In this document: in pieces, positions 1 to 49,335 of the stretch
Position numbering within the stretch: the stretch's first letter is position 1
Layout of the letters: each line of letters begins with the position of its first letter
Source of the DNA: a virus
Strand: one strand, 5' to 3'
DNA: 49,335 nucleotides
IMG/VR virus record: IMGVR_UViG_3300045988_128238
Location: 1-49,335 of that record
Position numbers and translations under genes: made by a program
Notes under the pieces: generated by a model
Database searches by the model: none
Told to the model about the DNA's origin: nothing
Seen by the model: the letters and a program-made list of their open reading frames with translations, nothing else

Positions 1-55
1 AAAGAAGTGTCTCCATTCTTTTTCAACTCTATCCATTAGTCAGCACCTCTCAAAG
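1..55. repeat. Terminal overlap copy 1, identical to 49281-49335 (circular assembly closure)
   Basis: Exact 55/55 identity read directly. It contains the ATG and first 12 codons (MDRVEKEWRHFF) of the minus-strand gene 49005-49316. Confidence 0.95.
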
Positions 56-248
56 TATCATCAATAGCTCCTAGTAATTCCTCTAACTCTACCCATAGGT
101 CTTCTAAGTAGTCATCATTCTTATACTTCTTCAGTAACTTATTATAACTACCCTTAAACTTATGATAATACAAAGGATTACTTAACCTAATAGCTTCCAA
201 TTTAGTCTCAATGTTAGTTTTAAGACCTGCAATTTGTAGTTCAATCAT
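36..248 (-). CDS. Hypothetical protein (70 aa), first gene of the leftward operon
   Basis: ORF with GGAGG 7 nt upstream of the ATG. Its TAA overlaps the ATG of the wrap-around gene (TAATG). Confidence 0.7.
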   Translation of the reverse strand: MIELQIAGLKTNIETKLEAIRLSNPLYYHKFKGSYNKLLKKYKNDDYLEDLWVELEELLGAIDDTLRGAD

Positions 249-288
249 TGTAATTCCTCCAAAATATTAATATTGATTGACAGTTATT

Positions 289-297
289 ATTATACCA
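289..297 (-). promoter_or_regulatory. Extended -10 promoter (TGGTATAAT) for the leftward operon
   Basis: The minus strand reads tgtgGTATAAT about 40 nt upstream of ATG 248. The GTTGCAAC palindrome (318-325) lies just upstream. Confidence 0.55.
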
Positions 298-316
298 CAC
301 ATCAGCATGTATTTAT

Positions 317-431
317 GGTTGCAACTTGTAAAAATTTGAAAATAATATAGGGTTGCAATAGGGTTTAGGTTGCAAAAATATTTTAGGTGAATGTAGTAAA
401 GGTTGCAATTTGAAATTAGTTGAATGTAGTA
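317..431. repeat. Iteron cluster: GGTTGCAA x4 (317, 351, 368, 401), including a 33-bp tandem unit GGTTGCAA-N12-TGAATGTAGTA x2
   Basis: Exact 8-mers with spacings of 34, 17 and 33 bp. TGAATGTAGTA occurs at 388-398 and 421-431. Related sites: GGTTGCAT at 741-748 and the palindrome GTTGCAaaaTGCAAC at 6229-6243. Confidence 0.8.
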
Positions 432-1055
432 CGCCCCAAACGCTTTGAGCGTGGAAGTCCGAAAATACCTAGTATATATACAGACCATTGATTTTAATGG
501 ATTCTGTAGCTCTCAAACAAACATCTTTCCGAAAAATCATAATTTTCCAGAAACATATAGGAATAGGTTAAATCAGTGAAATCTATTGATACTAAAGGGA
601 TTGATACATGTTTGTGTTGATAAGCTACGTGCATTGATATGTTACAGACTATACCAATTTAAGCAGTGGTACCATTAACCTATTGATAGTACAGTATATT
701 ATATGATATGTTTTGTTATCATCATGTCATTACTTGGTAGGGTTGCATGGTTCTGTCTCTATGAAGTGCGTGCATAGGACTCTTTTTGTGATATATTTAA
801 TGGCCTTAAATACTCTTGATTATATCTCTACTATCCTTACTACTAACCTATTCATTCTTATACTCTACTCTTACTAACTTATATCCATAGCACGTCCATA
901 GACACCTCTAACAGCCCCTACAATCAATCCTAATACGTTTATAGTGTTATCATACCTATCTATACTTATAGGCTCTTATATTGGCTTATATTAGCTTATA
1001 CTTACTTATGCTTATTTTTTCTCTACTATATAATGATAATAAATAGTGTTTATTA

Positions 1056-1117
1056 ATAAGATACTGTTTAGTGTATGGACGAGTGAAACGAGTCTATACG
1101 CTTAAACTGTATCTTAT
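1056..1117. repeat. 62-nt imperfect palindrome carrying ATAAGATAC(T/A)GT boxes on both arms
   Basis: The left arm ATAAGATACtGTTTA..GTAT.GAC pairs with the right arm GTC.ATAC..TAAACaGTATCTTAT (about 22 paired positions). Confidence 0.7.
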
Positions 1118-1295
1118 ATAGATAATATAATGTATTATGTTTTGTTTGGGAGTTGATAAGCTACAAGGGGTCACGACCTTGTGAGGTCGTTCCCTAGCTA
1201 TACTTTTCTACTATAAATACACTAGCCCAAAACAAAAACAGAAAACAGAATCAAAAAGGTCATAAAATAAATTTTAAACTTTTTTCAAAAACCTA

Positions 1296-1324
1296 TTGAC
1301 ATTAGATACAAGATACTGTATAAT
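1296..1324 (+). promoter_or_regulatory. Early promoter P1 (TTGACA-17-TATAAT)
   Basis: Perfect consensus hexamers with a 17-nt spacer, 50 nt upstream of the SD and ATG at 1377. The spacer contains AAGATACTGT. Confidence 0.85.
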
Positions 1325-1376
1325 AGTTAGTGTAAGTTAGTTAATGACTTACAAATAAAGAAAGGAGTCATAACAA

Positions 1377-1592
1377 ATGGCTAAACTAAATGAATACACT
1401 AATTTATATGATTGGTGTGATAATCACCAAGGGAAAACCCTTGATAACCGTCACCGTAAAATGTGGGAAGAAGCAGGTAAGCTGATTCTTTCTATCCACA
1501 ACATGAACATTGAAATCTGGGAATGTGATAATACACTTATCACAATTCGCACATATGCAACAGGGTGCTTTAAAATCCTAGACGTACAATAA
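1377..1592 (+). CDS. Hypothetical early protein (71 aa)
   Basis: ORF with AAAGGAG 8 nt upstream. Confidence 0.7.
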   Translation: MAKLNEYTNLYDWCDNHQGKTLDNRHRKMWEEAGKLILSIHNMNIEIWECDNTLITIRTYATGCFKILDVQ

Positions 1593-1603
1593 AGGGGGAT
1601 AAA

Positions 1604-1789
1604 ATGAAACAATGTTTAATTAATGGTGTTAGCGTCAATTATTTACCTTATGGTGACGCTATATTAATCATGGAAAGTATCACTAAGTTCAACATGATGA
1701 ATGGATTGATTATCCCATACCATCAAATCAAAGATGGTGTATACACTTGGCGAGGTGAACAGTACACTATCAAATTTATGGATAACTAG
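1604..1789 (+). CDS. Hypothetical early protein (61 aa)
   Basis: ORF with AAGGGGG SD. Confidence 0.65.
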   Translation: MKQCLINGVSVNYLPYGDAILIMESITKFNMMNGLIIPYHQIKDGVYTWRGEQYTIKFMDN

Positions 1790-1801
1790 TAAAAGCTAGC
1801 T

Positions 1802-1821
1802 GAGAACTTGCAAGGGTTCTC
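1802..1821 (+). promoter_or_regulatory. RNA hairpin GAGAAC-UU-GCAA-GG-GUUCUC (GNRA tetraloop)
   Basis: 6 Watson-Crick pairs plus 2 U.G pairs close a GCAA loop, 12 nt after the stop codon. The U.G pairs form only on the plus strand. Confidence 0.6.
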
Positions 1822-1880
1822 TATCCTTAGGGCTTGTAAAAGTCTAATAAAATTAAATTTAAAAAATGTACACAAAACTG

Positions 1881-1909
1881 TTGACATAAGATACAGTATG
1901 GTGTATAAT
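1881..1909 (+). promoter_or_regulatory. Early promoter P2 (TTGACA-17-TATAAT)
   Basis: Perfect consensus. The spacer contains ATAAGATACAGT. Confidence 0.85.
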
Positions 1910-1957
1910 GAATATGTAAATAAGGAAAGGGAGCTACAAAGAGTAGCTCAATGGTAA

Positions 1958-2242
1958 ATGAAAATGGAAAACAAAGAACTTAAATTCAGTTACTCAAACG
2001 CAGAACTTTATATCTCTAAATATAATGTATATGGCAGTCGCTTGTTCCTCTTGGTTGACATTGTGAATGATACAATGTATTCAGGGTGGACAGCAAGCAC
2101 AGTGGCTACTCCTCGATACGCTGAATATCACGTACTTGAAAACGTTACTCAGAAAGAGGTTAAACGTATTAAAGCACAAAAAGAAGCTATTGGCTTTAAA
2201 GAACTCACTGATGATGAGTTTAAAGAAGCCATCAAATATTAA
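1958..2242 (+). CDS. Hypothetical early protein (94 aa)
   Basis: ORF downstream of P2. The SD is weak, so the start is uncertain (ATG 1958 or 1967). Confidence 0.6.
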   Translation: MKMENKELKFSYSNAELYISKYNVYGSRLFLLVDIVNDTMYSGWTASTVATPRYAEYHVLENVTQKEVKRIKAQKEAIGFKELTDDEFKEAIKY

Positions 2243-2266
2243 ACCCCTTTAGGTTAAAGCCTAACT

Positions 2267-2286
2267 CTTATCTTGCAAGGGATAAG
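2267..2286 (+). promoter_or_regulatory. RNA hairpin CUUAUC-UU-GCAA-GG-GAUAAG (GNRA tetraloop), nested in outer helix 2243-2291
   Basis: It has the same UUGCAAGG apex as hairpin 1802-1821 but a completely different, compensating stem. Confidence 0.6.
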
Positions 2287-2495
2287 GGGGTATATTAGAT
2301 TAGCTATCTAAGGAGCTATCAATAATCTAGTGACTACCCTAATTAAGATATTAGGCATAGAGCTAGTGAGACAAGCCAAAATCAAGCTACAATGTTGTTA
2401 ATAACTTTAGAATACTTTGGTAACTTGGGAACAACTGTTACACTGAACAGATAAGACAAATGAAATAAAGAAAACAATTAAGAGAGGTATTACAA

Positions 2496-2810
2496 ATGAA
2501 AATGCAAGCAACAAACTATACTTTGACAAGATTGACAAAGAAAGCTATTAAATTTGAAAAGGATTTAAAAGAAGGCACTGTGTCAGTGTCTAGCCTTGAT
2601 AATATCAGGGAGTTTATGTTATTAATTGAAGGTCTATTTGGCATTAGTAACAAAGCCAAGGAAGTAATAGATGATATTTTACTTGATTGTCTTTTGGCTA
2701 GTGACAAATTTAAACCAGATATGGATGATGAGTCTATGTCTAAAAGAATCCATAATATCCGAATCGACGTAATAGGGTTATTGAGAGAGGAAAAAATTGA
2801 TATTTTTTAA
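2496..2810 (+). CDS. Hypothetical early protein (104 aa)
   Basis: ORF with AGAGAGG SD. Confidence 0.65.
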   Translation: MKMQATNYTLTRLTKKAIKFEKDLKEGTVSVSSLDNIREFMLLIEGLFGISNKAKEVIDDILLDCLLASDKFKPDMDDESMSKRIHNIRIDVIGLLREEKIDIF

Positions 2811-2819
2811 ATTTATCTA

Positions 2820-2848
2820 TTGACATATAGTACAATATAGTGTATCAT
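2820..2848 (+). promoter_or_regulatory. Early promoter P3 (TTGACA-17-TGtTATCAT)
   Basis: Consensus -35, 17-nt spacer and an extended -10-like TG. Confidence 0.7.
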
Positions 2849-2883
2849 ATAATTAAGCTTAAGAAATAAAGGAGATAAACAAA

Positions 2884-3258
2884 ATGAGTAAACAACTTGA
2901 AACAATCATCAATAAAGCTGTAAAAGAAGGATTTGCAAACAAAAACAGTCGTATGTTCTTTGGTCAAGGGTACTATGGTGAGCTTGAATCACAATGGCAA
3001 GCACGTTATAACAAAGAAACTGACGTGTTTGAGATAGACCATTGGGGTACTAACTTGGTTATTATTGAGCAATTCAGCACATTTCCTTTGGTTGCTCACA
3101 TTTACGGTCAATCAAAGTCTGACCGTGATGCATTGGTTCAACTCTTTGATTATTGTGGTCGTAATGACTTTTATGTTAGTTATAAGCCTAGTCGTGATGA
3201 ATTTCACGTAAAGGCTCAATTTGTAGGTAAGAAGACACTAGAGGAATATATCATCTAA
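2884..3258 (+). CDS. Hypothetical early protein (124 aa)
   Basis: ORF with AAAGGAG SD. Confidence 0.7.
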   Translation: MSKQLETIINKAVKEGFANKNSRMFFGQGYYGELESQWQARYNKETDVFEIDHWGTNLVIIEQFSTFPLVAHIYGQSKSDRDALVQLFDYCGRNDFYVSYKPSRDEFHVKAQFVGKKTLEEYII

Positions 3259-3407
3259 TGGTCTTGATTGTAGTTAAGCATAAGTATAAAGGTATTCTAT
3301 CAATATCAGAATACCCTAGTATAAAAGTAGCTGAGAAAGAATATAAAAAGCTCTTTCCTGATACTTTTGATGAGTTGTCAATAATTGAAGCTACAGAATA
3401 TCTGTAG
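3258..3407 (+). CDS. Small hypothetical protein (49 aa)
   Basis: The ATG overlaps the upstream TAA (TAATG coupling). Hand-translated; below the ORF-track cutoff. Confidence 0.4.
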   Translation: MVLIVVKHKYKGILSISEYPSIKVAEKEYKKLFPDTFDELSIIEATEYL

Positions 3408-3433
3408 TTAATGAATGAATAAGGAGTTTTGTA

Positions 3434-3508
3434 ATGTTGGGTTGTTTAGTGTTGGGGTCAATGGTGTTGTTAGTGTTGGGGGTTGATTATGGAAAACTTT
3501 ATTATTAA
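3434..3508 (+). CDS. 24-aa hydrophobic mini-ORF (MLGCLVLGSMVLLVLGVDYGKLYY)
   Basis: AAGGAG lies 7 nt upstream. It overlaps the next ATG (3489) by 20 nt and sits in a G/T-only repeat (TTAGTGTTGGGG x2). Confidence 0.35.
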   Translation: MLGCLVLGSMVLLVLGVDYGKLYY

Positions 3509-3725
3509 TTTAGCAAATGGTGATAAATTTCACCTAAAGACAGAATATAAAAGAATATCAATAACAAATAAAATGGCTCTATATTATTATATAGAGGTGT
3601 TCAGTCAGTGTTCTCGTAAAGAGATAGCTGAAATAAGAAAACCTATTTCAGATAGTGAGCTAAGTGACTGTAGTTTGATTATTACTGTTACAAAAGCTAT
3701 GGTTAAACGATTTAACAAAATTTAA
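3489..3725 (+). CDS. Hypothetical protein (78 aa from ATG 3489)
   Basis: ORF-track frame 3483-3725. ATG 3489 preferred over TTG 3483. Confidence 0.55.
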   Translation: MENFIINLANGDKFHLKTEYKRISITNKMALYYYIEVFSQCSRKEIAEIRKPISDSELSDCSLIITVTKAMVKRFNKI

Positions 3726-3736
3726 GGAGAGATAAA

Positions 3737-3904
3737 ATGCTTAATCTATTTAAGAAACAAGAAAATAAAGAGGTGTATCACGCACCCTATAGACCTAGTT
3801 GGGAAGAATCAGCTAGGGCATGGGAGCAGTCTCATATTGCTCATAAAAAGGCTTTTGAGAGCCTTAAACATGACCTAAGTAGTAATACACTACCTAGGGT
3901 CTAG
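3737..3904 (+). CDS. Small hypothetical protein (55 aa)
   Basis: AAGGAGA 7 nt upstream. Hand-translated. Confidence 0.55.
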   Translation: MLNLFKKQENKEVYHAPYRPSWEESARAWEQSHIAHKKAFESLKHDLSSNTLPRV

Positions 3905-4022
3905 GATTGATTACAAGCCATTTTAGAGGGGTTTAAGACACACTAGAAAGGCTAGCTCTAGACTGTCAGGGGTCTAGGTGTCATAAGCTAGGATACTAGC
4001 TATTAAATTTAAGGAGTTATAA

Positions 4023-4439
4023 ATGATTATTGAAACCAAGCGAAAACATAGGGTTTATAAAGACCCTATTATTATCTATGAGTATCAGACTAATAGGGAG
4101 AGAGGGTTAATTGAAAAGACACCTATCTATGTAATTGAAAGAGCAAATTCTTTCAAGATTGTAGCTCAAAAAGGTATTAGATACTTTACTTATAGGTTTA
4201 AGTCTATTCTTAAGAAAGAAGAATCTGGAATTGTTCTTAAAAGTCCTCTACAAAATAATAGCTTTTTATATCTATTAGCAGATGATGATAGTAAGGCAAA
4301 GGAACTCTTTTTAGAACACTTTGACAAGCTCGAAGAGGAAGAAAAGAACAAGCTAGCACAAGCCAAAGCGATTTATAACCGTGAAATTGCTGTTTTAGAC
4401 TGCTTAAGCTTGCTTGAAATTAGAGAGGATAGAGAATGA
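4023..4439 (+). CDS. Hypothetical protein (138 aa)
   Basis: ORF with AAGGAG SD. Confidence 0.7.
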   Translation: MIIETKRKHRVYKDPIIIYEYQTNRERGLIEKTPIYVIERANSFKIVAQKGIRYFTYRFKSILKKEESGIVLKSPLQNNSFLYLLADDDSKAKELFLEHFDKLEEEEKNKLAQAKAIYNREIAVLDCLSLLEIREDRE

Positions 4440-5455
4440 CTTTAGAAACAATCGAATCTAAACAAGTTAAGGACTATATGACAAAATATGGTCTTACTAA
4501 CAAGGTCTTTGCAAAGGCTTTGGGAGTAAGTCCTTATGCTATTAATCAGTGGAAGCAAAGAGGACTAACAAGCAAGACAAAGAATTTCAGGAAACTACAA
4601 AGGGTGCTGAAACTAGATTTCTACCGTGACAATGTAGTTGATGTTCCTGATGAGTTGCCTTGTGGTAATACTTGGTCAGTAAGTAGAGTTAATAAGTGGC
4701 TTGAAAGTCCTTGGGATTTTTACTGTCACTATATTAAAGGTCTATCAAAGCCTAGTCCTTGGCAAGACGCTTTAGATAGAGGGACAACATTACACCATAT
4801 TCTTGAATGTATCGGTAATGGTGTGAGCTTACATAGTATTCTATTGTCCATTGATACTTGGGCAAATAAAGAAGGCTTGTCAGAAAAAGGTGTTGCTGAC
4901 GGTATCCGTGTAGCTGAAAAATATCTTAATCATTACAATGGTGTAGAATCCATTGGAACAGTCATAGAGACTGAGAAATTAATTGAGTGGGATTTATCTG
5001 AATATCTCCCAGGACAGCATTTTCAAGGCTATATAGACGCTGTAGTTGTGGATTCTGACGGTGGAATATGGTTGGTCGATTATAAGACATACAGCAATAA
5101 ACCACGCTTTGAGAACCTACGCTTAGAACTACAGTGTAATGTTTATATGTACGTTATGAAAGAAATTCTAGGTTATAACGTGCAAGGGTTTGTCTATGAC
5201 TGTATCAATCCAAAAGAAAAAATCACTGGTCGTGGGTATCATTTTCATCAGTTCAAAATCAACTACAATGAAAAAATTGTTAATAAAGTAGTTGAGGACT
5301 TTCTTTCTACGATTGAAATTATTATCAACAATCCTGATTATAATATATTCAAAAAGTCAGACTATGGCACACCTTACATGGATGAACTTGTTCATGGTTT
5401 TGAAGAAGAAAACAGAATCAAGATTACAGGAATCGAGGAAGAAGAATATGAATAG
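4436..5455 (+). CDS. HTH-fused PD-(D/E)XK (RecB/Cas4-like) exonuclease
   Basis: N-terminal HTH-like segment LTNKVFAKALGVSPYAINQW. Nuclease motifs GYIDAV ... LVDYKT and QCNVY (QxxxY). No Cas4-type Cys cluster. Confidence 0.7.
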   Translation: MTLETIESKQVKDYMTKYGLTNKVFAKALGVSPYAINQWKQRGLTSKTKNFRKLQRVLKLDFYRDNVVDVPDELPCGNTWSVSRVNKWLESPWDFYCHYIKGLSKPSPWQDALDRGTTLHHILECIGNGVSLHSILLSIDTWANKEGLSEKGVADGIRVAEKYLNHYNGVESIGTVIETEKLIEWDLSEYLPGQHFQGYIDAVVVDSDGGIWLVDYKTYSNKPRFENLRLELQCNVYMYVMKEILGYNVQGFVYDCINPKEKITGRGYHFHQFKINYNEKIVNKVVEDFLSTIEIIINNPDYNIFKKSDYGTPYMDELVHGFEEENRIKITGIEEEEYE

Positions 5456-5825
5456 GCTGAAAGAGTTACGCAAAGAAAAAAAGTTATATCAGAAAATGGT
5501 AGCTAAAATTTTTGGGGTCGACGTAAGAACGTGGCGACGTTGGGAATGTGGAGAAGCTCAAATTAGAACCGACAAATTAAAGGAATTTGCTGATTATTTT
5601 GAGGTGACAGAAGGGTATTTGCTTGGATATACCAACAACCGTTTGAGTGATAATAAGAAAAAATTTCATGAATTTTATGATGGTCGAGAGGGTTCAGCAG
5701 TTGATAAACTTAATGAGTTAACCAAAAACAGCAAAGGAAAAATCAATGTTGTAGGGTATCAACTCATACCTGATGATATTAACGGCTACCCTATTACTTA
5801 TATTCTAGTTGAAGAGGATGAATAA
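5448..5825 (+). CDS. XRE-family HTH regulator (125 aa)
   Basis: LYQKMVAKIFGVDVRTWRRWECGE...GYLLGY. Internal ATG 5448 follows GAGGAAG. The longer track ORF (5292) overlaps the nuclease gene. Confidence 0.75.
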   Translation: MNRLKELRKEKKLYQKMVAKIFGVDVRTWRRWECGEAQIRTDKLKEFADYFEVTEGYLLGYTNNRLSDNKKKFHEFYDGREGSAVDKLNELTKNSKGKINVVGYQLIPDDINGYPITYILVEEDE

Positions 5826-5974
5826 TGAAAGATAAAATAATTCCTATGTTGATTATACTAGGCTTTTCAACATTTTTTGTTGATGATGAAAAAAGTTTCT
5901 ATAGTTGGTTTTCTTGGGCAGGCTTATTTGTAGGTATCAGTTTGTTAGCACTTTATATATCAGGGAGTATTTGA
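5825..5974 (+). CDS. Small membrane protein (49 aa, 2 predicted TM)
   Basis: TAATG coupling to the upstream gene. Hydrophobic segments IIPMLIILGFSTFF and WAGLFVGISLLALYI. Confidence 0.45.
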   Translation: MKDKIIPMLIILGFSTFFVDDEKSFYSWFSWAGLFVGISLLALYISGSI

Positions 5975-6208
5975 TTGAAAAAAGAATTTTTGAATGATGA
6001 AGAAGCAGTAAAAAAATTTTGGGATAATGTTGTAGATATGTGTAACCGTAGAGGAACTACAATTACTAAACTATCACTTAAGTTAGGTAAATCACCTAAC
6101 CATATCTCAAACTTAAAAAGTCAAGGAATAAATCCGACTTTAGTAAAAATAAAAAATATTGCTGAAGCCTTACATATAGGCATTACAACACTTTTTAAAG
6201 GAATATGA
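5975..6208 (+). CDS. XRE-family HTH protein (77 aa, TTG start)
   Basis: GTTITKLSLKLGKSPNHISNLKSQ ... IAEALHIGITTLF. Confidence 0.65.
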   Translation: MKKEFLNDEEAVKKFWDNVVDMCNRRGTTITKLSLKLGKSPNHISNLKSQGINPTLVKIKNIAEALHIGITTLFKGI

Positions 6209-6229
6209 AAAAAATTTTTAGTTTAGGGG

Positions 6230-6258
6230 TTGCAAAATGCAACTCTTAGTGATACAAT
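6230..6258 (+). promoter_or_regulatory. Promoter TTGCAA-17-TACAAT overlapped by palindrome GTTGCAaaaTGCAAC (6229-6243)
   Basis: Hexamers and spacing read directly. The palindrome shares its half-site with the 317-408 iterons. Confidence 0.6.
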
Positions 6259-6301
6259 AAAATGGTATTAAGATAAAACAAATAAGGAGACATTATCATA
6301 G

Positions 6302-6463
6302 ATGGATATTATTAACTACATTGTAGCTCATCCGTTGTATTGCCTTGGTTTAACTTTCCTAGTTATTGTAGCTTGGAATCTATCAGGGTTTAATAGTACA
6401 GCTACAAACAACAAACGTAGTGCATTAATTGATAAGCACTATAGAAAAAATTTCAAAAAATAA
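6302..6463 (+). CDS. Small membrane protein (53 aa)
   Basis: AAGGAG 9 nt upstream. TM segment PLYCLGLTFLVIVAW. Confidence 0.5.
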   Translation: MDIINYIVAHPLYCLGLTFLVIVAWNLSGFNSTATNNKRSALIDKHYRKNFKK

Positions 6464-6639
6464 TTTTAGGGATTTATTCCCTACTAAGACAGCAAAGGTT
6501 AAAGCACAACTGTTCTAAAACTAATTTTACCTTTCTTTACTTCATAACGTACATTTCATTTGTCTTAAGTGCTACAGGGGTTCAACTCCCTTGGCTGTCA
6601 TTACCTTTAAGGTAAAAAATTTTTAAAGGAGTAAACCTA

Positions 6640-7437
6640 ATGGTTAAGCTAAAAAAACTTAGTGAGATTAAACCACATAATCTTACTACTATTTATGGCA
6701 TGCCAGGAAAAGGTAAAACAAAAATTATCTCTTCCATGCCAGGAAAAATTTTAGTTGCTGATGCTGATAATGGTTTGTCTACTATCATGAATGATGTAGC
6801 TGAATCAGGACAGACAGTTGATGTAGCTACAGTGGAATCATGGGAAGACTTTCTTGAGGTTTTAGATGAGGTAAAAAATTATGATAGCTTTGCTATTGAC
6901 CACCTAACTAAAATCCAACAGTTCTTGTATGACTATCTTATTGAGAACGACAAGAAAGCTAAACGCATGACTCTACAGCTATATGGATATGCTAAAGAGG
7001 AAATGATTTCAGTCATTGATAGATTAGTTCGTTTTGCAAATGCAGGAAAAAATATCTATGTCATTTGTCAAGAGAAACAAATTAATCTTGAAGATGAAGA
7101 TGAAGAACTACCTAAAATTATCACTGCAGACCTACAAGGTTCTATCCGTGATTATTTGCTAGCTTCTTGCTCTCTTGTAGCTAACGCTCGTACATATCAG
7201 AAAAAAGAAAAAGTTGATGGTAAACCTAAAAAAGTTACTTATTATGGAATCCAACTTAGTGACTCTAATATCTATACTTTGAAGGTAAGAACACCAGAAA
7301 AAAATTCTGTTCCTGATAAACTAATCAATCCTACTTGGAGTGATATTAATAAAGTCCTTGGAGTGACTGAAAACTCATCTGCTCAGACAGTTAAAACAAA
7401 AAAATCTAAAACAACTAAAAAATCTAAAGGAGAATAA
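6640..7437 (+). CDS. Sak4-like (AAA_24) recombination ATPase
   Basis: Walker A GMPGKGKT, then ILVADADNG and the Walker B-like FAIDHL. Confidence 0.7.
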   Translation: MVKLKKLSEIKPHNLTTIYGMPGKGKTKIISSMPGKILVADADNGLSTIMNDVAESGQTVDVATVESWEDFLEVLDEVKNYDSFAIDHLTKIQQFLYDYLIENDKKAKRMTLQLYGYAKEEMISVIDRLVRFANAGKNIYVICQEKQINLEDEDEELPKIITADLQGSIRDYLLASCSLVANARTYQKKEKVDGKPKKVTYYGIQLSDSNIYTLKVRTPEKNSVPDKLINPTWSDINKVLGVTENSSAQTVKTKKSKTTKKSKGE

Positions 7438-7439
7438 CA

Positions 7440-7841
7440 ATGAAAATCAAATTTGAAAATGCAGAAGGTATCAAAGACGGAATCCATGAAGTAAAAATCA
7501 CAAAAATCAAACGTGTAAAACTAGGTAAAGATAAGAAGTCAGCTACACAAGTAACCTTTGTAGGTAAGTCATTGACTATGACAAGTAATTTCTTTGACAA
7601 CTATATCTCAGGTCAGTTGTTCCAATCTATGGTTCGTGCTGTTGGTTTTGAAGACTTTGATGTAACTAAAGATGAAATTGATTCTGAAGACCTTATCGGT
7701 GAATCACTTAATGTTGAAGTAGCACCACAAGAAGGGAATCCTAAATTTAAAGAAATCAAAGACTATCTTCCACTTGGTGATGAAGATGATGATGAGGAAG
7801 AAGACGAGGACGAAGAAGAGGAAGATGATGACGAAGAGTAA
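7440..7841 (+). CDS. Putative ssDNA-binding protein (DUF669-like) with acidic C-terminal tail
   Basis: Lies immediately after the Sak4-like gene. The C-terminus is DEDDDEEEDEDEEEEDDDEE. Confidence 0.5.
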   Translation: MKIKFENAEGIKDGIHEVKITKIKRVKLGKDKKSATQVTFVGKSLTMTSNFFDNYISGQLFQSMVRAVGFEDFDVTKDEIDSEDLIGESLNVEVAPQEGNPKFKEIKDYLPLGDEDDDEEEDEDEEEEDDDEE

Positions 7842-7851
7842 AGAAGAAAAA

Positions 7852-8058
7852 ATGCAAGCTATTGCTTACAATATTTCTAAACTCTTATATGTTCAAGGTT
7901 GGACCCAGCTTAAACTTGCTAAAGCTTTAGGTGTAAGTCATACAACTATCCAAAACTATGTCAATCAGAAAAAACTTGCATCTGATTCATCAATCAAAAA
8001 ACTTGCTGAAATTGCAGGAGTTACTGAAGAAGAATTTCTCATTGAAGGGAGCTTCTAA
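7852..8058 (+). CDS. Small HTH protein (68 aa)
   Basis: WTQLKLAKALGVSHTTIQNYVNQ. ATG 7852 chosen; the upstream part of the track ORF overlaps the acidic tail of the previous gene. Confidence 0.6.
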   Translation: MQAIAYNISKLLYVQGWTQLKLAKALGVSHTTIQNYVNQKKLASDSSIKKLAEIAGVTEEEFLIEGSF

Positions 8059-8628
8059 ATGCAAGCAAAAGATTTAAAAGTAGGAGATATCTTTCGTGTA
8101 GATGAGATTGGGTATACTAATGAACCTTTAGAATGTATTAACATTTATGACTACAGTGTAGACTATAAACCACTTAATACTAATAAAAAATTTAACTTAC
8201 CTAAAGGTAATAAAGTAGTTATCTTAGAACAAGAAGAAAAAATTTCTGATTCTGAGGTACATAACCCTAAACGCTACAATACTAACAATGTAGAATGTTG
8301 GGATTTCATTGCTAAGTATGACCTAGACTATTTTGTAGCTACAGCTATTAAGTATGTTTGGAGACATAAATATAAGGGTGGTAAGCAAGACCTAGAGAAA
8401 TCTTTAGAGTTTTTATATAAACGTATTAGTTTAAATAAAACTTTTGAAAGACCTAGTGAATTTACTTATGAAGTACCACAAGTAATTGACTATCAAGATA
8501 TGGATATTACACAAATGGTAATTCTATATTATGCTAGTCGTTTACATGTAGTGTCACCAGACGCTCAGAAACAGCTTGTAATCAAGATTAAGTCACTTGT
8601 GGAGGATTATATCAATGACTTCTATTAA
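8059..8628 (+). CDS. DUF3310-family protein with extra N-terminal domain
   Basis: NVECWDFI...ATAIKYVWRHKYKGGKQDLEKSLEFL matches the characteristic DUF3310 motif. Confidence 0.65.
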   Translation: MQAKDLKVGDIFRVDEIGYTNEPLECINIYDYSVDYKPLNTNKKFNLPKGNKVVILEQEEKISDSEVHNPKRYNTNNVECWDFIAKYDLDYFVATAIKYVWRHKYKGGKQDLEKSLEFLYKRISLNKTFERPSEFTYEVPQVIDYQDMDITQMVILYYASRLHVVSPDAQKQLVIKIKSLVEDYINDFY

Positions 8629-9334
8629 ATGGCATACAAAGGACGATAGACTGCTTCCTGAACGTGCTACAAAAAATTCTGTTGGTTATGACTTTGTATC
8701 TCCTGAGGATTTCGAAATTAAACCAGGTGTGTCTATTGCTATTGATTCAGGTGTGTCATGTGAGTTTTCAGATGATTTATGGCTTGGTATCTATGGACGG
8801 TCTAGCTTTGTAAGAAAAGGTCTTATGAATCCACTTGGTGTAGGTATCATTGATGCTGACTATCATGCTACTGGTAATAACATTGGAATCATGCTTAAAA
8901 ATGTATCGGATGAACCTATTACTATTGCTAAAGGTGATGCTATTGCACAAGGTATTTTCCATAATGTTATTACTGCAGGTGATGAAGTAACTACAGAACG
9001 CACTGGTGGCTTTGGTTCAACTGATGTTAAGGATGAAGAATATCCACTTACTGTAGAAATTTATGGTAAGAAATATAAAGCTAAATATGCTAAAGATTTA
9101 TTCCATGGTTTATATGGTATCTTGGTGTATGCTGATGATAGTAATATTATATTTATTAGTAAAGAAGAGTATTTTGCTTTTCATAATGCTCAAGATTTCT
9201 TTAAAGATAGTTCAAATAAACAACTACAAAATCGTTGTTGGTATTTTGAACGTTATTTGTGGTCAATTAGAGATGCTACAAAAGAAGATTGTATAAATGA
9301 CTTTATTGAAAGCTTAATAGTTAAGGAAGGATAG
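8615..9334 (+). CDS. dut: Trimeric dUTPase with a C-terminal extension of about 95 aa
   Basis: GYDF, GRSS, GIIDADY and the motif V RTGGFGST. GGAGGA lies 8 nt before ATG 8615. Residues after about 143 have no dUTPase counterpart. Confidence 0.85.
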   Translation: MTSIKWHTKDDRLLPERATKNSVGYDFVSPEDFEIKPGVSIAIDSGVSCEFSDDLWLGIYGRSSFVRKGLMNPLGVGIIDADYHATGNNIGIMLKNVSDEPITIAKGDAIAQGIFHNVITAGDEVTTERTGGFGSTDVKDEEYPLTVEIYGKKYKAKYAKDLFHGLYGILVYADDSNIIFISKEEYFAFHNAQDFFKDSSNKQLQNRCWYFERYLWSIRDATKEDCINDFIESLIVKEG

Positions 9335-9344
9335 GGGTACTAAG

Positions 9345-12300
9345 ATGCCATTAGATAAAAAATTTAAGGATGTACTATCTCTAAACTTTGGTAAGGATGA
9401 TGAAATCCATGTAGGTCTCTTGGCATCAAGTGGGCAGTTTAACAGTGGTACTATTACTCTTGATGAAATTGATGAGTATATTGAAGAATACAAGGATGAT
9501 TACAATGTATTCATGTGTTATGCTCCTATTGATGGAGAGGATAGGCTATTAGAAAATGCTAAACCTACTAGATTCCTTGTAGCTGATATTGATGGTGCTG
9601 AAATTCCTAAAGAGTTTCCACCTAGCTACTATTGGGAAACAAGCCCTAATAAGTACCAAGGTCTTTGGATAAGTGATAAAGTCATTGCACCTAAAGACTA
9701 TGAGGTGTTAGCTCATGCTATGGTTAAAAAATTTAAGTTTGATTCTGCTAGTGATATTGTTCACTTGTATAGGATTCCAACTACAATTAACCATAAGTAT
9801 GCTACACCACAAGAGGTATCAGAACCTAAAGGTGAAGGTACTGTATATCGTAGACAAGATATTTTTGAAATTCTTGAATATGATAAATACAAAAAAGGTA
9901 CTAAAAAGAAAAAGGTCAAAAAGAAGAAGATTCCTAACAAGGACTATAACCTTGAAGAGCTTTATAAAAAGTACGAAGTAAAACCTCTAGTAGATAGAGA
10001 AATTACTGACAGGAGTGCTTATGTATATGCTATTGCTAAAGCTCTGTATGAACAAGGTGCTAAGTCTTCTGAAGTCAAGTTTGTAGTTATGTCTACAGAC
10101 CAAGACAAGTGGGATAGAGATGAAATTGACAAGGTTCTATTAAGAATTAAGTCAAAGACTAAACGTAGAAAGAAACTTAGTAGTTCAGTTAATATTTCTG
10201 AAGATGAAGTACATATTATTGGTATCAATGATGTTAAAGAAGGTGAGCATGGTGAAGAATGGCTCATTGAAGGTCTTTGGGAATATGACTCAGTAGGGTT
10301 GATTGTAGCACCTCCTAAGAGCTACAAGTCAACTCTAATTACTAACATGGCTGTAGCTGTAGCTAGTGGTAAACCATTTGATGGTCGTAAGGTTATTCAA
10401 GGTGGTGTACTTATCTTGCAAGGTGAAAATAGTCTAGTAGCTGAAAAATCAAGATTGATGAACATTGCAGGAACTACAGATTTACCTATCTACTATGTTC
10501 AGTCAAGCATTAATCTTGATAATATTGAAGTTCTTAAACGAACTATCATTGAGAACAGTATCAAGATGCTTGTTATTGACCCTCTTTATCTCTTGTTTGG
10601 TAGTGGTAATATGAACCATCAAGTAGATGTTACACCTAAACTAAGAACTCTTAGTGAGCTTAGAAGAGAAACTGGATGTAGTATTATTCTTGTTCATCAC
10701 ACAAGAAAAACAGATGGTTCATCAGAATTATCTACAAGTGATATTAATGGTTCAGGATTCTTTGAAGGATGGTATGAGTCTTTAATTATGCTACAACCTC
10801 CTAGAAGAACTGTAGTACGAAAGGTTAAGATGTTTAATCGTTTCCGTAATCATATTGGCTCTGAAGGTACTATTAGAATTGATGATAACCTTAAAATGAC
10901 TCTAAACCTTGATGATGATTTTGGTAATGAATTTACTGAAGATAAACCTGATAAGCCTATTAATACTCGTAAAGAGAGATTGAAAAAGAAAAAAGCTAAG
11001 AAAGCTAAAAAGAAAGAGTCTGTAGTTGAAGTTGTGGAGGAAGAAACAAAGCCAAAAAAGCAGAAGGCTCTCAGAAGCTCTGAGAAGCGTTCTAAGCGTG
11101 TTAAACAGCCTACCTATACAACAACCCTAGAAACGTTTTACAAGCCATCAGAAGGCGAATTAGAGCGTTTTGAGAGTGGTATGACGATTGACCTTAGTAA
11201 TACTAAGAAAATCTATGTTGATATTGAAACTACAGGTCTCAATAATATCACTGATGAAATCAAGACAATTCAAATTACAGATGAGAGTGAAAACACTTAT
11301 GTACTTTGGGTTGATGGTAACTATGAAGAACTAGAATCTATTGCTAAGTTCTTGAATCAGTTTAAAATTATTACTCATGGTGGTAAGTTTGATAGTCTAT
11401 TCTTCTACAGAAAGTGTGGACTAGAGCTTAAACTCTTTGGTGATACTCAAATTCTTGCTCACATGCTTACAGAACCTAAACTTAAACTTAAGTACCTTGT
11501 CAAGAAATACCTTGGTATTGACTATGATATTGATAAGGAAACTAAGAAGTCTAATAAAAAGGTAACTGTAGCTAGTGTTAAGAAAGAACTTAAAGAGTGG
11601 GCTTTAGAAAATACTGAGCTTAAGAAACTTACACCATATAACAAAATGATTGAAGCTCTATATAATGACTTGGAAGGTAGTCTATTCTTAGATAAACCAC
11701 AGATGCTTATTAAGTTTGTAGATGATGGTACTGATTATGGTAAGGTACTTGATTACTACTCTAAGGTGTCTGAGCGTGTCCTGGAAGAAAGAAGAATGAC
11801 TCTTATTAAGTATGGTATGGGGGATACTGTATATGGATTCAGACTCTATAATTACCTATATCCTAAAGTTAAAGCTTATAAGCTACTTAAGGTCTATAGA
11901 CATGAGGTAAGAGCTTATAATGCCTATATTGAGGTAGAAAAAGAAGGGGTTACAATAGACTTTGGTTTATTGGGAGAGACCAGAGCTACAATAGAGACTG
12001 AGCTTAAAGAAGTAGAAAAAGAACTTTACTCTTTTGATATTGTTAAAGAAGCTAAAGTAGACAACTTTAACTCAGCTCAACAAAAGGTAAGACTATTCTG
12101 TGAGGTGTTAGGTTGGGAGACTAAACACATGACTAAAGGTGGACAACCACAAGTCAATCAATCCCAGTTAGAGGAATGGTCAAAAGAAGGAAAACATGAA
12201 ATACTAGATGTTTTGCTTAGATATAATAAGCTTACTAAACAACTACAGTTTGTTGATAAGTGGGAAGAATTATCACAATATGATGGTAAGCTACATCCAA

Positions 12301-13145
12301 GTTTTAACATAACTGCTGATACTGGAAGGACTACTTGTAAGAATCCTAACATCCAACAAGTGCCCCAGGAGTCAACACTTAGGAATGTAATTACATGTCC
12401 TAAAGGTAGAAAATTCATTGAAGTGGACATGTCACAAGCTGAGTTGCGTGTAGCTAGTATATTCTCTGAAGATGAAAACATGATACATGCTTATCAGTCA
12501 GGAAGTGACTTGCACCAAAAGACAATGGAATTAATTAAAGGTGGTAAGAAACCTAAGAACGACCAGGAAGCTAAGAGATGGCGTACTGAAGCCAAGTCAG
12601 CAAACTTTGGTCTTTTATATGGTATGTCAGCTAAGACTTATCAAGAGTATGCTAAAGGATATGGTATGAATATTACCTTAGAAGAAGCTGAAGACATCCG
12701 TGATGATTTCTTTAATTCATATCCAAGGCTACTAGATATGCATAAGAAGTTTGTAGAATATGCTAAGAAGTATGGGTATACTTATAGCCCTATTGGTCGT
12801 AAGAGATTCTTACCTAACCTTAAGAGCAAGAATTGGAAAGATGTTAGTGAAGCTGAAAGACAAGCTATTAACACACCTGTCCAAGGATTTGCAAGTGATT
12901 TAGTAATTAGTGCTTTAGCAGATATTCTTGAAGATGATTCACTAGATAAATCTAAGTATAAGATTATTGGCTCAGTACATGATGCCATTCTAGTTGAAGC
13001 AGATGAAGATGTTGCTGAAGAATACGCTAAGAAAGTAAAAGAACACATGGAGAATCCTAGTGTACTTGAAATCTGTGATATTGAAATTACAGTACCTCTT
13101 GTAGCTGATATTGAAATTGGCTCAGCTTGGGGTAAACATGATTAA
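9345..13145 (+). CDS. Fusion replicase: RepB'/prim-pol-like primase + RecA-fold (AAA_25/RepA-like) helicase + 3'-5' exonuclease + family A DNA polymerase
   Basis: Primase: FLVADIDG, ETSPNKYQGLW, RIPTTINHK. Helicase: APPKSYKST, LVIDPLY, ILVHHTRK. Exonuclease: DIETTGL, HGGKFD, YGMGD. Polymerase: DMSQAELR, RTEAKSANFGLLYG, VHDA. One uninterrupted 1266-aa ORF. Confidence 0.85.
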   Translation: MPLDKKFKDVLSLNFGKDDEIHVGLLASSGQFNSGTITLDEIDEYIEEYKDDYNVFMCYAPIDGEDRLLENAKPTRFLVADIDGAEIPKEFPPSYYWETSPNKYQGLWISDKVIAPKDYEVLAHAMVKKFKFDSASDIVHLYRIPTTINHKYATPQEVSEPKGEGTVYRRQDIFEILEYDKYKKGTKKKKVKKKKIPNKDYNLEELYKKYEVKPLVDREITDRSAYVYAIAKALYEQGAKSSEVKFVVMSTDQDKWDRDEIDKVLLRIKSKTKRRKKLSSSVNISEDEVHIIGINDVKEGEHGEEWLIEGLWEYDSVGLIVAPPKSYKSTLITNMAVAVASGKPFDGRKVIQGGVLILQGENSLVAEKSRLMNIAGTTDLPIYYVQSSINLDNIEVLKRTIIENSIKMLVIDPLYLLFGSGNMNHQVDVTPKLRTLSELRRETGCSIILVHHTRKTDGSSELSTSDINGSGFFEGWYESLIMLQPPRRTVVRKVKMFNRFRNHIGSEGTIRIDDNLKMTLNLDDDFGNEFTEDKPDKPINTRKERLKKKKAKKAKKKESVVEVVEEETKPKKQKALRSSEKRSKRVKQPTYTTTLETFYKPSEGELERFESGMTIDLSNTKKIYVDIETTGLNNITDEIKTIQITDESENTYVLWVDGNYEELESIAKFLNQFKIITHGGKFDSLFFYRKCGLELKLFGDTQILAHMLTEPKLKLKYLVKKYLGIDYDIDKETKKSNKKVTVASVKKELKEWALENTELKKLTPYNKMIEALYNDLEGSLFLDKPQMLIKFVDDGTDYGKVLDYYSKVSERVLEERRMTLIKYGMGDTVYGFRLYNYLYPKVKAYKLLKVYRHEVRAYNAYIEVEKEGVTIDFGLLGETRATIETELKEVEKELYSFDIVKEAKVDNFNSAQQKVRLFCEVLGWETKHMTKGGQPQVNQSQLEEWSKEGKHEILDVLLRYNKLTKQLQFVDKWEELSQYDGKLHPSFNITADTGRTTCKNPNIQQVPQESTLRNVITCPKGRKFIEVDMSQAELRVASIFSEDENMIHAYQSGSDLHQKTMELIKGGKKPKNDQEAKRWRTEAKSANFGLLYGMSAKTYQEYAKGYGMNITLEEAEDIRDDFFNSYPRLLDMHKKFVEYAKKYGYTYSPIGRKRFLPNLKSKNWKDVSEAERQAINTPVQGFASDLVISALADILEDDSLDKSKYKIIGSVHDAILVEADEDVAEEYAKKVKEHMENPSVLEICDIEITVPLVADIEIGSAWGKHD

Positions 13146-13167
13146 TTAATAGAAAAGGAATTTTAAA

Positions 13168-13320
13168 ATGAACTATCTTTACACTATCAACCTATATCAA
13201 AATGACAAGAAAATTCACAGTGAACAACTTATCTCTATTGGGAACTACAAGAGCCTTAATAGACTACTTGTGGGTGAAGAAGAAATCCATCTAACAGTTA
13301 AGGTGGAAGAAGATGAGTAA
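13168..13320 (+). CDS. Small hypothetical protein (50 aa)
   Basis: Hand-translated. AAAGGA upstream; overlaps the next ATG. Confidence 0.4.
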   Translation: MNYLYTINLYQNDKKIHSEQLISIGNYKSLNRLLVGEEEIHLTVKVEEDE

Positions 13321-13996
13321 GATTAAATATAATGGTTATATGGAATTTGCAAATGCCTTAGAAGAAGTATTTACACAAGTCTCAGGAGACCATACAAGCC
13401 CTGTAGTTAGTTATATCTATGATGCTGTAGAATTAATTAAGAAAGCTACACCAGGCTTCTTAGAAGGCTACTGTGCTGTTAGTGTCCATGATGCTTATGA
13501 AGGAGGACTACCTGCTCATACGGTTAAGGTATTCTCTCAGCTATGTAGCTTTATGTTTGGTGGAGATGGTACTAATAAATTCTATAACAACATTAATGAT
13601 TGTGTTGATATGCCTGCTCTTATTATTGGTTGTATCATTCATGACTTTGGTAAGTCATTTGAGTATCTAAATGGTAAACGACATGAGAACTCGTTTGTAC
13701 CTCACACATTGTTTGGTATTCATCTTCTAACTAAACTAGAAGCTGACATCCTTACTAAGTATTCTATGGGTACTTATCTACGATTGATGGCTGTTATTGG
13801 TCAACATCATGGAGACTTTGGAGAGAAACCACAGTGTATTGAGTCTTATCTAATTCACTTGGCTGATTACCAAGAAACTAAACTACAGATTCTTGAAGAA
13901 GCTATTGAAAGTGCTAAAGATTATGGTGATGATGTAGTTACATCTAAGTATCTGCCATATAAACTTAATTGTGGAGGTGGTAATATTGACTTTTAG
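13313..13996 (+). CDS. HD-domain phosphohydrolase
   Basis: IIHDFGK ... GQHHGDFG. Confidence 0.7.
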   Translation: MSKIKYNGYMEFANALEEVFTQVSGDHTSPVVSYIYDAVELIKKATPGFLEGYCAVSVHDAYEGGLPAHTVKVFSQLCSFMFGGDGTNKFYNNINDCVDMPALIIGCIIHDFGKSFEYLNGKRHENSFVPHTLFGIHLLTKLEADILTKYSMGTYLRLMAVIGQHHGDFGEKPQCIESYLIHLADYQETKLQILEEAIESAKDYGDDVVTSKYLPYKLNCGGGNIDF

Positions 13997-14282
13997 TCTA
14001 GGACAGTTAGTAATTGCAGATGGTAAAAAGGGTGTAGTTACTAACATTGGTAAAGGAGCTTATGCTGTCAATATTGAAGGAACTAATAAATGGTTCAATG
14101 AAGAAGACATTGTAAGTATGTTTCCTAAAGATAGTGTTCAATTCTATCAAGGTAGCTTATTAGATGTTGAATTTAAAATCAATCAGTACCTAATTAAAAA
14201 TAATAACAAGACTGTCAAACAAATTTCTGCTTTTGGAAGTGGTAAAGATAGTGTTGTAGTAGTGGTATATACCAATTATTAA
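13986..14282 (+). CDS. Hypothetical protein (98 aa from TTG 13986)
   Basis: GGAGGTGG lies 6 nt upstream of the TTG. The track start GTG 13971 is also possible. Confidence 0.55.
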   Translation: MTFSLGQLVIADGKKGVVTNIGKGAYAVNIEGTNKWFNEEDIVSMFPKDSVQFYQGSLLDVEFKINQYLIKNNNKTVKQISAFGSGKDSVVVVVYTNY

Positions 14283-14373
14283 GCCTACTGGTAGACCTAA
14301 AGGCTCTAAGGATAAACTACCTAGAGTTAGAGGTACAAGTAAGGTTGATAAGTCTCCTGAAGCTTACAAAGCT

Positions 14374-14646
14374 ATGAAGAAGTATATAGATTTAGAAAAG
14401 GAATACAACAAAATCAAAAAGCTTAAGAAGGAGTATAGGAATGGTTCATCTCAGCAAAGGTTTTATACAAAGAGGTTAAGACAGATAAGACAAAGACAAG
14501 CTGATTTGTATGAAATAATAGCTGAGAACCATCTAGCCTATAAACTAGCTGAGAAGCTTAATATAGGCATTACACAGCCTTACAGAAGGTATCTAAGGGC
14601 TAAAGGAGAAGGTACTAAATGGAAACACAAGAACAAACAATCTTAG
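14374..14646 (+). CDS. Basic hypothetical protein (90 aa); true start unclear
   Basis: No SD before the ATG. The frame is open from 14263 and encodes an AT-hook (PTGRPKGSK) upstream. Confidence 0.5.
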   Translation: MKKYIDLEKEYNKIKKLKKEYRNGSSQQRFYTKRLRQIRQRQADLYEIIAENHLAYKLAEKLNIGITQPYRRYLRAKGEGTKWKHKNKQS

Positions 14647-15104
14647 CTCTTGATGTATCAACTACAAGTACAGGTTACGCTCTTTATGTTGGTGATAAGC
14701 TTACTAAGTATGGTTTTGTTAAACCTACTGGTAAGGATTGGTTAGTCAGAGTAAGAAAGATGGCGGACAAAGTAGCTGAACTAGATAAAGAGTTTAGTAT
14801 TGATACTGTAGTTATTGAAGATACTTTCTTCTTAAAGAACATTAAGACAGTCAAGAAACTGTGTCTAGCACAAGGTATATTGCTTGGACAGTTACCTAAA
14901 GCTAACCTTATTCAAGTATTCCCTAACACCTGGAAGAAACACTTTGGACTAGGCAAAGGGAAAGCTACACGAAGTGAACAAAAGCAAACATCTATTTCTG
15001 TAGCTGAAACACTATTCCTAATTAGTGCTGAAATTAATGATGATGAAGCTGATGCTATCCTTATGGGTAGATATGTACTTGAAACATTGAAAGGTGGTAA
15101 ATGA
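14619..15104 (+). CDS. ruvC: RuvC-like Holliday junction resolvase
   Basis: ILALDVSTTSTGYAL, VVIEDTFF, DDEADAILMG. Confidence 0.8.
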   Translation: METQEQTILALDVSTTSTGYALYVGDKLTKYGFVKPTGKDWLVRVRKMADKVAELDKEFSIDTVVIEDTFFLKNIKTVKKLCLAQGILLGQLPKANLIQVFPNTWKKHFGLGKGKATRSEQKQTSISVAETLFLISAEINDDEADAILMGRYVLETLKGGK

Positions 15105-15250
15105 TGGACTTAAAAGACCTATTCTATTTCATTTGTGCTATCATTGGTATTCTATGGATTGCCATTGTATCACTATCATTTGTGCTTGGTTTAATTGCTA
15201 AAGCTACAGAAAAACGACTTGAACGTATCAAGTCACTAGAAAACAACTAG
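15101..15250 (+). CDS. Small membrane protein (49 aa)
   Basis: ATGA overlap with the ruvC stop. TM segment FYFICAIIGILWIAIVSLSFVLGLI. Confidence 0.4.
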   Translation: MMDLKDLFYFICAIIGILWIAIVSLSFVLGLIAKATEKRLERIKSLENN

Positions 15251-15392
15251 AATAAATTACATGTAGTTTGATTAGTGCTTGAACAACAATAATTAAACTA
15301 AACAAAATATTTGAAAACAAAGTATTTAAAACAATTATCACTTAATAACAACTAACTCTTTTCAAACTCTAGAAAAACTAGAAGATTTCACT

Positions 15393-15421
15393 GGCTATAG
15401 ATTAATCTCTATAGCCTTTTA
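15393..15421 (+). terminator. Intrinsic terminator at the end of the rightward arm
   Basis: GGCTATAGA-ttaatc-TCTATAGCC followed by TTTTATT. Confidence 0.75.
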
Positions 15422-15483
15422 TTGTGCCCTAATTTGCTTTGTAATCAATTCTAATAGCTTCTTAGGGTAAATATACTAGGGTA

Positions 15484-15513
15484 TAATAAAAGACCCTTAG
15501 AACGTCTTCTAAG
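15484..15513 (-). terminator. Intrinsic terminator at the end of the leftward (late) arm
   Basis: Minus strand reads CTTAGAA-gacg-TTCTAAG, then ggtcTTTTATTA. Confidence 0.55.
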
Positions 15514-15617
15514 AGCCTTATATAGCCACTAAGTCATTGTAACCCAGTTGACCTAGTTGGGGAGGTGATTTACTCCTTTTAATTTTATAGTGGTGTGGCT
15601 ATAAGCCTATTATACCA

Positions 15618-16058
15618 CTATTTCCAGAATCTGTAAGCAGTCCAACTGTTAATACTAAACTCACCTAGAAATTCTAGTGACTTAAAGTCTGTTGATTCTT
15701 CAGGTAACTGATTACCATATTCATCAAAGTTATAGACTTTAGCACCATCATTAGCATAAGAGAAAGAGTTATAGTCAGTAATAACAGCTACATCCTTCTT
15801 AGGTTGCCATAGTCTAGTTACAGTACCATCATTATTCTTTGTTTCACTAACAAAGTTATAGACTCTGTAGTTATCAAAGTAAGTAAGGAAAGCACCACTT
15901 GTAGAACGATTAATCACTCTACCATCATTACTGTTAGAGTTATAACCATATCTATTATACCTAGTGTCAGGGTTATAGTTACTTGTTACACTTGCATGAG
16001 CTACAGTAGCTACACCAAGGGCAAGTAAAACAGTTAGAGTAGCAATTAGTTTCTTCAT
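15618..16058 (-). CDS. Secreted protein with Sec signal peptide (146 aa)
   Basis: MKKLIATLTVLLALGVATVAHA/SV, with a GAGGGG SD. It begins 2 nt after the endolysin stop. Confidence 0.7.
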   Translation of the reverse strand: MKKLIATLTVLLALGVATVAHASVTSNYNPDTRYNRYGYNSNSNDGRVINRSTSGAFLTYFDNYRVYNFVSETKNNDGTVTRLWQPKKDVAVITDYNSFSYANDGAKVYNFDEYGNQLPEESTDFKSLEFLGEFSINSWTAYRFWK

Positions 16059-16060
16059 TA

Positions 16061-18373
16061 TTACCCCTCGTTTGATACTTCCAAGTTACCTTTAATAGTA
16101 ACTTTACCAAGAGCATCTTGTACTGATGTAGCTTTAATCTTTTCAATAGCTTCTACCACTTTAGCATTTGCATCACTAATAGCTTGTTTAATCTCTTGTG
16201 CATCTCTTGATTGACTATCAATAAATCTACCAAAGTCAGCATCAGGAAGGTTAAGGTGTTTAGCTCCTGCATTTTGTAGTTGGAATACAGTTTCCATATC
16301 ACCAATACCGAATACTCTACCGTTAACTACAGCTACATAACCACTATCACCAGTTTGATTTCTTACTACAAAGTTCATATCTTCATCCTCTTCTTCAATA
16401 CTAGATGATGTTACTTCATCATCAATCAATACAATGTTTTTATCTAGTCCACCTGCAATACCAGTAGAAGTAAACTGCCACCATCTCATGTGTTCCATAT
16501 CAGGATATACACCCCAGTAAGGAGTAGGTGTTACTTCATAGTTAGGATATCCTGCAATCCATAGACTATTAGGATACTTAGCAGTAACTTGGTCAATATA
16601 GACATTTGCTAGTGTATAAGGCTTGTAGCTATAGTAAATAGGTTCAAAGCCTGCTTGTTTACACTTATCCATAAAGGCAATTACAGCATCAGTGTTAGCT
16701 TGTACATTACCACTAGCACTATCTTCATAGTCACATACTAAGTATCTAGGCTTACTTGGTAGATTGTTAATAAAGAAGTCAGCTTCAGCTTGTGCTAAAC
16801 CTACATCTCCACCGAATCTAGCAAAGTGATAATAACCTACACAATTACTTGTATTAGTTTGTTGTGTAGCTACAGGACTTAACCATCCAACACCCTCAGA
16901 TACCTTAATAATAGTATTTCTAGTACCACTAGCATTACAAATATCTGTTAGGTCTCCTGGTTGGTATGCAGATACATCAATGAAGTAATCATCTTTTTTA
17001 AGACCACTAGCTACAGAAGATGGTTCTGAGCTGTTAGTGACTACTGCAGTATTGTTAGCTGATTTAGGTCTAAAGGCAGTAGCAAATGTAGCTGAGTAAG
17101 GAAGAGCTACAATGTTGAATACTCCACCACCATTAGTATTCTTTTGTTCTCCACCTTGGTTTTGACCTAGAAAGTTACCGTATCCATTACCTGCATCACT
17201 GTCAAAGATAGCTACATGTGAATAAGGTGTTGAAGGTGTAACATCAAAGATAGCTACATCTCCTGCTTGCATTACTTCAACTTCATCAAAGTAGTTAAGA
17301 ATACCATTGCTATGTCTTTGAGTCCATAGGTCTTGTGCATAACCACTGTCAGTACAGTTGATTATAGGATAACCAAGATATTTACAGTATTCTGCAAAAC
17401 CATCCCAACAATTATGATGAAGTTGATTATCAGCATAGTAACTGTGGTCTCCATCAGTATTTAGAACATAAATAGTATCTTCACCAATTTCTTCTAGAGA
17501 AATAAAGTTATTAATTAAGTTCCTCTTTTTATTTACTGATAGTTTCCATATTGGTTTAGGATTGTCTGTAAAGTTTGTAGCTTCTCTATCGTGTCTCTTA
17601 CTAAGGCAAGCAGAAATACCGTTAATATGACATCCATGTTGTAAAGTAACAAGTAATTGTTTATTTACTGAGTAACCTACAGTGGTATTAGAACCCTTCT
17701 TATCGTGTCCATCTGCCTTAAGGTAACCTTCAATGATAAGTAAATACTGTTCCTTAGTGAATACATCTGTAAGTTCTTTATTACTAAAGTCTTGGATAAC
17801 TTTAAGTAATTCAGGATGGAATCTTACCTGTAGGTTTACAATATCTGCCTTACCATTTGAGTGTTTATGTGAGGTACAATTTACATTTAAGTTTTCTAAG
17901 TAACCTAGTTTATCATCAGTACCTACAGTGATGAATACTGTTGATGTTTTTGAGTTTTTCCATCTTTTTCTTACACTACCATCACCCAACCAGAAACCAA
18001 AGAATCTAAGTTCATCATCTGTAAGGTCATATACCTTATCTGATTCACTAAGGTCTAAGGCAATACTATCACCTTGCTTAAGCTCAGTAACAGGTTTATA
18101 AGTACCGTCCTTAAGGAATACCTTATGGTCTTTAGTTACTTTAAACCAACCCTGAGAAGTGTTTAACCAGTACACTGTAGATTGTTTAGGCTCATTACTA
18201 ACTACAGTGTTTCCTGTGGAAAGTACATCACCTTCAACAATATCTTTTACTAGCTTATAACTACCATCCTTTAGCTTTACAAGATATTCTCCTGTAAGAC
18301 ATTGGTCTCCGAACCAACCATCAAGGTCATAACCATTACCAAGGTGAGTATTTTTAAAGTCTTGATAACTCAT
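16061..18373 (-). CDS. Endolysin: intein-interrupted CHAP + GH25 muramidase + C-terminal wall-binding domain
   Basis: CHAP: GYDLDGWFGDQ[intein]CWDGFAEYCKYLG ... SHVAIF. GH25: IDVSAYQ, IIKVSEG, GYYHFARF, LVCDYED. Confidence 0.85.
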   Translation of the reverse strand: MSYQDFKNTHLGNGYDLDGWFGDQCLTGEYLVKLKDGSYKLVKDIVEGDVLSTGNTVVSNEPKQSTVYWLNTSQGWFKVTKDHKVFLKDGTYKPVTELKQGDSIALDLSESDKVYDLTDDELRFFGFWLGDGSVRKRWKNSKTSTVFITVGTDDKLGYLENLNVNCTSHKHSNGKADIVNLQVRFHPELLKVIQDFSNKELTDVFTKEQYLLIIEGYLKADGHDKKGSNTTVGYSVNKQLLVTLQHGCHINGISACLSKRHDREATNFTDNPKPIWKLSVNKKRNLINNFISLEEIGEDTIYVLNTDGDHSYYADNQLHHNCWDGFAEYCKYLGYPIINCTDSGYAQDLWTQRHSNGILNYFDEVEVMQAGDVAIFDVTPSTPYSHVAIFDSDAGNGYGNFLGQNQGGEQKNTNGGGVFNIVALPYSATFATAFRPKSANNTAVVTNSSEPSSVASGLKKDDYFIDVSAYQPGDLTDICNASGTRNTIIKVSEGVGWLSPVATQQTNTSNCVGYYHFARFGGDVGLAQAEADFFINNLPSKPRYLVCDYEDSASGNVQANTDAVIAFMDKCKQAGFEPIYYSYKPYTLANVYIDQVTAKYPNSLWIAGYPNYEVTPTPYWGVYPDMEHMRWWQFTSTGIAGGLDKNIVLIDDEVTSSSIEEEDEDMNFVVRNQTGDSGYVAVVNGRVFGIGDMETVFQLQNAGAKHLNLPDADFGRFIDSQSRDAQEIKQAISDANAKVVEAIEKIKATSVQDALGKVTIKGNLEVSNEG
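17411..18301 (-). mobile_element. Class 1 intein (297 aa) with LAGLIDADG homing endonuclease
   Basis: Cys1 (CLTGEYLV), block B TKDH, LAGLIDADG motifs FFGFWLGDGS and IIEGYLKADG, C-terminal LHHN followed by +1 Cys. Confidence 0.85.
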
Positions 18374-18582
18374 TACTTAACTCCCTTATTGTAGCTAGCT
18401 GATGATAGACCTACCAAAGCACCAATGAATGAGCCTAAAGCAGTCAATACAGTAACAATAATACCTGTAGTTTCAGGATAACCTACAGCAATACCTACAG
18501 TACCTACAAAGGTAGCTAAAGCAGGAATGAATGTAATTGCTACAAACTTAAGGATATCATAAGTTTTGTTATTAAAAATCAT
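18373..18582 (-). CDS. Holin (phiLC3/LL-H-like, 69 aa)
   Basis: KTYDILKFVAITFIPALATF, two TM segments, AGAGGAAAG SD, directly upstream of the endolysin. Confidence 0.8.
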   Translation of the reverse strand: MIFNNKTYDILKFVAITFIPALATFVGTVGIAVGYPETTGIIVTVLTALGSFIGALVGLSSASYNKGVK

Positions 18583-19015
18583 TGTATCTTTCCTCTCTAA
18601 TTTCTAGTTTGTCATACTTGCTATAGAGCATTTTAATTTCACCATTACCCCCATTATTCTGATAAATTGTATACATCTTAGCCATCTCTGTAGCTTCATC
18701 TACAAAGGTGTAACCACGCTCTAAAGCTTTGACCAGTGCATTATATAAGCCAATCCTAAAGTGGCTCTTAGTGAAGCTCTCAGTAGCCTCTATACGCTTT
18801 TGTTGAGCTTCATTGTCAATAACTAAGTCTCTGACATCATTAGTAAGTTTAGAAAGAGTTTCATTTAATTGATTTTGATGAGCAATTATCTGTACTCTTT
18901 CTTCTCTACTTTCTTTGATGCTCTTCTTAACTGTCATGTAAATACCTACACATGTAGATAGTGTTGATACTGCTCCCCCTACAGTAGTCATTAAAATATC
19001 AACTGATATATTCAA
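18572..19015 (-). CDS. Membrane-anchored protein (147 aa), possible second holin or lysis regulator
   Basis: N-terminal TM VGGAVSTLSTCVGIYMTV followed by a coiled coil. TTG start is uncertain. Confidence 0.5.
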   Translation of the reverse strand: MNISVDILMTTVGGAVSTLSTCVGIYMTVKKSIKESREERVQIIAHQNQLNETLSKLTNDVRDLVIDNEAQQKRIEATESFTKSHFRIGLYNALVKALERGYTFVDEATEMAKMYTIYQNNGGNGEIKMLYSKYDKLEIREERYNDF

Positions 19016-19017
19016 TT

Positions 19018-19980
19018 CTACTTACCTTCTTCTTTAGGTTTAGTGTCCTCTTCTTTTTTCTTCTTCTCTTCCTCTTCTTTTTGCTTGCGTTCAGCAATCT
19101 TTTCATCAGACCAATCACAAGCTCCACAAAGTACATTACAAGGGTCAGTAGGTAGACCAATGTTAGGGTTGTGGTTAATATACTGAGCTGTAATACTACT
19201 TCTAGTAGGTGCATATACCCACTCATCAAGTGTAGATAGCATCTTAAGAACATCAGATGAACCACCTTCAGGCTTCAAGTCAAACTCTCTATTGTAATCA
19301 AGAGTTCTGTTGATATCTTGTTCAAAAGACTGGCCAGGGTCATAAGCTTTTTGATAGATAACATTATCATTAATATCATAGATAGTGAATCTACCATTGT
19401 GATGAGTAGTAGGTGCTTTATTGACATACTTAATTCTATCAACCTTAATACCAGTAATCTTAGCATGGATAGAACCATCTTTGTTAGGTGTGTAGCTGTG
19501 AATAACTTTACCATAAACATTACCAACACCTACTTCACCAGTGTCTACCATGTTCCATACAATAGTAAAGTTACCATTAGTATCAGTTTTAACTACACTA
19601 TAAGTTTGTCCACCACCTGTTTCAACTACAGTAGTGTTAGACTTCATAGATAGTTCTACTTTGTCACTAAGCTTACCAATTAGGAAGTCTACAAGAGCAT
19701 TTAGTTTCTTTTCATGACAGTTAGCTACAGCACATAGGTTATTTACACGCTTATCTAAGTTAACTACCATAATAAGTAAGTCTCTTAGGAAACACCATAG
19801 AAAGTAAGCATACTGAGCAAGTCTCTTAGGTAGTCCTACACAAGATGTATTTGCTAGTAAACAAGCATAGTCTTTTAAGACCTTAAGCTTCTTCTCCATT
19901 ACATCTTGTCTTTGTTCTACTTCTACACAGACATCAATCTTTTCACATTGACAGTCTCCACATTGTCCTAGACAAGACAT
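19018..19980 (-). CDS. Cys-rich-N-terminus tail fibre/receptor-binding protein (320 aa)
   Basis: The N-terminal 65 aa are paralogous to those of 19980-21542. Located in the distal tail module. Confidence 0.5.
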   Translation of the reverse strand: MSCLGQCGDCQCEKIDVCVEVEQRQDVMEKKLKVLKDYACLLANTSCVGLPKRLAQYAYFLWCFLRDLLIMVVNLDKRVNNLCAVANCHEKKLNALVDFLIGKLSDKVELSMKSNTTVVETGGGQTYSVVKTDTNGNFTIVWNMVDTGEVGVGNVYGKVIHSYTPNKDGSIHAKITGIKVDRIKYVNKAPTTHHNGRFTIYDINDNVIYQKAYDPGQSFEQDINRTLDYNREFDLKPEGGSSDVLKMLSTLDEWVYAPTRSSITAQYINHNPNIGLPTDPCNVLCGACDWSDEKIAERKQKEEEEKKKKEEDTKPKEEGK

Positions 19981-21542
19981 TATTTACCTCCAGTTAATTC
20001 TTTAGGTACAGGTGTTAAGTCTCCACAAGTAACACTAATAGCTTTAACCTCAAAGAGTTGTGGTTCTTCAGGTCTAGTAGGCTTAATAGGCTCTGTAGGC
20101 TTAGTTCCTGTAGGTTGTGTAGGTCTAATAGGTTCTGTTACTGTAGGCTCACTAGGTCTAACAGGTTCAGTCTGAGTAGGTCTAGTTGGTTCTACAGGTT
20201 TATTACCGTTAGGAGCTACAGGTTCTGTAGGTCTTTCTGGTACAACTACAGTCTTCTTAGTAGGTTCTTTAGGTCTACCTTCCAAAGAAATAGTAGGAGC
20301 AGTAATCTTAAGTGATACTTTATTGTGAGAACCTTCTACCCACAAGTCATCATATAACAAGAAATCAATGGTTTGGGACTGTCCTTGACTGATATTAATA
20401 TCATGAGATAGAGGATAAGTAACATCTAAGGCTTGTGTAAATGCTGATTGTCCTCTATATGATTTAGACCAGATAACAGCTCCATTAGGTTTCTTGTAAG
20501 TAATACTAAAGTCTGAGAAAGCTACTTTAGGAGATACCTTATCATAGCTAACCTCTTGAATAGTAACACTGTTAGCTTTAATATTAACACCACCAGTAAT
20601 ACCACTGTATGTAGCATTAAAGCCTACCTTACCTCTAAGAACCCAATAACCAATATTTTCAGTACCGTCAAAGATAGGAGACTTAATAGTAAAGTTACCA
20701 GTATTCTTATCAAATGTGTATTCATCAGGAAGGTCAGCACCAGTATTGTCTAACTCTGAGAACTCAAAAGTATAACCAATATTACCTACAAGAGATGATT
20801 CCCACTGCTTAATAGCTTTGTTGTATTCAGCAATAGCTGTCTGATAGTCAGATTCAGCCTTCTCAGCCTCTCTAAGCTTGTCATTGTATTCCTTAAGCTT
20901 TCTATCATACTCAGCCTTAAGACGTGCATAGTCGCTGTTAGAAGCGTTATATGATGCCATATCTTTGTTATACTTCTCTACAGCTTTAGTATACTCAGCC
21001 ATTACTTTTCTATAAGCTTCTAAGTCAGTGTTATATTTAGCAAGAGCTGTAGTATAATCACTTCTTAGCTTATCATAGTTAGCTTTGTCTTTTTCATACT
21101 GAGCTACAGCATCCTCATAGTCTTTGTTAGCTTTATTAAAGCTTGCTAGACCATCTTGATAGAGCTTGTAGTTCCTATTGTAAGTCTCCATAGCTTCATT
21201 GTATAAAGCTAGTTTAGTGTTATATTCGTTGAGAATCCTAGAGTTTTCTTTGTTAGCAGTAAGTTGTTTTTCTACTTCTACAGCTAAGTCTGAAATCTTT
21301 CTACAAAGCTCTTCATCACGCTTCTTAAACACTGTAAGGTCTAACTCTTGTTGCATCCTAAGAATATCTCTTAAGATACACCATAGCATGTAGAACCCTT
21401 TAGATAAGATTCTAGGAAGGTCAATACAGTTAGCGTTAGCAATAACACATACCAAGTCATGAAGGACTCTTAGCTTGTCTTCAATGTCTTTTTTATTTTT
21501 AGCTTCAATACATTCACAATCATTGCATCCAGTACAAGCCAT
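19980..21542 (-). CDS. Tail fibre/adhesin-like protein: Cys-rich N-domain, Tyr-heptad helix, beta domain, Pro-rich tract (520 aa)
   Basis: See findings. Domain boundaries were counted by hand. Confidence 0.55.
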   Translation of the reverse strand: MACTGCNDCECIEAKNKKDIEDKLRVLHDLVCVIANANCIDLPRILSKGFYMLWCILRDILRMQQELDLTVFKKRDEELCRKISDLAVEVEKQLTANKENSRILNEYNTKLALYNEAMETYNRNYKLYQDGLASFNKANKDYEDAVAQYEKDKANYDKLRSDYTTALAKYNTDLEAYRKVMAEYTKAVEKYNKDMASYNASNSDYARLKAEYDRKLKEYNDKLREAEKAESDYQTAIAEYNKAIKQWESSLVGNIGYTFEFSELDNTGADLPDEYTFDKNTGNFTIKSPIFDGTENIGYWVLRGKVGFNATYSGITGGVNIKANSVTIQEVSYDKVSPKVAFSDFSITYKKPNGAVIWSKSYRGQSAFTQALDVTYPLSHDINISQGQSQTIDFLLYDDLWVEGSHNKVSLKITAPTISLEGRPKEPTKKTVVVPERPTEPVAPNGNKPVEPTRPTQTEPVRPSEPTVTEPIRPTQPTGTKPTEPIKPTRPEEPQLFEVKAISVTCGDLTPVPKELTGGK

Positions 21543-21552
21543 TTAGTACCTC

Positions 21553-22053
21553 CTATTTATTTACTAGAGTGATAGTAGCATCATTCTTTTTAATTAGTAC
21601 CTTAGACACTGACTTACCATTACCAAGGTCAATAGTTGCATAAGCTTTAGCATCTGAGTTATCAGCTACAGCCTTACCTGAAGGATGAAGGAATCCTACA
21701 AATTGACTTTGGTAAGTTCCTTTAGTTCTTACCCAAAGACCATAGGTATCTGAGTCAGAAATAATAGAATCAGTGTATCTATTGTAAGTCTTACCATAGG
21801 TAAACAATACTCTAGGTCTATCTAAGTCATAAAGCTTTTTAGGTCTATATACACCATCAGCATATTCATAGACAAACCCTCTATAGAATACCTTCTTATC
21901 AGCAAAATCAGTAGGGTTACAGTAGATTGCATACTCAGACAGAATCTTAAGCATGTCTACATTACTATCAAAATGGTAGAGATTGATAGAGTCTAATACT
22001 GAATTGTCTATACTACCTACAGGAAGTCTCTTAACAATACCATATTCTTTCAT
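21553..22053 (-). CDS. Hypothetical tail/baseplate protein (166 aa)
   Basis: ORF in the fibre module. Confidence 0.5.
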   Translation of the reverse strand: MKEYGIVKRLPVGSIDNSVLDSINLYHFDSNVDMLKILSEYAIYCNPTDFADKKVFYRGFVYEYADGVYRPKKLYDLDRPRVLFTYGKTYNRYTDSIISDSDTYGLWVRTKGTYQSQFVGFLHPSGKAVADNSDAKAYATIDLGNGKSVSKVLIKKNDATITLVNK

Positions 22054-23009
22054 TAGTTAGTTACCTCTTCTAGTGTGTAATATAGTTGGTTGATGATAAG
22101 TGTAGGTTCAGCTACCTTAGTTTCAATAATGAACTCATCTGCAAAGTTAGCTCCAAAGATTGTACCTTTTGTAATGTTATCAATAGACATTGGTACATTA
22201 AGCATTGGTTCTGGCAATACATTTAGACTATCTCTAATATCTAACTTGAAGAAATCAAAGCTGAAGGCAAAGTAACTTTCCTCACCTCTTCTGACTTCAA
22301 ATGAAATGTTGATATTACCATAAGGTGTTGTTAGTGTTCCATAACCTTTAAGTGTAGTATCACCAATAATAGTTACAGGAATTACTAACTCTACCTCTAG
22401 GTTTGTTTTCTCAGATTTAGCAAAACCACTACCTGAAATTGTGTAAGTAATCTTAGGAAACTTAACTACAAGCTCTGAAGCTGACAATACATCCTGATGG
22501 TTAATACCTGTTACTTTCATAGTATTAGGAGCTAAAGGATAATTACTTGGTTGTGGGTTTAAGGAAGTGAAATTAACCTCTGCAGGTGTACCTGTTACAT
22601 TATACTTAAGTCTGTACTTAGTGTTGGTATCAACTACAGAGTTGTTAATAGTACCATCTTCAGTAATAGTAATACCATTACCTGCTTTGTAAGTAGTTCC
22701 TTTAGGAAGCTCTACTGAGTTACCATTACTAATACTTAGTGTAGTACCGTTTAGAGTCAGTGTTTGTTTATCTTTATCTTCTTTAGCTTCTAATTTCTCT
22801 ACTCTAGCTACAAGAGGCTTATCATCATAAGAAGTACCTCCTGTAGTTGCTGTAGATGTCAATTCAGTAAAGCCATCACCACTTTCATTTAGGATATAGG
22901 CTTTATTGTCAGGCATAATATAGGCATGGTTTCTAGTAGCATAGTCTAGGTCAGGCAATGCTTCTACCCTTTTAAATACAGGGTTACACCATGAAATACA
23001 GTCACCCAT
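22053..23009 (-). CDS. Tail fibre protein (318 aa)
   Basis: N-terminal LPDL..Y..PD.K.Y motif shared with 23483-24181. EDKDKQTLTLNGTTLSISNGNSVELP fibre-type repeat. Confidence 0.55.
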   Translation of the reverse strand: MGDCISWCNPVFKRVEALPDLDYATRNHAYIMPDNKAYILNESGDGFTELTSTATTGGTSYDDKPLVARVEKLEAKEDKDKQTLTLNGTTLSISNGNSVELPKGTTYKAGNGITITEDGTINNSVVDTNTKYRLKYNVTGTPAEVNFTSLNPQPSNYPLAPNTMKVTGINHQDVLSASELVVKFPKITYTISGSGFAKSEKTNLEVELVIPVTIIGDTTLKGYGTLTTPYGNINISFEVRRGEESYFAFSFDFFKLDIRDSLNVLPEPMLNVPMSIDNITKGTIFGANFADEFIIETKVAEPTLIINQLYYTLEEVTN

Positions 23010-23019
23010 TTAATACCTC

Positions 23020-23469
23020 CTATTTACGTTCAATGTCACTATAGTTAATCATAGAGACAATACCATTGTCATTATAATCTTTAAGTGATTCCCATGAAAC
23101 ATCTTTTTGAATAGTCAATGGTTTGTTGACAGTTACTAGACCATACTTAGTCTCACCTTGTGTGTCTTTATAGTCAGGGTTTTCTAGTTTAAACATAGCA
23201 TCTACACCATAAGTAAGACCTACAATAGGTTTATTGAATAAGTTAATTAGACTAGCCCACTGAGTACCATAGAGGGAAGGAGCATATAGAAGAACTGAAG
23301 CAATAGTTTCAGTGTATGAAGGAGTGTTCTGTAGGTTTAGAACTTCCTTAACCATATCATCTGATTCTAAATTACCTTCATAAGTCCAATTAAGATAAGG
23401 TCTATTGTCAGTTACAGTGATTAGAGGAAAGTTATCTTCTCTCTCTTCTCTTTTGATTTTAATAGCCAT
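23020..23469 (-). CDS. Hypothetical tail protein (149 aa)
   Basis: ORF with SD, in the fibre module. Confidence 0.5.
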   Translation of the reverse strand: MAIKIKREEREDNFPLITVTDNRPYLNWTYEGNLESDDMVKEVLNLQNTPSYTETIASVLLYAPSLYGTQWASLINLFNKPIVGLTYGVDAMFKLENPDYKDTQGETKYGLVTVNKPLTIQKDVSWESLKDYNDNGIVSMINYSDIERK

Positions 23470-23482
23470 TAATTACCTCCTA

Positions 23483-24181
23483 TTACAAGTGGTCATTATC
23501 ACGTCTACTTTGTACTTCAAGGTACTCTACCCTAGCTTCTAAAGTTTCTTTAGCTACTCTAAGTGTTTCCACTGTAGATTCCAAAGTAGTAAGTCTAGTT
23601 TCTACAGAAATAAGTCTAGCTTCCAATCCTGAAGGGTCAAATACAGTATCTTTGTCTTCTTTAGTTTCAAGCTTAGCTACAGTGTCTTTTAGTTCATCAA
23701 TAGCTTTCTTAACTTCAGTGTCGTCATAGATAGTGTCTTTGTCCTCTTTAGCGTTTAAGGCATCTGAGAGCTTCTCTACTGCTTTGTTTACATCCTCTAG
23801 TCCTGTTACACTAGCCTTGTCTTTAAGCTCCTTTTTAAGGGCTTCTACGGCTTCTGAGAGGGTGTTATCTTTTTCAGTAGGTTTTTCTTCATTCTTAGCT
23901 TTAATAGCTTTCTCCACTTCAATGACTCTATTAGTCAAGTCTAGTAGTACATTAAGCTTATTAGTCTCTGTAGCTTCATCTCTAGTCAATTCAAGCCAAG
24001 CAGTACAGTTAGCATTTGCATACCACAACTTAGAGTCTGGTGTACGATACAAGTAATGTCTTGATGTTCTACCTAGTGTAGGAAGACAATTAACATCTAA
24101 GATAGGTTTACAGTTAGAGCTGTATTGTCCTGAACATTCATTGCACTCATTACAGCTATTACATCCACAGTTTGCACACAT
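23483..24181 (-). CDS. Cys-cluster/coiled-coil fibre protein (232 aa)
   Basis: MCANCGCNSCNECNECSG start, (K)EDKDT repeats, C-terminal heptads. Confidence 0.5.
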   Translation of the reverse strand: MCANCGCNSCNECNECSGQYSSNCKPILDVNCLPTLGRTSRHYLYRTPDSKLWYANANCTAWLELTRDEATETNKLNVLLDLTNRVIEVEKAIKAKNEEKPTEKDNTLSEAVEALKKELKDKASVTGLEDVNKAVEKLSDALNAKEDKDTIYDDTEVKKAIDELKDTVAKLETKEDKDTVFDPSGLEARLISVETRLTTLESTVETLRVAKETLEARVEYLEVQSRRDNDHL

Positions 24182-24195
24182 ATTGTGTACCTCCT

Positions 24196-24402
24196 TTATT
24201 TATATAGTTCTACTTTAGCTAAGTAACTAAGTTGTTTAATCTCCCTAGTTCTTCTAAGAGCTTCTGACCTAAGATATAGAATACAGATAACTGCTTGATA
24301 GTCTTCAGGATGATTAAGTAAGTGTTTATCTAGTAAGTCTATCCGTCTATTAACTACAGATAGCTTAAGTGACTTCTTTCTAAGGATATTGGTGTAATTC
24401 AT
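24196..24402 (-). CDS. Hypothetical protein (68 aa)
   Basis: ORF only. Confidence 0.4.
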   Translation of the reverse strand: MNYTNILRKKSLKLSVVNRRIDLLDKHLLNHPEDYQAVICILYLRSEALRRTREIKQLSYLAKVELYK

Positions 24403-24410
24403 TGTAACTC

Positions 24411-26585
24411 CTAATTTAAGTGGTTGTACTTAAGATAAGTTCTTAAGATTACATCTGCTTGCATTGAACCTGTAATTTCTACTAGATGTTCACCACTTCT
24501 AAAGATTTTCTTTTGTTGTTCTTCAGTTAGTGCTGTAGCTCCTAACATAACATCATAACCGTGGTTAGGTTTATCATCTGGGAATACTGAGTATTTATCA
24601 ATCCATTTACCATCATATTGAGCTTTAAACATTGGTGTAAAGTCAATACCATCAATCTTAACCTTGATGTCTCCTGCAAACTTAGCTACATAGTTTCTAG
24701 TAAGAGAGCCATCAGTATTACCAATACTCTTACCACCTGCTACTTCAGGAGGATAGATAAGATGTCTACCACCACTGAGCATATCATCCATAGTTCTTTG
24801 TCTCTCAACTACAAACCTTTGTCCTGATACATTCTGCTCTAGTGTTGTTACTGTGTCACCATTAATAGCTTTGATAACACCTGTGTGACCATAAGGACTA
24901 TACTGATTAGTTTCAGTAAAGATAGCTCCTACCTTCATAGCTTCCCTAGATGTAGGTACTACTTTCCATCCTACTGCTCCCCAATCATAACCAACACCAA
25001 TGTTACTAGCTGATAGTGTATCACCTATGGCATGAGTAATACCAGTAATACCACCACCAAGACCTACACCGCCTAGTTTCATTGAGTACCAAGCTACAAG
25101 ACCGTAACACTCACCATTACCTAGTGTAGTACCTTTAAGTGAGTCTAGCTCACCAAGTACCTTCATGGTTTCTGTAGCTGTCTGTACCTCTCCTGTAGCT
25201 CCATTAGGTTCACCACTACTAGCAGTACCAACAATACCTCCAAAGTCAGACATTCCTGAACCTCTATTGTTGTTACCATCTGATTGTCCTCCACCACCTG
25301 ATGAGTGGAATACAGTACCCATAGTCATACTATCAGTAGGCTTAAATGAGATGTGAACATGGTCTCCGTGGTTCTGAGTCTTATTACCTCTGTCAGGCAT
25401 TAAGCTCCACACCCTAGCAGGTCCATAGATATTATTGACATTCATGAAGAACTTCTGACCCCATATTACATAGTCAATATTTAATTCATCCATGTTCTCA
25501 ATAACAAACCCTGCAATAGTATCTCCTAGCCTATAGTTATCATTAGTCATGAAGTCTACTGCTAGTGATTGGTCAGGTTGGTGACCAGGATAGGTAATGA
25601 ATTGTTCTTCAGGAGTATTAGTAGCAATAGCTATAGCTCTTTTAACCCTAGCTACATGTGGTTGCCAAGCTCCTGTAGCTCCATCCCAATGGCTTCTAAT
25701 AATGTCTCCAAAGGCATTACCATCAATCAAGTCATAGTATCCATTAGAACCATCTGAAGCATTTGTAGGTTGAAGTAACTGTGCATCAATCTTATCAAGT
25801 ATATTATCATTGTTTGAGTTAATACCTGACCTTACATCATTTGCTAAAGAGTAGTAAGAAGCGTACCCTGCGGCAGCATAGTCAAACAAAGCTCCACCAA
25901 CTTGAAATAGTCCTTTTATGAACTCATCAAATGTAGTTTTACCTTGGACATTATACATCTTTTGGTTGTTACCTGCAGTTTGTTCAGCTAGCAAATACAT
26001 GTAGTCAATAAGGAAGTCATCTACAGAAGCGAAGTGCATATATGTACCACCTTCATTAGATGGTCTAGCACTACCTGTAGTAACTACAACACCTGAAGGT
26101 CTAGTTCCTGCTGTACCAGTAATACCACCCCAGTTATTATCTGCTTTAGCTACTGCTGAGTTACCCCAGTTAGACTCAATATAAAGTTGAACAATGACAC
26201 CTGAAGGAAGTAGATTATACTTAGCACATCCATCAAGGATAGTTTGTACTAAGCTTGCAGGAAGTGTATTACCACCATAAGTAATATCACCACCAGTATA
26301 CTTCTTATCACCACCAAAGGCTGAGCCTTTAGTAGAACCACCTTCTTTAAGTCCTGTCTTTACTCCATATGGTCTAACAATGATTTTAAACCACCAATGA
26401 GCAAACTTGTCAAAGTCATAAGATATAGAAGTATAAAACTGAGCAGGAACATTACTTGTCATTACTGATTGATACTCAATACCATGCAAGTCAGTTACTG
26501 AGAACCTTCTTTGAAATCCTTGTCTCTTCCATCTCTCTGTAGATGAATTGACAGCATTTAAAAGCTTCTGTGCTTCTGTCTGCAT
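24411..26585 (-). CDS. Tail-associated lysin: GH73 glucosaminidase + His-x-His module + CHAP
   Basis: GH73: VQLYIESNWGNS...NNWGGI. Middle module: NHGDHVHISF. CHAP: GNGECYGLVAWY ... YGHTGVI. Confidence 0.75.
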   Translation of the reverse strand: MQTEAQKLLNAVNSSTERWKRQGFQRRFSVTDLHGIEYQSVMTSNVPAQFYTSISYDFDKFAHWWFKIIVRPYGVKTGLKEGGSTKGSAFGGDKKYTGGDITYGGNTLPASLVQTILDGCAKYNLLPSGVIVQLYIESNWGNSAVAKADNNWGGITGTAGTRPSGVVVTTGSARPSNEGGTYMHFASVDDFLIDYMYLLAEQTAGNNQKMYNVQGKTTFDEFIKGLFQVGGALFDYAAAGYASYYSLANDVRSGINSNNDNILDKIDAQLLQPTNASDGSNGYYDLIDGNAFGDIIRSHWDGATGAWQPHVARVKRAIAIATNTPEEQFITYPGHQPDQSLAVDFMTNDNYRLGDTIAGFVIENMDELNIDYVIWGQKFFMNVNNIYGPARVWSLMPDRGNKTQNHGDHVHISFKPTDSMTMGTVFHSSGGGGQSDGNNNRGSGMSDFGGIVGTASSGEPNGATGEVQTATETMKVLGELDSLKGTTLGNGECYGLVAWYSMKLGGVGLGGGITGITHAIGDTLSASNIGVGYDWGAVGWKVVPTSREAMKVGAIFTETNQYSPYGHTGVIKAINGDTVTTLEQNVSGQRFVVERQRTMDDMLSGGRHLIYPPEVAGGKSIGNTDGSLTRNYVAKFAGDIKVKIDGIDFTPMFKAQYDGKWIDKYSVFPDDKPNHGYDVMLGATALTEEQQKKIFRSGEHLVEITGSMQADVILRTYLKYNHLN

Positions 26586-28271
26586 TTATACCTCCTTGTC
26601 ATTGTATAGATACTTCTCTACTGTCAGTTTAAAGCTTGTGAATCCATCATAAGTAGTTGTAACTAGGATTTCTGAGATATAAAAGTAGTCATCCATAGTC
26701 ATTACCTTCTTAAAGTATTTAGAGCATTTCTCTGACTTAAGAAGTCTATCTACAAATGTTAGTCTTACTTTATCACCTACATTGTAGTTGTTAGGTAAGT
26801 CTTTAATATCAAACGTATATCCTACTTTTCTTCTACTGTGGATAAGCTTTCTTACTGCTTGTGTATAGAGTTGTCTACTAGCTACAAGACGGTCTTCATC
26901 AGATAGTTCCTTATTGTTGTTAGCTACAGGTTGGACATCATTTGATGTGAATGATTGTTCATATACTCTACCTGCTTCAAGAGCTAAACCTTCCTTATCC
27001 AATACAGCATAGTCACCATTGTTGTTAGCTCCAAAAGGAATTAAGTCAATGTAGTCATAACTACGCTCAGTATTTACTTCCTCACCAGTAAGGATAACAG
27101 GAAAGTCAGGATTCTGTAGATAAGGTCTATTATAGACATCTCTAAGAGTAAGAGTAGTAGTACCTGAGTCTGACTTATCTGTAAGATAGATACCATAGTT
27201 AGTAATGGTAGTAAAGTCTCTTTGAGTTACTAAATCATTACCTAACAAGTTGGTTTCATTGACCATTAACTCTTTATACTGACCAAACTTACCAATTTCA
27301 ATTGTTCTTTCTTCAGTAAGTGATACTCTCCAAAAGACATCCTCAGTCTGTTTACAAACATCTGTAAGAGCTTGTAGCTTATCTTGGTTAGAGAATAGGT
27401 AAGTAATAACAATATCATCTGTACCTTCTTCAGTGAACTTATAAGTCCAATTCTCATCATTGAACATACCACTGAGTTTAGACAATTCAACATAGTTTAC
27501 TGAGATACCATCATCTTTAGTTGTGTTATCTCCTTTATCTACATCCTTGTCTTCTTTTGGTTTTTCAGTAGTTACTTCAGTCTTACCTTTGTTGTAACCA
27601 TCCTTTGTAGTTACTGTAGTAGTAACTGTACCATCAGGTCTAGTTGTTACTGTAGTTTGAGTATAAGCTCCTTTACCAGTAACTACTTTAGTAATATGAC
27701 TGACTACTTCCCTAGTAGTACCATCTGACATCTCATAAGTAGTAGTCTTAGTTTTACTACCATCTTCATTATAGACTGTGTTAATAGTCTTATTACCAGT
27801 CTTAGTTACTTTCTTTTCTTCAGGCTCACCATCTTTTTTGTCTTCTTCTCTAGGTTTTTGGTTTGAGATAATCTCTCCACCTTCACCCATTGAAGCAGGT
27901 CTAATATACTCATCATAAGTATATATCTCACCTAGTGTAAGTTCTTTGATGGCATAGTTTGTAGGTACTCTTCTGTGTTGTAGTTCAGTAGCTACATGGA
28001 CTGCTTGAATAGTAGTAACTCCTGTGACATGGTCTGAATCAATTCTTTCAGTAATACCATGAAAGATATGTCCATTATCAAAGGTTAGAACAAACTCAAA
28101 CTGAGCATCAGGAATAGGACTACCCATTAACACTTCAGTAGGAAGTTGGAAACTAATACTAGGTGTATCCATAATCTTATGACTTACACTAATATTATTA
28201 CCTAAGAAGACATCATTAGTAATGTAGTGTCTAGTGTCCTTAGTTGGTTTCCAATACAGAGTCAGGGACAT
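26586..28271 (-). CDS. Tail-associated (Tal-like) baseplate protein with Thr-rich insert (561 aa)
   Basis: Position in the tail module. GGAGGT SD. Low-complexity TTVTTRPDGTVTTTVTTKDG segment. Confidence 0.5.
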   Translation of the reverse strand: MSLTLYWKPTKDTRHYITNDVFLGNNISVSHKIMDTPSISFQLPTEVLMGSPIPDAQFEFVLTFDNGHIFHGITERIDSDHVTGVTTIQAVHVATELQHRRVPTNYAIKELTLGEIYTYDEYIRPASMGEGGEIISNQKPREEDKKDGEPEEKKVTKTGNKTINTVYNEDGSKTKTTTYEMSDGTTREVVSHITKVVTGKGAYTQTTVTTRPDGTVTTTVTTKDGYNKGKTEVTTEKPKEDKDVDKGDNTTKDDGISVNYVELSKLSGMFNDENWTYKFTEEGTDDIVITYLFSNQDKLQALTDVCKQTEDVFWRVSLTEERTIEIGKFGQYKELMVNETNLLGNDLVTQRDFTTITNYGIYLTDKSDSGTTTLTLRDVYNRPYLQNPDFPVILTGEEVNTERSYDYIDLIPFGANNNGDYAVLDKEGLALEAGRVYEQSFTSNDVQPVANNNKELSDEDRLVASRQLYTQAVRKLIHSRRKVGYTFDIKDLPNNYNVGDKVRLTFVDRLLKSEKCSKYFKKVMTMDDYFYISEILVTTTYDGFTSFKLTVEKYLYNDKEV

Positions 28272-28824
28272 TACCGAATACCTCCACAGCTCTAGCCATT
28301 ACAGCTTCTTCAGACATGTCCTCATGTTTAGATTCTACATTAGACATGATTTCATTCATCTCTTCTTGTGAACGGATAGAGTCAGCAAAGCAAGCACTAC
28401 ATGGTTGTGGATAGAATCCTAAGAATCCTGCTACAACTACATTGAATAACTCTACAGAAGAGTGATAGATTTCTTCTACTTCAGCATTATTCATATCTAC
28501 TTGCCAAGCTTCAAAAGCAGTAATCATTTGTACTGAAGCATGTTTTAGAGAACACCACAAGTCAGGGTTAGCATCATCTGTAGAAAGGCTCTGTAAGGCT
28601 CTCATAACGCTTCTACGCTGTTCTGTAGTTCTCTCTAGTGTTTCCTTCGCAAACTGCAGTTTCTTTGTTAGAGAGCTTCTCACAGCTTCATCTGATGTTC
28701 CTTTAACATAAAGCAAAGAATAATACTTTTCTACTGTAAGTCTGAAGTGATATTCAAGAGCTACAGTGTTGATTAAGTTGGTAAGTAGTTCTTCTGTTAG
28801 TCCTACTGATGATTGTTTGTTCAT
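28240..28824 (-). CDS. Hypothetical helical protein (194 aa)
   Basis: ORF between the Dit-like and Tal-like genes. Confidence 0.5.
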   Translation of the reverse strand: MNKQSSVGLTEELLTNLINTVALEYHFRLTVEKYYSLLYVKGTSDEAVRSSLTKKLQFAKETLERTTEQRRSVMRALQSLSTDDANPDLWCSLKHASVQMITAFEAWQVDMNNAEVEEIYHSSVELFNVVVAGFLGFYPQPCSACFADSIRSQEEMNEIMSNVESKHEDMSEEAVMARAVEVFGNVPDSVLETN

Positions 28825-29960
28825 TAGATTGTCAACCTTTCATAGTCAATAAATACACAGAATGATTCTGAGGTAACACCATCAACTGAGATAATATTAT
28901 ATCCTCTCTTGATATGCCACCATACATTATCACACAGTGTTAAGTTCTCATTACTTACAACTTCAGCTTCTCCACATAAAGCATCTGTAGGACAGCTAAA
29001 TGACTGAACTAAACCAGTGCTTGAAATTGATAGATAACCTTGGTCATAAGTACCTTTAAGTTTAACCATAGTATCATTAATCATGATTCTAGGGTCTTTG
29101 AATTTACCTTGAAGAGTAATAGTTACATCTCTAGACTCAACTACAGTGTCTGAATAGAACTTAGTAGACCAAGCCCCATCAACACAAGCATCACAATGAG
29201 ATTCCCCCCAAAGTCTTTCATTACCAAACCTTTCTCTACCAAGTTCACAGTTATGGATAATACGGTAGTCACTGTTACACTTTTGATAAAAGCTTAACCA
29301 CATGTCACCTTGTACTTCACAAAGTGATACTGCTTTAGACAGCTCACAGCAATCTTTAGCACAGTCTTCACAAGTACCATTAAGAGTTCTTGAAGTCTGA
29401 CAGAAAGCTTGACATGTAGAGTTTTGGAAGCAACTAGCAATCATATTAACAAAGTTACAGTCAGCATAAGGGAGAAGGAAAGTAGTATATCCATCTGCCT
29501 TGTGCCATACTGCATCAGGGTTAGTAAATGATACTTGGAAGCTAAGATATCCATTGTCTCTAAAAGTCCATTCATAAGTAGGAGTATAAGAGTCTAGAAT
29601 GGCATTACACCATATTAACTGTCCACCAGTATCAATAGCCCAAAGCTTACCTACTGTAAGTAAGTTATCTTTGATAAAGTCTTGGTGTGCTTGGATGTTT
29701 ACCATGTCCCAATCTGTAGTTCTAATAGATAAGTCTAAGGTAATCTTATCATCTTTAAGGAGAACTTGGTCTCCTGTAATTTTCCAATAACTACCATTTC
29801 TGAACATATACTCTGTAGTTTCATACTTGGTAGTTATAGTTTCTGAAGGACTAGAATTAATAGCTTCAGTACCACTAAACACTAAGTCATTGTATTGAAT
29901 AAACCTTCTTGGTCTAGCTACAAAGTCTGAAGTTGACCTAGCACCTAAACATGTTGTCAT
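28824..29960 (-). CDS. Distal tail protein (Dit-like), Cys-rich (378 aa)
   Basis: Immediately follows the tape measure gene. 19 Cys by manual count. Confidence 0.5.
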   Translation of the reverse strand: MTTCLGARSTSDFVARPRRFIQYNDLVFSGTEAINSSPSETITTKYETTEYMFRNGSYWKITGDQVLLKDDKITLDLSIRTTDWDMVNIQAHQDFIKDNLLTVGKLWAIDTGGQLIWCNAILDSYTPTYEWTFRDNGYLSFQVSFTNPDAVWHKADGYTTFLLPYADCNFVNMIASCFQNSTCQAFCQTSRTLNGTCEDCAKDCCELSKAVSLCEVQGDMWLSFYQKCNSDYRIIHNCELGRERFGNERLWGESHCDACVDGAWSTKFYSDTVVESRDVTITLQGKFKDPRIMINDTMVKLKGTYDQGYLSISSTGLVQSFSCPTDALCGEAEVVSNENLTLCDNVWWHIKRGYNIISVDGVTSESFCVFIDYERLTI

Positions 29961-32900
29961 GGTCTAACTACCCCCCTAATTTCATTCAATCCATTGACGA
30001 ATGAAGCTTTATTGTCTACGTTTTGAGTAATGTTGTTTGTAGTGTTATTAACTACAGAGTGGCCTGTGTGGCCTGCAAGAGCTTTGAGAGCTTGTGTAAG
30101 ATTCATTTGATTTAAGTTATCAAGGAATTGCTTACCGAGTACAGATGATACAGAACGTTTAAGAACATATTCACCTGCTGTCAGCATTGCAGGAATAGTA
30201 TCAGTACCTAGTGAAGCAAAGCTTCTTCTACCTACTACACCACCTGTAGAATGGTATTCAATCAATCCTCCATGCTCTGCATGTTTTGTTTTCTTAACTG
30301 TAGTTTCATTGATAGTAATATCAACTGACTTACCTCTAAGAGAATCGATAGCTGTTTGGATTCTATTGATTTTATCAATAACACCACTTACATCAAAACC
30401 ATTAGCAATCTTGTTAGAGATTGAAGCACCTAAAGCTTCCCAACCAAGATTCTCAATCTGATTCTTTTGCTCATTCATCTTATCAACAATTCTACTACCT
30501 AGTCCTGATACAAAACCATTAGAGAAGTTAGTACCTGATTGTTGTCCTAGTGATGAAGCCATTGAAGCAAACTGAGCCAAAGCATTTTGTAGCTGATTGA
30601 TAGTGTTTAAAATGTTTGTTAAGTTACCGACAATAGCATCATTATCATTGATACCTGATAGGCTTTCAATAGCTGTCTTAATAGCATTAATACTATTGTT
30701 GAAGTTATCTGCATTTACTTCAGGGAATTGATTAATAGCGTTAGCAATAATCAAGATATTATTGACTGCTTGTACTGCAGACATAATATTAGATGATAGC
30801 TTCTGAATGTTTTGCAAGCTTGTAGTTAAGCCTGAATCATCTGAAGAAGCAAGAGACTGAAGTACAGATTTAATCTTAGCAACTCTTGTTTCAATTCCTG
30901 AACCTTCTACATTGATTAGGTCTGGAATTGTCATGAGTGTTTCTGCCATTGTCTTAAAGCTATTAACTACAGAGGTTACTTGACCTACAGCTTCAGACAC
31001 TTTAGCAAGCTTACCAATGTCTTGAATAAAGCTTCCTGTGTCACTATCAGTTAATGACTTAAGAACAGATTGAATCTTAGCTACACGGGTCTCAATACCA
31101 CTACCTTCAATGTTAATCAAATCAGGAATCTGAGATAGAGAGTCAGCAATAGTCTTAAGTGAATTAATCATATTACTTGCTTCTTCTGCTAGTTTACCAT
31201 AATCTGATTTACCTTTAAAGGCATCAAACATAGACATTAAACTACCACCATTTTCACCTGCTTGTGTGATAGATTGTAGTGCTTGTCTTAACTGTTCAAT
31301 CTTAGCAGGAATACCACTAAGGTCTTCTATTGAGTTAATCTCATTAAGTGATGAAGCAATACTACTAAGCTTACTTGTAAACTCAGTTACACTCTTAATA
31401 TTTGATGTAACATCTTTATTGAAAGGTGTATCTTTACCAAAGATATCAAGTGTAGCTAGTTCACTAATCTTAGATAGAGCATTTTTAACTGATTCAATCT
31501 TAGATGAAATGTCCAATCCATCAGGGATGTTGTTAAGACTATCAGTAATACCTTTAATCTTATCTGTAAGTTTCTTGAAGTTCTCATAACCTTTAAGTAC
31601 ATCATCCTTAATAGTAGGAGGTGCATCTACTTCAAATTTACTTACTGTCTTTAATGTCTTCTTAAGGTTCTCTAGCTTAGTTTCTATAGCTTCAAGACCT
31701 GCATCATCTAACTTAAGGTCACTAATCTTCTTAACAAAGTCAATTAGTTTAGTGAATGACTTAAATTTAGCATCTAGTGAAGCACCATCAAGTTTAGAGG
31801 TAAGAGCTTCTAGTCCTTTACTGATGAAGTTAATAGAATCAAGCCATGAATCATTCCCTAGCTTCTTAAGACTCTTCATTACATTAGTTAGGTTACTAAT
31901 CTTTTCATCAATAGCAGATGTGTCAGAAGGTACTTCTACCTCATTAATATCCTCAATAAACTGAGTAAGTTTCTTAACTGTACTGATAAGGTTACTTGTA
32001 GCTAAACTATCAAAGAATGTACCTACAGCATTGATAGCATTAAGGATAGGATAAGAAACAGAAACTGTACCTAAAGAGAAAGTAGAAAATGCTTGATTAA
32101 GTTGTTGATGAATAAGACCAATCTTTTGCACCTTTTCAGTCAAAGAACTTATATCATCAGGAAGTTCCAAGTCATTAATGTCCTTAACAAACTTAGATAC
32201 CTTATTGAATACCTTGATGTTATTACCTGTCTCGAAACCATCAAAGAATGAAGCAATGGCATTTAGTCCATGAATAAATGGATTAGAGATACCACCACTA
32301 TCACCAAACTGAATATCAGCAAAAGCACTGTTAAGTGTTTTTTGGATGTTAGCAATATTCTTAAGCTTAGTCTTCAGAGCTGATAAGTCTTCAGGCATAT
32401 TAAGCTGACTAAGTGTAGCTATTAAGTTGGCTACCTTAGAAACATTGTCTGTTATAGAGTTTACTTCAAAACCTTTAACAATATTACTGAAGGTATTACC
32501 AATAGATTTAATAGCATCTACAGGATTCTTAATACCTCCACCACTAACTGAACTAAGCTCATTAATAAGCTCAGTCATGTTCTTAAGCTTCTTAATAGTA
32601 TCCTTAAACTTAGACTTGTCAGGTACATTCTTCATGCTTCCTTGTAGCTTTTTAAGTTGATTTGCTAAAAGGATGATACTTTCAACTTGAATAGCTTGTG
32701 CTAGATTACTAATAGTACCAAAGATAGATGGTAATAAAGCAAGAGTTGATATATTACCACTAATAGCACTTGCTGTACTCATTTCAGTAACAAGAGCTGT
32801 GAAGTTAACCATCTTCTTACCGAAAGTACCTGCATTAGGTAATTTAACTTTATTGATTCTAGCTACAGTCTTAGCTACAGATTCCATAGCTTTAGCTACA

Positions 32901-34948
32901 ACAACCATAGTACCTGCTGTAGCAATAAGAGACAGTAACCCTGCTCCTAAAGCTAAAGCACCAAGACCTTCTGTAGCTACCATAATAGCACCTATACCAG
33001 TAGCAATAGCACCAATCAAAGTAACAAGTCCTGTCATTGCTAACATTGTTCCTGATACTTTAACTGCATCAAACTTAATATCATTAAGCTTTTCCATTGT
33101 CTTAGCCATTAAAAGCATACCTGTTACTACACCTGCCATAGCAGTAGCACCAACAGCAAGGTCTTTACCTAGTTTAAACTTATCAATAGCTTTACCTAGA
33201 AGGACAGCATAACCACCCATAGCAGTTACCATAGTAACCATAGTACCTACTTTGACTGTAGCTTCAGTAAAGTCCATGTCAGTATTACTAATATCTTTGA
33301 AAGCACTAGCGATAAGTTTAATAGAACCTGCAAAGGCTAACATCTTAGCTGAGTCACCTAGAGACTTAGTAAGACCTCCCAGAAGGTTACCAGAGCCACC
33401 AGAAGCCCCTCCTGAGCCACTGTTACTTCCTCCCCTACTGAAAGGGTTCTTAAAGTTCTTTAACAGCCCTAGAGTGCTTGATAATGCCCTTACAGAACGA
33501 GCCATCTTAGATACTACTAACCAACCTGCAGAAGCAGTAATAATACCACCAAGAATCTTACCAGTATTCTTACCATGATTATTAATCTTAGCAAAGCCTT
33601 TAGCTAGTAATTCAATTCCCTTACCAATAGGAGCTAGGTAAGTTACAAAGTCCTTAAGACCTTGTTTAAAGTCAAACTCTCCAAACATGTCTTTAAAGAG
33701 TGACATTGCTTTACCAACACCTTTACTTACAAAGCTTTGAATAACATCACCATTCTGTGATACTGTATTCATCAACTTAACAAGTCCATCAATGGCAGGT
33801 GTTAATGCTCCAGGTTCAAAAGGAGTACCTACAAGACCTACAGTAAGGGATTCTCTCATGTTCTCCCAAGCTGATTTAAGGGTCTTGGTGTTTGTTGCAG
33901 CCTTTAACAAGGCAGGGTCTTGACCTACTTCATTCAATACTTTGATGAAGTCTCTACCTAGTACCTTACCTTCTTTCATGGCATCAGCTAGGTTATCAAA
34001 ACCATACTCATCTTTAAACTTCTGAACAACTTTCTGTGTAGCTGTACCACCGATAGCATCCCTAATTGGATTCCAGTCTCTCGCTAAGACTTTACCATCT
34101 AAGGACATCTGTTTAATCTGTGTAGATACACGTTTAAGGGCATTAGAAGGGCTACTAGCAAGGGCTGAGATATTGGCAAGGTTTTTGGTTAGGTTATCAA
34201 AACCACCAAACTCTTGGTCAAATCCTGCCCCTTTTAAAGCACCTGCCAAGTTAGTAAGTTCAGCTACATTGTACTTAGTTTGAGCACCGTATTTAGATAA
34301 GTTTTTAAGTGTTGAGTTGATTTCTTTGTCACTAAGAGGGTTGTCTAGTGACCTCATGTTGTTTACAAATTCATTCTGAGCATCATAAAGCTCACCTGCA
34401 TCTTTAGCAAAGCTCTTACCAATGTTTAAAGCACCTCTAGCTGATAGAGCTAGTACCTTTTTTGAAATACTATCTAAGGCATTAGAGATAGCTGTAAGAC
34501 CTGATGTATCACCTTGAATCCTAACAGTTCTATTCTTATTGACCTTTTCATCAATAGCATCTAAGTCTGATTTAGCTTTATTTAGATGTGATAAGTCAGC
34601 ATTTACTTTAAAGGTTTTACCCTTAAGACTATTTAAGTCTGATGATACTTTAGTGATGCTTCTAGTGTCTGCATCTACCTTAACACTTACTGTCTTATTC
34701 TTAAGACTGAGCAAGTCCTTCTGTACCTTAAGTACCTTATTACCATTACTGTCAACATCAACCCTAACTCTTTTATTTTTAAGTTTGTTCACAGTATTGA
34801 ATAAGGCAGTAACATCTTTACTGTTTGTTACTGCCTTAACATTTATAGTAGTAGTACCTTTAGAATACTTATCTAACTTGCTCAGAAGGTCAGTAAGGCT
34901 CTTATCTACCTGTGAGGTAACTTGTACCCTTAATTGCCTTTGAGCCAT
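29957..34948 (-). CDS. Tape measure protein (1663 aa)
   Basis: Size, central TM/Gly-rich segment, many degenerate helical repeats (..L.D(I/L)..P.D.S.L..K...I), position. Confidence 0.85.
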   Translation of the reverse strand: MAQRQLRVQVTSQVDKSLTDLLSKLDKYSKGTTTINVKAVTNSKDVTALFNTVNKLKNKRVRVDVDSNGNKVLKVQKDLLSLKNKTVSVKVDADTRSITKVSSDLNSLKGKTFKVNADLSHLNKAKSDLDAIDEKVNKNRTVRIQGDTSGLTAISNALDSISKKVLALSARGALNIGKSFAKDAGELYDAQNEFVNNMRSLDNPLSDKEINSTLKNLSKYGAQTKYNVAELTNLAGALKGAGFDQEFGGFDNLTKNLANISALASSPSNALKRVSTQIKQMSLDGKVLARDWNPIRDAIGGTATQKVVQKFKDEYGFDNLADAMKEGKVLGRDFIKVLNEVGQDPALLKAATNTKTLKSAWENMRESLTVGLVGTPFEPGALTPAIDGLVKLMNTVSQNGDVIQSFVSKGVGKAMSLFKDMFGEFDFKQGLKDFVTYLAPIGKGIELLAKGFAKINNHGKNTGKILGGIITASAGWLVVSKMARSVRALSSTLGLLKNFKNPFSRGGSNSGSGGASGGSGNLLGGLTKSLGDSAKMLAFAGSIKLIASAFKDISNTDMDFTEATVKVGTMVTMVTAMGGYAVLLGKAIDKFKLGKDLAVGATAMAGVVTGMLLMAKTMEKLNDIKFDAVKVSGTMLAMTGLVTLIGAIATGIGAIMVATEGLGALALGAGLLSLIATAGTMVVVAKAMESVAKTVARINKVKLPNAGTFGKKMVNFTALVTEMSTASAISGNISTLALLPSIFGTISNLAQAIQVESIILLANQLKKLQGSMKNVPDKSKFKDTIKKLKNMTELINELSSVSGGGIKNPVDAIKSIGNTFSNIVKGFEVNSITDNVSKVANLIATLSQLNMPEDLSALKTKLKNIANIQKTLNSAFADIQFGDSGGISNPFIHGLNAIASFFDGFETGNNIKVFNKVSKFVKDINDLELPDDISSLTEKVQKIGLIHQQLNQAFSTFSLGTVSVSYPILNAINAVGTFFDSLATSNLISTVKKLTQFIEDINEVEVPSDTSAIDEKISNLTNVMKSLKKLGNDSWLDSINFISKGLEALTSKLDGASLDAKFKSFTKLIDFVKKISDLKLDDAGLEAIETKLENLKKTLKTVSKFEVDAPPTIKDDVLKGYENFKKLTDKIKGITDSLNNIPDGLDISSKIESVKNALSKISELATLDIFGKDTPFNKDVTSNIKSVTEFTSKLSSIASSLNEINSIEDLSGIPAKIEQLRQALQSITQAGENGGSLMSMFDAFKGKSDYGKLAEEASNMINSLKTIADSLSQIPDLINIEGSGIETRVAKIQSVLKSLTDSDTGSFIQDIGKLAKVSEAVGQVTSVVNSFKTMAETLMTIPDLINVEGSGIETRVAKIKSVLQSLASSDDSGLTTSLQNIQKLSSNIMSAVQAVNNILIIANAINQFPEVNADNFNNSINAIKTAIESLSGINDNDAIVGNLTNILNTINQLQNALAQFASMASSLGQQSGTNFSNGFVSGLGSRIVDKMNEQKNQIENLGWEALGASISNKIANGFDVSGVIDKINRIQTAIDSLRGKSVDITINETTVKKTKHAEHGGLIEYHSTGGVVGRRSFASLGTDTIPAMLTAGEYVLKRSVSSVLGKQFLDNLNQMNLTQALKALAGHTGHSVVNNTTNNITQNVDNKASFVNGLNEIRGVVRP
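30851..31129 (-). repeat. Near-identical 26-aa repeat inside the tape measure (IPDLIN(I/V)EGSGIETRVAKI(Q/K)SVL(K/Q)SL), period 201 nt
   Basis: Copies at 30851-30928 and 31052-31129, read from the sequence and its translation. Confidence 0.75.
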
Positions 34949-34962
34949 ACTCTACCTCTTTC

Positions 34963-36318
34963 TTAAGCTTCTACATAACGGTCATAGAATTTACCATTTC
35001 TACGAACAAAGGTAACTTCCAATGACAAGTTTACTTCATCTGAGTTGTTGAACTCTTCTGAGTGTGAAGTGATGATACCATAGAATCTGAGGTATTCACG
35101 TCTACCATTAGTAGCTACACGAGGTACTGTGAACTCAGCTTCAAATGAATCAAGTCTATCTTCATTTGCTTCAAAGTGTTCTACTTCTTTTTCAGCATCA
35201 TAAGTAACCAATACTTCACGGTTGATGTATTTCTTATTAACATACACAGTACCGAAGTCTTGTGCTGTAACATTTGAAATAGCTACAAACTCATTAGTAT
35301 CTACAGGGGTTACTGTAGGTACTGCCAATGGTTCAAGATAGATACCATTACAGTTTTCACCAAGAGAAATAATTACTGAGTTACATGTTGGATACAAGTC
35401 AGCTAGTTCAATGTAACCATACTCAGTACCATTGATTGTTTTACCTTTAACAGTAAACACTCTTGTAGTTGGAATACCTGCTACAATAATACCTTCTCTT
35501 GATTCCAATGGATTCAACCAGAAGTCATTCAAGGAACGTGTAGCACCTGAGATTGTAGTTGTAACTTCTGTAGCTGATGGGTCATAACCTGAACCAAAAC
35601 ATCTAGCATCTGAAGCACCTAGTGATACATCATGAGTGAATGATTCCAAACATGAGATAAGCACGTTATCAGACTTGTGAAGCTCATTTTTACAAGCAAT
35701 AGTCTTGATAGAAGAGATACCGAATGGTTCTTTTACAAGAGCATCATTCTTATCTTTGTGCTTAATAGTGTACTCTACATGGATACCATCTTCTGAAGGA
35801 ATCCAACCAGTACCTGTTTGAGATTTAATTGACAATGGGTTAGCAAAGTCAAACTGTGCTACTTGGAACACATCTGTAGCTAGACCTGCTCCTGTAAGTT
35901 CTACAGCGTATGTGTAAGAGTTTTTACCTTCTACATCATGCAAGTCTGAAACTTTAGCTTCAACTGTAACTGTGTCTGAACCAAGGAAAGTAACATACAA
36001 GTAATGGAATCCAAAACCTGCTTTAGTGTAATCACCACGGATGTCATAGGTAACTGTAGCTTCACCATCAACTGGTTTGACATAAAGTGTACCTGTCATG
36101 TGACAAGCCTTTTCATTACATCTAATCATGTCTTCAGGTGTAGTCAAGGCATCAAATGATTGGAACTCACCCTTAGTAATTTCACGATAGTTTTTAGTTG
36201 AAAGCTCAGTGTAGTAGTTAATCTTTTCAGATACCCTAACACCAATGATTTCATTTTTGTTTTGCTTAGCATAACCATACATAGGATGAGTAAGCTTTGG
36301 CATACAACCTTTTGTCAT
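34963..36318 (-). CDS. Putative major tail (tube) protein, unusually large (451 aa)
   Basis: Lies directly upstream of the tape measure (14-nt gap). No domain motif recognised. Confidence 0.45.
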   Translation of the reverse strand: MTKGCMPKLTHPMYGYAKQNKNEIIGVRVSEKINYYTELSTKNYREITKGEFQSFDALTTPEDMIRCNEKACHMTGTLYVKPVDGEATVTYDIRGDYTKAGFGFHYLYVTFLGSDTVTVEAKVSDLHDVEGKNSYTYAVELTGAGLATDVFQVAQFDFANPLSIKSQTGTGWIPSEDGIHVEYTIKHKDKNDALVKEPFGISSIKTIACKNELHKSDNVLISCLESFTHDVSLGASDARCFGSGYDPSATEVTTTISGATRSLNDFWLNPLESREGIIVAGIPTTRVFTVKGKTINGTEYGYIELADLYPTCNSVIISLGENCNGIYLEPLAVPTVTPVDTNEFVAISNVTAQDFGTVYVNKKYINREVLVTYDAEKEVEHFEANEDRLDSFEAEFTVPRVATNGRREYLRFYGIITSHSEEFNNSDEVNLSLEVTFVRRNGKFYDRYVEA

Positions 36319-36515
36319 TACTTATCTCCTTTCTTTTCTTTTTTGTCTTCTTTAGCTTCTACTTTAGCTACAGATTGTAGCTTAGCTTCTGCTACTACTT
36401 GTCTAATTCCTGCAAGTTGTCTTTGGTCATACATAGTACCATTCTCACCTGCAAGCTTTTGTCTAGACTCATAAAATGCGTCTAGGTCTAGTGGTTGTTC
36501 TTTAATCATCCACAT
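36318..36515 (-). CDS. Hypothetical protein (65 aa)
   Basis: ORF only. Confidence 0.4.
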   Translation of the reverse strand: MWMIKEQPLDLDAFYESRQKLAGENGTMYDQRQLAGIRQVVAEAKLQSVAKVEAKEDKKEKKGDK

Positions 36516-37075
36516 TCTCCTACGGTAATTTTAAATTGTTTAGAGATAGTGTTTATCTCATCATCTACTTGCTCAAATGTAACTGGTAAGTCACTAATGC
36601 TGACTACGTTACATATCTTGTCTTCAAAGTTAGGTAATTTTTGTAAGTCTTGGAATATGTCTCGGTAAACTACTTCATTCTCAATATAAGACCTAGAGAA
36701 CATCATAGCTTTCAATCTTCTGTCTACTTTATCTTCTAAGTCTAAGTTACCTTCAGGTGTATTCTCTAAGATTAATTCTTGGTCTGCAGAGATTGTAGTC
36801 CAATGGAACTTAAAAGTAATTAAATACTCACAATAACATTGAGAAGAGTAACCTACGTTTGATACATCTACTGTTAATAGTGGAAGGTGAGCATTGAAAT
36901 TTGACTTATAGAACTGAACTGTAGAAAAATGTCGATTAAGCTCATGCATAAAATTATCATAGCGAATGGTTGTGTCTCTAGACATTTTATCTACAGGTTC
37001 TAGAATAAGGTCTAGAATATCTACACCATATTCAATAAGCCATCTTTTAATGTTAGTGAAAATCTTCCTTTTCAT
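36506..37075 (-). CDS. Hypothetical head-tail/tail completion protein (189 aa)
   Basis: Called on position. Confidence 0.4.
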   Translation of the reverse strand: MKRKIFTNIKRWLIEYGVDILDLILEPVDKMSRDTTIRYDNFMHELNRHFSTVQFYKSNFNAHLPLLTVDVSNVGYSSQCYCEYLITFKFHWTTISADQELILENTPEGNLDLEDKVDRRLKAMMFSRSYIENEVVYRDIFQDLQKLPNFEDKICNVVSISDLPVTFEQVDDEINTISKQFKITVGECG

Positions 37076-37383
37076 CCTGCTCCTACCTCGTTAATTGCTT
37101 TATCCAAGAAAGGGTTAGCAGGAGTCTTATAAGTACCGTCATGATGATACCTTGCATAGTTCCTACCTCTGGGGTTTCTAGGGTCTGTTATAAGCAAGTC
37201 TTCATCAATACCTACATAGAAGTCCTCTCCACTCTCTTCTACTGTTACAGAGTCTCTTAAAGCCCCTGTGTCAACATGTATATTGTTTTCTACTGCTACT
37301 TTTAATTCCTGAACTACAGTGTGCATTTCTTCTTCAATCCAAGCATCTATCTCAGCATCACCTGTTCTTCTTCTCCTAACCAC
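37072..37383 (-). CDS. HK97 gp10-family head-tail joining protein
   Basis: HVDTGALRDSV ... NYARYHHDGT. Confidence 0.65.
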   Translation of the reverse strand: MVRRRRTGDAEIDAWIEEEMHTVVQELKVAVENNIHVDTGALRDSVTVEESGEDFYVGIDEDLLITDPRNPRGRNYARYHHDGTYKTPANPFLDKAINEVGAG

Positions 37384-37385
37384 AA

Positions 37386-37817
37386 TTATCTTCCTGTATG
37401 ACTTTCATCTGCAGTAAGAGCATCCCTAACTCTTAGTTTATACTCTTCTCTTGTTGTAAGTCTTTGACCACGGATGATTAGATAATAACAATTAGGCATG
37501 ACCTCATTATGTGATACTGCTAGAATCTTCCACCAATAACCTAAGTCAGGTTCATAGATGTAGTCTCCTAGGACAATATCAAAGTTTCTTTGTTGGTCTT
37601 GTCTCCAAACCTCAATATAGAATAGCTTATGGTGAAGCTCTTGCTCAGTCTCATAAGTATCTTTATTAAAGTTTCTGTAGGCATTGTAGAATTGTACTAC
37701 TTCTACACAAGTGAACTGGTTTGTTTGTTCCCAAACGGTTGAATCAATTTGCCTACCATTGTCATCATATTGTGGGTTAGTAGTTCCATGTCTGAAGATA
37801 TATACATCTTTAGACAT
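37386..37817 (-). CDS. Hypothetical head-tail connector protein (143 aa)
   Basis: Called on position. Confidence 0.4.
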   Translation of the reverse strand: MSKDVYIFRHGTTNPQYDDNGRQIDSTVWEQTNQFTCVEVVQFYNAYRNFNKDTYETEQELHHKLFYIEVWRQDQQRNFDIVLGDYIYEPDLGYWWKILAVSHNEVMPNCYYLIIRGQRLTTREEYKLRVRDALTADESHTGR

Positions 37818-38074
37818 CAGATAACCTCTTCAAATGCTTGTAGTTTGTTACCGTTGACATAACTGTACTTATTCAATAGTGCCTTACCTAACTCATCTGG
37901 CACATCATACTCTCTACCTAGATAGAAGTTAAACTCTCTATCGTGATAGAAGTACCTATAAGGCTCTAGAAGAGCCATTTCAGTCCTACCTATAGAAGAT
38001 TGACCACAAGCACTGCAACCACCTCTTCTAACTCTTCCTGTAGGGCTATTAACACCTCTATATCTAACTCTCAT
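37817..38074 (-). CDS. Hypothetical protein (85 aa)
   Basis: ORF; contains CSACGQ. Confidence 0.4.
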   Translation of the reverse strand: MRVRYRGVNSPTGRVRRGGCSACGQSSIGRTEMALLEPYRYFYHDREFNFYLGREYDVPDELGKALLNKYSYVNGNKLQAFEEVI

Positions 38075-38811
38075 TACTTACTCTTTCCTACTGTAATTTG
38101 CTTTTCAGTTCTTAGATTATAGCTTCTGCCACAAAGAGAATATCTACCAAGGCTATCTTTGTAGAAGTTATTAACTAATTGAGAGAAGAAGTATTCTTGT
38201 GAATCCTTATTAATCTCCCAAACATACTTAATAGTATCTACATCCTTTTGTACTAAAGAAGCCCCTGCTGATAGTCTATTAACATTAGCACAGTCACCAA
38301 CACTCATACAGTTATTAGCAATAGCAGTATATCCTGTAAGGTAATGACAAATCAAATCATCCCACTCAGGACTGTCTAAGTCATAGCCTGCTATATACCT
38401 CATAACTAACACATTGTGAGAACAATTCTTATCACAAGAGTTGTCCTCAGTGTTCATGAGTTCATCTAGTCTGATAAAGAACTTATCAGCAATATCATCA
38501 TAAGTAAACAAGCTTTTATCTAGAGGAACAATATTGACACCTCTAGAGCTGTACTGCCTTAATTCCACAGTTACAGTATCTTGATTAATAGCTTTCCAAT
38601 AAGGATGTACTTGAATACATGTGTAGCTACAGAGTTCTCTGTTCAAGTCTATTGTGTGGATTCTACAGCACTGCTCAATAGTTCCTCCTGCAACATCCCA
38701 ACAAGTAATGTTACTAAGAAACCTAACAAAGTTACCCCAGATAGTGTTGAACTCTTCCTGAGTAACTTGACTCATACAAGAACACTTGCTCTTAATGGAA
38801 TCTAGTAACAT
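38074..38811 (-). CDS. Cys-rich virion protein (245 aa, 13 Cys)
   Basis: Directly downstream of the capsid gene. Cys counted by hand. Confidence 0.45.
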   Translation of the reverse strand: MLLDSIKSKCSCMSQVTQEEFNTIWGNFVRFLSNITCWDVAGGTIEQCCRIHTIDLNRELCSYTCIQVHPYWKAINQDTVTVELRQYSSRGVNIVPLDKSLFTYDDIADKFFIRLDELMNTEDNSCDKNCSHNVLVMRYIAGYDLDSPEWDDLICHYLTGYTAIANNCMSVGDCANVNRLSAGASLVQKDVDTIKYVWEINKDSQEYFFSQLVNNFYKDSLGRYSLCGRSYNLRTEKQITVGKSK

Positions 38812-38821
38812 ATATCACCTC

Positions 38822-40009
38822 TTAGGCTTTAGGAACATGCACCATTGGGAATGGAACTTCACCGTCCAATGCACCCATGATACGAGTGTATACACCTGCA
38901 GAACAGTTAGCTGACAATGGCATACCTGTGAGCAAGATGTTACGAGCATAGTTAGCTGAGTGAGCTACCCCTGCATTTTCATAGATGTCACAAGCTACAA
39001 AGTTACAGTCTGAATCAGGTTCAAGAGTTGTACCTTGACGGATTTTATCTGCAGGAATAAGCAAGTCTTTGTAAACCATTGATACTTTAGTTACTGACAA
39101 GTCAATAATGTAAGCTTCAAATGTGTTGTTTACTTCCAAGTCTTTAGGTACATAGATGTCTTTTACAATAGGAATACCTTTGAATTTAAGAGTCACTGGT
39201 GTACCATGGAAGCTACCAAAGTTACCACGTTCCCAACCTGCAGGGAGTTTGCCATTTTTACCTTCAACAACTACATCTGAGATAGCTGTGTGTCCTACTG
39301 GATGGACAAAGATAGCATAGTTAGTTGAAGTACCTTGGTTAAGTACATCAAGGATACATCCTGCTTGTGCAAATGCTCCAAGGATATCACCTGATTGAAT
39401 AGGTGTTACTGCAGGGTGTGACATTACTTCTGCAATACCGTGGAATGGTCTCAAACCTTTACCTTGGTAGTTTACCAAACCTTGTGCAATTACACGCTGT
39501 GTACGGAAAGCAAATGAGAACCATGCAATGTATTGCAATGAAGCTTCATAAGTCATTCCTGCTCTTTGGAAGTAGTTAAGCAAGTCATTAGACTTGTACT
39601 TAAGAGCTGAGTTCATCATCTTGTCAAGTGTTGTTTCACAATCTTTCAAGCAAAGTGAGAAGATTTTAGCTGAGTCAGCACAAGCTTGAATTTCAAATGG
39701 TGTGAAACAGCATCCTTGACCATCATCAGGGTCTGTAGTTCCCCAAGTGTAAGTCTCAGTAACCCACTTACCTTTGTTGTTTTTAACAAATGTAGCAATA
39801 GATGATTCTGCAATAGATTCAAGCATTGAAGCTACCATTGGAGATGTGATATTGAAATCACCCAATGAAGGCAAAGCTTTTGAGTAGTCTTTAGCAATAC
39901 CAAAAGGTAGCTTATGACCTTCTCCTGCATTCTCCATATTCTTCTGAATAGCTGTAGCTAGTTCTCCTACAACTTCTTCAGTATAAATGTCATTTGTAAC
40001 ATTACTCAT
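38822..40009 (-). CDS. Major capsid protein (395 aa)
   Basis: Follows the protease-scaffold gene, and the size fits. Assigned on position only. Confidence 0.6.
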   Translation of the reverse strand: MSNVTNDIYTEEVVGELATAIQKNMENAGEGHKLPFGIAKDYSKALPSLGDFNITSPMVASMLESIAESSIATFVKNNKGKWVTETYTWGTTDPDDGQGCCFTPFEIQACADSAKIFSLCLKDCETTLDKMMNSALKYKSNDLLNYFQRAGMTYEASLQYIAWFSFAFRTQRVIAQGLVNYQGKGLRPFHGIAEVMSHPAVTPIQSGDILGAFAQAGCILDVLNQGTSTNYAIFVHPVGHTAISDVVVEGKNGKLPAGWERGNFGSFHGTPVTLKFKGIPIVKDIYVPKDLEVNNTFEAYIIDLSVTKVSMVYKDLLIPADKIRQGTTLEPDSDCNFVACDIYENAGVAHSANYARNILLTGMPLSANCSAGVYTRIMGALDGEVPFPMVHVPKA

Positions 40010-41163
40010 TAAATTTGTCCTCCTGAGCGAATACCAGTATATCCTTTAGGCATCATGTTTTTAGGTTCTGCCTTTTGAGTAACTGATACTACGTTCGCTT
40101 CTTCACTGTTAAGCAATTTGTTAAGTTCATCAACTACTGACTGTGATTTAGAACTTTTAGCTACAAGAGCTTTTTTATCTGTTTCCAAAGCTTCTACTTT
40201 AGCTTTGAGTTCTTCATTCTCAGCTCTAAGTTTTTGAATTTCAGTAAGAGCTTGTGTAAGCAATTCTGTAGTTTGGTCTTCAACTTCTTTAGTTTCTTCA
40301 TCAACTACTTCTTCTTCTTCTTTCTCTTTCACAACCTCTTCAGAAGTGTCTGGTTGCTCTTCTGAGCCTTCTTTTACTTCCTCTGGTGTTTCTGTACCTT
40401 CTACCTCTTCATCAGCCTTAGATGGCTCTTCAGGGGCTTCTACGACCTCTTCTACAGTTTCTACAGATTCATCATCTACAGAATTGTTTGCTAGAAGAGA
40501 TTTTACTTTCTCAAAGAATGTCTTATCCATAGGAGTGCCTTTCATTTCATTTAGTAATTGTAAAGTCTCTAGCTGTTTCCCTGTAGTAGATACCATAGCT
40601 ACAAGGTCTTCTACACCTTCTACAGATTCCTCTGTATCATTGTAGATATTGTCCACAAAACCAAGTTCTAAAGCTTGGTCTGAAGTAAGCCATGTCTCTT
40701 TGAACATCATATCAAGGATTTCATCTTCACTGAGACCAGTCTTTTTCATATACACTTTAGCAATAGACTTTTCAGTAGAGTCAAGCATATTTATTGAGCG
40801 TTCTAGGCTCAACTTGTCTACTGTTTCTTCATTCCTAAAGTGTGGTTGGTGAATCATAATCTGTGCTTGGTGTGAAATATTAACTTCATCTGCTCCAAGC
40901 ATAAATACTGAAGCAATAGAAGCTGATAGACTTGTAATATTAACTACAACTCTGCCACTGTAGCTTGATAGCATAGTGTAAATTTCACTGCCTGCATTAA
41001 CTGAACCACCACCTGAGTTAAGGTTAAAGGTTACTTCTTCACCACCTGCTTCAGAAAGGATTCTCTCAATATTCTTAGCTGAGATATAGTCCTGTCCCAA
41101 AGCTTCCATGAACAAAGCACCTTCAGAATCAACTACAGTACCTGCTAGTCTATATGTCCTCAT
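40009..41163 (-). CDS. ClpP/S49-like prohead protease fused to an acidic coiled-coil scaffold
   Basis: SGGGSVNAGSEIY ... SLSASIASVF ... IMIHQP. The C-terminal half is Glu-rich heptads. AAGGAGG lies 6 nt before ATG 41163. Confidence 0.75.
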   Translation of the reverse strand: MRTYRLAGTVVDSEGALFMEALGQDYISAKNIERILSEAGGEEVTFNLNSGGGSVNAGSEIYTMLSSYSGRVVVNITSLSASIASVFMLGADEVNISHQAQIMIHQPHFRNEETVDKLSLERSINMLDSTEKSIAKVYMKKTGLSEDEILDMMFKETWLTSDQALELGFVDNIYNDTEESVEGVEDLVAMVSTTGKQLETLQLLNEMKGTPMDKTFFEKVKSLLANNSVDDESVETVEEVVEAPEEPSKADEEVEGTETPEEVKEGSEEQPDTSEEVVKEKEEEEVVDEETKEVEDQTTELLTQALTEIQKLRAENEELKAKVEALETDKKALVAKSSKSQSVVDELNKLLNSEEANVVSVTQKAEPKNMMPKGYTGIRSGGQI

Positions 41164-41164
41164 A

Positions 41165-41467
41165 TTAAACCTCCTTAAAGTCAAATAGGTGTACTTCAAG
41201 TTTAATTACTCTCCCACCACAGGCTTGACAAGGAACTGGACTATAAGGAACACCAATACTATCTAACCAAGCACGGTTACTAGCACTATCAGGGAATCTC
41301 TGAGTAAGTCCTTTAATTGACTTGATAAGAGCTACATCTTCAGTCTCATAAGTTGAACCATACTCAAACCTAACATTTTTTAGCTTAACAATATTACCGT
41401 CTAAATAATTTACTCTGAAAGTCTTACCATCAGGAAACAGTTTTGACAGTGTATATTTAAGCTTCAT
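41165..41467 (-). CDS. Hypothetical protein (100 aa)
   Basis: ORF; contains CQACGG. Confidence 0.45.
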   Translation of the reverse strand: MKLKYTLSKLFPDGKTFRVNYLDGNIVKLKNVRFEYGSTYETEDVALIKSIKGLTQRFPDSASNRAWLDSIGVPYSPVPCQACGGRVIKLEVHLFDFKEV

Positions 41468-41633
41468 CCTTCTTAGTTCCCTTTACCTTTTTACTTCCAA
41501 TTTCTTCAGGTGTAACTACTTCAGTAAGAGCAGAGTCTAAACCAAGTTGTCTTTCTCTACGTTCCTGTAGAGCAAGTTGGTATTCATCTGTAATTTGAGG
41601 CAGTTCTACACTAACTTCTTTTTTCTTAACCAT
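41457..41633 (-). CDS. Small hypothetical protein (58 aa)
   Basis: Hand-translated MVKKKEVSVELPQITDEYQLAL...; below the track cutoff. Confidence 0.35.
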   Translation of the reverse strand: MVKKKEVSVELPQITDEYQLALQERRERQLGLDSALTEVVTPEEIGSKKVKGTKKDEA

Positions 41634-41644
41634 AAGTGTACCTC

Positions 41645-41971
41645 TTATAGAATTTCACCTTCTGGTTGTGGTGTGATATGTTCGCGATGAATAACAACTT
41701 CCTCATCACCAATGTTACAAGGTTTACACCATTTGCAAGGCATTTCTTCTTTTTCTTCAACTTCGTTTGGAAGTCGTTTCCAAGTATCACCACAACACAT
41801 GAAGATTCCTTGGACTTGCTTAGTTGTAGGGTCAGTGTAGTTAATAGCTACAGAACCTTGACCATCCCAAGCTGTCAAACGTTGTAGAGCAGTCTGAGCT
41901 TCAGTACCCTTAAGAGTAATTTTTTCTCCATTGTGAGTAAGCTCTACTTTAGCTGTGATTACTTTCATCAC
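41645..41971 (-). CDS. Hypothetical Cys-containing protein (108 aa)
   Basis: GGAGGT SD. Contains CCGD ... PCKWCKPCN. Confidence 0.5.
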   Translation of the reverse strand: MMKVITAKVELTHNGEKITLKGTEAQTALQRLTAWDGQGSVAINYTDPTTKQVQGIFMCCGDTWKRLPNEVEEKEEMPCKWCKPCNIGDEEVVIHREHITPQPEGEIL

Positions 41972-41997
41972 ATACCTCCGATTATTTTAATTACTGG

Positions 41998-42552
41998 TTA
42001 AAATAGCTCACTTAAACTAATACCAGTAGATGTACCTGTGTTTTTATAGTGAGTAATCACTTCATACATCTGTTTTGCATCATCATTAGTAAGTTGGTCT
42101 TTAAAGTCATTGATGAAGTCTTGTTCTGATACATTCTCTACTTTAAGTACAGCATACTTATCAGATTTACCTTCTTTAACTTTACCAATTACATAGGACA
42201 GAACAGATGGAGTATAAATACTACCTTGTGACTGCTCAGTGCAAGCTCTATAGTCAATAACAATAGAGATTGTCTTTTCTTCTTTATTCACTTTGATACG
42301 GTTGATAAAGGCGATTGATTCATTAACTACAAGTCTTTCTCTTGGAGTTGAAGTCAAATACCCTTGGCTGTCAGTTTGTGGAACTCGTACAGCATTACCT
42401 GAAGGTTCAAGTCCATTTCTTCTTACTTGTTCATCAAGCTTATTAAGTTCCACATAGTTTTCCATTGTGTATACTTTAGCATCATCAATTTTACCAAGTG
42501 ATTTTACTTCACTATACTTACCATCAAAAAACTCTTTCAAACTACCAGACAT
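41998..42552 (-). CDS. Hypothetical protein (184 aa)
   Basis: ORF with AAAGGAA SD. Confidence 0.5.
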   Translation of the reverse strand: MSGSLKEFFDGKYSEVKSLGKIDDAKVYTMENYVELNKLDEQVRRNGLEPSGNAVRVPQTDSQGYLTSTPRERLVVNESIAFINRIKVNKEEKTISIVIDYRACTEQSQGSIYTPSVLSYVIGKVKEGKSDKYAVLKVENVSEQDFINDFKDQLTNDDAKQMYEVITHYKNTGTSTGISLSELF

Positions 42553-42555
42553 TGT

Positions 42556-42981
42556 TTAATTCCTTTCATACATTGACATTAATGCTTCCTGTTCAGGAGC
42601 AAATTTACTTTCTTTTTCTTCAGCAACCATGTTAGCTACCATATCTGCTGTGATATTGTAGATATAGTTATTCTCATAATGAATTATCTTAGGTTTATTA
42701 TCCTTCATGCTATCTTGCTGATAACCAAACTCTGTAACACCTTCATTGTGGATACATACGAAAGATACTATTACCATTGGTAGAGACCAATTCTCATATA
42801 TATCTTTAGGAGATGTACCAAAGTGTTTACCAATTCTAAGACAGTAGGCAAAGTAATCATCTATAGGAGTGTCATAGTATTTACTTTCAACTTCTTTTGT
42901 TACTTTACCATTAACATCATCATATACTAACTTTTGTACTCTACTTAGAGTCTCATTGAAAAAACCCTGAGTTTTTATCAA
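42556..42981 (-). CDS. Hypothetical protein (141 aa, TTG start uncertain)
   Basis: ORF with no clear SD. Confidence 0.4.
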   Translation of the reverse strand: MIKTQGFFNETLSRVQKLVYDDVNGKVTKEVESKYYDTPIDDYFAYCLRIGKHFGTSPKDIYENWSLPMVIVSFVCIHNEGVTEFGYQQDSMKDNKPKIIHYENNYIYNITADMVANMVAEEKESKFAPEQEALMSMYERN

Positions 42982-43486
42982 TAAGTTGACTAGATAGAAC
43001 TACAAGCGATTCATCACTTAGATATTCCATGTCATAGTCACTGATACCAAGACCATACTGTACTAATGTTTCCATAGCATCTACTACTTCATCACTAAGC
43101 TTAGAATAAACTTCAGTAACTTCTGATAGAGACATAATTTCTTGCTCACCAGTAGTTGTATTTACTTTTGAGAAGTAAAGAATAAGTGTAGTTACAGCAT
43201 GTCTAACTCTACGAGCCTTACGAGGTGTAATAGATACACCCTTAAACACTCTAATAACCTCTCTACCTTCACTTGTATCAGTGTAGTCACCTTGGACAGC
43301 AAAGTTCTTAGGATAAATGAACTTAGCTTCATAAGTAGACTCAGCATCAATGTTATTAACATCACCTACAACTACAGGAGCTCCATTACTTCCTGTAGCC
43401 ATGAATGGTTGGTCTTTTGTTTGTGCTTGCTCAATAGCTTCAATCATTCCACGTTGAGCATTAGTGTCAAAATTGGTTGGTGTCAT
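42953..43486 (-). CDS. Hypothetical protein (177 aa)
   Basis: GAGGGGG SD. Overlaps the portal stop. Confidence 0.5.
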   Translation of the reverse strand: MTPTNFDTNAQRGMIEAIEQAQTKDQPFMATGSNGAPVVVGDVNNIDAESTYEAKFIYPKNFAVQGDYTDTSEGREVIRVFKGVSITPRKARRVRHAVTTLILYFSKVNTTTGEQEIMSLSEVTEVYSKLSDEVVDAMETLVQYGLGISDYDMEYLSDESLVVLSSQLIDKNSGFFQ

Positions 43487-44817
43487 AATTCCCCCTCTAA
43501 TAAGTGTTTATTAAGATAAGCTTTAGCTTCTTCTTCATAACCTGCTTCATGAATACGTTCAAAGGTCTGAGACATGAAATTATCTTTTTCATAGTCATAA
43601 TAATCTTTAGTTTCTTGGTTTTTGAATCTAAAGGTGTAACCTTCATAACCCATGAGCCTAATTACTTCAGTAAGCTTAACTGCAATCTTATCTCTCCAAG
43701 GAATAACCTTGTGAATGATGAAAGTCTTAATGACTTCATCCTTACCAATGTTACCAGTACCTGCATCTAAGTCAAATACCTGTGGTGATACACCATAAAT
43801 TTGACATGAGAAGCGTGTAGCATGGATTGATAAGAGATTTAGGTAATCACTAGGTTTAGAATCCCTAGTCAACTGTTCCATATCACTGAAAATGTCAGAA
43901 TAAATGATAGAGTCATTATACTCTACATTGGCTAGCATGTCTGCTAGTGCTTTTACGTTGTCTTTTCTGACATCTTCGTTGAATACAGCGTTAGAGTTAC
44001 TTGTATCAAAGATTTTAGCTGAAGTTGATGGGTTTCCTTCATTCTTCATCTTAGCAAGCATTGATTCATTGTGTTTAAATGCCAATGTACCAACACCATT
44101 ACGTTGAAAATCATGAATAAAGTAATCTAGGAGCTGAAGAATAAGATGAGTACGCTTTTTATCATTCTCAAATGGACTAACACCAATGAATGAACCATCC
44201 ATAGTGATATTTGTGAAGTCTTCTGAGGTTAAAGCTACAGAATCCTTGTCATTTGAGACAATATTACCTTCATCATCAATATAGAATCTATCATCTACCA
44301 CTTCTTCAGAAGCTCGAATCCAAGTATGCTTACGATTCAAGCAATGAAACCTTCTCAAAATGTAGATGAAAGGCATGTAAACAAGTGGAATTTCTTCGGA
44401 TTCTCTAAAAATGATGTCATAAGAGTTCTTAGGAACAATCATAATACTATCTTTATGACCATTGTGAGTTTGTTTTGCAGGAATCTTTCTTACACCTACA
44501 GCACCTTGCTCAAATAACTCTCTTGTGAGCTGTTTAAACATGTCCATAACTGTAATTCCTTGGATATTTTGTGAATCTAGCATATCTCTGAGAGTTTCAC
44601 CCTCTATAGAGCTATCTTCATCCTTAACAAGCTCCATATCACCTGCAAAGATGTAGTCAACAATACCTTCAAGAATAGTGTTAATACCTGGCATATTTGT
44701 TACTAGGTACTGAACTTGTTCATAGGTAAGTGTATCATCCATCTCATTTAGCTGTGAAGGAATCCCTATATTGTCTTTAATAAGGAGTTCATAGCCAGTT
44801 TTTCTATCAATTTCCAC
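43483..44817 (-). CDS. Portal protein (444 aa)
   Basis: Immediately downstream of terL, and the size fits. Confidence 0.65.
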   Translation of the reverse strand: MEIDRKTGYELLIKDNIGIPSQLNEMDDTLTYEQVQYLVTNMPGINTILEGIVDYIFAGDMELVKDEDSSIEGETLRDMLDSQNIQGITVMDMFKQLTRELFEQGAVGVRKIPAKQTHNGHKDSIMIVPKNSYDIIFRESEEIPLVYMPFIYILRRFHCLNRKHTWIRASEEVVDDRFYIDDEGNIVSNDKDSVALTSEDFTNITMDGSFIGVSPFENDKKRTHLILQLLDYFIHDFQRNGVGTLAFKHNESMLAKMKNEGNPSTSAKIFDTSNSNAVFNEDVRKDNVKALADMLANVEYNDSIIYSDIFSDMEQLTRDSKPSDYLNLLSIHATRFSCQIYGVSPQVFDLDAGTGNIGKDEVIKTFIIHKVIPWRDKIAVKLTEVIRLMGYEGYTFRFKNQETKDYYDYEKDNFMSQTFERIHEAGYEEEAKAYLNKHLLEGEL

Positions 44818-46418
44818 TAATTACCTCCTTCTACACCAAGTATATATAGTTCTAAAGCATGAACAGCTAGAATAACAGCATCTAGGTCGTCAGGAGACCT
44901 CTTCAGTACTTGTCTAATGACATCTTTACCGATTAGGGTAACTTTATCAAGCTCTTTATTTTTGAGCTGTATAGCTCTCATTTGAGTCAATAGAGTTTCC
45001 TTAATTTCAGAAGCAAACACAACTTTATTCTCTTGCATAAGCTGTCTTAGGACTAAGTGCATCTCTGCTCTTCTATTTCTAGCCATTAAAGCAGTATCTA
45101 CATGACTTGCTACCTTCTCAGGTGTAGGTCTTCCACCAAAATCAATAGGATATATGGTAACCCTATCAAATGTAGGTCTATTCATCATCTCTACAATCAA
45201 GTGAGAACCTTGACCTGTATCAATAGCAAGTGATACTACATTGTACTTCATAACTACTTGCTCTATACCGTCTACAATTTCTCTTGTAGACCTTGCATCA
45301 GACCATTCATCAGGTCTTAAGTTGATGGTATCTGTTACCCTTACAAGGGCATCCTTATCAGTGTCATACATAGATAAAGCAAGTGTAATACCATCTGAAC
45401 CTTTATAGGCTGAGTCAATTCCTAGAGCTGATATAGTGCGTGGTGAGATACTACTAATATCATGTCTAGGAGCTACAATCATTGGAGCATTGAAGAACTC
45501 TGAGCTATTTTCATCATACTCACAAAGCAAGTTGATTCTTATAGACTCTTCAGTTCTAGCAAAGTCAGAAGCTAACACCTCTTCAGGAGTCATTTTAATT
45601 GAGTCTGATTCCATTGAAGTAACTATGTTACCCCATATAACAAACTCATCATCCTTCAGATTAGGGTTAGTAACAGATTCATGGAAGTGATTTAAGAAAC
45701 GAGGGTTACTAATACCAAAAAGGATAAGTGATTCTCCATCATCTCTTTCAAACTCACGTCTACCAAGCTCTGTCAAGGCACGTTCTGAGATAAAGTCCAT
45801 TTCATCAATAAGAACATGAGAACCTTCACCAATGTTTTCATCTGAGTCCATACTAGAGAAGGTATCACCTGTAGATTTAGTATCAATCTTGTTACCATTC
45901 TTAAAGACAATCCTAGACTTACTATAAGCTGTCTCAGACCGTCCTAGGAGCTTGTCAGCCTTGCTTATGGAAGCCTTGGACTCTTCTACCAACATGTTCT
46001 TCATGTCGATACTAGCCCCTCTTAGATGCCTTCTAGCGTGTTCCATAACCTTAGCTGTTCTTGATGATTTAGATGCAACTACAGATACACTGTAGCTGTG
46101 CATTGCTAAATAGTTAGCTAAAGCTCCCATGATAAATGATTTACCAAACCTTGGAGGTTCAATCATGTAACCAGTATGATAGTCACCAGATATTAAAGCT
46201 CCAATAGCTAAAGCTTGGTCAAAGTTGAGTTCTATATTCATTTCAGCTAAGAACTCTGTATAACCTAGTTTAGCATAATGTAATCTTTTCTCAATAGGTA
46301 TTGAGTTTCTGATGTAAGAGTCAGGATGTGGTATATACCCCTTTAACCAAGGTAATAACTCACTTTTAGGATGGACTTCACCAAGTTTTAGTACAAGTCT
46401 ATCCCTCAGTTTCCCCAT
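44817..46418 (-). CDS. terL: Terminase large subunit
   Basis: Walker A PPRFGKS, Walker B VLIDEMDF, and the nuclease-half segment LGIDSAYKGSDG. Confidence 0.85.
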   Translation of the reverse strand: MGKLRDRLVLKLGEVHPKSELLPWLKGYIPHPDSYIRNSIPIEKRLHYAKLGYTEFLAEMNIELNFDQALAIGALISGDYHTGYMIEPPRFGKSFIMGALANYLAMHSYSVSVVASKSSRTAKVMEHARRHLRGASIDMKNMLVEESKASISKADKLLGRSETAYSKSRIVFKNGNKIDTKSTGDTFSSMDSDENIGEGSHVLIDEMDFISERALTELGRREFERDDGESLILFGISNPRFLNHFHESVTNPNLKDDEFVIWGNIVTSMESDSIKMTPEEVLASDFARTEESIRINLLCEYDENSSEFFNAPMIVAPRHDISSISPRTISALGIDSAYKGSDGITLALSMYDTDKDALVRVTDTINLRPDEWSDARSTREIVDGIEQVVMKYNVVSLAIDTGQGSHLIVEMMNRPTFDRVTIYPIDFGGRPTPEKVASHVDTALMARNRRAEMHLVLRQLMQENKVVFASEIKETLLTQMRAIQLKNKELDKVTLIGKDVIRQVLKRSPDDLDAVILAVHALELYILGVEGGN

Positions 46419-46971
46419 CTGTACCCTCTTCTAGTCTTAATACCTCATCATGTTCTAGTTCTTTCTGTTCTTCTTTGGAATCTTTACCATAATCTTTCCA
46501 AATATTACCTAGTTCATCAAACTTATCTAGGATAAGCTCCCTTGTAGCTGATGCAGTATTATCACTATCATCAGAAACTAGAGCCATAGATACTTCCCTA
46601 GATACTGCTTTACCTTCAACCCTATCAGCCCATTCTTTACGTTCATCTGAACTAATCATAGATAGTTTAGTTTGAACTAAAGCATTAACCCTTGTAGCTG
46701 TAGGTACTGGAATATTTTCTACAAATTCTACATCTAGTTTTTTGACTTTACTAACTACAAGAGGTGCAATACCCCAAAACATCTCTACTACCTCTAACTG
46801 GTCTAAAGACATTTCAGATAAAGCTCTCATTTCAGTAGAATAGGCTCTATTTTTCTTTTTTGATTTTGGTAGGTCTGAGTGTCCATACCAATATTTAGGA
46901 AAGGGAATACCTCTACTAAGAAAGTAGTCTCTATCCTTACCTTCAATAGCTAATTTAATTTCATCTTTCAT
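46399..46971 (-). CDS. terS: Terminase small subunit (putative)
   Basis: Position upstream of and overlapping terL. 190 aa. Confidence 0.55.
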   Translation of the reverse strand: MKDEIKLAIEGKDRDYFLSRGIPFPKYWYGHSDLPKSKKKNRAYSTEMRALSEMSLDQLEVVEMFWGIAPLVVSKVKKLDVEFVENIPVPTATRVNALVQTKLSMISSDERKEWADRVEGKAVSREVSMALVSDDSDNTASATRELILDKFDELGNIWKDYGKDSKEEQKELEHDEVLRLEEGTDGETEG

Positions 46972-47000
46972 AAGTAAACCCCTTTTTACTTGGAATACAA

Positions 47001-47072
47001 TAGTTCCACCAGGAATCGAACCTGGAGTAGAGGTTTAGAAGACCTCTGTGTTATCCGTTACACCATAGAACC
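47001..47072 (-). tRNA. tRNA-Arg (anticodon UCU)
   Basis: Hand-folded cloverleaf: acceptor GGUUCUA/UGGAACU, anticodon stem GAGGU/ACCUC with loop CUUCUAA, T arm CCAGG-UUCGAUU-CCUGG. No encoded CCA. Confidence 0.85.
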
Positions 47073-47073
47073 T

Positions 47074-47107
47074 AAAATAAAAACCATACTCCTTCCCAGG
47101 AGTATGG
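47074..47107 (-). terminator. Terminator-like hairpin abutting the 5' end of tRNA-Arg
   Basis: Minus strand reads CCATACTCC-tgggaa-GGAGTATGG followed by TTTTTATTTT. Confidence 0.5.
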
Positions 47108-47136
47108 AATCTAGAAAGGAATTACAACGTAAAAAT

Positions 47137-47206
47137 CAACCAATACCAAGTAACTAATAATAGTGAATTGACCCCTAAACCATTATTAGCTACTTGCTAT
47201 TGGTTG
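47137..47206 (-). other. 70-nt long hairpin between the two tRNAs
   Basis: Helices of 9, 6 and 8 bp are separated by symmetric 1x1 mismatches. The apical loop carries the GAATTGACC/GGTCAATTC motif. Confidence 0.5.
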
Positions 47207-47235
47207 GTTATATAATTACTGTAGCTTACCTTTTC

Positions 47236-47306
<71 letters not shown>

Positions 47307-47372
47307 ATCAAGTAACTTATAAAAGTTACTCTAGGAATAGGAAAAGTTATGAATCCTTTAGGACATACAGTA

Positions 47373-47401
47373 ATTATATATTATATTATTATAATTGTCA
47401 A
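47373..47401 (-). promoter_or_regulatory. Promoter TTGACA-17-TATAAT driving the tRNA genes
   Basis: Perfect consensus on the minus strand, 67 nt upstream of tRNA-Cys. Confidence 0.75.
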
Positions 47402-47410
47402 TAGTTATTT

Positions 47411-48222
47411 AGTAATTCTTAGTGATTGAGAGCTACAGACGTGCTTGCATGTCTGTACTCGAAGAACTTAGAATTACTTATTGATAAACTACAGAGTTTA
47501 TTTAATAAGCTACAGTAATTATTATTAATTAACTAATCGCAAGGCTTTGCTGTGGGGCAAGCCTTGCTAAGTAACTGAGTTGGTTTGAAGACTTGCAAAA
47601 CCAACGAACGTTACGGTTAATGATACTGTTAATGAAACTGACTTATGCTTACAAGGAAACCCCCCCCCCAAGGCAATTATGTAATTACTTCGTGTGAGAA
47701 TAGGATTTACAGACTCCTTCAAGCATGATATCTGTAAATTTACAAACCTACTTCTGAGAACAATCGACGTAGCTGATTAATTAGGACTGGTCAATTTCCT
47801 AAAACACAATTAATAGTTGTGTTCAGTTGGAGATATTGTTCATACTAAGTAATAAATACTTAGCCTACTCACACTGCAGTCATTCATGACGTAGCATTTC
47901 AACATCTGTCAGACCCACTAGGTGGGAGTGCTTTTGACACACCTTAGAGATGTCTTTATCAGGTCAATTCCCTTAACTAGATGCCTCTAGTCGCTGGAAG
48001 AAGCTCTTTAGATATTCACTATCATGTTAACCCTTTGTAGCTATTACTACTTAGGCATCATAGCTTATTCTCTATTGAGGTAATTCCTCCGTAGTTACAG
48101 TATCTCTTAAACTGAGCAGTAACAAACCTCAGTCACCGTTTTTTCCAAGCTTACTTGAGGGTAAAACGTTTAGTGCTTTATAAAAACCCCTGAACCTGTA
48201 GTGCAATTTATATTTAATTGTA
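47411..48222 (-). ncRNA. Large (~0.8 kb) structured non-coding RNA candidate (GOLLD/ROOL-like context; family unassigned)
   Basis: Has its own promoter and upstream terminators. No ORF. GC is elevated relative to the flanks. At least 9 perfect local stems. The strand is inferred from the flanking signals. Confidence 0.55.
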
Positions 48223-48228
48223 ATTACA

Positions 48229-48256
48229 ATTATAACACATAAATTTATAAAAGCAA
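48229..48256 (-). promoter_or_regulatory. Promoter TTGCTT-16-TGtTATAAT (extended -10)
   Basis: Read on the minus strand. Lies immediately downstream of two terminators. Confidence 0.65.
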
Positions 48257-48257
48257 T

Positions 48258-48296
48258 AGAAAACACAAAAAAGCCACAAGGTGAAAACTTGGGCTT
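48258..48296 (-). terminator. Intrinsic terminator
   Basis: Minus strand reads AAGCC-C-AAG-ttttcac-CTTG-t-GGCTT followed by TTTTTTGTGTTTT. Confidence 0.7.
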
Positions 48297-48371
48297 CTTC
48301 TGTACAACTAAATAGATTTAACTACAAATATAGTATAACCTATAATTCTAAATAAGTCAACATAAAATTAC

Positions 48372-48405
48372 AAAAAAAGTACAGTGTTGGATGTCTGTAC
48401 TTTTT
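48372..48405. terminator. Bidirectional intrinsic terminator
   Basis: A7-AGTACAG-N10-CTGTACT-T5. Confidence 0.75.
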
Positions 48406-48772
48406 AACATGAATAATAAGGAGTCTTTATTATCAAGAATAGATATTAAAGTTGATATAAAATGTCAGTGTTGATGCTTACAAATCATCACTTCTATTTT
48501 ATATTTGAACTATTTCTAGCTCATGACTATATAATACACCAAAAAAGAACCTAAGTCAATACCTAGATTCTTTTAAGGGATAAATAATAAAACAGAAAGG
48601 TAATTCAAATGGCTTTTTAACTACCGTGAATTAATTATACCATAAGAAAAAGAGATGTCAATGGCACTAACATCTCTCTCATCCATTTATATAGAGTAAA
48701 CCTTATGAACACTCAACAGCATTGTTCACATCTATTAGTATAGACCAATTAAACTACAGAGTCAACAATTAT

Positions 48773-49024
48773 CTATGGATATTTAACCTTTTTAGCCTCA
48801 CTAAGCTGTTCCTTACACAGTAAGTATAAATTAGTGATGTCATAACCCATACATCCATGTTTATTATACCAGTCCCACTTAACCTGTAGCTGTGTATAAC
48901 GCTCTGATTTCTCTTCTCTTAAGTCTTCTAGCATCAGTGGTATATATCTACCCATAACCAATACATCGTCCTTAGAAAGCTTATTAGACACCTTATATGA
49001 CCTCCTATCTAGTAAATGTTCCAT
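48773..49024 (-). CDS. Hypothetical protein (83 aa)
   Basis: ORF overlapping the upstream gene by 20 nt. Confidence 0.55.
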   Translation of the reverse strand: MEHLLDRRSYKVSNKLSKDDVLVMGRYIPLMLEDLREEKSERYTQLQVKWDWYNKHGCMGYDITNLYLLCKEQLSEAKKVKYP

Positions 49025-49316
49025 CCTTCATAGTAAACTTCCTTTGCACATCTACAGGAAGTAAACTTAATACCTCTTTCTTCATAGCATTAATCTCCCT
49101 GTAGCTAAGCCTATCATGTTCATCCCATCTCTTCTTAACTACAGAACGGTATTTATTATACTCATCTATAAGACCATAAGCCTTTAAATAGTCAATCATA
49201 ATAGCTAAAGTACCTAAATACTTACCCCAACCTAAGTGATGTCCTTTAGTAGATACACCATTAAACTTACTTTGTTGTGTAAAGAAGTGTCTCCATTCTT
49301 TTTCAACTCTATCCAT
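49005..49316 (-). CDS. Hypothetical protein (103 aa)
   Basis: ORF. Its start lies in the 55-bp overlap and is translationally coupled to gene 36-248 across the circular junction. Confidence 0.6.
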   Translation of the reverse strand: MDRVEKEWRHFFTQQSKFNGVSTKGHHLGWGKYLGTLAIMIDYLKAYGLIDEYNKYRSVVKKRWDEHDRLSYREINAMKKEVLSLLPVDVQRKFTMKDGTFTR

Positions 49317-49335
49317 TAGTCAGCACCTCTCAAAG
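49281..49335. repeat. Terminal overlap copy 2, identical to 1-55
   Basis: Exact identity. Confidence 0.95.

Follow-up and report, generated by a model that had tools for sequence, protein, structure and literature searches.

A phage open reading frame that probably fuses a RepB'-like primase, a RepA-like helicase and a proofreading family A DNA polymerase

PREX (plastid replication-repair enzyme complex) of Apicomplexa, which serves as the only replicase for a small genome (PMC9631997; PMC10201439), carries a primase, a hexameric-type RecA-fold helicase, a 3'-5' exonuclease and a family A polymerase, in that order from N to C terminus, in one polypeptide. Shorter fusions have also been described. 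Some bacteria have fusions of an archaeo-eukaryotic primase (AEP) prim-pol to PolA, and hot-spring phages have a helicase::PolA polyprotein (PMC10201439, Czernecki et al. 2023). Fusions of a RepA-like helicase with an AEP are common in phages, for example gp43 of corynephage BFK20 (PMC4889955, Kazlauskas 2016). In the IncQ plasmid RSF1010, the primase (RepB') and the helicase (RepA) are separate proteins. Phage T7 uses two proteins, the primase-helicase gp4, with a TOPRIM primase, and the PolA enzyme gp5, together with thioredoxin.

We analyzed a 49,335-nucleotide stretch of viral DNA (the window) from an uncultured tailed phage. The phage is siphovirus-like, with a long tail-tape-measure-sized gene, and its host is probably Streptococcus. 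A first-pass annotation of the window had described a single unbroken ORF of 1266 codons with four modules. The ORF is unbroken, all the motifs quoted from it lie where they had been placed, and profile, PDB and fold searches back the four modules. We consider it likely that this ORF, encoding a protein of ~146 kDa, is a genuine and selectively maintained fusion of two neighboring replication genes. Its parts are the following.

9345-13145, + strand: primase-helicase-exonuclease-polymerase fusion ORF, 1266 aa from an ATG start, 0 internal stops (ORF list)
9345-9869, + strand: catalytic domain of an AEP (RepB'-like) primase, aa 1-175 (alignment, family profile, Foldseek)
9891-9932, + strand: Lys-rich tether within the primase region, aa 183-196, YKKGTKKKKVKKKK (pLDDT <50 at aa 186-192)
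9942-10160, + strand: helical-bundle domain of the primase, aa 200-272 (model helices at 203-271)
10248-10904, + strand: RecA-fold SF4-type (RepA/DnaB-like) helicase, aa 302-520 (Pfam AAA_25, profiles, Foldseek)
10905-11144, + strand: charged inter-module linker, aa 521-600 (charge profile, pLDDT, comparison with the junctions of relatives L003 and L004)
11190-11834, + strand: DEDDy 3'-5' proofreading exonuclease, aa 616-830 (Pfam, motifs, alignment)
11970-13133, + strand: family A DNA polymerase domain, aa 876-1263 (Pfam, PDB matches)

Full-length homologues of the fusion were found at 92-97%, 75% and 68% identity. The unbroken ORF recurs in ~76 protein clusters at 92-97% identity, mainly on contigs of ~49 kb. 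Independent metagenome assemblies with the ORF intact in their DNA number more than 25 (ENA, JGI, Logan), and the intact fusion is shared by four lineages that have diverged from each other: the window clade, L012 (75% identity), L013/L014 (68%) and L002 (67%). A search for like architectures, as proposed in the first-pass annotation, returned this phage group as the sole carrier of the four modules among the best 150 matches from 1.84 billion representative proteins. The catalytic residues of the whole fusion are invariant down to 68% identity in an alignment of seven fused homologues.

In the primase, the sequences DIDG (aa 81-84), ETSPNKYQGLW (98-108) and RIPTTINHK (143-151) hold motif I (D81-x-D83), motif II (S100...Q105) and motif IV (R143), respectively, and motif III is formed by D133/D137. 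Across 15 aligned sequences, with identities as low as 29%, residues D81, D83, S100, P101, Q105 and R143 do not vary, and neither do the two motif III aspartates. RepB'-like enzymes are marked by a motif II Gln and a motif IV Arg (PMC5862659, Kazlauskas 2018); the window primase has both, with the Gln in the place of the usual His. The Pfam RepB_primase profile matches aa 91-153 with 22.9 bits, slightly under the 24.3-bit cut-off, and many relatives carry a precomputed PF16793 match. A family profile searched against the PDB matched RepB' (3h20, E 2.7e-6). Foldseek retrieved the same structure with an AlphaFold model of moderate confidence (pLDDT 67.5; E 7.6e-10, target-normalised TM-score (TMt) 0.43), and the 274 aligned columns extend beyond the catalytic core alone. 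The tether separates the catalytic core from the helical bundle, and RepB' is also laid out as two domains, a catalytic core and a helical bundle. Sequence and model together support placing the predicted primase in the RepB'-like / PrimPol-PV1 supergroup of the AEP superfamily.

The helicase shows Walker A residues K325 and K328-S329-T330 (in PPKSYKST, aa 323-330) and Walker B D412 (in LVIDPLY, 409-415), all invariant in the 15-sequence alignment, and H451, H452 and K455 (in LVHHTRK, 449-455) are conserved. Pfam AAA_25 matches aa 302-457 above its cut-off (E 2.9e-28), and the family profile matches Twinkle (1.6e-6), RSF1010 RepA (1g8y, 9e-4) and DnaB (0.035). Foldseek returned DnaB (2q6t, 1.9e-10) and RepA (1g8y/1nlf, TMt 0.60-0.63); since RAD51, RadA and KaiC score alike, helicase function is unproven by fold alone. 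RepA-like and DnaB/Twinkle-like helicases are classed together here as superfamily 4 (SF4) RecA-fold rings, and the window helicase is presumably hexameric. Domain mapping by Pfam, PDB profiles and Foldseek, a check suggested in the first-pass annotation, thereby supports both the primase and the helicase assignments.

The exonuclease motifs are Exo I D626/E628 (in DIETTGL, aa 626-632), Exo II D683 (in HGGKFD, 678-683) and Exo III Y823/D827 (in YGMGD, 823-827), invariant in the seven fused homologues; Pfam DNA_pol_A_exo1 matches aa 616-739 (E 3.6e-18). The polymerase (Pfam DNA_pol_A aa 876-1263, E 1.4e-76) has motif A D1028 (in DMSQAELR, 1028-1035), motif B R1080/K1084/F1088/Y1092 (in RTEAKSANFGLLYG, 1080-1093) and motif C H1212-D1213-A1214 (in VHDA, 1211-1214). 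D1028, the four motif B residues and D1213 align with Taq at residue level. The best PDB matches were Taq (1.8e-46; 5.8e-47 for the C-terminal half alone), Klenow (~1e-43) and apPol/PREX chains (~1e-31). Motif C reads HDA where the canonical sequence is HDE, and Ala1214 after the catalytic Asp is invariant in the family (seven-sequence alignment), so full polymerase activity is an assumption.

We compared the window protein with the described systems. It resembles PREX in the kind and order of its modules, but PREX is a eukaryotic, nuclear-encoded protein cleaved after import, and the window protein belongs to a tailed phage. The PREX primase is of the TOPRIM type (T7 gp4/Twinkle-like), whereas the window primase is a RepB'-like AEP; no TOPRIM/DnaG match to the window protein was found in Pfam, PHROGs or NCBIfam. 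The window polymerase also matches Taq and Klenow (~1e-46 and ~1e-43) more strongly than apPol (~1e-31). The first-pass annotation had suggested that PREX uses different primase and helicase families and that, if so, the window architecture arose by convergence. The difference stands for the primase (AEP versus TOPRIM) and not for the helicase, which matches the Twinkle helicase domain. As the two helicases share the SF4 type and their families are not wholly distinct, convergence fits the overall architecture and the primase, not every module. PREX, given in the first-pass annotation as the only well-known fusion of its kind, is also not the sole precedent, as other PolA fusions with a primase or a helicase are published (PMC10201439). 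Those of PolA "cluster 8" share an N-terminal primase or helicase on an exonuclease-proficient PolA, but by description they belong to another PolA subfamily (Aquificae-like/apicoplast) and carry an AEP or a helicase, whereas the window protein has an AEP and RepA-like helicase pair (PMC10201439).

The N-terminal half alone is an already known phage type and matches PHROG 3123 over aa 41-489. Both RSF1010 proteins are homologous to it (3h20, 2.7e-6; 1g8y, 9e-4), but they are separate, whereas the window domains are fused. RSF1010, BFK20 gp43-type fusions and PHROG 3123 are all without a polymerase, unlike the window protein. T7 gp4 and gp5 share the functional set and the domain order with the window fusion; the window protein differs in its covalent link and its AEP primase. 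As the modules and the primase-helicase half fall in described families and PolA fusions are published, we regard the window protein as an extension of known designs, not a new principle.

Two relatives, L004 and L003, carry the same two halves as adjacent, overlapping genes, with primase-helicases 76-77% identical to that of the window. The halves share a TTGA stop/start overlap in L004 and overlap by 23 nt in L003, and the stand-alone primase-helicases of the split relatives have 578 and 562 aa. In more distant phages the same two proteins are encoded by separate genes 0.6-4.6 kb apart. Such close relatives with adjacent overlapping genes indicate that the fusion is shallow, with a labile join inside the charged linker. 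The first-pass annotation had called this linker Lys-rich, and Lys makes up 28% of aa 530-600 against 11.6% of the whole protein. Its charge is arranged in blocks, basic at 544-557 (net +9), acidic at 558-567 (net -5) and basic at 568-590 (net +9), and the AlphaFold model has pLDDT values under 50 at aa 524-542. By comparison with the L003 and L004 junctions, the linker corresponds to two joined tails of the split relatives, the C-terminal one from the helicase gene and the N-terminal one from the polymerase gene. The linkers of fused lineages 67-75% identical differ in sequence and length. In L004 the helicase C-terminus is acidic (ESETSGDDEGDSES) and the polymerase N-terminus is basic (MKHNVKSKTSKKRFK). 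The gp4 tail of T7 contacts gp5, and the facing acidic and basic ends of L004 recall this contact.

From these sequences, the fusion is a read-through of neighboring genes rather than an independently assembled architecture. The upstream ancestor would have been a BFK20-gp43-type primase-helicase (RepB'-like AEP core and helical bundle, RepA/DnaB-like RecA-fold helicase), and the downstream ancestor a proofreading family A polymerase. Their stop/start overlap would have been lost within the charged, disordered tail region, turning the basic/acidic C-tail of the helicase and the basic N-tail of the polymerase into a covalent linker of ~80 residues. In a neighbor-joining tree, the split L004 is basal and the split L003 falls within a fused clade. 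Such a fission (in L003) or repeated fusion shows that the two halves need not be fused.

Scans of 40 other ORFs of at least 100 aa, structural block included, detected no further primase, helicase or polymerase, in agreement with the first-pass annotation. The remaining replication module comprises only a PD-(D/E)XK exonuclease, a Sak4-like ATPase, a dUTPase, an HD protein and RuvC. We infer that the fusion has the enzymatic activities of its modules, forms hexamers and acts at full length. The helicase ring would translocate along the lagging-strand template, while its N-terminal AEP domains would synthesize primers. The tethered polymerase-exonuclease modules would extend the leading strand and take up the primers. 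T7 couples helicase and polymerase through non-covalent gp4-gp5 contacts; in the window protein this coupling would be hard-wired at a 1:1 stoichiometry. Six polymerases on one hexamer are sterically and stoichiometrically unusual, so a second form without polymerase may be produced or required in the cell.

Other explanations were weighed against a maintained fusion. One wrong base in an A-rich run, from sequencing or assembly, could have merged two real genes, and A-runs do occur in the boundary region, where L003 and L004 are split. However, the frame stays open in more than 25 assemblies made by different projects with different assemblers, and also in lineages of 67-75% identity with differing linkers, so the fused ORF is no assembly artefact; any error is likelier in the singleton split contig L003, and we find this explanation barely credible. 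The ORF could also encode a polyprotein, cut in the Lys/Arg-rich linker into a separate primase-helicase and polymerase as PREX is after apicoplast import. In favor of this are the length, charge and predicted disorder of the linker, the split relatives, which function with two proteins, and the precedent of PREX, which is matured by proteolysis (PMC9631997). Against this, ORF scans detected no protease in the window besides the head-maturation protease, and the linker has no conserved cleavage motif and varies in sequence among lineages. We judge such cleavage to be quite improbable.

A polymerase-free form could also arise by a programmed -1 frameshift in the manner of the tau/gamma products of dnaX, at the following elements of the linker.

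11036-11040, + strand: GGAGG pentamer resembling a Shine-Dalgarno sequence, 13 nt upstream of the heptamer (confined to the window's sub-clade)
11054-11060, + strand: A AAA AAG slippery heptamer, candidate -1 site, at Lys571-Lys572 (sole in-frame X XXY YYZ in the ORF)
11062-11093, + strand: predicted RNA hairpin past the heptamer, inner stem 11067-11088 (MFE -16.4 kcal/mol, z -2.72)

A ribosome slipping here would meet a stop 7 codons on (TGA 11081-11083), giving an acidic-tailed primase-helicase of 579 aa beside the full-length fusion; hexamers containing both products would then carry fewer polymerases than the usual six. The predicted product is close in size to the stand-alone proteins of the split relatives, and the heptamer coincides with the L004 stop/start position. 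In-frame X XXY YYZ heptamers are otherwise depleted from the 1266 codons (1 observed, 10.0 expected by synonymous-codon shuffling, P ~0.0002; 0 against 8.7 outside the linker); the baseline depletion in other genes is weaker (28 against 72.7). Every window-clade linker (26 of 29 distinct linker sequences) has the heptamer at this position, kept although the preceding codon varies (Pro, Val and Met-Pro contexts), and so does L012 (75% identity). L013 and L014 have one heptamer each, and all carriers meet a -1 frame stop 2-8 codons on. However, the linker of the fused relative L002 has none. In a Lys-rich linker of an AT-rich genome, we estimate the chance of such a heptamer at ~0.2-0.5 per genome (0.6 A AAA AAG expected in the linker by shuffling, scaled by the ~0.39 genome-wide depletion); A AAA AAG is also in frame in two other window genes, and the bare heptamer occurs in the window at chance frequency (21 observed, 20.4 expected). 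The hairpin starts 1-6 nt past the heptamer and is matched in stability by 1 of 200 shuffles, yet neither it nor the Shine-Dalgarno-like element is conserved beyond the window's sub-clade. In the sister sub-clade, G>A changes without compensation weaken the hairpin stem, and L013 and L014 lack it. Speculatively, an in-frame A AAA AAG in a replisome gene, preceded by an SD-like element and followed by a hairpin, recalls E. coli dnaX, and the truncated product would likewise lack a C-terminal partner-binding part, but the stimulatory elements of the window are not conserved. On balance, we think frameshifting unlikely. If it did occur, it would let the phage tune the number of polymerases per helicase ring, and fused and split relatives would be alternative answers to one stoichiometry problem.

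As a maintained fusion, the window protein would represent a natural replisome core from a mesophilic source, with primase, helicase, proofreading and polymerase functions in one polypeptide, possibly of use in isothermal DNA amplification. It shows how easily read-through of adjacent phage genes yields PREX-like architectures, a point relevant to the origin of PREX. Its close two-protein relatives offer a comparison for what covalent helicase-polymerase coupling gives in processivity, primer hand-off and stoichiometry.

The fusion ORF (window 9345..13145, + strand) starts with ATG and runs through 1266 codons without interruption in the ORF list. The motif strings quoted in the first-pass annotation were each located in the region of the protein to which they had been assigned, and the linker it described as Lys-rich (aa 530-600) contains 28% Lys, compared with 11.6% in the whole fusion protein. 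DNA_pol_A, DNA_pol_A_exo1 and AAA_25 exceeded the curated Pfam cut-offs.

Features of the fusion ORF and its 1266-aa product
aa 41-489: phrog_3123 ('unknown function'), one PHROGs family that spans primase and helicase
aa 91-153: RepB_primase, Pfam, 22.9 bits vs cut-off 24.3
aa 302-457: AAA_25, Pfam E 2.9e-28
aa 525-1264: phrog_17 (DNA polymerase), PHROGs
aa 544-557: basic linker segment (+9), charge profile
aa 558-567: acidic linker segment (-5), charge profile
aa 568-590: basic linker segment (+9), charge profile
11054-11060, + strand: A AAA AAG at Lys571-Lys572, the sole in-frame X XXY YYZ heptamer in the ORF
aa 616-739: DNA_pol_A_exo1, Pfam E 3.6e-18
aa 876-1263: DNA_pol_A, Pfam E 1.4e-76

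We aligned the N-terminal 560 residues with 14 homologues (identity down to 29%). Invariant residues in the primase are D81, D83, S100, P101, Q105, D133 and D137, together with R143, P145, N149, K151 and Y152. In RepB'-like archaeo-eukaryotic primases (AEPs), Gln replaces His in motif II and the Arg of motif IV is conserved (Kazlauskas et al., PMC5862659). At the sequence level, the invariant residues are the AEP pattern in its RepB'-like form. The alignment profile matches RSF1010 RepB' (3h20, E 2.7e-6), and its second half matches Twinkle (1.6e-6), RSF1010 RepA (1g8y, 9e-4) and DnaB (0.035). An AlphaFold model of the N-terminal region, built from the alignment with moderate confidence (mean pLDDT 67.5), was compared with the PDB using Foldseek and matched DnaB 2q6t (1.9e-10), RepB' 3h20 (7.6e-10, 274 columns) and RepA 1g8y/1nlf (target-normalised TM-score, TMt, 0.60-0.63). 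The RepB'-type primase proposed earlier is thus supported by the invariant AEP residues and by both the profile and Foldseek matches to 3h20. RAD51, RadA and KaiC scored comparably to DnaB and RepA, so the fold alone indicates a RecA-type ring ATPase; we read this module as a helicase because of its sequence homology to RepA, DnaB and Twinkle and its fusion to a primase.

In a residue-level alignment, polymerase motif A reads VDMSQAELRV (LDYSQIELRV in Taq), motif B RTEAKSANFGLLYG (RRAAKTINFGVLYG in Taq) and motif C SVHDAILVEA (QVHDELVLEA in Taq), and both members of the catalytic Asp pair are retained. Motif C contains VHDA (window 12975-12986, aa 1211-1214) where HDE is canonical: Ala1214 replaces the Glu after the motif C Asp and is invariant across all aligned fused homologues. 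The exonuclease carboxylates D626, E628, D683 and D827 are all kept, as is Y823, and all are invariant among the fused homologues, so proofreading is probably active.

Full-length fusion ORFs were found in ~76 protein clusters (92-97% identity), on contigs mostly of ~49 kb and from several data sources. Among 29 distinct linker DNA sequences, the frame is open in all but those of two relatives with split genes (L003 and L004), and more diverged lineages that share 75% (L012), 68% (L013 and L014) and 67% (L002) identity are also fused. Given these intact copies, open linkers and diverged fused lineages, we consider an assembly artefact to be excluded for practical purposes.

The two split relatives are syntenic with the window and have primase-helicases 76-77% identical to its own, with the halves encoded as two genes. 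In L004, the TGA stop of a 578-aa primase-helicase gene overlaps the TTG start of the next gene (TTGA, L004:7491-7494), which encodes a 701-aa exonuclease-polymerase. In L003, a 562-aa primase-helicase gene overlaps a GTG-started polymerase gene by 23 nt. Neighbour-joining trees of each half placed L004 as basal and L003 within the fused forms, suggesting either that the fused or split state changed at least two times or that L003 has an indel error. Distant phages, including ~60-kb contigs annotated Lactococcus phage KSY1 gp088-like and Clostridium phage CPD4, encode the primase-helicase and polymerase proteins separately, 0.6-4.6 kb apart. Among 80 IMG/VR loci with a primase-helicase relative, the fused arrangement occurs only in the six contigs of the window clade, and five of these carry an intact fusion. 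The sixth (L007/L046, IMGVR_UViG_3300034069_000321; 95% identical) has an in-frame stop at codon 309 (…GEEWLI*GLWEY…), where the helicase domain begins, and is either defective or affected by a sequencing error. Another relative, L001:514-2673 (P0083, 719 aa), joins a primase-helicase 47% identical to that of the window to an unrelated ~200-aa C-terminal domain that is not a polymerase. No PolA was found within 10 kb downstream of it, so this phage group may use a different or host polymerase.

Mobile elements interrupt the polymerase part in several relatives. A 320-aa LAGLIDADG intein occupies motif B in L008, L024 and L025 and in proteins P0064 and P0076, inserted at the position of window aa 1085/1086 (nt ~12599-12600). 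Its sequence runs from CFTGDTEI to ...IQGN, after which comes a Cys, and includes a LAGLIDADG_3 domain (E 9e-6); the copies bearing it are single stop-free ORFs of 1586-1588 aa. A group I intron (Rfam RF00028, 61.8 bits; L027:4502-4778, and also in L028, L029 and L031) sits in a ~1036-nt insertion that splits the polymerase part of relatives 94-96% identical to the window. Its insertion point corresponds to window aa ~1003 (after CKNPNI, nt ~12353), just before the QQVPQ motif. At the same site, the interruption in L002 carries a LAGLIDADG_2 ORF, and L003 is probably interrupted there as well. The window's fusion gene has neither the intein nor the intron at these sites.

The fusion gene had no megablast match in 50,697 phage records, and no tblastn match to phage records covered >=80% of the fusion protein; the best were PolA-only, at ~26% identity. 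Judging from these phage-record searches, there is no cultured relative that carries the fused gene. When aa 45-1244 were searched against 1.84 billion representative proteins, the full architecture was confined, among the best 150 matches, to two clusters (P0032 and P0080, both in the window's phage group), and the other long matches checked among them were intein-bearing or UDG-fused PolAs. We found nothing in the literature on primase-helicase-polymerase proteins that describes this phage protein, and neither the searchable literature nor cultured-phage records yielded a tailed phage of a Gram-positive host that combines a RepB'-like AEP, a RepA-like helicase, an exonuclease and PolA.

The N- and C-terminal halves each belong to known families. 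Phage RepA-like superfamily 4 helicases are often fused to AEPs, as in BFK20 gp43 (Kazlauskas et al., PMC4889955), which the N-terminal half of the fusion protein resembles. Other recorded PolA fusions (Czernecki et al., PMC10201439) join an AEP prim-pol to a 'cluster 8' PolA (some bacteria), a helicase to PolA in a polyprotein (hot-spring phages), a superfamily 2 (SF2) helicase to Pol theta, and UDG to PolA. PREX, the plastid replication-repair enzyme complex of Apicomplexa, serves as the only replicase of the apicoplast and undergoes proteolytic maturation (PMC9631997). Its module order equals that of the fusion protein, but its primase is of the TOPRIM type, whereas that of the fusion protein is a RepB'-like AEP.

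In L004, the C-terminal tail of the primase-helicase is acidic (…ESETSGDDEGDSES) and the N-terminus of the polymerase is basic (MKHNVKSKTSKKRFKTPK…). We infer that the helicase and polymerase tails would already have been in electrostatic contact in the split state, and that gene fusion would have made this contact covalent. In T7, the acidic C-terminal tail of gp4 contacts gp5, a likeness to the contact proposed for the split relatives. Inspection gave no support for an internal start for a separate polymerase, as the few in-frame TTG and GTG codons of the linker have no convincing SD and no start codon lies at the proper distance downstream of GGAGG at 11036-11040.

A speculative, and in our view improbable, candidate is a -1 frameshift at the linker heptamer, which would release a polymerase-free primase-helicase of 579 aa (TGA 11081-11083; predicted junction peptide ...TKPKKAEGSQKL), a size that matches those of the stand-alone proteins in the split relatives (562 and 578 aa). 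The heptamer coincides with the position of the L004 gene boundary, and synonymous-codon shuffling predicts 10.0 heptamers in the ORF where 1 was observed (P ~0.0002 for <=1), and 8.7 outside the linker where there are 0. However, the other window genes are depleted too (28 observed vs 72.7 expected in 39 genes, synonymous shuffling), and two of them have an A AAA AAG in frame: the 1663-aa tape-measure-like gene at codon 162 and ORF 46399-46971 at codon 37. Scaling the linker shuffle expectation of 0.6 by the depletion in the other window genes gives an estimated chance of roughly 0.2-0.5 for one A AAA AAG in the Lys-rich linker. Every linker of the window clade keeps the heptamer at the same position, as does L012; L013 and L014 have one each, but the fused L002 lacks it. 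The window's copy has GGAGG 13 nt upstream and a hairpin downstream (z -2.72), yet these flanking elements are not conserved among relatives, and the hairpin was ruled out as a conserved stimulator because the relatives show no covariation. Production of a fusion by -1 frameshifting in the split relatives was also rejected by inspection, since the only near-slippery site of L004, G AAA AAG, meets a -1 stop one codon on.

The window appears to be the complete or nearly complete genome of a tailed phage. One arm encodes the large terminase, portal, prohead protease, tail lysins and a 770-aa endolysin, and a 1663-aa ORF in this structural arm has the size and position of a tape measure. The + strand arm for replication and recombination encodes a PD-(D/E)XK exonuclease, a Sak4-like AAA_24 ATPase, a DUF3310 protein, a dUTPase, the fusion ORF, an HD protein and a RuvC-like resolvase. 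The claim that no other replicase gene is present held: no further primase, helicase or polymerase was detected in 40 other scanned ORFs of >=100 aa. The dUTPase ORF (8597-9334, +; 245 aa, listed with a TTG start) lies just upstream of the fusion ORF, stopping 10 nt short of it, and has its domain at aa 20-140, followed by a ~100-aa C-terminal extension.

No encoded relative was found in GTDB-representative genomes, so neither a prophage nor a direct link to a host was obtained. The endolysin (16061-18373, -) is unusually long, and its C-terminal two-thirds are ~60% identical to phage lysins of Streptococcus agalactiae and S. parasanguinis. Relatives carry lysis domains typical of Streptococcus (Phage_holin_Dp1, CW_7, ZoocinA_TRD and GBS_Bsp-like). 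Together these point to a host that is probably a Streptococcus, with the endolysin as the main clue. Two phage tRNA genes, tRNA-Arg(tct) and tRNA-Cys(gca), lie on the minus strand at 47001-47072 and 47236-47306.

Follow-up and report, generated by a model that had tools for sequence, protein, structure and literature searches.

The endolysin gene of the window (the whole 49,335-nucleotide stretch of viral DNA analysed here) very likely carries a canonical class-1, selfish and splicing-competent homing intein, which follows Gln24 and directly precedes the CHAP catalytic cysteine in an endolysin of CHAP plus GH25 architecture. Natural alleles free of the insert, 96–97% identical, were present in syntenic phage contigs of ~49 kb. 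Comparison of the window with one of these alleles (L002) revealed a difference of exactly one 891-bp block, and the DNA around the insertion point was identical over 23 nt upstream and 57 nt downstream, indicating that the insert is not a chance feature. The reading frame was open throughout the insert. This exact indel bears out the first-pass annotation of the window, which had proposed an intein at residues 25–321. All the motifs that it named were found in the 770-residue open reading frame, and the species of 85, 52 and 33 kDa that it predicted agree with the calculated masses of the precursor (85.5 kDa), the spliced lysin (51.8 kDa) and the intein (33.7 kDa). The coordinates of the different elements are given in Table 1.

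Lysin Gene and Source Phage

In the 770-residue precursor, taken from the list of open reading frames, Pfam recognised a GH25 domain (E = 1.6e-24) together with CHAP, LAGLIDADG_3 and Intein_splicing. The C-terminal region (residues 643–770) gave no Pfam match; its role is presumed to be cell-wall binding. The stop codon of the holin gene and the start codon of the lysin gene share the sequence TAATG, and holin and lysin therefore form a lysis cassette. The identical protein is named "GH25 family lysozyme M1/intein/homing endonuclease" in IMG, an automatic product name, and the intein was thus already flagged by the automatic annotation of that resource. The source phage is uncultured, with a genome of about 49 kb, and its hosts are probably streptococci, with oral or gut species as candidates. 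By megablast, neither the lysin gene nor 25 kb of the window matched any of 50,697 deposited phages; the phage being uncultured, no annotated relative could be used.

Table 1. Elements of the endolysin precursor gene and the adjacent holin gene in the window (aa, residues of the precursor).
Feature	Coordinates	Strand	Remarks
Endolysin precursor gene	16061..18373	-	24-aa N-extein, 297-aa intein, C-extein (rest of CHAP, GH25, C-terminal region)
N-extein, aa 1-24, MSYQDFKNTHLGNGYDLDGWFGDQ	18302..18373	-	Holds D16 and D18, in the first half of the CHAP calcium loop, and Q24; aligned with LysK D45/D47/Q53
Intein, 297 aa, 33.7 kDa	17411..18301	-	aa 25-321; predicted Hint splicing domain with inserted LAGLIDADG homing endonuclease
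Cys1, block A nucleophile (Cys25, begins CLTGEYLVKL)	18299..18301	-	Invariant in 13 aligned representative inteins
Block B TKDH, aa 80-83 (T80, H83)	18125..18136	-	Context GWFKVTKDHKVF matches the block B pattern
First LAGLIDADG motif FFGFWLGDGS, aa 124-133, catalytic Asp131	17975..18004	-	FFGFWLGDG invariant in 13 inteins
Second LAGLIDADG motif IIEGYLKADG, aa 213-222, catalytic Asp221	17708..17737	-	A-D-G invariant in 13 inteins
Blocks F and G, IYVLNTDGDHSYYADNQLHHN	17411..17473	-	Penultimate His320, terminal Asn321; LHHN at aa 318-321
+1 Cys (Cys322 of the precursor, Cys25 of the spliced lysin)	17408..17410	-	Splice-junction nucleophile and CHAP catalytic cysteine
C-extein part of CHAP, aa 322-435	17069..17410	-	D324 calcium ligand; Pfam CHAP at aa 319-405
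Catalytic His386 of CHAP	17216..17218	-	Invariant in alignments
GH25 muramidase domain, aa 465-642	16448..16981	-	Pfam PF01183, 87.6 bits; 61% identity to streptococcal lysins of the B30/PlyGBS type
C-terminal region, aa 643-770	16064..16447	-	Acidic linker and conserved module; kept in all close alleles
Dp-1-family holin, 69 aa	18373..18582	-	PF16938 on the identical neighbours in L002, L003 and L004

Splicing Motifs and Endonuclease Domain

Cys1, the block B histidine, the HHN terminus and the +1 Cys were invariant in the 13 representative inteins, which share 61–94% identity with that of the window. The comparison was extended to 34 distant lysin clusters (20–46% identity in the alignment), where position 1 was a cysteine in 28 cases, a serine in three and an alanine in three. 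The only residues invariant in these 34 full-length homologues were the block B His, the terminal Asn, the +1 Cys and the CHAP His. The putative block F, which the first-pass annotation had recognised in IYVLNTDGDHSYYA, lies at residues 301–314. Inspection by eye showed the His of F:13, but a Val (YVL and not YDL) at F:4, where inteins usually carry an Asp.

The isolated insert matched the Pfam Intein_splicing model with 26.8 bits (E = 5e-6), under the cut-off of 35.8, and the NCBIfam intein_Nterm model with 14.2 bits, under the cut-off of 24.5. The Intein_splicing match is significant at this E-value, and the family is a divergent one. A phmmer search of the intein against the PDB gave nothing significant. 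The AF2 model of the intein had a pLDDT of 76, with low confidence in the last 12 residues. Foldseek matched this model to PI-SceI (E = 7e-11), as well as to PI-PfuI, PI-TkoII and I-DmoI; the values for the Ssp, Mch and Npu DnaB mini-inteins ranged from 2e-4 to 5e-4. The insert is thus predicted, on the model, to adopt the Hint fold.

The isolated insert passed the cut-off of Pfam LAGLIDADG_3 (25.7 bits versus 22.5), the match covering residues 208–267 of the precursor. The D-G of the first LAGLIDADG motif was nearly invariant across the 34 distant homologues. In the Foldseek comparison, I-DmoI was matched with E = 6e-6 and a TM-score of 0.56 normalised to the target, and the modelled endonuclease domain shows the predicted alpha-beta-beta-alpha-beta-beta-alpha pseudo-dimer fold. 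The embedded LAGLIDADG homing endonuclease is probably active.

Reconstitution of the CHAP Domain

When the insert was removed in silico, the CHAP region scored 30.2 bits against the Pfam CHAP model (cut-off 26), compared to 24.7 bits for the unspliced precursor. A Pfam CHAP match was obtained for 30 of 35 such spliced regions. The profile of the 35 spliced exteins aligned without a break over the junction to CHAP structures of the PDB (6IST, 1.5e-24; LysK 4CSH, 1.6e-21). The contiguity of the junction, on which the first-pass annotation had made its interpretation depend, was therefore found both with the window sequence and with the family profile. The AF2 model of the intein-less CHAP domain, computed from natural intein-less alleles with a shallow alignment, had a pLDDT of 36, and the CHAP membership consequently rests on the profiles.

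The only invariant columns among the 35 spliced CHAP regions were the +1 Cys and His386, which the profile match to 4CSH aligned with Cys54 and His117 of LysK. In LysK, Cys54 is catalytic, the C54A mutant is inactive, and D45, D47 and D56 are the calcium ligands (PMC4126393). The LysK CHAPK domain (PDB 4CSH) has no intein and shows low sequence identity to the CHAP domain of the window, yet its Cys54/His117 dyad and its D45-x-D47...Q53-C54-x-D56 loop match the spliced domain position by position. The +1 Cys also corresponds to Cys26 of the B30 lysin. The intein sits immediately before the CHAP nucleophile, so that the +1 splice nucleophile is the CHAP catalytic cysteine, as had been proposed from the window alone. 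The calcium-binding loop is split as well, with D16-x-D18...Q24 on one side of the insert and C322-x-D324 on the other. The CHAP domain would be inactive in the unspliced precursor.

Distribution and Evolution of the Intein

We found 23 unique homologous inteins at the identical site, with 59–99% pairwise identity, and a related intein occupied the same site in at least 34 distant lysin clusters. The 15 intein-containing alleles present in an extein tree of 91 alleles were scattered over the tree, and for most of them the nearest neighbour was an intein-free allele, 97–99% identical. Presence/absence polymorphism was observed in at least four lysin lineages. The exact 770-residue protein was encoded by five contigs, its 90%-identity cluster contained 493 member sequences in which intein-containing and intein-free forms were mixed, and homologous inteins at the same codon position were recovered from dozens of independent assemblies (ENA, Logan and IMG/VR). 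An exact-match scan of IMG/VR for the junctions returned three empty sites and no filled one, a result that is sensitive to polymorphism and is no measure of allele frequency. Intein-free alleles are apparently commoner than intein-containing ones in the same phage lineages.

The dN/dS ratio of the intein was 0.14–0.15, about the same as that of the host lysin, and its dS was equal to that of the exteins, which indicates that the intein is not decaying; for the CHAP exteins of intein-containing alleles, the ratio was 0.14–0.24. Purifying selection on the intein as a whole, together with its patchy occurrence among alleles 97–99% identical, gives indirect evidence of homing. Maintenance is not absolute, since two disrupted variants exist. 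One, a CHAP-less form with GH25 only, arose by an in-frame deletion of 1191 bp removing the intein and CHAP, and was seen in at least two samples (on related contigs). The other has a 1-nt frameshift in the endonuclease domain and was found on four contigs. The similar dS values, and inteins that broadly track the extein subclades, are as compatible with a long history of vertical inheritance and recurrent precise loss as with frequent homing.

The only match obtained by tblastn of the intein alone against deposited phages was a weak one, to the helicase intein of Lactobacillus phage Lb338-1, and an intein-profile scan of GTDB representative genomes detected no relative, and hence no prophage that would point to a host. 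The CHAP-site family has so far been seen only in metagenomes. Among the roughly 200 hits of the profile search, distant relatives came from terminases and from C5 DNA methyltransferases, where they precede the catalytic Cys of the PC motif.

Alternative Interpretations

A group I intron was ruled out by the frame being open throughout, and the only Rfam matches in the window were two tRNAs. Because the insert ends in a canonical HN/C and contains an endonuclease, a bacterial intein-like (BIL) or cleavage-only Hint domain was likewise ruled out. The window itself, a metagenome-style assembly, has ends that overlap by 55 bp, as is typical for k-mer assemblers, and the insertion could be suspected of being a chimera. 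This reading is effectively refuted by the intact frame, by the identical protein on five contigs within a cluster of 493 members, and by the homologous inteins at the same codon in independent assemblies. The insert might also be a decaying, non-splicing Hint/LAGLIDADG remnant, leaving CHAP permanently dead and lysis to GH25 alone. The deletion and frameshift variants, which have lost CHAP and keep only GH25, suggest that CHAP can be dispensable, and the curated intein models remained under threshold. We nevertheless judge such decay very improbable: the window retains every splicing residue, the dN/dS values place both the intein and the CHAP exteins under purifying selection, and the intein-containing lysins keep the CHAP Cys and His without exception. 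Furthermore, according to the title of Donovan et al. 2006 (cited in PMC9378833), lysis by the homologous B30 lysin relies on CHAP.

The insert could also be a domesticated conditional switch that splices at a rate governed by temperature, pH, metal ions or, through a Cys1/Cys+1 disulfide, redox state. Delaying or gating the CHAP peptidase in this way, to tune the timing of lysis or to protect the producing cell, corresponds to the speculative "timer" of the first-pass annotation. Conditional protein splicing is documented elsewhere, for example for Pho RadA (PMC4513877 and PMC5790916). Such a role would agree with the presence of thiols at both Cys1 and Cys+1, with a catalytic site and a calcium loop disrupted in a manner that should keep CHAP off until splicing, with the strong purifying selection on the intein, and with an insertion site conserved across very diverse lysins. 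However, intein-free alleles with 97–99% identity are common in the same phage lineages, showing that the intein is dispensable for a working lysis programme, and the endonuclease catalytic residues are kept, a hallmark of mobile selfish elements and not of domesticated ones. In addition, the adjacent Dp-1-type holin is intact, and it is the holin that normally sets the timing of endolysin action. Taking both sides together, we hold a conditional switch to be unlikely. There is likewise little probability that the CHAP-site inteins in general are more than parasites, with splicing that may be blocked by a Cys1–Cys+1 disulfide, by missing calcium or by the folding state of the exteins. On that reading, some members with Ser1, Ala1 or a terminus other than HN could have moved to a regulatory function or to cleavage only.

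Proposed Life Cycle

We favour a selfish, splicing-competent homing intein, of which both the splicing and the endonuclease activity are inferred. In this model, translation of the lysin would be coupled to that of the Dp-1-type holin gene and would yield a precursor of 85.5 kDa, with the calcium loop and the active site of CHAP split by 297 residues. The GH25 domain is plausibly unaffected. The intein would excise itself by an N-S acyl shift at Cys25, trans-thioesterification to Cys322, cyclisation of Asn321 and an S-N shift. The products would be a 51.8-kDa lysin, laid out as in the natural intein-free alleles, and a free 33.7-kDa endonuclease. In co-infected cells, the endonuclease would recognise the empty site around GGTTGGTTCGGAGACCAA/TGTTGGGATGG and cleave intein-free alleles there, and recombinational repair would copy the intein into the cut allele (homing). 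The intein would be primarily selfish, and would persist because no codon of the domain is more conserved, or less readily deleted, than the one where it is seated.

Discussion

Textbook accounts place inteins in enzymes that handle nucleic acids or ATP. The best structural matches to our model, PI-SceI (the yeast VMA1 intein) and PI-PfuI, resemble the intein of the window in the Hint domain interrupted by a two-motif LAGLIDADG endonuclease, and in the Cys1, the block B TxxH, the C-terminal HN and the +1 Cys; the homing life cycle is expected to be alike. The differences lie in the sequence (only 12–15% identity), the size (297 residues compared to about 450), the missing F:4 Asp, and the host, which is a peptidoglycan hydrolase and not an ATPase, a polymerase or an RNR. 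Known phage inteins in TerL, DNA methylases, primase, helicase and portal are similarly mobile and located at catalytic motifs, but every phage intein host in the set of Kelley et al. 2016 binds nucleic acid (PMC5050341), whereas the host described here is a lysis enzyme acting on the cell wall.

In Streptococcus thermophilus phages, lysin genes are interrupted by group I introns with homing endonucleases, according to Foley et al. 2000 as cited in PMC3952083. As far as that citation describes them, they are also homing elements in a streptococcal phage lysin gene with presence/absence polymorphism. Such introns leave at the RNA level and no precursor lysin is made, whereas removal would here take place at the protein level, the enzyme being made with a split active site. 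The exteins are about 61% identical to the streptococcal lysins of the B30/PlyGBS type (CHAP endopeptidase plus GH25 muramidase), which have the same CHAP-then-GH25 order. No gap interrupts the B30 sequence GSFGAQCWDGYADYCKYLG where it crosses the splice junction. B30 lacks an intein and has a terminal SH3b domain, whereas the lysin of the window ends in an unrelated C-terminal module.

A full-text search of 7.7 M PMC articles and of bioRxiv, a range covering a minority of subscription-journal papers, retrieved no account of a naturally occurring intein in an endolysin, a lysin, a CHAP domain or a peptidoglycan hydrolase. The first-pass annotation, to which no intein in an endolysin active site was known, is in agreement with this search, with the deposited phages and with the set of Kelley et al. 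2016.

For the mining of endolysins, these genes call for caution, as they are 300 residues over-long and fall under the CHAP threshold until spliced in silico; such lysins may be mis-annotated, or expressed as inactive precursors. The natural pairs of intein-containing and intein-free alleles, 97–99% identical, are suited to homing and fitness experiments. The intein itself is a small (297 residues) putative natural Cys/Cys intein for a Q/C-W-D extein context, and could be used to build conditionally active lysins. If conditional splicing proved true in the phage, the peptidase half of the lysin would be active only under defined conditions, and the phages could control at the protein level either lysis itself or the lysis from without that released lysin causes. 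The known range of intein insertion sites is extended by this well-populated family, which has as its target the active-site cysteine of CHAP peptidoglycan hydrolases encoded by phage lysis genes, and constitutes a counter-example to the rule of nucleic-acid-binding hosts.

Identification and Conservation of the Intein

All the intein hallmarks that the first-pass annotation had recognised in the lysin were found in the 770 aa ORF, each at its proposed position, and the predicted sizes agreed with the computed values of 85.5 kDa for the precursor, 51.8 kDa for the spliced lysin and 33.7 kDa for the intein. Pfam analysis of the whole precursor detected GH25 (1.6e-24), LAGLIDADG_3, Intein_splicing and the C-terminal three quarters only of a CHAP domain (residues 319–405). 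With the isolated insert, LAGLIDADG_3 was above the curated cut-off; the Intein_splicing match was significant (E = 5e-6) yet under the cut-off, and the intein is therefore divergent.

Thirty-three intein-bearing lysins were gathered, corresponding to 23 unique inteins (59–99% identity), and the insertion context Q↓C...HN↓C(W/F)D was observed in all of them. Among 13 aligned representatives, 61–94% identical to the window intein, the splicing residues (Cys1, block B Asp-His, HHN and the +1 Cys) and both LAGLIDADG cores (FFGFWLGDG and ADG) were invariant. The full chain of an AF2 model of the intein (pLDDT 76, the final 12 residues being poorly modelled) was matched by PI-SceI (7e-11), PI-PfuI and PI-TkoII, its endonuclease part by I-DmoI and its Hint part by DnaB mini-inteins. 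The common F:4 Asp was absent from block F of the window intein.

Coordinates of the lysin, its intein motifs and other features of the window
Feature	Position	Strand	Basis
Lysin precursor, 770 aa	16061..18373	-	ORF
Intein, lysin residues 25-321	17411..18301	-	exact correspondence
Cys25, first residue of CLTGEYLVKL	lysin aa 25	-	sequence
TKDH	lysin aa 80-83	-	sequence
FFGFWLGDGS	lysin aa 124-133	-	sequence
IIEGYLKADG	lysin aa 213-222	-	sequence
IYVLNTDGDHSYYA	lysin aa 301-314	-	sequence
LHHN	lysin aa 318-321	-	sequence
Cys322 (+1 Cys)	lysin aa 322	-	sequence
146-aa protein, N-terminal signal-like sequence, directly downstream of lysin	15618..16058	-	
Two adjacent proteins, similar Cys-rich N-termini MSCLGQCGDCQCEK and MACTGCNDCECIE	19018..19980 and 19980..21542	-	
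Tail-associated lysin, 724 aa, glucosaminidase and second CHAP of different subtype (GNGECYGLV)	24411..26585	-	
Fusion protein, 1266 aa: AAA_25/primase-like N-terminal part, 3'-5' exonuclease, family A DNA polymerase	9345..13145	+	
Large terminase, 533 aa	44817..46418		
Phage-encoded tRNA-Arg (TCT) and tRNA-Cys (GCA)	47001..47072 and 47236..47306	-	

Insertion at the CHAP Nucleophile

Searching with the in-silico spliced protein retrieved dozens of natural intein-less alleles (472–474 aa, 96–97% identical) and further intein-bearing alleles of 747–772 aa. One intein-less lysin is carried by a syntenic contig of 49,349 bp (L002), which shares with the window the gene order holin, lysin, 146 aa ORF, RuvC and DNA polymerase. 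At the DNA level, the exact difference between the two lysin genes was 891 bp located between CAA (Gln24) and TGT (Cys), with identical flanks of 23 nt upstream and 57 nt downstream of the insertion point. The characterised B30 lysin of S. agalactiae (...GSFGAQCWDGYADYCKYLG...) differs likewise in being uninterrupted over the splice junction of the window.

The Pfam CHAP score was 30.2 bits for the spliced and 24.7 for the unspliced protein (cut-off 26). Pfam CHAP was matched by 30 of 35 regions spliced in silico from diverse intein-bearing lysins, and the profile of the 35 regions aligned unbroken across the junction to solved CHAP endolysin domains (6IST, 1.5e-24; LysK CHAPK, 4CSH, 1.6e-21), as expected if the exteins form one contiguous CHAP. 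The +1 Cys and one His were the sole invariant columns of their alignment. In the 4CSH register, window residues D16, D18 and Q24 before the intein and C322, D324 and H386 after it corresponded to LysK D45, D47, Q53, C54, D56 and H117. LysK C54 and H117 are catalytic, with inactive alanine mutants, and D45, D47 and D56 bind a structural calcium ion (PMC4126393). The +1 splice Cys is thus the CHAP nucleophile, and the intein parts the nucleophile from the preceding residue and two calcium ligands from the third. We strongly infer from these sequence relationships that the CHAP domain would be inactive in the precursor. The intein in the lysin is real, and the structural interpretation given in the first-pass annotation is correct.

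The Wider Intein Family

When 1.84 billion representative proteins were searched exhaustively with a profile, 209 matched, 46 of them below 1e-10. In all 34 best full-length clusters, with a mutual identity of 50% or less, the intein was located at D-x-D-G-x-Y-G-x-Q↓C...HN↓C-x-D, and only the block B His, the terminal Asn, the +1 Cys and the CHAP His were invariant over the full-length alignment. The partner domains (GH25, Amidase_2, Glucosaminidase, DUF5648, ChW, CW_7 and dockerin) are typical of lysin architectures of Gram-positive hosts. Some distant members carried Ser1 (P0205, P0210 and P0241), Ala1 in the context AQPAGT or AHRLGT (P0218, P0219 and P0226), or QN or EN in place of the C-terminal HN (P0202 and P0203); such members may be class-3-like or impaired in splicing. 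The next-closest, weaker relatives in the profile search were inteins of C5 DNA methyltransferases, where the catalytic Cys of the PC motif follows immediately after the insert, and of large terminase subunits (proteins P0230, P0231, P0233, P0237, P0244, P0247 and P0238, P0239, P0243, P0246). Insertion ahead of a catalytic or P-loop-adjacent residue is the common theme.

Other Features of the Window

A 55 bp exact direct repeat was present at the window ends (1..55 and 49281..49335). Circular contigs produced by a k=55 assembler typically show such a repeat, and the window is therefore probably the entire genome of a phage, about 49.28 kb long; contigs with the same lysin measured 49.3–49.4 kb. 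No intein was detected in the fusion protein or the large terminase. The tail-associated lysin likewise carries no intein, and the virion thus contains an uninterrupted CHAP. The 146 aa ORF, whose position was kept in all related contigs (L002, L003, L006, L007 and L031), may be a further component of the lysis cassette. The two proteins with Cys-rich N-termini, flanked by the tail genes on one side and the lysis cassette on the other, both showed BspA_v-like regions; the larger one also has an extended coiled-coil and, close to the C-terminus, a repeat rich in Pro and Thr. They may be receptor-binding proteins.

Mobility, Selection and Decay

The 15 intein-bearing alleles of the window lysin occupied about nine separate places in a neighbour-joining tree built from 91 alleles, spliced or intein-free, and for most of the 15 the nearest neighbour was intein-free and 97–99% identical. 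Presence/absence polymorphism was also seen in lysin lineages of 747/450, 761/465 and roughly 745/446 aa. The dN/dS ratio (Nei-Gojobori) was 0.14–0.15 for the intein, 0.14–0.24 for the CHAP exteins and 0.11–0.14 for the rest of the lysin, with similar dS throughout; selection therefore maintains the whole intein, endonuclease included. The comparable dS would fit long co-residence with repeated precise loss as well as frequent homing. Most likely, the element would be a selfish, splicing-competent homing intein seated at the least mutable CHAP codon, an ordinary mechanism. It had also been suggested that conditional splicing gates CHAP activation and so sets the timing of lysis. Plausibility is the one argument for such a timer. 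Since intein-free sister alleles are abundant, a regulatory function that the phage requires is unlikely; we regard the timer idea as quite improbable.

Two variants illustrated decay. In P0005, present in at least two samples (contigs L006, 3001–4128, and L007, 716–1843), an in-frame 1191 bp deletion corresponding to window 17012..18202, flanked by imperfect 11 nt repeats (CTGTAGYTAGT), removed intein residues 34–297 and the remaining CHAP, leaving a GH25-only lysin; the intein remnant had a Cys1-to-Gly change. In P0004, found in four contigs of ~49 kb (L031, 3001–5315), a 1 nt deletion in the endonuclease domain (AAA to AA, gene nt 516) split the lysin into ORFs of 178 and 404 aa, the downstream frame being otherwise intact. 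This frameshift reflects either a mutation that arose recently or a sequencing error that recurred. Together the variants suggest that the phage can survive loss of the CHAP half of its bifunctional lysin, which is unusual because inteins normally occupy indispensable sites.

Precedents and Novelty

Full-text searches of PMC and bioRxiv found no description of an intein occurring naturally in any endolysin, lysin, CHAP domain or peptidoglycan hydrolase, and no related lysin intein was found among deposited phage genomes, in line with the novelty initially claimed. No relative was encoded in GTDB representative genomes. All phage intein hosts surveyed by Kelley et al. bind nucleic acid (PMC5050341), and 224 mycobacteriophage LysA genes contained no intein (Payne and Hatfull). 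The nearest biological precedent is a group I intron in lysin genes of S. thermophilus phages (Foley et al. 2000, cited in PMC3952083). About 13 IMG/VR contigs carry the intein. In IMG, the exact window protein is automatically named "GH25 family lysozyme M1.../intein/homing endonuclease"; machine annotation has therefore flagged that an intein is present, but neither its position nor its family. The mechanism is not novel: the novelty lies in the class of the host protein and in the size of a previously undescribed intein family.

Follow-up and report, generated by a model that had tools for sequence, protein, structure and literature searches.

The 520-residue protein and its genomic surroundings

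The window, i.e. the whole stretch of DNA that was analysed (49,335 nucleotides, IMG/VR record IMGVR_UViG_3300045988_128238), carries on its minus strand an ORF encoding a protein of 520 aa (Table 1). The span to which a first-pass annotation had drawn attention, 20058–21245, corresponds to aa 100–495 of this protein. The protein consists, in this order, of a cysteine-rich N-terminal module (N-module), a helix, a V domain, a Pro-rich return strand and a C-tail, and it ends 15 residues past Cys506. About 20 IMG/VR contigs of ~49 kb carry orthologs, every one of them exactly 520 aa long. Public records label the protein only as 'hypothetical' or 'CIP4-like', an annotation that can be corrected if the stalk proposed below is real. 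The 'CIP4-like' label was rejected as a generic coiled-coil match, as were the PHROG label 'tape measure' and the Pfam labels myosin, tropomyosin and GAS.

Table 1 Position of the ORF, its modules and the neighbouring paralog in the window
Feature	Residues	Position	Strand	Basis
Whole ORF, putative modular phage adhesin	520 aa + stop	19980..21542	minus	
Cys-rich N-terminal module	aa 1-76	21315..21542	minus	alignment, hmmsearch
Single long alpha-helix, outgoing arm of the proposed stalk, ~264 Å	aa 77-252	20787..21314	minus	AF2
21 Tyr-phased heptads, AgI/II A-region-like stretch of the helix	aa 107-253	20784..21224	minus	
BspA-V-type beta-sandwich V domain, tip of the proposed stalk, presumed ligand-binding head	aa 253-420	20283..20786	minus	
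Pro-rich return strand, proposed PPII arm antiparallel to the helix	aa 421-505	20028..20282	minus	
C-terminal tail, first residue conserved Cys506 ('CGDLTP')	aa 506-520	19983..20027	minus	
Tandem paralog, stalkless	320 aa	19018..19980	minus	Pfam, alignment

When the 520-aa protein was compared with Pfam, nothing beyond the V domain scored above threshold, and the C1–C3 IgG-like domains were absent. A secretion signal peptide is absent as well; the N-terminus, MACTGCNDCECIEAKNKKDIEDK, is polar, with a mean hydropathy of −0.84 over aa 1–25, and the top 19-residue hydropathy window of the whole protein reaches 1.25. The 520-aa sequence also contains no LPXTG-like sortase motif.

In the window, TMP, distal tail genes and tail lysins are followed by the gene of the 520-aa protein, its paralog, a gene of 147 aa and the endolysin. 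The gene of the 520-aa protein lies at the end of the tail module. The same gene order, plus a Dp1-type holin preceding the lysin, was found in two related phages (L001 and L023), and both have kept the long-plus-short gene pair. The paralog has the same Cys-rich N-module and a BspA_v domain (Pfam E 7.8e-18), it has neither Tyr heptads nor a Pro tract, and its C-tail contains 'CNVLCGAC'; judged by its sequence, it appears to be a stalkless version of the same adhesin. The endolysin is ~60% identical to Streptococcus phage lysins, and the host is most likely Streptococcus. This assignment carries some uncertainty, as one cluster member belongs to a MAG with the label Lachnospiraceae oral taxon 082.

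The N-module family and presumed association with the virion

The N-terminal signature of the family spans ~95 residues, with eight invariant cysteines and a Y-x-L-W-C-x-L-x-D motif; the invariant cysteines of the N-module are C3, C6, C9, C11, C32, C39 and C55, plus the LWC motif. Within-species variation was counted among 16 distinct sequences, and the N-module is the most conserved region of the protein (3/76 variable sites; nonsynonymous/synonymous codon-difference count 0.07). It had no match in Pfam, and no published name for the family was found. An exhaustive hmmsearch of 1.84 billion representatives yielded 33 members, of which 28 had E ≤ 1e-10; in a word-index search the N-module profile gave no match. 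The members lie on phage-like contigs of 10–50 kb. When 185,579 bacterial reference genomes were scanned, neither relatives nor prophage copies of the N-module came to light, so no prophage or host could be assigned there. Positions 19000–23000 were searched by megablast, and the target and the paralog by tblastn, against 50,697 phage records and no match was obtained; the family is thus absent from the isolated phages of that collection. The family includes members with large N-terminal extensions and others with different distal domains. The ~350-aa extension of three of them (P0005, P0008 and P0018) had no counterpart among the tail ORFs of the window and thus provided no fusion clue to a binding partner.

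From gene position and synteny only, we infer that the protein is associated with the virion and that it may be called a fibre or receptor-binding protein; the N-module is presumed to be the adaptor by which it is attached. Alternatively, the protein could act outside the virion, either as an adhesin that is released at lysis and coats surviving hosts or the biofilm, or as a moron without a role in infection. PblA and PblB of the S. mitis phage SM1, which are encoded beside lysis genes, are released at lysis and coat surviving cells, and phage-borne adhesins may bind non-receptor ligands. The gene studied here lies immediately upstream of the lysis cassette, the V-domain families serve streptococcal adhesion to host and microbial ligands (PMC7732690), and the incorporation of the 520-aa protein into virions is itself deduced from synteny. 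However, N-module fusions combined with swapped distal domains form a pattern typical of tail fibre/RBP adaptor systems, and the gene position and the long/short pair are kept across diverged phages. The lack of prophage copies in the reference genomes, together with the replication machinery that the phage carries, suggests that the phage is virulent, and virulent phages do not usually carry conversion genes. In addition, this alternative overlaps with a structural role in the tail, PblB being a tail fibre. We consider a function outside the virion improbable.

The Tyr-heptad helix

An aromatic residue at every seventh position from aa 107 to 247 was the starting observation of the first-pass annotation, and it is correct: 20 of the 21 positions are aromatic (18 Y, 1 F and 1 W, with 1 A), the residues at a step of seven being YYYYFYYYYYYYYYYYYAYYW. 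Because aromatic residues make up ~9% of the protein, the chance of finding 20/21 in phase is ~1e-19. In the heptad register, +4 is also occupied by L, M, V or I and both +3 and +5 by Ala, the consensus is Y-N-K-A-L-A-E, and Asn is the most frequent residue following the heptad Tyr (9/21). In the alignment with 6tzl, the A region of S. mutans has this same Y-x-x-x-L-A-x heptad (YEAKLAK, YQADLAK, YQKDLAD). Tandem Repeats Finder detected no DNA-level repeat array in either the heptad or the Pro region, so the periodicity is maintained at the protein level and does not result from recent slippage. Within species, none of the 21 aromatic heptad positions varies, whereas 34 of the 126 other heptad positions do (Fisher p = 0.004).

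In the AF2 model, which describes a single chain, has a pTM of 0.37 and is based on an alignment of five sequences, the helix has a pLDDT of 85–89 across most of its length. An invariant cysteine, Cys80 ('EELC'), lies within it. Among the representatives measured, the N-side arm of the window's protein is the longest. Sequence comparison of the heptad region with Pfam PF06696 (Strep_SA_rep) gave E 0.016 and 15.7 bits, under the cutoff of 26. The match of the A region to 6tzl was marginal (E 0.046 with the single sequence, 0.0037 with the family profile), as was that to 3iox (E 0.24 with the family profile), and both could reflect convergent composition.

Phage fibres are commonly trimeric, and the helix could belong to a conventional tail fibre. 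In that case three chains would pair through their heptads into a parallel coiled coil, with d occupied by Tyr and a by Leu/Ala, and the beta domain would be a knob partway along the fibre. The Pro tract, not associated with the helix, would lead, flexible or extended, to a short peptide at the C-terminus. The heptad register is formally a/d, and weak matches to generic coiled coils were obtained in PHROG and Pfam (tape measure, myosin tail, tropomyosin). Nevertheless, a core with Tyr at every position is typical of the A region of AgI/II and is not what trimeric coiled coils usually have (PMC7732690).

The V domain

A beta-rich domain between the helix and the Pro tract, as described earlier, is also present in the AF2 model, with strands at 256–414. 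The domain scored above threshold with Pfam PF18220 (BspA_v; 30.7 bits, cutoff 25) and matched PDB 5dz8, the BspA V domain, with E 1.2e-7 as a single sequence and 6.7e-34 as a family profile. Foldseek comparison with 5dz8 gave E 2.6e-9 and a TMt of 0.67–0.69. Going by both sequence and predicted fold, we regard the central domain as a homolog of the V domain that BspA, an AgI/II adhesin of group B streptococci, carries. Sister family members carry GbpC (PF08363), the other AgI/II V type.

It had been suggested that the protein was possibly acquired from a host adhesin or mimics one. Identity with the BspA V domain is 27% for the target and at most 38% within the family (E 2e-35, P0017), so the V module has been shared for a long time and was not captured recently from the host.

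The Pro-rich strand and the lengths of the two arms

The Pro tract is as previously described, with 20 prolines in 71 residues (aa 424–494). The whole return strand, which begins directly after the V domain, contains 14 PxxP motifs; the Pro spacing is 3-3-5, an 11-residue period, and the periodic part is followed by 'QLFEVKAISVT'. Only 1 of 20 Pro positions varies within species, compared with 29 of 60 non-Pro positions (p = 0.0004). The matches of the P part to 6tzl and 3iox were below significance, and the PxxP likeness to AgI/II may be one of composition. In the full-length AF2 model the Pro tract had a pLDDT of 70–83, and it dropped to 38–48 when aa 1–248 were left out and the same homologs, trimmed to the matching region, were used. 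The confidence of the Pro tract is thus dependent on the helix.

The equal physical lengths of the helix and the Pro tract, pointed out in the first-pass annotation, were confirmed for the target and extend across the family. We regressed the C-side linker on the N-side linker in representatives clustered at 50% identity (~20 diverged members, both V types). With W54 as the anchor, the slope was 0.487±0.017 for the BspA_v type (n=11, r=0.994) and 0.495±0.021 for the GbpC type (n=10, r=0.993). With the helix Cys as the anchor, it was 0.516±0.006 in the first set (r=0.9995, residual ~1 residue) and 0.518±0.042 in the second. Across anchors and both V types the slope was 0.49–0.52 and r 0.97–0.999, in a sample with few independent lineages whose BspA_v set amounts roughly to a short cluster, one intermediate and four long members. 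The slope expected from the alpha/PPII rise ratio is 1.5/3.1 = 0.484. Two members, P0025 and P0019, fitted the length rule poorly. Compared with the target, P0004 has three heptads fewer (−31.5 Å) and ten Pro-tract residues fewer (−31 Å). The length variants of the P0012 cluster (531, 525 and 521 aa) were considered as compensated indels and rejected, as they differ merely by the chosen start codon. The S. gallolyticus element L024, with a bacterial-type AgI/II gene, was taken as a control for the length rule and has no defined base anchor; in pairwise BLAST its A region matched the target with E 0.004.

The Tyr array (8–218 Å) and the Pro array (9–226 Å) are coextensive. Measured from the V domain, C80 is at a height of 258 Å and C506, which is invariant, at 264 Å. 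A C-tail Cys was found in all members with a V domain and in no member without one. In eight representatives a helix Cys pair 16 residues apart (24 Å) occurs together with a C-tail Cys pair 7–8 residues apart (22–25 Å), in P0018 the corresponding spacings are 10 and 6, and the target and P0004 have one Cys on each side. In P0014–16 and several stalkless members the C-tail cysteines outnumber those of the helix. Since the helix and C-tail cysteines lie at like heights and frequently agree in their number and spacing too, a C80–C506 disulfide staple is predicted at the base of the hairpin. The covarying lengths, the coextensive arrays and the pLDDT of the Pro tract speak indirectly for a stalk in which the PPII strand runs antiparallel to the A helix, and along which tyrosines and prolines would probably be in physical contact. 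Among the PDB fold matches, 3ipk (S. mutans A3VP1) ranked third, in a whole-length but weak alignment over 549 columns (TM 0.15, E 1.2e-3).

A parallel trimeric coiled coil leaves several of these results unexplained, namely the tracking of the helix by the Pro side at a slope of 0.49–0.52 in two V-domain subfamilies, the correspondence of the helix and C-tail cysteines, the restriction of the C-tail Cys to V-domain members, and the need of the Pro tract for the helix in AF2. We give such a fibre little credence.

The covariation of lengths and cysteines would also be expected if the helix and the Pro strand were two separate struts of a loop, not an interlocked alpha/PPII pair. With both chain ends fixed at the N-module the arm lengths must match, and for this the ends need only meet at the base, full-length contact not being required. 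It is difficult to reconcile such a loop with the coextensive Tyr and Pro arrays, with Tyr and Pro being specifically the conserved residues, and with the heptad itself, since Y-x-x-x-L-A-x is the motif with which AgI/II is known to pocket PxxP (PMC7732690). Moreover, the pLDDT of the Pro tract is 30–40 points higher with the helix, and a lone 85-residue PPII strut would be floppy. We find separate struts very improbable, and the earlier reading of an AgI/II-type alpha/PPII hairpin stalk is largely supported.

Comparison with known adhesins

S. mutans AgI/II (SpaP/P1/PAc; 3IOX/3IPK, 6TZL) has the same order of a helical A region, a V domain and a Pro-rich P region, the same Y-x-x-x-L-A-x Tyr heptad and PxxP motifs, matched physical lengths of the helix and PPII, and a V domain at the tip of a rod of tens of nm. 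The alpha-helix/PPII hybrid stalk, with its proline-aromatic contacts, was called a novel motif unique to the streptococcal AgI/II adhesins (PMC3707005). In SpaP the Tyr heptads interlock with PxxP pockets, and the base is locked by an interaction of the N-terminal domain with the C-terminal one (PMC7732690); the equivalent of this lock in the phage protein would be the predicted Cys80–Cys506 staple.

Unlike S. mutans AgI/II, the phage protein has no signal peptide, no C1–C3 isopeptide domains and no LPXTG, and in place of 82- or 39-residue repeats it has continuous heptads and an 11-residue Pro period. Its V domain is of the BspA type, not GbpC/lectin-like, and it would be anchored by the phage-specific Cys-rich N-module, whereas S. 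mutans AgI/II is anchored in the cell wall. The 520-aa protein is not a full AgI/II member. The homology to AgI/II that had been anticipated holds for the V domain, as found with Pfam, 5dz8 and Foldseek, while the sequence similarity of the A and P regions is marginal, with Strep_SA_rep below the Pfam cutoff.

S. agalactiae BspA (5DZ8) has the homologous V domain with a matching fold. Its A and P domains are short and reportedly interact via an Asn seam, not via Tyr/PxxP interlocking (PMC7732690); the frequent Asn after the Tyr in the phage protein recalls this seam. The phage protein would thus have a BspA-type head on a long SpaP-style Tyr/Pro stalk, and, in contrast to it, BspA is sortase-anchored and has C-domains.

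The GbpC-type sisters (P0005, P0006, P0008, P0009 and others) share with the target the N-module, the helix, the return strand and a C-tail Cys pair, and follow the same length rule with a slope of ~0.5. Their A-V and V-P junction motifs ('DGYL...EPNA' and 'WFAFNT') resemble those of a bacterial AgI/II-like gene. They differ from the target in their short stalks, in which the helix runs for 35–63 residues from the Cys to the V domain, and in having few Tyr heptads and no more than 2–8 Pro.

In the literature we found no description of phage-encoded AgI/II, GbpC or BspA-like proteins, and we know of no report of an alpha/PPII hybrid stalk in a virus. PblA/PblB and the Hoc-type Ig decorations are phage structural proteins with adhesin-type domains and represent the same concept as the phage protein; no relation in sequence or fold was found, and to our knowledge neither uses an alpha/PPII hairpin stalk.

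A model of the proposed stalked adhesin

It is probable that the ORF encodes a distal-tail structural adhesin of an uncultured siphovirus-like oral phage, with the V domain carried on an AgI/II-type alpha/PPII hairpin stalk. The Cys-rich N-module, the hallmark of a phage-specific family, would fix the protein to the virion, and the single alpha-helix of ~176 residues would extend ~26 nm from it. At the tip, the BspA-type V domain would be presented for binding, with the stalk serving as a rigid spacer. The Pro-rich strand of ~85 residues would come back antiparallel to the helix in the PPII conformation, its PxxP prolines packing on the heptad tyrosines as in streptococcal antigen I/II, and Cys506, level with Cys80, would probably staple the hairpin base by a disulfide after the virion leaves the cell. 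The ligand would most likely be a glycan or glycoprotein of the host's cell surface or of the matrix surrounding it, and the stalkless paralog encoded next door would present a second V domain near the virion. A trimer of hairpins would be a variant of this model.

If the stalk is real, it represents an additional route to a long, thin, single-chain phage fibre whose two termini lie at the base and whose tip bears a swappable head, a principle of construction other than that of trimeric beta-helical or coiled-coil fibres. It would also tie the host-recognition hardware of a phage to one of the major streptococcal adhesin families, which serves colonisation and virulence and is a vaccine target, and raise testable questions on shared oral ligands and on gene flow between phage and host surface proteins.

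A broader reading, which we think unlikely, is that oral-streptococcal phages own AgI/II-type adhesins with swappable BspA/GbpC heads that bind what the adhesins of their hosts bind, so that the virions are placed in dental plaque or on the pellicle and not solely on the receptor used for infection. The ligands may in that case include salivary agglutinin gp340, glucan and other biofilm-matrix or partner-cell ligands. As corollaries, the A-V-P cassette would be exchanged between phages and streptococcal surface proteins, and the diversity of adhesin heads may have its reservoir or source in phages.

If the stalk is real, the family also offers a natural series of lengths, its linkers ranging from ~35 to 200 helix residues. 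From this series the helix/PPII rise ratio can already be estimated in silico, and it could guide the construction of rigid spacers of defined length.

Heptad aromatics and prolines in the 520-aa protein

The first-pass annotation had placed a fibre protein at 20058-21245, a segment that corresponds to aa 100-495 of a 520-aa ORF, and had described an aromatic residue at every seventh position followed by a proline-rich tract. Both patterns were found again on re-reading the ORF. Positions 107, 114 ... 247 read YYYYFYYYYYYYYYYYYAYYW, the heptad consensus is Y-N-K-A-L-A-E, and the Y-x-x-x-L-A-x unit is common to this protein and the helical A region of S. mutans antigen I/II (AgI/II) (YEAKLAK, YQADLAK and YQKDLAD in the PDB alignment). 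Proline accounts for 20 of the 71 residues at aa 424-494, mostly with a 3-3-5 spacing, and 14 PxxP motifs lie in aa 421-505. Neither periodicity is accompanied by a DNA tandem repeat, and so the pattern is upheld at the protein level. Among 16 distinct sequences of the same phage species, none of the 21 aromatic heptad positions varied, versus 34 of the 126 other heptad positions (p = 0.004), and only one of the 20 prolines of the tract varied, versus 29 of 60 non-proline positions (p = 0.0004).

The head is a V domain of the BspA type

The proposed AgI/II homology was borne out by the central domain: aa 279-407 matched Pfam BspA_v with 30.7 bits (gathering cutoff 25) and the V domain of BspA, an AgI/II protein of S. 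agalactiae (PDB 5dz8), with an E of 1.2e-7; for a profile built from four diverged members with long stalks, the E of the 5dz8 match was 6.7e-34. The beta domain of the AF2 model superposed on 5dz8 with a TMt of 0.67-0.69 (E 2.6e-9). The head is thus an AgI/II V domain. Its identity to BspA-V is 27% (family maximum 38%), which indicates an old relationship and not a recent capture.

The helix and the proline tract as a probable hairpin

In AF2 models built on an input alignment of 5 sequences (pTM 0.37), aa 77-252 of the full-length protein formed a single helix with a pLDDT of 85-89 across most of its length, and the proline tract reached 70-83, which would be unusual for a supposedly disordered linker. 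When aa 249-520 were predicted again without the helix, with the alignment of those homologs cut down to this stretch, the pLDDT of the tract was 38-48 and the V domain was still confident. The A3VP1 fragment of S. mutans (3ipk) was the third PDB match in the fold search, over 549 columns, and the match was weak (E 1.2e-3, TM 0.15).

The equal length of the two arms, suggested earlier, also held: the Tyr array extends over 8-218 Å and the Pro array over 9-226 Å. An alpha-helix at 1.5 Å per residue paired with a polyproline-II (PPII) strand at 3.1 Å per residue predicts a slope of 0.484 for C-side on N-side length across the family. With the W of the LWC motif, the V-start and V-end motifs and the first C-tail Cys as anchors, the slope was 0.487±0.017 for BspA_v-type members (n=11, r=0.994) and 0.495±0.021 for GbpC-type members (n=10, 6 distinct points, r=0.993). 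Anchoring on the invariant helix Cys gave 0.516±0.006 (r=0.9995, with a residual of ~1 residue) and 0.518±0.042, respectively. Few independent lineages stand behind all these regressions. Two representatives, P0025 and P0019, were outliers in the length or Cys comparisons. In P0004, a representative 41% identical to the 520-aa protein in the alignment, the helix is shorter by a net 21 residues (-31.5 Å) and the proline tract by 10 (-31 Å).

The cysteines followed the same geometry. Eight representatives carry a helix Cys pair 16 residues apart (24 Å) together with a C-tail pair 7-8 apart (22-25 Å); in P0018 the spacings are 10 and 6. The 520-aa protein and P0004 have one Cys per side, and in the former C80 and C506 lie 258 Å and 264 Å from the V domain. 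In several members the C-tail cysteines outnumber those of the helix.

The AF2, fold, length, Cys and selection results are mutually independent, and in combination they favour a hairpin whose helix and PPII strand run antiparallel, associate laterally and are closed off at the base; we regard this topology as quite probable. The A region scored 15.7 bits against Strep_SA_rep, below the cutoff of 26, and 6tzl was matched with an E of 0.0037; this marginal similarity of the A and P regions to bacterial AgI/II may be convergent.

A phage family with exchangeable heads

When 1.84 billion representatives were searched exhaustively, 33 proteins with the Cys-rich N-module were recovered, whose ~95 residues hold 8 invariant Cys and the LWC motif. 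From N to C terminus the order is an optional ~350-aa extension, the Cys-rich module, a helix that differs in length between members, a head (BspA_v, the second AgI/II V type GbpC, or a domain unrelated to either), a return segment with prolines and a C-tail with one to three Cys; in members lacking a V domain the C-tail Cys is missing too. The gene position is kept in the related phage contigs L001 and L023, as is the arrangement in which a short BspA_v protein comes after a long one. Among the BFVD entries are metagenomic siphovirus proteins labelled automatically 'Adhesin protein' (E 1e-16, 465 columns) or 'Glucan-binding protein C', and public names in the cluster of the 520-aa protein are 'hypothetical' and 'CIP4-like'. 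No description of phage proteins of this stalk/head type was found in the literature searched.

Outside the window, P0013, P0027 and P0033 (128-191 aa) lack a V domain and share the C-terminal end 'NIATGNINxFGG..D..S.IRTNNG.TENDLAGG', and P0026 (560 aa) joins the family N-module to a long coiled coil of non-Tyr type and has a different domain at its C terminus. In the stalkless paralog, a CxxxCxxC motif precedes the highly charged C-terminal tail 'EKIAERKQKEEEEKKKKEEDTKPKEEGK', which varies slightly in length and composition among metagenomic copies.

SpaP is described as having heptad tyrosines that interlock with PxxP pockets, a V domain raised tens of nm above the surface and a stabilising lock between its N- and C-terminal parts (PMC7732690); the stalk mechanism proposed here matches this description. 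The alpha/PPII hybrid has been termed a novel and unique motif (PMC3707005). In the phage protein a BspA-type head is joined to a long Tyr/Pro stalk in the style of SpaP. Signal peptide, C-domains and LPXTG are absent, the anchoring module differs, and the protein is not a full AgI/II family member. The AgI/II-type stalk reading is supported by indirect but convergent evidence. The protein is best described as an AgI/II-type A-V-P hairpin stalk reused within a phage tail-module family in which the Cys-rich adaptor is new and Cys staples are predicted. The full statement, including a putative function as a virion-borne adhesin, we regard as likely.

Genome context and other variable genes

The window is a tailed phage. 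Its terminase shares only 24% identity with the terminases of the Lactococcus P087 group, and at the nucleotide level none of 50,697 phage records matched the target region. Near-identical contigs of ~49 kb recur in IMG/VR and also occur in ENA and Logan assemblies, one copy lying inside an oral MAG; the reference bacterial genomes searched yielded no prophage copy. The endolysin shares ~60% identity with lysins from phages of S. agalactiae and S. parasanguinis, and in L001 the endolysin is GBS_Bsp-like and the holin is of the Dp1 type, from which an oral Streptococcus appears the most likely host.

Features of the window: minus-strand genes in order, then two variable minus-strand ORFs and the plus strand
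Feature	Position	Strand	Remarks
Terminase, portal, prohead protease		minus	start of order
1663-aa tail protein		minus	TMP_3 domain in counterpart of related contig
Distal tail proteins, two tail-associated lysins		minus
Four small ORFs		minus
520-aa protein	19980..21542	minus
320-aa paralog	19018..19980	minus	tandem, stalkless
147-aa ORF		minus
770-aa endolysin	16061..18373	minus	CHAP + GH25
Putative intein	~17411..18301	minus	within endolysin
Variable ORF	23483..24181	minus	upstream of 520-aa protein
Variable ORF	22053..23009	minus	upstream of 520-aa protein
DNA polymerase/primase-helicase module		plus
1266-aa primase-helicase-polymerase fusion	9345..13145	plus	single ORF

The cumulative GC skew of the window (1..49335) rises over ~2-16 kb, along the plus-strand replication genes, and falls from ~16 kb on, along the structural and lysis genes of the minus strand; its turning point agrees with the change of coding strand near 15.1-15.6 kb.

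The N-termini only of the two variable ORFs are shared with L001 2416-4397, one over its first 50 aa (72% identity) and the other over aa 3-100 (53%), and the remainder is divergent. Receptor-binding proteins typically show such a conserved anchor with a variable distal part, and this phage may therefore possess several host-interaction proteins that can be exchanged.

The putative intein of the endolysin, with a LAGLIDADG endonuclease, appears to interrupt the CHAP domain precisely at its catalytic Cys. Its predicted boundaries put '...DGWFGDQ' at the end of the N-extein, 'CLTGEYLV...' at the start and '...DNQLHHN' at the end of the intein, and C322, in 'CWDGFAEY', at the +1 position, so that splicing would rebuild 'GDQCWDG'; Pfam intein and LAGLIDADG matches were below cutoffs (E ~2e-4). 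In L023 (16165-21557) the DNA polymerase A gene is broken up, its parts being separated by a LAGLIDADG_2 gene, whereas the polymerase of the window is the single 1266-aa fusion. Homing elements seem to be active in this lineage.

A GbpC-like domain 28% identical to the family representative P0009 was seen in Enterococcus phage Efs 1-1-1 (OR846589.1, 139 kb; 98247-99218). Records of 106-110 kb from S. gallolyticus and S. suis, labelled as phages, carry a full bacterial-type AgI/II gene (MN270259.1 69428-74323, L024; 1631 aa, LPXTG, annotated 'agglutinin receptor') and may be conjugative elements, not phages.
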